From Comamonas odontotermitis (lineage in GTDB: Bacteria; Pseudomonadota; Gammaproteobacteria; Burkholderiales; Burkholderiaceae_C): a stretch of 24,000 bases of DNA. The stretch spans positions 76,864 through 100,863 of the forward strand of contig NZ_JBEBNZ010000015.1 in assembly GCF_040396735.1 (NCBI RefSeq). The letters run 5' to 3'. Of the stretch, positions 1 through 24,000 are shown piece by piece. The stretch's first letter is position 1, and each line of letters opens with the position of its first letter. A program made the position numbers and the translations under genes. The notes below the pieces were generated by a model. That model worked only from the letters and a program-made list of their open reading frames with translations, searched no databases and was not told where the DNA came from.

Positions 1-2
1 CC

Positions 3-1349
3 GCCGAGGCCGATGCTGCGGTTGCAGCAGCCAAGGAGGCATTTCCCAAGTGGGCGAACACGCCCGCCACAGAGCGTGCCAGGCTGGTGCGCAAGCTCGG
101 CGACCTGATCGCCCAGCATGTGCCCGAGATCGCCGAGTCCGAGACCAACGACTGCGGCCAGGTGATTGCGCAAACCGGCAAGCAACTGGTGCCACGCGCG
201 GCCGACAACTTCTACTACTTTGCCGAAATGTGCACGCGGGTCGATGGCCACACCTACCCGACGCCTACGCACCTGAACTACACGCTCTTCCACCCGGTGG
301 GTGTGTGTGCGCTGATCTCGCCGTGGAACGTTCCTTTCATGACGGCCACCTGGAAAGTCGCGCCATGCCTGGCCTTCGGCAACACCGCCGTGCTCAAGAT
401 GAGTGAGCTCTCACCCATGACGGCTGCACGCCTGGGCGAGCTGGCCCTCGAAGCCGGTATTCCTGCGGGTGTACTCAACCTGGTGCATGGCTACGGCAAG
501 GATGCAGGCGAGCCGCTGGTGGCACACCGCGACGTGCGGGCCGTCTCATTCACCGGATCGACGCAGACCGGCAACCGCATCGTGCAGGCCGCCGGCCTCA
601 AGAAGTTCAGCATGGAGCTGGGCGGCAAGAGCCCCTTTGTGGTCTTCGACGACGCCGACTTTGACCGCGCACTTGATGCCGCCATATTCATGATCTTCTC
701 CAACAATGGCGAGCGCTGCACGGCTGGCAGCCGTATCCTGGTGCAAAAGAGCATCTATGTGAAGTTCGCCGACCGCTTCGCCGAGCGGGCCCGGCGCATC
801 ACAGTGGGCGACCCGCTCGACGAAAAAACCATCGTCGGCCCCATGATCAGCCAGGCCCATCTGGCCAAGGTACGCCATTACATCGAGCTGGGCCTCCAGG
901 AGGGCGCCAGCATGCTGTGCGGCGGCCTGGACGCACCTGTGGTGCCAGACCGCGTGAAAAATGGCAATTACGTTTTGCCCACCGTGTTTGCCGAGGTGAA
1001 CAACCGCATGCGCATTGCACAGGACGAGATCTTCGGCCCGGTGGCCTGCATCATCCCGTTCAGCGATGAGGCTGAGGCCATACGCCTGGCCAACGATACC
1101 CAGTACGGGCTCTCCAGCTACGTATGGACCGAAAACATCGGCAAGGCCCACCGTGTGGCTGCGGCCATCGAGGCAGGCATGTGCTTTGTCAACAGCCAGA
1201 ACGTGCGCGACCTGCGCCAGCCGTTTGGGGGCACCAAGGCCTCGGGCACGGGCCGCGAAGGCGGCACCTGGAGCTACGAGGTGTTCTGCGAACCCAAGAA
1301 TGTGGCTGTCTCCATGGGTTCACACCACATTCCTCACTGGGGGGTCTGA
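3..1349 (+). CDS. hpcC: 5-carboxymethyl-2-hydroxymuconate semialdehyde dehydrogenase (NAD-dependent ALDH), 5' end cut by the window edge
   Basis: The reading frame is open from nt 3 (AEADAAVAAAKEAFPKWANTPATERARLV...), so the GTG at 87 in the ORF track is internal. The protein is collinear with my recollection of E. coli HpaE/HpcC: SPWNVPFMTATWKVAPCLA, MELGGKSP, NGERCTAGSR (catalytic Cys), FVNSQNVRDLRQPFGG, C-terminal HIPHWGV. About 40 N-terminal residues lie outside the window. Stop codon TGA at 1347-1349. Confidence 0.9.
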   Translation, partial: AEADAAVAAAKEAFPKWANTPATERARLVRKLGDLIAQHVPEIAESETNDCGQVIAQTGKQLVPRAADNFYYFAEMCTRVDGHTYPTPTHLNYTLFHPVGVCALISPWNVPFMTATWKVAPCLAFGNTAVLKMSELSPMTAARLGELALEAGIPAGVLNLVHGYGKDAGEPLVAHRDVRAVSFTGSTQTGNRIVQAAGLKKFSMELGGKSPFVVFDDADFDRALDAAIFMIFSNNGERCTAGSRILVQKSIYVKFADRFAERARRITVGDPLDEKTIVGPMISQAHLAKVRHYIELGLQEGASMLCGGLDAPVVPDRVKNGNYVLPTVFAEVNNRMRIAQDEIFGPVACIIPFSDEAEAIRLANDTQYGLSSYVWTENIGKAHRVAAAIEAGMCFVNSQNVRDLRQPFGGTKASGTGREGGTWSYEVFCEPKNVAVSMGSHHIPHWGV

Positions 1350-1422
1350 ACAGTACGCCATCAAAGAATAGCGATCAACGCAATCGCAGAGCGCACCCGA
1401 CATAAAAGCGAAGGAGACATAG

Positions 1423-2394
1423 ATGCAACGCCGCCAATTCATCCAATCCGCCGCCAGCGCGATTGCCACGCTGCCTGCATGGCAATTCGCCCATGCAGAC
1501 AGCTGGCCCAGTCGCCCGCTGCGCATCATCGTTCCGTTCACGCCAGGGGGAACCACGGACGTGGTGACGCGCCTGGTCGGCAATGAACTGGGCAAAAGCC
1601 TGGGGCAATCGGTGGTTGTGGAGAACAAGCCGGGTGCAGGCACCGTGATCGGCGTGGATGCCGTGGCCAAGGCCGTGCCCGACGGCTACACCTTCGGCAC
1701 CATCGCCAACAGCTTCACGGCCAACAAGACGTTGATCAAAAGCCTGCCCTACGACAGCGCCAGGGACCTGCGCCCCGTGGCACTGATGGGGCTGTCGGAG
1801 CATGTGCTGGCCACCCATCCAGCCAGTGGGCTCAAGACCCTTGCTGACCTGAAAAAGGCGGCACTGGCCAAGCCCGGCTCGCTCAGCTACGCGTCGTTTG
1901 GCAACGGTACATCTGCGCATCTATCGGGCGCCCTGCTCTGCCAGATGCTCGGCATCGACATGGTGCATGTGCCCTACAAGGGCCAGGGCCCGGCCATGGC
2001 AGACCTGATCGGCGGACAGGTCACCGTCATGTTTGGCAACTGGCCCGAGTTCCGGGGCCAGATTGCCAGCGGCAAGCTGGTGGCATTGGGCATGGCAACC
2101 ACGCAGCGATCGCAGTTTGCACCCGATGTACCCACCCTTGCGGAACAAGGTGCGGCGCTGGAATCCAATTCCTGGCAAGGCCTGCTGGCACCGGCCAGAA
2201 CCAGCGATGCCATCGTGCAGCGCCTGAACCAGGATGTGAACCTGGCACTGGCAAGCCCCGCCGTCATCAAGACATTCCAGGAGGGCGGCATTGTCTCGAA
2301 GGCCGGCAGCGTGGAACAGTTTGCAGCCTTCATCCGCAGCGAGGAAGATAAATACGCCAGGATCATCCGCGCCGCCAACATCAGCATCGGCTAG
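1423..2394 (+). CDS. Bug/TctC-family periplasmic solute-binding protein (tripartite tricarboxylate transporter receptor), orphan
   Basis: SD AAGGAGA lies 6 nt upstream of the ATG. The N-terminus MQRRQFIQSAASAIATLPAWQFAHA is a Tat-like RR signal. The motif RPLRIIVPFTPGGTTDVVTR...VENKPGAG is typical of Bug proteins. No tctA/tctB membrane partner is present in the window. Confidence 0.9.
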   Translation: MQRRQFIQSAASAIATLPAWQFAHADSWPSRPLRIIVPFTPGGTTDVVTRLVGNELGKSLGQSVVVENKPGAGTVIGVDAVAKAVPDGYTFGTIANSFTANKTLIKSLPYDSARDLRPVALMGLSEHVLATHPASGLKTLADLKKAALAKPGSLSYASFGNGTSAHLSGALLCQMLGIDMVHVPYKGQGPAMADLIGGQVTVMFGNWPEFRGQIASGKLVALGMATTQRSQFAPDVPTLAEQGAALESNSWQGLLAPARTSDAIVQRLNQDVNLALASPAVIKTFQEGGIVSKAGSVEQFAAFIRSEEDKYARIIRAANISIG

Positions 2395-2402
2395 GAGGTC
2401 TC

Positions 2403-2729
2403 ATGAGCCTGTACGCAATGCAGAAGTTCCTCTTCCACCTGAACCGCGAACCCGAAGTGCAGCGCCGCTACCGCGAAGACCGCGAAGCGCTGCTCGCCAG
2501 CTACCCGTTGACCGATGAGGAGCGCGATGCCATCCACCTCGGAGATATCGGCAAGTTGTATGTGCTGGGTTGCAACGGCCAGTTGCTGATGCACTTTGCC
2601 CCCTTGCTGGGTCTGGCCTGGGCCGACTACCTGCAGGCCATGCGCGACGGAGTTGCAAAGTACGGCCCGGTGCGCGCCGGCGTGTATGCGATGACAACGG
2701 CAGTCGACGAGAAAGTAGCAGGGGTTTGA
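2403..2729 (+). CDS. LigA-like small subunit of a class III (LigAB-type) extradiol ring-cleavage dioxygenase
   Basis: SD AGGAGG lies 5 nt upstream. The 108-aa protein MSLYAMQKFLFHLNREPEVQRRYREDREALLASYPLTDEERDAIHLGDIGKLYVLG matches the LigA-domain pattern (xLNxFxxxL...F..D.....y.Lt.eE..Ai...D...Ly.lG). Its stop is 1 nt before the ATG of the catalytic subunit gene. Confidence 0.75.
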   Translation: MSLYAMQKFLFHLNREPEVQRRYREDREALLASYPLTDEERDAIHLGDIGKLYVLGCNGQLLMHFAPLLGLAWADYLQAMRDGVAKYGPVRAGVYAMTTAVDEKVAGV

Positions 2730-2730
2730 T

Positions 2731-3549
2731 ATGAGTCTGGTTTTTGCAGGCGTATGCAGCCACGCCCCCGGGATTACCGGCCGCGCCCATCTGGCCGATC
2801 CGGCGGTGAAGGATGCGTTCCACGCCGCATTCCACGGCATGGGGGCGCAATTGGCAGCAGCCCGGCCCGATGCGGTCATCGTCATCGCGGCCGAGCATTT
2901 TGCGAACTTCTTCATGAACAACATGCCCGCCTATGCCATCGGCATGGCTGCGCAGTACGAGGGGCCAATTGAAGATCCACAGTGGCTGGGCATTGAAAAG
3001 CGCACGATCCCCGGCAACCCCGATCTGTCTCGCCGCATCGTCACCGAAGTGCTGCAGACCGTGGATACCGCCTTTGCCGAAGAGTGGAGATTCGACCACG
3101 GCATCATGGTGCCGCTGCACTTTCTCACCCCGCATTTCGACACGGACATCATCCCCGTCAACATCAACTGCCAGGGGCCGCCGTTGACACCGCTGCACCG
3201 CGCCTGGGCCTTTGGCGAAGCACTGCGCCGCGCCTGCGACAAGGCACCTGAGCGCATTGCGATCATCGGCACTGGCGGCATCTCGCACTGGCCGGCCACG
3301 CCCGACTCGGGCAAGATCAACTGGGAATGGGACCAGCAATTCATGGATCGCTGGTGCCGCAACGACAAGGATGCCATGCTTGGCTACACCGATGCCGAAA
3401 CCTACCGCGACGGAGGCCAGGGCGGCTTCGAAATCCGTACCTTCATCAGCGTGGCAGCCGCCGCACGCGGGCCGGGCCAGGTGCTGTACTGTGAGCCCAT
3501 TCCCATCTTTGCGGTAAGTTGTACTGCCGCCACCATGGAGGTGCGGTGA
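2731..3549 (+). CDS. LigB-type (class III) extradiol ring-cleavage dioxygenase, catalytic subunit; probable homoprotocatechuate-type substrate
   Basis: The 272-aa protein begins VFAGVCSHAPGITG and contains VIVIAAEHFANFF, FDHGIMVPLHFL and IIGTGGISHW, which are the His/Asn/His-type metal and active-site blocks of the LigB superfamily. It occupies the slot that hpcB takes in E. coli hpcC-B-D-G. Its stop TGA (3547-3549) overlaps the next gene's ATG by 1 nt. Confidence 0.8.
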   Translation: MSLVFAGVCSHAPGITGRAHLADPAVKDAFHAAFHGMGAQLAAARPDAVIVIAAEHFANFFMNNMPAYAIGMAAQYEGPIEDPQWLGIEKRTIPGNPDLSRRIVTEVLQTVDTAFAEEWRFDHGIMVPLHFLTPHFDTDIIPVNINCQGPPLTPLHRAWAFGEALRRACDKAPERIAIIGTGGISHWPATPDSGKINWEWDQQFMDRWCRNDKDAMLGYTDAETYRDGGQGGFEIRTFISVAAAARGPGQVLYCEPIPIFAVSCTAATMEVR

Positions 3550-3977
3550 TGCCCCATGTCGTCGTGCTCTACACCGGCAATCTCGACCAACGCAGTGACA
3601 TGACGGCCCTGTGCCGCAGCCTCGCCGACACCATGCTCACCGTGCACGCCGAGGACGGCAGCCAGGTCTTCCCCACCGGCGGCACGCGCGTGCTCGCCTA
3701 CCCGGCGCCGCACTATGCCGTGGCCGATGGCGGGGCGGCGGGCAAGGCAGCAGGCGGCGATGGCGACTACCACTTTGTCTACATCAACCTGCGCATGGGC
3801 AAGGGGCGATCAGACGCCGTCAAGACCCAGGCAGGTGACGCGCTGCTCGCCTGCGCCAAAGCACACTTTGCCACCCTGTTGGATGAACGGCACATGGGCC
3901 TGACCGTGCAGGTCGACGAAAGCCCCGGCCAGGTTTATGACGGCAAGCACAGCAGCCTCCACCCTCTTTTCAGATAG
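3549..3977 (+). CDS. hpcD: 5-carboxymethyl-2-hydroxymuconate delta-isomerase (CHMI family)
   Basis: The start is trimmed to the ATG at 3549 (TGATG overlap with the upstream stop). The protein starts MPHVVVLYTGNL, the Pro1-type tautomerase-like N-terminus of CHMI, and continues DYHFVYINLRMGKGRS...HFATLL, collinear with remembered E. coli HpcD (MPHFIVECS...DYAFVHMTLKIGAGRS...HFAALM). Confidence 0.85.
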   Translation: MPHVVVLYTGNLDQRSDMTALCRSLADTMLTVHAEDGSQVFPTGGTRVLAYPAPHYAVADGGAAGKAAGGDGDYHFVYINLRMGKGRSDAVKTQAGDALLACAKAHFATLLDERHMGLTVQVDESPGQVYDGKHSSLHPLFR

Positions 3978-4033
3978 CGCCCTGAGCGGTTTCGCTGGTT
4001 CCATGTCACGCATTCAAGCAACGAACAACTGAA

Positions 4034-4867
4034 ATGTTTACCCAAGAGCTTCTTTCCCAACTGGCCCAGGAACTTGACCACAGCGAGAGAACGCGCGTGC
4101 AGGTCGAGCACTTCTCCAAACGCTATCCCAGCATGACCGTGGACGACGGCTACCGCGTGGCACGCGAATGGGTGCGTCTGCAGATCGCAGGCGGCCGCAA
4201 GGTCATCGGCCACAAGATCGGCCTCACCTCGCGTGCCATGCAGCTGTCCAGCCAGATCGACGAGCCCGACTACGGCACCCTGCTCGACAACATGCTCTAC
4301 ACCTGCAGCAACGGCCAGGTACTGGACATCCCCATACGGAACTTCATCGCACCGCGTGTAGAGGTGGAGCTGGCTTTTGTGCTGAAAAAGCCGCTCAAGG
4401 GGCCGGGGCTTGTGGATGGCAGGCAGCTTGGCATTGCCGACGTGCTCGATGCCACCGACTATGTGACGCCGGCCATTGAAATCATTGACGCGCGCATCGA
4501 ACAGCTGGACCGCCACACCAAGGCCATGCGCAAGGTGTACGACACCATCAGCGACAATGCTGCCAATGCCGGTATCGTCATGGGTGCCGGGCGAGCCGCA
4601 CCGACAGACGTGGATCTACCTTGGTGCGGCGCCATTCTGCGCCAGAACGGCGCAGTGGAAGAGACGGGCCTCGCAGCAGGCGTGCAAGGCCACCCTGCGG
4701 TGGGCGTAGCCTGGCTCGCCAACAAGCTGGCACCGTGGGGCGAATTCTTGAACGCTGGCGAAATCGTTCTGGCCGGCTCCTTTACCCGCCCTGTTGCGGC
4801 CAAGGCGGGAGATGTGTTCGAAGCCGACTACGGAAGACTGGGCAAGCTGGAATTCCGCTTCGTATAA
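4034..4867 (+). CDS. hpcG: 2-oxo-hept-3-ene-1,7-dioate hydratase
   Basis: Strong collinearity with remembered E. coli HpcG/HpaH: [98 protein letters not shown]-terminal FRFV. Confidence 0.9.
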
Positions 4868-4884
4868 GCAGATAGTAAAAAGCA

Positions 4885-4923
4885 GAGAGCTGGCAGCGTG
4901 CGCGGCCAGCTCTCCCTTTTTTT
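4885..4923. terminator. Bidirectional rho-independent terminator between the convergent hpc operon and the ABC-transporter operon
   Basis: Perfect 10-bp stem GAGAGCTGGC (4885-4894) / GCCAGCTCTC (4905-4914) with a 10-nt loop. It is followed by CC+T7 (4917-4923) on the + strand. On the - strand it is followed by TGCTTTTTAC. Confidence 0.8.
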
Positions 4924-4987
4924 GGGGATTCTTGACAACGGATCGGAACCGCACACCAATGGATCAGCGGATCGAAGGATCAGCCGA

Positions 4988-5737
4988 TCAATGTGCGACA
5001 GCGTCCTGCCGTCCCGCGCCCAGATAGGTATCGATGATGCGCTGGTCGTGCAGCAGATCGCGTGCATTGCCGCTGAGTGCAACGGCGCCCATCTCCAGCA
5101 CATAGGCGCGGTCTGCCACCTTCAGCGCAGCGCGCGCATTCTGTTCCACCAGCAGCACCGATACGCCGCGATCACGCAGCGATGCCACCACCTGCAGCAC
5201 CTCGCGCACAATCAGTGGTGCCAGGCCCAGCGATGGCTCATCGAGCATCAGCAGGCGCGGCTTGGCCATCAGTGCGCGGCCAATGGCCAGCATCTGCCGC
5301 TCGCCGCCCGACAGCGTGGATGCCATCTGCGCACGGCGCTCCTGCAGGCGCGGAAAGATGTCAAACACCTCCTGCAGGCGCGCTCCCTGGTCACGCTCGC
5401 CCTTGCGCCACAGCGAGAATCCGCCCAGCCGCAGATTGTCTTCCACCGACATCTCGCCAAACAGTTCACGCTTCTCCGGCACCAGCCCTACGCCATGCGA
5501 CACCATGGCCTCCACCGTGGGGCGAGCGATCACGCCGCCCGACAGGGATACCTGACCCTTGGAGGGCAGCAGACCCATGGCCGCCGACAGCAAGGTTGTC
5601 TTGCCCGCGCCATTGGGGCCGATCACGGTCACAATCTCTCCTGCCGCCACATGCAGATCGACCTGGTGCACGGCTTCCACCGGCCCGTACGATACGCACA
5701 ACTGCGACAGCTGCAACAAGTGAGGGGTGCTGCTCAT
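4988..5737 (-). CDS. HAAT-family ABC transporter ATP-binding protein (LivF-like)
   Basis: Walker A GPNGAGKTT, signature LSGGERQML, Walker B LLMLDEPSLGL. The ATGA overlap (5734-5737) with the upstream gene indicates translational coupling. Confidence 0.92.
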   Translation of the reverse strand: MSSTPHLLQLSQLCVSYGPVEAVHQVDLHVAAGEIVTVIGPNGAGKTTLLSAAMGLLPSKGQVSLSGGVIARPTVEAMVSHGVGLVPEKRELFGEMSVEDNLRLGGFSLWRKGERDQGARLQEVFDIFPRLQERRAQMASTLSGGERQMLAIGRALMAKPRLLMLDEPSLGLAPLIVREVLQVVASLRDRGVSVLLVEQNARAALKVADRAYVLEMGAVALSGNARDLLHDQRIIDTYLGAGRQDAVAH

Positions 5738-7626
5738 GCGGCCACCTCGTCTTCATCGGCGCCGCCCAGATAGGCATCCAGCACGCGCTGGTTCGATTGA
5801 ATCTCGGCAGGCGTTCCCGTGGCGATCACGGTGCCGAACTCCAGTACCGTGATGCGGTCGGCCAGGTTCATCACAAACTCCATGTCATGCTCCACCACCA
5901 GAATACCCAGCCCTTCGGCGCGCAACTGGCGCAGCAACTGGGCGAGCGATTGCTTTTCCAGGTGCCGCAGGCCCGCCGCCGGCTCATCCAGCAGCAAGGC
6001 TGCGGGCTGTCCCGCCAGGGCGCGAGCGATTTCGACAATGCGCTGCTGACCCAGAGCCAGTGAGCCAGCAGGCACATCGGCAAACGCGCCCAGGCCGCAG
6101 CGTTCGATCTGCCTGCGTGCCTCGGCCAGCAACGACGCCTCCTCGTGTCTGTCCAGCCGCAGCATGGACGCCAACCACCCCTTGTGCGCACGCAGATGGG
6201 CGCCCAAGGCCACGTTTTCCAGCACCGTGCGCTGGCCAAGCAGTCGCACATGCTGGAACGTACGCCCCAGGCCCAGTGCGGCAAACCTGCGCGATGGCGC
6301 ATCGGCCATTACCTGGCCCATCAATTGCACCTGGCCTTCGGTGGGCGAATCCACGCCCGAGATCATGTTGAAGAAGGTGCTCTTGCCTGCGCCGTTTGGC
6401 CCGATCAATGCATGCACCTCACCGGCCTTCAGCGACATGGACACGTCGTTGTTCGCTACCAAGCCGCCAAAGCGCTTGGTCACATGCTCGGCTGCCAACA
6501 AGGTCGTGCCTGCCGCAGGAGCCGTGCGCTGGTCCAGCGGATGAGATGTGGCCTGGACCTGCCTGCCTGTGGGCTGCTTGATCCAGCGCGCAGTCAGGCG
6601 CTGCAAGGTGGGCCACAGCCCCTGGTCGAAGCGCTGCAGCACCAGCACCATCAGCAGCCCGAACACGATCACTTCAAAATTGCCGCTGGTGCCCAGCACG
6701 GCGGGCAGAATGTCCTGCAGCTTCTCCTTCAGCAAGGTGATCAAGGTAGCGCCCAGCACGGCACCCCAGAGGTGACCCGCGCCACCCACCACCGCCATGA
6801 ACAGGTACTCGATACCGATGTTCAGGTTGAAGGGCGCGGGGCTCACAAAGCGCTGCATGTGCGCATACAGCCAGCCAGACAGGGTAGCCAGCAGCGCGGC
6901 CAGCACGAACAGCTTGACGCGGTGGCGCGCGGTGTTGATGCCCATGGACTCGGCCATCACCTGCCCGCCCTTGAGCGAGCGGATCGCCCGCCCTTCTCGC
7001 GAATCGAGCAGATTGCTCAGCAGCCACAGTGCCAGCAGCAGCACGGCCCAGACGAGCACACCCATGACCCGGGGCGACGCAAAGGAGACGCCTGCAATCA
7101 CCAATGGTGGAATGCCTGTGATGCCGGTCTGGCCGCCCAGAAATTCCATGTTGCCAAACAGGTAGTACAGGCTCAAGCCCCAGGCAATGGTGCACAGCGG
7201 CAGATAGTGCCCTTGGAGCTTGACGGTGACGGACCCCAGCACCCAGGCAACGACGAAAGTGATCACAAAGCCCAGCAACAGACCCACCCACGGCAAGCCA
7301 ACTGCGCCCACGGCGCTGCTGAAGAACTGTACCGCCACCGGCGACGTGCAGGCCCATGCCGTGGCATAGGCGCCAATGCCGACAAAGGCGGCCTGTCCAA
7401 ATGATGTCATGCCGCCCACCCCGGTCAGCAATACCAGGCCTGCGGCCACCATGGCATAGAGACCGATGTAGCTCAGGATCACCACGGTGAAATCGGGCAA
7501 AAATCCCCAGGCCAGTGCAAACAGCACAATGGCGGCGGCGGTGAGCATCCGGGGAGTAACGATACCTGCAGAGCCTGCGGGCGCGGAGCTGGCCATGGGG
7601 CCAGATTTCGGTACTGGCGCGCTCAT
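5734..7626 (-). CDS. Fused HAAT-family ABC permease (LivM-like, N-terminal) and ATPase (LivG-like, C-terminal)
   Basis: The N-terminal ~330 aa are polytopic and hydrophobic (LivM-like). The C-terminal part has Walker A GPNGAGKSTFFN, LALGQQRIVEIARAL and LLLDEPAAGL. The start is trimmed to the ATG at 7626, which forms an ATGA overlap with the LivH-like stop (7623-7625). Confidence 0.88.
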   Translation of the reverse strand: MSAPVPKSGPMASSAPAGSAGIVTPRMLTAAAIVLFALAWGFLPDFTVVILSYIGLYAMVAAGLVLLTGVGGMTSFGQAAFVGIGAYATAWACTSPVAVQFFSSAVGAVGLPWVGLLLGFVITFVVAWVLGSVTVKLQGHYLPLCTIAWGLSLYYLFGNMEFLGGQTGITGIPPLVIAGVSFASPRVMGVLVWAVLLLALWLLSNLLDSREGRAIRSLKGGQVMAESMGINTARHRVKLFVLAALLATLSGWLYAHMQRFVSPAPFNLNIGIEYLFMAVVGGAGHLWGAVLGATLITLLKEKLQDILPAVLGTSGNFEVIVFGLLMVLVLQRFDQGLWPTLQRLTARWIKQPTGRQVQATSHPLDQRTAPAAGTTLLAAEHVTKRFGGLVANNDVSMSLKAGEVHALIGPNGAGKSTFFNMISGVDSPTEGQVQLMGQVMADAPSRRFAALGLGRTFQHVRLLGQRTVLENVALGAHLRAHKGWLASMLRLDRHEEASLLAEARRQIERCGLGAFADVPAGSLALGQQRIVEIARALAGQPAALLLDEPAAGLRHLEKQSLAQLLRQLRAEGLGILVVEHDMEFVMNLADRITVLEFGTVIATGTPAEIQSNQRVLDAYLGGADEDEVAA

Positions 7627-8651
7627 TCTTCTTCCTCCACATGGCGGCTGTTGCGCGATCTCCACCACAGCACCGGAATAATCATCGCAAACACCAGCAC
7701 CTCCTTGTAAGCGCTGGCCCAGAAGGTGGAAAAGGACTCCAGCAGGCCCACCAGCAGCGCGCCTGCCAGTGCCAGCGGATAGCTGGCAAGACCGCCAATG
7801 ATGGCCGCCACAAAGCCTTTGAGCCCTACCATGAATCCGGTGTCGTAATACACCGTGGTAAGCGGTGCGATCAGCAAGCCAGAGATGGCGCCGATCAAGG
7901 CAGCGAGGGCAAAGCTCAGATCACCCGCCAATGCGGTTGGAATGCCCATCAGGCGCGCGCCTACCCGGTTGATGGCTGTTGCGCGCAAGGCCTTGCCGAG
8001 CATTGATCGTTCAAAAAACACGAACAGCGATATCACCAGTACCAGCGCAACACCAAGCACCACCAGGGACTGGCCCGAAATGGAAATATCCGCAATGTCG
8101 AACTTGGATTCCGAGAAGGGCGTGGTGCGCGAGCCCTCTGCACCAAAGAACAGCAGACCCAGGCCCACCAGCACGCCATGAAGCGCGACCGAAATGATGA
8201 GCAACAGCAGCACGGAAGCATTTGCCACCGGCCGGTACGCCACACGGTAGAGCAACGGGCCCATGGGCATCACCAGCACCAAGGCAGTGATCGACTGCAG
8301 CAGCAGCGAACTGGGCTTGACGCCCAAAGCCAGCACCGCCGCCACGGCGGGAAAGCCTACGCACCACAGCAGGGTTGCGGGCCAACTGCCGCCCTGGCCG
8401 GAGCGGGCACGCCACAGCTCCGCCACCAGCGCAACGGCAGCCATCGCCAACAGCAGCCACAACGTGGACGGCGTCTTGCCCGCCTGCATCATGGCCATGG
8501 TGAGCGCGCCATAGGCAACAAACTCTCCCTGCGGAATGAAAATGATGCGGGTAACTGAAAACACCAGCACCAGGGCCACCGCCATCAGCCCGTAGATGGC
8601 GCCATTGACGATGCCGTCCTGCCCCAGCAGCAAGGCAATTTGCAAATCCAT
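7623..8651 (-). CDS. HAAT-family ABC transporter permease (LivH-like)
   Basis: The start is trimmed to the ATG at 8651 (MDLQIALLLGQDGIVNGAIYGLMAVALVLVF, matching the usual LivH N-terminus). The GTG extension to 8708 in the ORF track runs through an intergenic hairpin. The protein is hydrophobic and multi-spanning throughout. Confidence 0.88.
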   Translation of the reverse strand: MDLQIALLLGQDGIVNGAIYGLMAVALVLVFSVTRIIFIPQGEFVAYGALTMAMMQAGKTPSTLWLLLAMAAVALVAELWRARSGQGGSWPATLLWCVGFPAVAAVLALGVKPSSLLLQSITALVLVMPMGPLLYRVAYRPVANASVLLLLIISVALHGVLVGLGLLFFGAEGSRTTPFSESKFDIADISISGQSLVVLGVALVLVISLFVFFERSMLGKALRATAINRVGARLMGIPTALAGDLSFALAALIGAISGLLIAPLTTVYYDTGFMVGLKGFVAAIIGGLASYPLALAGALLVGLLESFSTFWASAYKEVLVFAMIIPVLWWRSRNSRHVEEEE

Positions 8652-8800
8652 AGTCGACTTTCGAAAACGCGGAAAGATGAAACACCCCGGAGCCGCCTTG
8701 CGGCGCACCGCAAGGGAAACTGCGGCCCCATCAGCAAAACGGCTCTTGCTGACCGTCTCGCAGATGGGGCCGCGCCTGTTTCATGCGTTGCAGGCGTATA

Positions 8801-9949
8801 TCAGGGTTGGTACTTCCAGGTGCCGTTTTCGATCTTGACCATCACCACACCATTCTGGATGCCGAGGTGGTCAGTGGGTGACATGGAGAAAATACCGTGT
8901 GCACCAGGCACATTCTTGGTCTGCTCCAGGGCATCGCGCAACGCCGCGCGGAACTCCGGTGTACCAGGCTGCGCCTTTTTCAGCGCCTCGGGCACAGCAG
9001 CGAACAGGATCTTTCCTGCATCCCATGCATGGGCGCCAAAAGTGGCCGCAGTGCCCTTGCCATACTTGCCTTCATAGGCCTTGACGTAATCCACGCCCTC
9101 TTTCTTGACCGGGTTGCTGTCAGGCAATTGATCGGCCACCAGCACCGGGCCCGCAGGCAGGAAGGTGCCTTCCACGTCCTTGCCGCCTACGCGCAGAAAA
9201 TCGGCATTGGCCACACCGTGGGTCTGGTAGTACTTACCCTTGTAGCCGCGCTCCTTGAGGGTTTTCTCGGGCAGGGCCGCTGGTGTGCCCGAGCCCGCCA
9301 CCAGCACCGCATCGGGCTTGGCAGCCATCAGCTTCAATGCCTGACCGGTCACGGACGTGTCGGCGCGCGAGAAGGCCTCGGTCGCCACGATCTTCAGGCC
9401 CTTGGCTTCAGCGGCCTTTTTGAATTCCTGCAACCAGCTCTCGCCATAGGCATCGTTGAAGCCGATGTAGCCGACGGTCTTGACGCCACTCTTGGCCATA
9501 TGGTCTGCAATGGCGCCAGCCATCAGCCCGTCGTTCTGGGGCGTCTTGAAGACCCATTTCTTCCTGTCATCCATCGGCTCGATGATCTTCGCCGAAGCAG
9601 CCAGGGTAATCATGGGTGTCTTGCCTTCTGCCACCACGTCGATCATTGCCAGCGAATTGGGCGTGATGCTGGAGCCGATGATGATGTCGGCCTTGCTCTC
9701 GCTGATCAGCTTGCGGGTGTTGGAGACGGCTGCGGTGGTGTCGGACGCATCATCGAGAATGATGTAGTTGACCTTCTGCCCACCGATGGTCTGCGGCATC
9801 AGCGCAATCGTGTTTTTCTCCGGGATGCCCAGTGATGCAGCCGGGCCGGTTGCCGACAGCACCACACCCACATTGATGTCGGCCCAGGCCGAACCCCACG
9901 CTGCAGCCAGTGCAGCAGCAACAATTCCCAGTTTTGCAAAGCGCTTCAT
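8801..9949 (-). CDS. Periplasmic solute-binding protein of the LivJ/K (type I PBP) family; ligand probably an aromatic/aryl-acetate acid rather than a branched-chain amino acid
   Basis: SD AAGGAGA lies 7 nt upstream. Sec signal MKRFAKLGIVAAALAAAWGSAWA|D. INVGVVLSATGPAASLG...DDASD is typical of Leu/Ile/Val-binding-like proteins. The ligand assignment is inferred from genomic context only. Confidence 0.85.
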   Translation of the reverse strand: MKRFAKLGIVAAALAAAWGSAWADINVGVVLSATGPAASLGIPEKNTIALMPQTIGGQKVNYIILDDASDTTAAVSNTRKLISESKADIIIGSSITPNSLAMIDVVAEGKTPMITLAASAKIIEPMDDRKKWVFKTPQNDGLMAGAIADHMAKSGVKTVGYIGFNDAYGESWLQEFKKAAEAKGLKIVATEAFSRADTSVTGQALKLMAAKPDAVLVAGSGTPAALPEKTLKERGYKGKYYQTHGVANADFLRVGGKDVEGTFLPAGPVLVADQLPDSNPVKKEGVDYVKAYEGKYGKGTAATFGAHAWDAGKILFAAVPEALKKAQPGTPEFRAALRDALEQTKNVPGAHGIFSMSPTDHLGIQNGVVMVKIENGTWKYQP

Positions 9950-10097
9950 ATATTGTCTCCTTGAAGATGGCTCTTACTAAACGACCCCTACGATTGCGAT
10001 GATGGCTGCGATGCAATGGGCAATGTCGGTGCGAGATCCATGGCTATCACAACGGCACAACAATTTAACTTATTAAATAATTTTTCACCAGTATTTT

Positions 10098-10706
10098 TCA
10101 GCGTTTCTGACCTGGGGTTTGCACTGCCCCCACACCTCCCAGAAACAGATCGGCCACAACAGGTGCCATGGTGTCGTAGCTCAAGGCGCCATGGGGCTTG
10201 AGCCAGGTGAACATCCAGTTCATCATGCCGAACAACAGCATGGTGAGCGCCTTGGTCAGCCCGGCCTGGTCCGTCTGGGGGCGCAGCTCACGCACAGCGC
10301 GTGCCACGCTTTCCACCACCTGGCGTTCACCGTTCAGAATCCGCTCCTGATCCTCTTCATTCAAGAAACGCACATCCTCGGTCAGCACCCGGTGTTCGTT
10401 GATGGCATGGGCATACTCCTGTACAAAGCGCTCAATCAACAAGCGCAGGCGAGGCTCGGCAGGCAGTTGCTGATCCACCCCGTCCACCAGCGCAATCAGC
10501 CGCGTGATATGCGCATCGCAAATCTCGAGCAACAACGCATTCTTGTCCTTGAAGTAATGGTAGAGCGCCGGCTTGGACAGGCCGCAGGCACTCGCCACCT
10601 CATTCATCGAGGTCGCCGCGTAGCCTGCGCGGGCAAACAGCTCCGCAGCCTGGTGCAGGATATGTTCTCTCTGGTCTTCGTAACCGGGTGCCCGTCCTCG
10701 AGCCAT
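10098..10706 (-). CDS. paaR: TetR-family transcriptional regulator, probable PaaR-type repressor of the paa genes
   Basis: N-terminal HTH ILHQAAELFARAGYAATSMNEVASACGLSKPALYHYFKDK. The gene sits 65 bp downstream of paaE on the same strand, which is where TetR-type paa regulators sit in betaproteobacterial clusters as I recall. Confidence 0.7.
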   Translation of the reverse strand: MARGRAPGYEDQREHILHQAAELFARAGYAATSMNEVASACGLSKPALYHYFKDKNALLLEICDAHITRLIALVDGVDQQLPAEPRLRLLIERFVQEYAHAINEHRVLTEDVRFLNEEDQERILNGERQVVESVARAVRELRPQTDQAGLTKALTMLLFGMMNWMFTWLKPHGALSYDTMAPVVADLFLGGVGAVQTPGQKR

Positions 10707-10771
10707 GGCGTCTTTCCTTGTTGATGGTGGTGGCGCTCATCATGCCTCAAACCATTCCCCCCTACGGGGTG

Positions 10772-11857
10772 TCAGCGCTCATCAAATGAGAGCACAACGC
10801 GCTCTGTCAACGGGTGCGCCTGGCAGGTGAGGATGAAACCATCGGCCACCTCCTTTTTATCCAAGGCGAAGTTGCGCTCCATCCGCACCTCGCCTTCCAC
10901 CAGCTTGGCCCGGCAGGTGCCGCATACACCGGATGTGCATGAATACGGCACCTCCATGCCAGCAGCAGATGCCGCATCGAGAATGCTGGGTTGCCCTTTG
11001 GTAAACGGAATCTCGCGCGACAGGCCATCGCGGATGATCACAATGCGCGCGGCCTCGGCGTCTCCTGGCTTGGCTTCGTGCACCACAGCGCCCACGGTGC
11101 CTGCAGCCTGCAGCGCCACGCCGAAGCGTTCGATATGGATGCGCTCTTCCGCAACCCCTGCGGCCAGCAAGGCAGCTTCGGCCTCGTCGTTCATCTGGAA
11201 AGGGCCGCAGACATAGACATGGTCGATGCGACCAGCCGGCACCACGCTTGCCAGAAATTCACCGATCTTTTCACGGTTCATCGTACCGCTGTTGATCGGC
11301 GCATCGGTGTGCTCGTCGGAGAACACGTGCTGCAGCACCAGACGCGACATGTAGCGGTTCTTGAGGTCTTCGATCTCTTCCTTGAACATGGTCGAGCGCA
11401 ATGCGCGGTTGCCATAGATCAGGGTGAACCGGCTCGCGGGCTCGCGCGCCAGCACGGTCTTCATGATCGAGAGAATTGGCGTGATACCGCTGCCACCGGC
11501 AATGCCCACATGGTGGCGGGCGGCATCGCTTTCGATGGGTACAAAGAACCGCCCTTGCGGCGCCATCACCTGGATGGTGTCACCAGGCTGCAGGTGTTCG
11601 TTGATCCAGTTGGAGAACACGCCACCGCGCACCTTGCGCACGCCCACGCGCAACTCGCCGTCATCCACGCCTGCGCAGATCGAATAGGAACGGCGCAGGT
11701 CCTGGCCATCGATATTCGCGCGCAAGGTCAGGTACTGGCCCTGGGTAAAGCCAAATACTTCGCGCAGGTCCGTTGGCACGTCAAACGACACCACCACCGC
11801 CTCTTGCGTATCCGGCTCGATCTTGCGCACGCGCAACGGATGGAAACTGATGCTCAT
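10772..11857 (-). CDS. paaE: Phenylacetyl-CoA 1,2-epoxidase reductase subunit (FNR-like FAD/NAD domains plus plant-type 2Fe-2S)
   Basis: RRSYSICA (FAD binding), GGSGITP (NAD binding), and a C-terminal CTSGVCGTCRAKL...C ferredoxin cluster motif. It follows paaD by 15 nt. Confidence 0.93.
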   Translation of the reverse strand: MSISFHPLRVRKIEPDTQEAVVVSFDVPTDLREVFGFTQGQYLTLRANIDGQDLRRSYSICAGVDDGELRVGVRKVRGGVFSNWINEHLQPGDTIQVMAPQGRFFVPIESDAARHHVGIAGGSGITPILSIMKTVLAREPASRFTLIYGNRALRSTMFKEEIEDLKNRYMSRLVLQHVFSDEHTDAPINSGTMNREKIGEFLASVVPAGRIDHVYVCGPFQMNDEAEAALLAAGVAEERIHIERFGVALQAAGTVGAVVHEAKPGDAEAARIVIIRDGLSREIPFTKGQPSILDAASAAGMEVPYSCTSGVCGTCRAKLVEGEVRMERNFALDKKEVADGFILTCQAHPLTERVVLSFDER

Positions 11858-11872
11858 AGTGGATTCCTCAAC

Positions 11873-12406
11873 TCAAATAGGCTTGAAGTGCTCAAAGGGT
11901 TCGCGGCAAGCCAGGCAGCGGTACAAGGCTTTGCAGGCAGTCGCACCAAAGGCGGACAGCCGCTCTGTCTGTGCGCTTGCACAGCGCGGGCATGCGGGTG
12001 CTGCGGTATTCATGCTGCGGCCGAAGAACCGGATCGGCACTGCGGCATCCTTGTCCACCATGCCTGGCGGCGCGATGCCGTACTCGGCCAGCTTGCGCCT
12101 GCCTTCTGCACTGATCCAGTCCGTCGTCCAGGCCGGTGCGCGGCGCAAGGTCACCCACGCGGGGCCCAGGCCTGCGGCATCGATGGCGGCCAGCACATCA
12201 CTCTCGATCACCTCGGTCGCAGGGCAGCCCGAGTAGGTCGGCGTCAGCACGATCTCCAGCCCCGCCTCCCCGGCAACCACGTCGCGCACAATGCCCAAAT
12301 CGCACACCGATACGGCAGGCACCTCGGGGTCCAGCACGGTGTGGAGCACTTTCCAGGCGGCACTCACCCGGGCGTCCTGCGCAAGCTCAGTTGCCTGCAT
12401 CACCAT
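11873..12406 (-). CDS. paaD: Phenylacetyl-CoA 1,2-epoxidase subunit PaaD (DUF59 domain plus C-terminal Cys-rich Zn-ribbon)
   Basis: VLDPEVPAVSVCDLGIV...TPTYSGCPA and C-terminal CPRCAS...CKALYRCLACREPFEHFK. The start is either ATG 12406 or ATG 12400; the second overlaps the paaC stop as TGATG. Confidence 0.9.
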   Translation of the reverse strand: MVMQATELAQDARVSAAWKVLHTVLDPEVPAVSVCDLGIVRDVVAGEAGLEIVLTPTYSGCPATEVIESDVLAAIDAAGLGPAWVTLRRAPAWTTDWISAEGRRKLAEYGIAPPGMVDKDAAVPIRFFGRSMNTAAPACPRCASAQTERLSAFGATACKALYRCLACREPFEHFKPI

Positions 12407-13197
12407 GCTCCTGCGGGAAAGGCGCGCTGCAGATATTGCATATCGGCCAGGATGAAGCCCATGTGTTCGCTGTGGCGACCGCGCTTGCCTTCGCTCAGAA
12501 ACTGCGTCGCTGCAGGCTCTGCCAACTGTGCCTCAGCCAGCACTTCGCGCATTTGTGCATACCAGTCATCCTTCAATGCGGACCAGCGCGGGCCCCAGCC
12601 AGCATCTGCGGCGGCCTCGTCAGCTGCGTCGGTATCAAACAGCTCTGGCGCATAGCGCCACAGTTGCTTGATCGCAGCTTCCATGCGGGTGCGTGACTCG
12701 TCCGTACCATCACCCAGCCGCACCACCCAGTCTGCGGAGTGCTGCTGGTGGTAGCGCACTTCTTTCACGGCCTTGGCGGCAATGGCACGCAGTTCTTCAT
12801 CGCAGCTCTCCACGCTCACCCGCTCCCACAGCAGCTTCAGCCACGTGGCGAGCATGGTGTTGCGCAACACGGCGAATGCAAAATCCCCGCGCGGCAACTC
12901 GGCCAGCGTCACATTGAAGTAATCGCGTTCATTGCGCAGGAAAGCCAACTGGTCTTCGTCATGGCCACCCCCTTCCACCTGCCCGGCCCGTGTGAGCACG
13001 GCGCGCGCCTGCCCGATCAGATCGAGCGCAATGTTGGACATGGCGATGTCCTCTTCCAGGACCGGTGCATGGCCACACCATTCACTGATGCGTTGGGCCA
13101 GGATCAGACAGCTGTCACCGATGCGCAGCAGGTATTGCGTCGCGGGCGTGAGGGCAAGTTGTATGGATTCAGCAGGCATGGTTTCTCCCGGGATCAC
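12400..13197 (-). CDS. paaC: Phenylacetyl-CoA 1,2-epoxidase structural subunit PaaC
   Basis: Collinear with remembered E. coli PaaC: LRIGDSCLILAQRISEWCGHAPVLEEDIAMSNIALDLIGQAR, KEVRYH, LWRYAPELFD, HSEHMGFILADMQYLQRAFPGAW. The start is GTG 13197 (GTGA overlap with the paaB stop) or ATG 13179. Confidence 0.9.
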   Translation of the reverse strand: MIPGETMPAESIQLALTPATQYLLRIGDSCLILAQRISEWCGHAPVLEEDIAMSNIALDLIGQARAVLTRAGQVEGGGHDEDQLAFLRNERDYFNVTLAELPRGDFAFAVLRNTMLATWLKLLWERVSVESCDEELRAIAAKAVKEVRYHQQHSADWVVRLGDGTDESRTRMEAAIKQLWRYAPELFDTDAADEAAADAGWGPRWSALKDDWYAQMREVLAEAQLAEPAATQFLSEGKRGRHSEHMGFILADMQYLQRAFPAGAW

Positions 13198-13490
13198 ATG
13201 TGATCCACTTCCTTGGGCAACTGGAAGAAGGTGGGGTGGCGATACACCTTGTCTTCCGCAGGATCGAAATACATGTCCTTGTCACCGGGATCGCTCGCCA
13301 CAATCTGTTCGGACTGCACCACCCACACGCTGCAGCCTTCCTGCCGACGGGTGTACACATCACGCGCCATCTGGATGGCCATTCTGGCGTCCGCTGCATG
13401 CAGGCTGCCGCAGTGCTTGTGGTCCAGGCCTGCCTTGCTGCGCACAAATACCTCCCACAGAGGCCATTCCTTTTTGATGCTGTCGTTCAT
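13194..13490 (-). CDS. paaB: Phenylacetyl-CoA 1,2-epoxidase subunit PaaB
   Basis: [30 protein letters not shown]...[17 protein letters not shown]...[15 protein letters not shown] closely matches remembered E. coli PaaB. ATGA overlap with the paaA stop. Confidence 0.95.
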
Positions 13491-14503
13491 GCGGCCTCCT
13501 TGATGGCGCGACTCTGTTGTTTGCGGGCGTGGGCCAGCGCTGCTTCGCGCACCCAGGCCCCGTTGTCCCAGGCTTGCACACGGGCACCCAACCGCTCCTG
13601 GTTGCAGGGCCCGTCTCCGGCGATCACGCGCCAGAATTCATCCCAGTCGATGGGCCCGTGGTCATGGGCACCACGCGCCTCATTCCATTTCAGCTCCGGA
13701 TCCGGCAGAGTCACGCCCAGAATCTGTGCCTGCTCCACGGTCGCGTCGATGAACTTCTGGCGCAGCTCATCATTGGAGACACGCTTGATGCCCCAGCGCA
13801 TCGATTGCGCACTGTTGGGTGATTGGTCATCGGGTGGGCCGAACATCATGATCGACGGCCACCACCAGCGGTTGACCGCGTCCTGCACCATGTCCTTCTG
13901 TGCCTGGGTGCCGTTCTTCATCATCGTGAGCAGCGCATCAAATCCTTGGCGCTGGTGAAAGCTCTCCTCGCGGCAGATGCGGATCATGGCGCGTGCATAC
14001 GGGGCATACGAGCAGCGGCAGATCGGCACCTGGTTCATGATGGCCGCGCCATCCACCAGCCAGCCGATGGTGCCGATATCGGCCCAGGTCAGCGTGGGGT
14101 AGTTGAAGATGGAGCTGTACTTGGCCTTGCCGCTGTGCAGCGCGTCGAGCATCTGGTCACGCGAGGTGCCCAGGGTTTCAGCCGCCGCGTACAGATACAG
14201 GCCATGGCCGCCCTCGTCCTGCACCTTGGCCAGCAGAATGGCCTTGCGCTTGAGGGTGGGCGCACGGCTGATCCAGTTGCCCTCGGGCAGCATGCCGACG
14301 ATCTCCGAATGCGCGTGCTGGCTGATCTGGCGCAGCAAGGTCTTGCGGTAATGGTCGGGCATCCAGTCCTTGGCTTCGATGAACTCGCCCGCGTCGATGC
14401 GCTCATCAAAGCGCTCCTGCAGGTGCGCCTCTTGGGCGGAGCGAACGGGCTTGTTGCCGTCTCCCGGCTCTTTACCCATGGTGTCCATGGCTTGGGTGTA
14501 CAT
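13487..14503 (-). CDS. paaA: Phenylacetyl-CoA 1,2-epoxidase catalytic (di-iron) subunit PaaA
   Basis: The start is trimmed to ATG 14503, which is preceded by SD GAGGAGG; the TTG at 14518 in the ORF track is unlikely. [55 protein letters not shown] and [14 protein letters not shown] match E. coli PaaA. Confidence 0.95.
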
Positions 14504-14542
14504 GGTGAACCTCCTCAAGTGTGTGGGTCGTACTGGATTTGC

Positions 14543-16999
14543 TCAATAGCGGAGCACCTGAACCGATGTGGCGCGGCGATCCACTTCGGCAGCCGTCAGC
14601 GCTTCGCGCTTGCAGCCAAAGTTCTTGAACAGCTCCATCTGATCGGCGTAATGCGGCGATTTGGTGCCATCCGGCGCAACAAAGCCACTTTGGCCGGGTG
14701 GTGCAGCAGTGCACAGGCTCACGCCCTTGGCACCGAGCACCACCTTGTCGTTCTGGGTACCGCGGTTCATATAGCTTGGCAGCGTGAGCAACTCATCGGC
14801 ATTGGCTTGCGGCGCACCGATGAAGTTCTTGGTCAGAAAAACATGCCGGGTGACAGGCGTACGCCATGCGGCGGTATCCGCGCCATGGCGCTGCTCCAAC
14901 GCTTTCACGGCTTCGGCCAGCGTAGCGCGCAGTACTGCGTTCTTATCCCTGCCATTGAAGAAGTCAAAGGTCTGCGGCACACCCGCCTTGGCACCTAGGA
15001 GCGCGTTGTAGACCAGCTTGAGCCCATTGCCTGGCCGAATGCTCGCCACCTGCGTATCGCCTGCATAGCCGCCACCTGCATAGGCGGCAAACACCTCAGG
15101 CGGCAGATCATCGGCCAATACGGTCTTGAAAAGAACCGGCAGCCAGGTCATCATCAGCGTCGTGGCCGGGCTGTCATAGCTGCCGCGCTCCGATGGGTCT
15201 TCATTGAGCATGTTCCAGCCAGCCAGAAGTTGCGCTGCGCGGCGGGCCGGATCATTGGGCGGCAGGCCGCGCGTGGCCTCGGCGACAAAGGGCAGCAGAT
15301 AGCGCGCATTGGTGTCTGCGTAGGCGGTGGCACGGTTGAGGTCCCACAACTCCTCGGGGGTGAGACGGGCCTTGGCATTGAGCCTGGCGCTGAATTCGTG
15401 CACACGGTCCACCACCGAATAGTTGCCGCCGTCACTCACGGCGCCGGGTGCCGACTGGTTGTTCCAGTTCACCACATAGCCCTGCTCCGGATTGAGCACC
15501 TGCGGGTCCTCGCGGAAGGGCCGGATGCCTTCCCACTCCATGGAACCGTCGCCCAATGCAGGAAGGCGGATGTCCTGGTGTGCAGGGCGGATCGGCAGGC
15601 GACCGGGCGACACGTAACCGATGTTCCCTTCGGTGTCTGCGTAATACCAGTTGATGGTGATGGCCACGCGCGAAGCCTGGGCCAGCCATTGCTGCCAGTT
15701 CTGCGCCCGCATCGAGTGGATCCAACCCAGCAGGGACTCCAGCTCGTAGCCGTCCCAACTGCGCTTCATCGAGTAGGCAACGCCGTTGGGTATGTCGAAG
15801 TTGGTGACCGTGCCATGCACCGTCGAAAAAATATCCAGGCTCTGGTCGGCTTCTGCCTTGACCTTGATGGTCTCGGTACGCTTGGCCATGGCCCGCATCG
15901 TGCCGTTGAAACGGTACTCATGTGGATTGGCCGGGTTCAGCTGCTCCTGGTACATGTCGTTCACATCCAGCGGGCCCGCTGTGGCGCCCCAGGCGATCTT
16001 GCCGTTGGTGCCGAACAGCACCACAGGGTGCGCAAAGGGGGTGTTTCCGGTCACATCGAAACCTGCGCCGTGCAGGCCGATGCCAAACACGTATGACGGG
16101 TTGAACCAGTTGAACTGCGGCCCATTGATGAAGACCGTGCTGCCGTCACTCGTCTTTTGGGGGCCGGCGATCCAGAGGTTGCTGGCAATTGGGCGCTGCC
16201 AGGGCTGCGCAACGCCTCGGTGCGCGGCATCCATTTCGTCGCGCGCTGCCAGCAATTCTGGCGAGACGGGCGCAAGCCTGGCCAGGTGCCCGTCATTCGC
16301 TACAACCTGCCGGATGGCACCATTGATGCGAGGCACCGTGGTAGGAGCCAGGAGGTCTTCCACCCAGCGGATCTGGTCGAACAACTGCCTGCCCTGCACA
16401 TCGCCCTTGGCCTTGCGCAACTGCTCCAGCAGGCGCAGATTGGCGAGCTCGCTGCTCACATTGGAATAGCGGTTGGCCATGGTGCCGACCCAGATCATGG
16501 CCACGTCGTAGCCCGTCCAGTCGGCCTTGGGCTCAAAGCCGGCGTCGATGAACTGCCTTGGCAACAGGGTGGCACGCGCTGCCAGCACCTCGTTCACGCG
16601 GGCATTGAAGCCGGCGGCATAGCCATCGAAGATGGCCTTGTCGTCTGGTGACAGACGGGCCATCTGGCCTCTGATCGATTCCGGCGAGAAACTGGCACGG
16701 CTGCCCTTGTCGAGCGCGACGTAGGCAGGCCCCATTACTTCGGAGACGGTGCCCAGTACAGCGCGGCGCGCCATCTCCATCTGGAAAAGGCGGTCTTGCG
16801 CCACTGCATAGCCAAAGCCATGGAACAGTCCACGCACGTCATTGGCGTATACATGCGGCACACCAAAGTCATCACGCTTGATGGTGACCTGGCCATGCGT
16901 CGTTGCAGCGCCCATCGGGGCAATCGCGGTCGAGGCACAGCCCACGGCCAGCAATGCGGCAGCAGTGATCAGGGAAATGCGGCGGAGCGTGAAGTTCAT
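14543..16999 (-). CDS. pac: Penicillin G acylase-type Ntn hydrolase (phenylacetyl-amide amidohydrolase precursor: signal, alpha chain, spacer, beta chain)
   Basis: The 818-aa protein is collinear with remembered E. coli PGA. Alpha chain: DDFGVPHVYANDxxGLFHGFGYAVAQDRLFQMEMARR, VGTMANRYS. The beta chain begins at the Ser273 codon (16181-16183): SNLWIAG...INGPQF, GIGLHGAGFDVTGNTPFAHP, ITINWYYADTEGNIGY, NWNN, PPGQSGFVAPDG..HY.DQ. The N-terminus MNFTLRRISLITAAALLAVGC is an export signal. Confidence 0.9.
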   Translation of the reverse strand: MNFTLRRISLITAAALLAVGCASTAIAPMGAATTHGQVTIKRDDFGVPHVYANDVRGLFHGFGYAVAQDRLFQMEMARRAVLGTVSEVMGPAYVALDKGSRASFSPESIRGQMARLSPDDKAIFDGYAAGFNARVNEVLAARATLLPRQFIDAGFEPKADWTGYDVAMIWVGTMANRYSNVSSELANLRLLEQLRKAKGDVQGRQLFDQIRWVEDLLAPTTVPRINGAIRQVVANDGHLARLAPVSPELLAARDEMDAAHRGVAQPWQRPIASNLWIAGPQKTSDGSTVFINGPQFNWFNPSYVFGIGLHGAGFDVTGNTPFAHPVVLFGTNGKIAWGATAGPLDVNDMYQEQLNPANPHEYRFNGTMRAMAKRTETIKVKAEADQSLDIFSTVHGTVTNFDIPNGVAYSMKRSWDGYELESLLGWIHSMRAQNWQQWLAQASRVAITINWYYADTEGNIGYVSPGRLPIRPAHQDIRLPALGDGSMEWEGIRPFREDPQVLNPEQGYVVNWNNQSAPGAVSDGGNYSVVDRVHEFSARLNAKARLTPEELWDLNRATAYADTNARYLLPFVAEATRGLPPNDPARRAAQLLAGWNMLNEDPSERGSYDSPATTLMMTWLPVLFKTVLADDLPPEVFAAYAGGGYAGDTQVASIRPGNGLKLVYNALLGAKAGVPQTFDFFNGRDKNAVLRATLAEAVKALEQRHGADTAAWRTPVTRHVFLTKNFIGAPQANADELLTLPSYMNRGTQNDKVVLGAKGVSLCTAAPPGQSGFVAPDGTKSPHYADQMELFKNFGCKREALTAAEVDRRATSVQVLRY

Positions 17000-17049
17000 G
17001 GGGCTGGCCTGTGGCAGGGAATCGAGTTGAACAATGGTCTGTCAGGCCA

Positions 17050-18366
17050 TCAACGGGGCCGCTTGTCGAACACGCGCCGGGCCTTGCCGGTCTGCGTGCG
17101 CTCAATGCCGTCCGGATCGAACACCCGCACCGTCGTGGAGATGCCCACCAGCGTCTTGATGCGGTGCTGCACCCATTGCGCGATTTCAGTGCGCTCGCCA
17201 TCGGCCATGCCGCGCAGCGCGGGCACCAGTTCGCAATGCACCTCCACAGTGTCCAGCAGCCCTTCGCGGTTGATATGCAGTTGGTACACGCCGGTGAGCT
17301 TCTGGTGCGCCAGCACAATCTCTTCCACCTGGGTGGGAAAGACATTGACGCCACGGATGATCATCATGTCGTCGCTGCGCCCCACAATCTTTCCCATGCG
17401 GCGGAAGGAGCGCGCCGTCGGCGGCAGCAGGCGCGTCAGATCACGTGTGCGGTAGCGGATGATGGGCATGGCCTCCTTGGACAGGGAGGTAAAGACCAGC
17501 TCGCCTTCTTCGCCATCGGCCACCACTTCGCCGGTATCCGGGTTGATGATCTCCGGGTAGAAATGGTCTTCCCAGATGACCGGGCCGTCCTTGGTTTCCA
17601 CGCATTCACTGGCCACGCCGGGGCCCATCACTTCAGAAAGGCCATAGATATCCACGGCATCGAGCCCTGCCTTGTGCTCGATATCCTTGCGCATGGCTTC
17701 GGTCCAGGGTTCGGCGCCAAAGATGCCGATCTTGAGCGAGCTGGCGGCAGCGTCCAGCCCCTGGCGCTGGAACTCTTCCACCAGCACCTGCATGTAGCTG
17801 GGCGTCACCATGATGATGTCAGGCTTGAAATCGGTGATCAGTTGCACCTGCTTTTCCGTCTGTCCGCCCGACATGGGCACCACGGTGCAGCCGGCGCGTT
17901 CTGATCCGTAGTGCGCCCCCAGGCCACCAGTGAACAGGCCGTAGCCATAGGCCACATGCACCATGTCGCCCTGGCGCCCACCGGCTGCACGAATGGAACG
18001 CGCCACCAGGTCAGCCCAGGTATTGATGTCCTTGAGCGTGTAGCCCACTACGGTCGGCTTTCCTGTCGTGCCGCTGGAGGCATGCACACGTGCCACCTCG
18101 TTGCGTGGCACGGCAAACATCCCGAAGGGGTAGTTGTCGCGCAACTCTTTCTTGGTGGTGAATGGAAACTTGGCCAGGTCCTGGAGACTCTTCAGATCCG
18201 ACGGATGCACGCCTTTGGCATCAAAGGCCTGGCGGTAGTGCGGTACGTTGTCATAGGCATGCTGCAGCGACCAGCGCAGGCGCTGCAGCTGCAAGGCCTC
18301 GATTTCGTCGCGGCTGGCCGTCTCTATGGGGTCGAACACGCTGGCTGGGGAAACTCGGTCATTCAT
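17050..18366 (-). CDS. paaK: Phenylacetate-CoA ligase
   Basis: The start is trimmed to ATG 18366 (GAGG 9 nt upstream). FDPIETASRDEIEALQLQRLRWSLQHAYDNVPHYRQAFD matches the E. coli PaaK N-terminus. AMP-binding motif SSGTTGKPT. At 438 aa it is close to the 437 aa of E. coli PaaK. Confidence 0.95.
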   Translation of the reverse strand: MNDRVSPASVFDPIETASRDEIEALQLQRLRWSLQHAYDNVPHYRQAFDAKGVHPSDLKSLQDLAKFPFTTKKELRDNYPFGMFAVPRNEVARVHASSGTTGKPTVVGYTLKDINTWADLVARSIRAAGGRQGDMVHVAYGYGLFTGGLGAHYGSERAGCTVVPMSGGQTEKQVQLITDFKPDIIMVTPSYMQVLVEEFQRQGLDAAASSLKIGIFGAEPWTEAMRKDIEHKAGLDAVDIYGLSEVMGPGVASECVETKDGPVIWEDHFYPEIINPDTGEVVADGEEGELVFTSLSKEAMPIIRYRTRDLTRLLPPTARSFRRMGKIVGRSDDMMIIRGVNVFPTQVEEIVLAHQKLTGVYQLHINREGLLDTVEVHCELVPALRGMADGERTEIAQWVQHRIKTLVGISTTVRVFDPDGIERTQTGKARRVFDKRPR

Positions 18367-18393
18367 GTTGGGAACCTCTAGGCATCTTGACAA

Positions 18394-18852
18394 TCAGTCT
18401 TGGGCGGGTACGGTCTGCTTGCCCTTCATGCGGTATGAACGCCCCCGGAACAGGGCGATCACCTCTCCCGCCCCATTGCAGATCCGTACGTCGTACACAC
18501 CGGTCCGACCCGCCTGTGAAACCTCTCTGGCTTCGGCCACCAGCACGTCGCCCGGCTTGCCGGGCGCTACAAAATCCACCGACAGGCCCGATGCCACCGT
18601 CATTTCGTTGTAGCTGTTGCAGGCGTAGGCAAAGGCGGTGTCGCCCAAGGTCGTGATATAGCCCCCATGGCAGATGTCAAAGCCATTGAGCATGTCGCTG
18701 CGCACCGCCATCTCGATGGTGGCCTCGCCCGGCGCCATGTGGGTGACGCGCATGCCCAGCCCCTGCGCAGCACGGTCACGGGCAAACATCCCGTCGCGCA
18801 CGCGCTCGGCGAGCTGTTGCGAAGTCATCATGTTGGAAGCGTTGGCATCCAT
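18394..18852 (-). CDS. paaI: Hydroxyphenylacetyl-CoA thioesterase (hotdog fold)
   Basis: The start is trimmed to ATG 18852 (GGAG 8 nt upstream); the 208-aa version in the ORF track overlaps paaG. MLNGFDICHGGYITTLGDTAFAYACNS...GRTGVYDVRI...ALFRGRSYR matches E. coli PaaI. Confidence 0.9.
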   Translation of the reverse strand: MDANASNMMTSQQLAERVRDGMFARDRAAQGLGMRVTHMAPGEATIEMAVRSDMLNGFDICHGGYITTLGDTAFAYACNSYNEMTVASGLSVDFVAPGKPGDVLVAEAREVSQAGRTGVYDVRICNGAGEVIALFRGRSYRMKGKQTVPAQD

Positions 18853-18880
18853 GGTCAATCTCCAAAACAAGCAGGACGCA

Positions 18881-19711
18881 TCAGCGGTCGCTGAAAGCAG
18901 GTGCGCGCTTGGCCATGAAGGCCGCAACCCCTTCCAGGTAGTCGTGGGCGCTGCCCAGCCGCTTTTGCTCGCGCGCTTCCAGTGCGAGCGATGCGGAAAA
19001 TTCGAGGTCTTGCGCCGCATCCATGGCGCGGCGCGTGGTCACGAGGGCCTGGGTCGGCATGGAAGCAAGGCGGCTGGCAAGGATTTCCACCTCCGCCAGA
19101 AAGGCGGTATCCGGCACACACCGCCATATCAAGCCGATGCGCTCTGCCTCGGCTGCGGGCAGCTTGTCACCCAGCAATGCCAGGCCCAGTGCGCGCTGGC
19201 GTCCCACCAGGCGCGGCAGCAGCCAGGTGCCGCCACTGTCGGGCAGCAAGCCAATCTTGGTAAACGCCTGGATGAAATTGGCCGACTCTGCCGCCACCAC
19301 CAGATCACAGCACAGCGCGATATTGGCGCCCGCGCCAGCCGCCACGCCATTGACCGCTGCAATCACCGGAACAGGCATGGCGCGCAACTGCTCGCACAGG
19401 GGCCGGTAGTGGCGCTCGATCAGCACGCTCAAATCCGTAGGCTCCTGGCCTGCGGGCGCTGGTGCCGCACCCTCATCGGCCAGATCCTGCCCTGCGCAGA
19501 AACCGCGCCCGGCCCCAGTCAGCACCACGCAGCGCACGTCGGCATCGGCAGCCGCTGCCTGCAAGGCAGAGGCCAGCGCGCGGTGCATGGCCTGCGTGAA
19601 GCTGTTGAGCGCCTGCGGGCGATTGAGCGTAATGATGCATACGCTGCCCCGGCGCTCCTGCAGCACCAGCGGTTCGCCGGATGGATTCGTGGTTGGGCTC
19701 GCTTCTGGCAT
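18881..19711 (-). CDS. paaG: 1,2-epoxyphenylacetyl-CoA isomerase (crotonase family)
   Basis: ITLNRPQALNSF, VLTGAGRGFCAGQDL, AAVNGVAAGAGANIAL, GLLPDSGGTWLLPRLVG and EGVAAFMAKRAP match E. coli PaaG. The start is placed at ATG 19711; the TTG 19777 extension is unlikely. The start remains uncertain because the SD is weak. Confidence 0.88.
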   Translation of the reverse strand: MPEASPTTNPSGEPLVLQERRGSVCIITLNRPQALNSFTQAMHRALASALQAAAADADVRCVVLTGAGRGFCAGQDLADEGAAPAPAGQEPTDLSVLIERHYRPLCEQLRAMPVPVIAAVNGVAAGAGANIALCCDLVVAAESANFIQAFTKIGLLPDSGGTWLLPRLVGRQRALGLALLGDKLPAAEAERIGLIWRCVPDTAFLAEVEILASRLASMPTQALVTTRRAMDAAQDLEFSASLALEAREQKRLGSAHDYLEGVAAFMAKRAPAFSDR

Positions 19712-19783
19712 GTCCGTGCTTTCTACAACGTGGTACCTGGCTGGCTTTTGTCGTTGATGTCGATCAAAATTCAGCAAATCTCT

Positions 19784-19812
19784 TTGACCGACCGTTCGGT
19801 AAATAATATACT
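19784..19812 (+). promoter_or_regulatory. Candidate sigma70 promoter for paaN (TTGACC-17 nt-TATACT)
   Basis: -35 TTGACC at 19784-19789, a 17-nt spacer, and -10 TATACT at 19807-19812. It lies in the AT-rich divergent intergenic region about 140 nt upstream of the paaN ATG. Confidence 0.45.
19787..19800. promoter_or_regulatory. Candidate PaaR (TetR-type) operator: imperfect palindrome ACCGA-CCGT-TCGGT
   Basis: ACCGACCGTTCGGT has 5-bp perfect outer arms (ACCGA/TCGGT). It overlaps the -35/spacer of the paaN promoter candidate and the predicted +1 region of the paaG promoter candidate. On the other strand it reads CGAACGGTCGGT, one mismatch from the Thermus PaaR consensus as I remember it (CNAACGNNCGTTNG). 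Confidence 0.45.
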
Positions 19813-19833
19813 GATTCTCAGGTGTTGATGCAA
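19805..19833 (-). promoter_or_regulatory. Candidate sigma70 promoter for the paaG-led operon (TTGCAT-17 nt-TATATT)
   Basis: On the minus strand, -35 TTGCAT is at 19833-19828, followed by a 17-nt spacer and -10 TATATT at 19810-19805. This -10 overlaps the + strand -10 by 4 bp. Confidence 0.45.
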
Positions 19834-19951
19834 GTCATAAAAGACTCAGAGAAAACCCGCAGTCGCCAAATAATTTGCCTTGGCTCATGCGGTGGCCTTC
19901 TGGCGTCCATTGCAGCATTCGCACCCCACCACCACCCACCCGGAGACATGC

Positions 19952-21607
19952 ATGACCTTGTTTGACAAGCACCAAGCCTTGCTGGACCAAGCCGTCCGCG
20001 CCGCCAAGACCCGCGAATACTGGAGCGCCTTTCCCGAAAACCCTTCGCCCAAGGTGTATGGCGAAACGGCGCAGGCTGACGGCCAGGCCGCCGCCCAGGC
20101 ATATTTCAACAGCGACTTTCCGCTTGAGCAGACCGCTACACGCGGCTGGGTGGCGACCGAGCAATCGCCGTACGGCGTGGCGTTGGATGTGCGCTACCCC
20201 GATTGCGCACCAGCAGATCTCGTGGCTGCGGCACAGGCGGCGGAGCCCGGCTGGCAGGCGCTGGGCGCGCAAGGCCGTGTCGGCCTGCTGCTGGAGGCGC
20301 TCACCCGCATCCACCAGCGCACGCATGAGATCACCCATGCCGTCATGCTGACCAGTGGCCAGGGCCCGATGATGGCCTTCCAGGCAGGTGGCCCGCATGC
20401 GCAGGACCGCGCACTCGAAGCCATTGCCTATGCATGGATGGCGCAAGCTGACATTCCTGCATCCGCGCACTGGGAAAAGCCGCAGGGCAAGAACCCGCCC
20501 CTGGTCATGCAAAAGCATTTCGAGGTGGTGGGACGCGGCATCGGCCTGGTGCTGGGTTGCGCCACCTTCCCCACCTGGAACACCTATCCCGGCCTGTTCG
20601 CCAGCCTGGCGACCGGCAACCCGGTCATCGTCAAGCCGCACCCCAATGCCGTGCTGCCCATGGCGGTCACCATTGCCATCCTGCGTGATGTGCTGCGCGA
20701 GCAAGGCCTGGACCCCAACGTGGTACAACTGGGCCTGTGTCCCCATAACGAAGACACGCAGGCGCTCGCAACCAATCCTGCGGTGGCGCTGATCGACTTT
20801 ACCGGCAGCACCGCCTTTGGCAACTGGCTGCTGGACAATGCCAAGCAGGCACGCGTGTATGCGGAAATGGCTGGGGTCAACACTGTCATCCTCGAATCGG
20901 CCAGCGATTACGCGGCCACCATGAAGAACCTCGCCTTCACGCTGGCGCTGTACAGCGGACAGATGTGCACCACCACGCAGAACATCCTGATTCCGCAGGA
21001 CGGTATCGCCACCAACGAAGGGCACAAGAGCTTTGACCAGATCGGCCAGGACCTGGGCGCAGCGCTGGCCTCCCTGCTGGACGATCCGCGCGTGGCCACT
21101 GCGGTACTGGGGGCGATTGCATCGCCTGCCACATCCGAGCGAATTGCGGCTTCTGCGCAAGTAGGCCGCGTGGTACACGCTTCACAAAAGATAGCGCACC
21201 CGCAGTTTCCGCAAGCGGTATTGCAGACGCCGCAACTGGTCGCGCTGACCGAGGCCGACGGCGCCATCTACAACCAGGAATGCTTTGGCCCGGTGGCGTA
21301 TCTGGTGGCGGTCAAGGATGGTGCAGCAGCCCTGTCCGTTGCGCAGAATACCCTGCAGCAGCATGGCGCGCTCACGCTGGGCGTGTACTCTCAGGACCCG
21401 GCATATATCGATCAAGCCGTGCGGGTCAGCCTGCGCGGCAGGGTGGCGCTGTCCATCAATCTGACACAGGGCATTTACGTCAACCAGTCGGCGGCGTTCT
21501 CCGATTTCCATGCCACCGGCGGCAATCCGGCTGCCAACGCCAGCTACACCAACCTGGCCTTTGTGGCAGACCGCTTTGTGGTGGTGCAACGCCGCGCTCA
21601 CGTGTAA
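19952..21607 (+). CDS. paaN: PaaN-type ring-opening aldehyde dehydrogenase (3-oxo-5,6-dehydrosuberyl-CoA semialdehyde dehydrogenase; ALDH domain only)
   Basis: The start is trimmed to ATG 19952 (SD GGAGA 5 nt upstream). The 551-aa ALDH-superfamily protein has the catalytic Cys block LYSGQMCTTTQNI and FTGSTAFG. It is divergent from paaG. No MaoC/hotdog domain is appended, unlike E. coli PaaZ. Confidence 0.85.
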   Translation: MTLFDKHQALLDQAVRAAKTREYWSAFPENPSPKVYGETAQADGQAAAQAYFNSDFPLEQTATRGWVATEQSPYGVALDVRYPDCAPADLVAAAQAAEPGWQALGAQGRVGLLLEALTRIHQRTHEITHAVMLTSGQGPMMAFQAGGPHAQDRALEAIAYAWMAQADIPASAHWEKPQGKNPPLVMQKHFEVVGRGIGLVLGCATFPTWNTYPGLFASLATGNPVIVKPHPNAVLPMAVTIAILRDVLREQGLDPNVVQLGLCPHNEDTQALATNPAVALIDFTGSTAFGNWLLDNAKQARVYAEMAGVNTVILESASDYAATMKNLAFTLALYSGQMCTTTQNILIPQDGIATNEGHKSFDQIGQDLGAALASLLDDPRVATAVLGAIASPATSERIAASAQVGRVVHASQKIAHPQFPQAVLQTPQLVALTEADGAIYNQECFGPVAYLVAVKDGAAALSVAQNTLQQHGALTLGVYSQDPAYIDQAVRVSLRGRVALSINLTQGIYVNQSAAFSDFHATGGNPAANASYTNLAFVADRFVVVQRRAHV

Positions 21608-21622
21608 CGCGGTCTATCAATG

Positions 21623-21676
21623 AAAAAAGCTGCCAGCGCTCACTAATCAGGCGCTGGCAGCTATCATTTTTGATTT
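21623..21676. terminator. Bidirectional rho-independent terminator between convergent paaN and the DyP peroxidase gene
   Basis: A6 run (21623-21628), then a perfect 11-bp stem GCTGCCAGCGC (21629-21639) / GCGCTGGCAGC (21651-21661) with an 11-nt loop, followed by TATCATTTTTGATTT. Confidence 0.85.
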
Positions 21677-21717
21677 GGCTATCACGGCCATGATGGCCGG
21701 TGCATATTGCCTGGCGC

Positions 21718-22662
21718 TTACAGGCCCAGCGCGCGCAGGTCCGGCTTGCCATCCTTCATGGGTGGACACCAGTAGTACGAATTCTTCACCGGATTGGACA
21801 TCTGGAACAGGCCATCGACAATGCCATCCTCCTCACCTGCCATGCGGCGCATCTGCGCCTCAAAAGCGTAGAAACTGCGGCCGAAGCCCGCAAAGATGGT
21901 GCCGATCTCGTCGCTGCCATCCGCCTTGACTCGCCACCAGGGCATGTTGCGCCGCAAAATGAACGCCTCGGGCGTAAAGCTCTCCTGTGCGGTGCGCTTG
22001 ACGTGGGCGGACTCGGGCGCATCTTCCAGCTCCTCGTTGTCCGACAGGCGGCGGCCAATCATGTGGTCCTTCTGCAGGGCCGTCATGCGTGCAAAGGCTT
22101 CCTGGTCGTGCAGCCATTCCTGCACCGCAAAGTAGCTGCCGCCATCCAGCCCCTGCCCCATGCCATCTGCAATGGCTGCGTGCACGGCCTCGCCATCCTT
22201 CGGGTTTTCGGTGCCGTCTTCATAGCCCGTCAGATCGCGCACCACATCCTTGCCATTCCATCCGTGGCGGAAGCAATCGAGCACCTGAACGCAGGTGAAT
22301 GCAGGCGCCAGAAAAGCAGCCGCCTCGCGCGACGCCTTGAGCAGGTCGCCCTGCTCACCGCCGCGCAGCCACAGGCACAGCGCGTGCGGCGTCAGCGGCA
22401 ACTCGCCCTTGGGCCCCTTGATGGAGGGAAAGTTGCGCAGCCCCGGTACCTGCACGCCCAGCAATTGCGCCAGCGGCTCGCCCAGGGCCACCACGGCATT
22501 CACGCCATCGGCCCAGTTCTGCAGTTGGCCAAGCGCCGTGCGCACGGCTGCCGCGTCACCGGACACGTTCCAAAATTGGTAGCGGCTGACCGCTGGCAGA
22601 TCTTGCAGGATTCCTGGCTGGTGTAATGGCTTCATGGCATCTTCAAGTGAATTGGCCGGCAT
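21718..22662 (-). CDS. DyP-type (dye-decolorizing) heme peroxidase, B-class-like, no signal peptide
   Basis: LTGYEDGTENP is the GxxDG motif of DyP proteins. QPGIL occurs near the N-terminus as in YfeX-like enzymes. SD AAAGAGGA precedes ATG 22662; an alternative ATG at 22635 is possible. Confidence 0.85.
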   Translation of the reverse strand: MPANSLEDAMKPLHQPGILQDLPAVSRYQFWNVSGDAAAVRTALGQLQNWADGVNAVVALGEPLAQLLGVQVPGLRNFPSIKGPKGELPLTPHALCLWLRGGEQGDLLKASREAAAFLAPAFTCVQVLDCFRHGWNGKDVVRDLTGYEDGTENPKDGEAVHAAIADGMGQGLDGGSYFAVQEWLHDQEAFARMTALQKDHMIGRRLSDNEELEDAPESAHVKRTAQESFTPEAFILRRNMPWWRVKADGSDEIGTIFAGFGRSFYAFEAQMRRMAGEEDGIVDGLFQMSNPVKNSYYWCPPMKDGKPDLRALGL

Positions 22663-22774
22663 GCATCCTCTTTGTGCACACCCGCAGTGGTGATTTCCAA
22701 CCGCCCATTGTGTACCAGTCTGGCATCACGAGCGGCTTCTTCGGCTTTGCGCTGTCTTACCGTCGATAGAGCAT

Positions 22775-23464
22775 TCAGGCCTCGTCGCCCGCGCGTTGCG
22801 GGGGGCTCTCCACGCCCAGCGCGTCACACAGCTGCTGCACGGTGGCACGCAGTTGGGCAACTTCCGCCTCCAGGGTTTCCACACGATGCTGCAGGCCGGC
22901 AGGTGCAGGTGCGCTGCCGGCTGCGCTTTGCAGCGCAGCTATATCAATGGGACCACACAGCAGATGTGCCCAGCGCTGCTCGCGCGCGCCTGCAGCGCGT
23001 GGAAGCTGCTGCACCAGCGGACCGCCTTTTTCTTCGCTGCGCTCGCGCAGTTCGTCCAGAAAGGCCTCGACCGAAGAAATGTCTGCAAAGCGGTGCCAGC
23101 GCTCGGAATTGATGCGCAGCTCCCCGGCAGTCTGCGGGCCGCGCAGCATGAGGAGCGACAGCAGCACCGCCGATTGATCGGGCACCCCCACGCCGCGCGG
23201 AAAGTTGTGCTCCCAGCGGGTGGCTCGGCTGCCGCTGATCTGCACTGCCAGCCCCTGCTGGCGCAGCTCGTCCAGCGCCTCTGCGGCTTCGCCTTCGGTC
23301 ACCTCCATCACGGGGTCGCGGCTGGATTTCTGGTTGCAGCCGGTGACCAGGGCATTGAGCGTGAGCGGGTAGCTGTCCGGCACGGTCCGGGCTTTTTCCA
23401 TCAGGGTGGCAAGCACACGAGCCTTGACAGGAGTCAACGGGTTTGAGCGGTGATCGAAGGGCAT
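22775..23464 (-). CDS. yceH: YceH-family protein (DUF480/UPF0502), function unknown
   Basis: [58 protein letters not shown] and a C-terminal coiled segment [18 protein letters not shown] are collinear with remembered E. coli YceH. Confidence 0.85.
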
Positions 23465-23711
23465 AAAGAGTTTCCTGAAATATTGCGCACATCGTAAACA
23501 GGTTCTGATTCCATTCCTGCTCCACCCGACTGCTTTGTAGGCATTGCCAACCGGCTCTTTCTCACCGCACTTTTCCGATGGTGTGTGGCCGCTGCAACGC
23601 CGTCACCCTGTTGAGCAGCGGCAGAACTGTGCCTACCTGCTTTCAGAAAATGGCAGAATCTGTGCGATCAATGGCATTGCTGCCAAGGCATTTTTTACGC
23701 ACACTGGCGGC

Positions 23712-24000
23712 ATGCCTTCCCCCCAGCCGTCCGCCTCAAACGCCGCCACCTGTGCCGCCCAACCAGGCCACCGCGTGGTCTGCGTGGCCTACCCGCGCGC
23801 AATGAGCCTGGACATCACCGGCCCCATGCAGGTGTTTGCCACCGCCAACGATGTGCGCAGGCGCCAGGGCATGCCAGCCTTCTACCAGCTGACTTTTGCG
23901 GGGCTGAATGCGGGGCCGGTCATGCTGTCTTGCGGACTGCAGATGGTTGCCAGCCACGGCCTGCGCCAGTTGCGCCTTGCGGCCAATACCACGGTGCTGA
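23712..24000 (+). CDS. GlxA-like transcriptional regulator (N-terminal DJ-1/PfpI-like domain; the AraC HTH is expected beyond the window), 3' truncated
   Basis: This ORF is absent from the ORF track because it has no stop in the window. My translation from ATG 23712 is MPSPQPSASNAATCAAQPGHRVVCVAYPRAMSLDITGPMQVFATANDVRRRQGMPAFYQLTFAGLNAGPV. The V(A/C)xxxFPxxxxLDxxGPxxVFxxAN pattern is typical of GlxA/DJ-1-AraC regulators. The start codon is uncertain. Confidence 0.6.
   Translation, partial: MPSPQPSASNAATCAAQPGHRVVCVAYPRAMSLDITGPMQVFATANDVRRRQGMPAFYQLTFAGLNAGPVMLSCGLQMVASHGLRQLRLAANTTVL

Follow-up and report, generated by a model that had tools for sequence, protein, structure and literature searches.

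The penicillin G acylase (PGA)-type gene pac lies within a 24,000-nt stretch of the Comamonas odontotermitis genome, hereafter the window, and is embedded in an array of genes for phenylacetate (paa) degradation. The array, the two gaps that flank pac and the divergent gene paaN are composed as follows:

19952-21607, plus strand: paaN, ring-opening aldehyde dehydrogenase, divergent from paaG (TIGR02288, 810.6 bits vs 579)
18881-19711, minus strand: paaG, enoyl-CoA hydratase family isomerase, first gene of the array (Pfam ECH_1)
18394-18852, minus strand: paaI thioesterase (TIGR02286, 158 bits vs cut-off 119)
17050-18366, minus strand: paaK, phenylacetate-CoA ligase, 438 aa as called (TIGR02155, 722.5 bits vs 646; longest ORF to 18393)
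17000-17049, minus strand: paaK-pac gap, 50 nt, C-rich, without Shine-Dalgarno, terminator or promoter consensus
14543-16999, minus strand: pac, PGA-type Ntn hydrolase precursor, 818 aa (ORF, translation, Pfam PF01804, matches to PDB PGAs down to 8e-197), stop codon at 14543-14545
14504-14542, minus strand: pac-paaA gap, 39 nt, with the paaA Shine-Dalgarno GAGGAGG at 14510-14516
10772-14503, minus strand: paaABCDE, phenylacetyl-CoA 1,2-epoxidase (Pfam and NCBIfam; junctions overlapping or at most 15 nt)
10098-10706, minus strand: TetR-family regulator (PaaR-like), 65 nt after paaE (Pfam TetR_N and TetR_C_24)
4988-9949, minus strand: Liv-type ABC importer (Pfam), with substrate-binding protein (SBP, 8801-9949), permease (7623-8651), permease-ATPase fusion (5734-7626) and ATPase (4988-5737)

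PaaK, PaaA, PaaI and PaaN all scored above their NCBIfam equivalog cut-offs (PaaA: TIGR02156, 534 bits vs cut-off 280), the best match of PaaG, TIGR02280, was just below its cut-off (328.6 vs 345 bits), and PaaB, PaaC, PaaD and PaaE were identified by Pfam. A homologue of the TetR-family regulator was present in the paa clusters of all related loci. The solved structures nearest to the SBP of the importer are 3sg0, 4dqd and 3tx6 (E = 1e-104 to 1e-114), which we take to have been crystallized with aromatic acids. The importer also occurs in relatives that lack pac and is thus not pac-specific. On the opposite strand, a homoprotocatechuate (hpa) meta-cleavage cluster at 87-4867 adjoins the array, with matches to HpaE (713 bits), HpaH (425 bits), CHMI and a LigB-type dioxygenase. 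An earlier note on this DNA had overlooked this adjacent cluster, as it had the lipoprotein export signal of Pac and the spread of the arrangement in public genomes.

The 818-aa ORF with its ATG start, on the strand shared with the paa genes, was present as described in that note, and all points of its reading that are open to in silico testing were upheld. Pfam Penicil_amidase (PF01804) was aligned to residues 37-807 over profile positions 1-674 of 675 (3.3e-132), and the precursor is ordered as signal peptide, alpha chain, spacer and beta chain:

16937-16999, minus strand: signal peptide with probable lipobox, MNFTLRRISLITAAALLAVG followed by C21 (from sequence)
16325-16936, minus strand: alpha chain, about residues 22-225 (PDB alpha-chain alignments span 35-224; C-terminal boundary approximate)
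16184-16324, minus strand: spacer (linker) peptide, about residues 226-272 (between the alpha- and beta-chain alignments to solved PGAs)
14546-16183, minus strand: beta chain, residues 273-818 (ungapped alignment to 3k3w_B, 1cp9_B and 1kec_B)

The spacer, which in characterized PGAs is cut out by autoproteolysis, was poorly conserved and variable in length among homologues in a 15-sequence alignment. Pac had been assigned to the true PGAs rather than to the PvdQ-type or cephalosporin acylases, and this assignment was borne out by the PDB bit scores (PGA 659, D-succinylase 185, cephalosporin acylase 88, PvdQ 51). The motif blocks on which it had been based were all found (S273-N-L-W, N292-GPQF, I449-NWYYAD and P768-GQSGF). 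The beta chain shared 47% identity with the PGA of Alcaligenes faecalis and 41% with that of E. coli. Pac is a full-length PGA-family precursor. As a separate candidate, a PvdQ/QuiP-type acyl-homoserine lactone (AHL) acylase was considered and rejected, as the match to NCBIfam NF051460 reached 77.8 bits where 950 are required and was confined to residues 13-138.

The lipobox of the window protein, L-A-V-G-C21, fits the relaxed pattern [LVI][ASTVI][GAS]-C and is slightly off the canonical L-A-G-C. A lipobox of the L-A-G-C type was found at the same position in all paa-embedded orthologues, and the RR pair of the signal peptide was not conserved. Pac is predicted to be a lipoprotein with a lipid-modified Cys21 as first mature residue; with such an export signal hydrolysis is predicted to be periplasmic, so that the ABC importer would be needed.

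The nucleophile S273 (beta-Ser1) of the S-N-L-W motif aligned with residue 1 of the 3k3w, 1cp9 and 1kec beta chains and was invariant in two homologue sets (n = 20 and n = 15). All residues of oxyanion and catalytic support were present, namely Q295, A341, N513 and R532, equivalent to beta-Gln23, beta-Ala69, beta-Asn241 and beta-Arg263. Q295, N513 and R532 were invariant in the 15-sequence alignment, and the equivalent of A341 was Ala throughout the PGA-type clades and Val in an SBP-flanked paralogue group. In the acyl pocket, M174, P294, F296, Y303, F329, W426 and I449 are identical to alpha-Met142, beta-Pro22, Phe24, Tyr31, Phe57, Trp154 and Ile177 of PGA. Three pocket changes are conservative (alpha-F146 to Y178, beta-V56 to L328 and beta-S67 to A339), of which A. 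faecalis PGA shares the latter two. The Ca2+ ligands E184, D345 and D348 are conserved (alpha-Glu152, beta-Asp73 and beta-Asp76 positions); the equivalent of beta-Asp252 falls in an indel region, where the nearby D523 is nearly invariant and the alignment is ambiguous. M174, Y178 and E184, together with R177 (alpha-R145), lie in the alpha chain, and all other residues named, along with a Cys763/Cys796 pair, lie in the beta chain. Pac retains the residues of both the catalytic site and the phenylacetyl pocket. The same pocket signature was detected in homologues without paa linkage from Marinobacter, Rhodococcus and Thauera, demonstrating that the pocket alone does not explain the linkage to paa. 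No characterized member of the clade of the window Pac was found in the searchable literature, and the nearest characterized enzyme is 47% identical.

PGA-family enzymes can cleave AHLs, for which PMC11903891 offers a related case. Variovorax, a main host of the arrangement described below, is known to grow on AHLs. Pac could thus chiefly be a quorum-quenching acylase of acyl- or aryl-HSLs such as phenylacetyl-HSL, with the paa linkage as a mere outlet for the aryl-acyl product, and its predicted periplasmic location would suit a diffusible signal. However, the acyl pocket is of the compact PGA phenylacetyl type and not deep and aliphatic, resemblance to PvdQ is slight (51 bits in PDB, 78 bits vs 950 in NCBIfam), no luxI/luxR-type or lactonase genes were found in the window, and aliphatic AHL chains would need no paa genes. 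We consider this role unlikely. The change of alpha-F146 to Tyr puts a hydroxyl at the pocket rim, and E. coli PGA takes hydroxylated phenylacetyl groups. Together with the hpa cluster that adjoins the array, and with the position of E. coli W pac beside hpa genes, this would fit an enzyme that in the cell acts mainly on amides or esters of 4-hydroxyphenylacetate or another arylacetate, rather than specifically on phenylacetyl compounds, and that feeds both paa and the adjacent hpa pathway. Against this, pac is embedded in paa and not in hpa in every lineage examined, and the hpa genes are encoded on the other strand, which makes such a dual role very unlikely.

The gaps between pac and its neighbors, 50 nt to paaK and 39 nt to paaA, were of the lengths given previously, and the reported absence of stem-loop/T-tract terminators from both also stood, as their RNA folds were no stabler than those of shuffled sequences (z = -1.7 and +1.1) and no U-tract was present. 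Neither gap contained a terminator-like or sigma-70-like consensus in a scan that relied on crude consensus matches, which weak internal promoters in paaK or pac could escape. The bases 5' of the pac ATG, CAGGCCAGCCCC, contain no Shine-Dalgarno, and GAGGAGG precedes the paaA ATG at 14503, both as earlier claimed. A Shine-Dalgarno was missing before pac in 11 of 11 orthologues, and AGGAG was found before every paaA. Owing to this lack pac would be weakly translated, and the low translation may be deliberate. GC and GC3 of pac were the same as in the neighboring genes. In dS it resembled paaK and paaA, and with a dN/dS of 0.10-0.19 it is under the same purifying selection as paaK.

A survey of genomes for pac between paaK and paaA, as had been proposed, recovered the paaK-pac-paaA order in at least 11 species-level genomes or MAGs (C. 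odontotermitis, at least six Variovorax species and four MAGs) and on one metagenome contig (L092), with flanking gaps of 18-70 nt in these loci. Chance does not account for an arrangement that recurs this often with equally short gaps. In about 31 close relatives without pac, paaK abuts paaA with a gap of 10-155 nt (10-50 nt in most), which shows that the tight operon predates the pac within it. The physical link between pac and paa that the earlier note had claimed is hence real, kept across loci and located at a junction that is closed in these relatives. In the pac-paaA gaps of two loci (L016 and L018), GC-rich hairpins without U-tract were detected, which could attenuate read-through in those lineages. 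At the paaK/paaA junction of a further locus (L108), a secreted S9-family serine hydrolase was found instead of pac.

Linkage to paa was also detected in other forms. In Herbaspirillum the order is paaI-pac-paaK, and in the tree this pac is nested in the Variovorax clade, in a different paa slot and again next to paaK. Amaricoccus carries paaABCDE-paaZ-pac and Paracoccus denitrificans pac-paaX-paaJ-paaABCDE, and these alphaproteobacterial paa-linked genes form a separate pac clade. With at least three architectures and two pac clades, the linkage of pac and paa arose independently. Conversely, pac might be a passenger with its own, paa-independent promoter, acting on unrelated amides, whose synteny was inherited as a block. 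The betaproteobacterial paaK-pac-paaA loci do form one clade in the tree and may represent a single event, the same pocket occurs in many homologues located away from paa genes, and weak internal promoters could have escaped the consensus scans. These observations have to be weighed against the recurrence of the linkage in several architectures and both clades, the Herbaspirillum copy that occupies another paa slot beside paaK, and the equal purifying selection on pac and paaK. Moreover, the insertion took place inside a junction of 10-50 nt in most pac-less relatives, and therefore paaABCDE expression has to pass through pac. We regard a passenger gene as improbable.

A candidate operator was located in the divergent promoter region:

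19787-19800, no strand assigned: palindrome ACCGACCGTTCGGT, candidate PaaR (TetR) operator in the divergent paaN/paaG promoter region

The palindrome overlaps the region of a minus-strand promoter (TTGCAT-17-TATATT) and is the single PaaR-type match within the window, 5' of paaG. In orthologous loci, both with and without pac, the same palindrome was found 17-85 nt 5' of paaG, and it was absent from the pac-flanking gaps of the window and of the orthologous loci. In Burkholderia, a PaaR of the TetR type together with an inverted repeat in the promoter has been established (PMC2770484). Since pac sits within an otherwise tight paaK/paaA junction, transcription of paaABCDE has to run through pac, except if pac came with a promoter of its own, and pac appears to be cotranscribed with paaK and paaA.

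Taken together, these results suggest that pac probably encodes a periplasmic PGA-type feeder enzyme of the paa operon. The 818-aa precursor would be exported and probably lipid-anchored at Cys21, and self-cleavage would expose Ser273 as nucleophile of the beta chain. Pac would then hydrolyze N-phenylacetyl amides, possibly also esters, in the periplasm, and the freed phenylacetate would be imported by the ABC transporter of aromatic-acid type whose genes close the array, converted to phenylacetyl-CoA by PaaK and attacked at the ring by PaaABCDE. Phenylacetyl-CoA is the expected ligand that would release the TetR-type PaaR from the single operator 5' of paaG. A feed-forward loop would result, in which a little substrate leads to more acylase, importer and pathway. 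In this model pac would be internal to one paaG-I-K-pac-A-B-C-D-E(-paaR-ABC) transcription unit. From the sequence we infer the substrate class of Pac, the control by PaaR and phenylacetyl-CoA and the uptake by the importer of the window; phenylacetyl-HSL, penicillin and others may be among the substrates.

PGAs are among the most widely used industrial enzymes, and their role in nature has been a matter of debate for decades. It is 'thought to' be the scavenging of phenylacetyl compounds (PMC9493321). Earlier evidence for this role was regulatory, namely the repression of pac by PaaX in E. coli W. The known link between pac and paa appears here in a new form, with pac physically inside the paa operon, and an insertion that is conserved and repeatedly evolved, across two pac clades and at least four architectures, is much stronger genetic evidence for scavenging. 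The recurrence of the arrangement in many bacteria of soil and plants is good genetic evidence that PGA-type enzymes would naturally free phenylacetate from phenylacetyl-amides as food. The role of PGA is now directly testable in the tractable Variovorax and Paracoccus denitrificans. In addition, the clade of predicted lipoprotein PGAs, 41-47% identical to the industrial enzymes and with the alpha-F146Y pocket variant, may provide useful biocatalysts.

More tentatively, the paaK/paaA junction could be a conserved 'feeder slot' for different exported hydrolases, such as the acylase here and the S9-family enzyme of L108, and in the plant-associated bacteria that carry the arrangement the substrates could be the auxin storage forms PAA-Asp and PAA-Glu and related PAA-amino acids; we regard this extension as rather doubtful. 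If the slot is real, the paa operon would be a dedicated system that de-conjugates and consumes natural phenylacetyl conjugates. If the auxin reading (Variovorax, Herbaspirillum) holds, rhizosphere bacteria would liberate, sense and remove a plant hormone, and PGA-type enzymes would gain a defined ecological role. PAA-amino-acid conjugates of plants have been described (PMC4523386, PMC12369477), and the arrangement suggests that root-associated bacteria possibly tap them via Pac.

The nearest solved relative of the window Pac is A. faecalis PGA (3k3w/3ml0; beta chain 560 bits, 47%). Every tested catalytic and pocket position of the beta chain is identical between the two, including beta-67 Ala and beta-71 Pro, and the C-terminal Cys pair of A. 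faecalis PGA, which presumably forms a disulfide, aligns with C763 and C796. At alpha-146 the window Pac has Tyr whereas the 7reo (Kluyvera/E. coli-type) alpha chain has Phe, as would A. faecalis PGA with the alpha-chain motif that we take to be SMANRFS. Further, the two enzymes belong to different clades of the tree and the window Pac carries a lipobox signal peptide. No paa genes were found within +-10 kb of two sampled Alcaligenaceae homologues (L075 and L083).

The pac genes of Paracoccus denitrificans DSM 413 and Amaricoccus macauensis share the pocket signature and lie on the same strand as paa, as in the window. Their clade is 47-51% identical to the window Pac and has ordinary AxA-type signal peptides instead of a lipobox. 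The slot also differs, being after paaZ or before paaX-paaJ-paaA and not between paaK and paaA, and the Paracoccus regulator is of the PaaX type whereas that of the window is of the TetR type.

E. coli W pac, which adjoins hpa genes, encodes the same enzyme family with the same catalytic apparatus (41% beta-chain identity) and the same proposed role in phenylacetyl-compound scavenging for the paa pathway. E. coli PGA occurs in soluble form in the periplasm and is not known to carry a lipobox. An hpa cluster is thus found near pac in both the window and E. coli W. In E. coli W pac is controlled by PaaX and phenylacetyl-CoA (PMC9493321). There the link is regulatory only, with a separate pac unit under the GntR-type PaaX, whereas the window has pac within the paa operon and encodes a TetR-type (PaaR-like) regulator and no PaaX.

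Similar logic is found in the put system of penicillin-catabolizing soil bacteria, in which, according to PMC11446756, which summarizes Crofts et al. 2018, amidases and the paa pathway allow phenylacetate to serve as carbon source. The same source places the put amidases in an operon of their own that also encodes a beta-lactamase and an MFS transporter and that is induced by penicillin or benzylpenicilloic acid, not by phenylacetate. Both systems share an amide hydrolase that frees phenylacetate for the paa pathway (in the window, as predicted), but the window has no beta-lactamase and its acylase gene lies within the paa operon itself.

The open reading frame of 818 aa (pac) that the earlier note had placed on the strand of the paa genes is present at 14543..16999 with an ATG start; this strand is the minus strand, and the claimed gaps of 50 nt between paaK and pac and 39 nt between pac and paaA were found to be right. 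Pfam, NCBIfam and gene calls on identical metagenome contigs revealed a same-strand array running from 19711 to 4988. The junctions from paaG to paaE overlap or measure at most 50 nt, the gap between paaE and the TetR gene is 65 nt, and gaps of about 148 nt were found on both sides of the gene for the solute-binding protein (SBP). The features of the region are as follows.

Array order, minus strand: paaG, paaI, paaK, pac, paaA, paaB, paaC, paaD, paaE, TetR regulator
3' end of the array, minus strand, after the TetR regulator: Liv-type SBP, permease, permease/ATPase, ATPase
17050-18393, minus strand: PaaK, 5' of pac (NCBIfam TIGR02155, 722.5 bits, cut-off 646)
ATG at 14503, minus strand: PaaA, 3' of pac (TIGR02156, 534 bits), with GAGGAGG six bases before the ATG
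Divergent from paaG: paaN (810 bits, cut-off 579)
21718-23464, minus strand: Dyp-type peroxidase (178 bits) and DUF480 protein, just past paaN
87-4867, plus strand: hpa (homoprotocatechuate meta-cleavage) cluster, beyond the transporter, its genes converging with the last ones of the paa/ABC array, with HpaE (partial, 713 bits), a TctC-family receptor, a LigB-type extradiol dioxygenase, CHMI isomerase and HpaH (425 bits)

The pair of Dyp-type peroxidase and DUF480 protein is also kept in Comamonas odontotermitis (L008). In E. coli W, pac likewise adjoins hpa genes. A broader arylacetyl role of Pac, linked to the hpa cluster, is less likely than a function in the paa pathway; every lineage examined has pac among paa rather than hpa genes, and the hpa genes lie on the opposite strand.

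Neither gap flanking pac contained terminator-like or sigma-70-like sites in a consensus scan of 9900-20000. RNA folds of both gaps were not more stable than shuffled sequence and U-tracts were absent, in line with the earlier claim that the gaps lack a stem-loop followed by a T-tract. Rfam families gave zero matches across the whole window, and the idea that the pac gaps conceal an RNA element or terminator was rejected. The paaK-pac gap can pair into a 7-bp stem enclosing a loop of 30 nt; this was also discarded as a terminator, since it lacks both a U-tract and conservation and its stability falls short of significance (z = -1.7). Two GC-rich hairpins without a U-tract (CCTGCC..GGCAGG and GGGCGCC..GGCGCCC) occur in the pac-paaA gap of two orthologous loci (L016:6041-6105 and L018:12490-12557), where they may represent REP-like or mRNA-processing elements; hairpins of this type are absent from the window.

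The only match to ACCGNNCGNNCGGT in the window was detected at 19787-19800 in the divergent paaN/paaG region, where the palindrome adjoins a promoter (TTGCAT-17-TATATT) that reads towards paaG. Most of the orthologous loci examined, with or without pac, have the palindrome ACCGAACGGTCGGT 17-85 nt 5' of paaG; it resembles the published PaaR operators and is a candidate PaaR site. In Burkholderia cenocepacia it is established that the TetR-type repressor PaaR works via a promoter inverted repeat (PMC2770484). No further PaaR operator was found close to pac or paaA, either in the window or in 12 orthologous loci, the gaps flanking pac included. One PaaR-controlled promoter for the whole array would fit this arrangement. 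That pac is a passenger gene expressed independently of the array is less likely, since linkage to paa arose in at least three architectures and two pac clades, the junction it occupies is otherwise short, and purifying selection on pac equals that on paaK.

In the twelve bases 5' of the pac ATG, CAGGCCAGCCCC, a Shine-Dalgarno sequence (SD) is not recognisable. The lack of this signal, already pointed out in the earlier note, turned out to be a conserved trait, as a recognisable SD is missing from all 11 pac orthologues, whose leaders are C-rich (window 17000-17011 and the equivalents in loci L006-L018). AGGAG or AAGGAG precedes every downstream paaA in the same loci, which makes for a conserved contrast inside one operon. 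It is plausible that pac translation is thereby kept purposely low.

The protein matched Pfam Penicil_amidase from end to end (3.3e-132). In a search of all PDB sequences the top match was an engineered, circularly permuted penicillin G acylase (PGA; 7reo, 8e-197), and further PGA matches were the A. faecalis beta chain (1.5e-166), P. rettgeri (1e-145) and E. coli (1e-138). Matches to other enzymes were far weaker (D-succinylase 2e-53, cephalosporin acylases ~1e-24, PvdQ ~1e-13), and the NCBIfam PvdQ model stayed at 78 bits, far under its cut-off of 950. Placement as a PGA-type rather than a PvdQ-type enzyme is thus borne out by the PDB ranking and by the PvdQ score below cut-off. A chiefly quorum-quenching function of Pac on aryl- or acyl-HSL is less likely than hydrolysis of phenylacetyl amides; similarity to PvdQ is marginal and lies far behind that to PGA.

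Since the alignment to PGA beta chains is ungapped over beta 1-245, residues could be mapped directly. The catalytic residues beta-Ser1 (S273, the nucleophile), Gln23 (Q295), Ala69 (A341), Asn241 (N513) and Arg263 (R532) are kept, as are the pocket residues alpha-Met142 (M174) and beta-Pro22, Phe24, Tyr31, Phe57, Trp154 and Ile177. Conservative changes were found at alpha-Phe146 (Tyr178), beta-Val56 (Leu), beta-Ser67 (Ala) and beta-Phe71 (Pro), of which the three beta-chain states are exactly those of A. faecalis PGA. The C-terminal C763 and C796 align with the cysteine pair of that enzyme. The beta chain shares 47% of its residues with A. faecalis PGA and 41% with the E. coli enzyme, and in a neighbor-joining (NJ) tree Pac falls in a large clade apart from the classical PGAs of E. 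coli, Providencia and Alcaligenes.

Pocket residues failed as a marker of paa-linked versus unlinked homologues, as the signature is common to all PGA-type clades and deviates in one separate paralogue group only. Comamonadaceae, among others, carry this second PGA-family paralogue (~50% identical; L050, L052-L055, L083-L085), and two SZAS MAGs have both copies. Its pac match lies at 10001-12360 in L050, L053 and L054 and at 1849-4209 in L055; in these four Variovorax/MAG loci Liv-type SBPs flank it on both sides, and such flanking SBPs were not seen at L052 and L083-L085. Because its acyl pocket is altered (alpha-M142I, beta-F24Q, beta-Y31F/I, beta-A69V, beta-71S), the second paralogue presumably acts on a different substrate. 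L083 (Alcaligenes sp. WGS1538) was rejected as an A. faecalis-type PGA, as it encodes this paralogue with alpha-M142I and beta-F24Q.

The Pac N-terminus, MNFTLRRISLITAAALLAVG-C21-AS, fits a lipoprotein signal, and at the position matching C21 the canonical L-A-G-C is found in orthologues. Pac is therefore predicted from its sequence to be a Sec/SPase-II lipoprotein. Twin-arginine export was rejected; the window has L-R-R-I-S-L, but orthologues show RH, RQ, RP or RS at the RR pair. If exported as predicted, Pac would hydrolyze its substrate outside the cytoplasm, and the product would need import before PaaK could act. The earlier note had not considered this need for import. The SBP of the importer is closest to the solved SBPs 3sg0, 4dqd, 3tx6 and 3uk0 (E = 1e-104 to 1e-114), which are Rhodopseudomonas palustris proteins solved with aromatic acids bound. 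The 148-nt TetR-SBP gap (window 9950-10097, minus-strand leader of the SBP gene) contains an unusually AT-rich stretch, AAAAATTATTTAATAAGTTAAATTG, which may give the ABC importer a promoter or regulatory site of its own.

The exact Pac protein was found on Logan metagenome contigs only, with unchanged gene order, and the nearest genome, Comamonas odontotermitis Dant 3-8, encodes a 97% identical Pac in identical synteny. A survey with a 20-sequence profile against one genome per GTDB species yielded 80 loci, onto which the window proteins were mapped. The order paaK-pac-paaA was observed in every locus with a pac at least 73% identical and sufficient flank, namely in C. odontotermitis, six Variovorax species or strains and four MAGs, with gaps of 18-50 nt (paaK-pac) and 20-70 nt (pac-paaA). 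In two Herbaspirillum species (pac 77-79% identical) the order is paaABCDE-paaN-paaG-...-paaI-pac-paaK, so that pac occupies another slot, again adjoining paaK. Since Herbaspirillum pac is nested within the Variovorax clade of the NJ tree, this suggests that it was transferred and then inserted anew among paa genes. Linkage to paa is also seen in an alphaproteobacterial clade of its own (47-51% identical): the order in Amaricoccus macauensis is paaABCDE-paaZ-pac (gap of 68 nt), in Paracoccus denitrificans DSM 413 (L080:9875-14604) pac is followed directly by a paaX-type repressor gene and then by paaJ and paaABCDE, and window-protein mapping placed paaABCDE within ~3 kb of pac in three more Amaricoccus and three more Paracoccus/Ensifer loci. 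Altogether pac is paa-linked in 21 of the 80 loci, and no linkage was found among them for Marinobacter, Rhodococcus, Thauera, Kocuria and other homologues.

The contexts of unlinked Rhodococcus and Marinobacter homologues were uninformative as a substrate clue. One Marinobacter homologue (L167:1-9568; 56% identical, with a lipobox) directly follows liu/atu-like genes for a carboxyltransferase, enoyl-CoA hydratase, biotin carboxylase, HMG-CoA-lyase-like protein and acyl-CoA synthetase, a hint that Pac relatives may feed other acyl-CoA pathways. In the Comamonas-type array, as in V. ureilyticus (L017), the TetR gene comes after paaE and shares its strand, and it is upstream and divergent in most Variovorax/MAG loci (compared: L006, L007, L009-L012, L015, L016, L018). 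Between these lineages PaaG and PaaI are 55-69% identical, PaaK, Pac, PaaA, PaaB and PaaE 73-93%, and PaaC and PaaD 66-84%. As both TetR position and per-gene identities differ, the paa operon looks mosaic.

For an empty-site comparison, a metagenome scan with the window PaaK gave a further 80 loci. In ~31 of these paaA directly follows paaK with gaps of 10-155 nt, mostly <50 nt, and one (L092) carries pac at the junction. Another (L108:5820-7796, plus strand) encodes there a ~658-aa secreted hydrolase (Peptidase_S9, 2.5e-39, signal peptide), which suggests that other 'feeder' hydrolases can be accommodated at this site. A locus without pac (L086) and one with pac (L007), each with a PaaK 88% identical, are otherwise collinear. 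Pac therefore sits inside an otherwise tightly packed operon. A recent foreign insertion was rejected, since pac does not differ from its neighbours in GC and GC3 and its dS to L007 (0.69) matches that of paaK (0.79) and paaA (0.61); dN/dS of pac is 0.10-0.19, indicating purifying selection comparable to the flanking genes.

Taken together, the best-supported model, which we consider probable on these genomic grounds, is that of a periplasmic PGA-type acylase feeding the PaaK/epoxidase pathway with relief of PaaR repression. The lipid-anchored enzyme would free phenylacetate from N-phenylacetyl amides, the ABC system would bring it in, and PaaK would convert it into phenylacetyl-CoA, which would enter the epoxidase pathway and lift PaaR repression. 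Candidate natural substrates are phenylacetyl-glutamine or phenylacetyl-glycine of animal origin, in plant-associated hosts the auxin conjugates PAA-Asp, PAA-Glu and related amides (PMC4523386, PMC12369477), and benzylpenicillin or its penicilloic acid. An amidase together with the paa pathway is already known from penicillin catabolism (Crofts 2018, as cited in PMC11446756).

Such genes are already public; dozens of deposited genomes list them as 'penicillin acylase family protein'. Descriptions of pac inside a paa operon and its recurrence in several architectures, or of a lipoprotein form of PGA and the empty-site comparison, were not found in full-text searches of a literature largely outside the subscription journals. 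The embedded pac gives the old question of the natural function of PGA a clean, genetically tractable test. The idea that PGA is a peripheral enzyme of the phenylacetyl-CoA catabolon is already known, and so is the regulatory link through which PaaX, a repressor of a type different from PaaR, controls pac in E. coli W (PMC9493321), a control that the paaX-type gene directly behind pac in P. denitrificans DSM 413 recalls.
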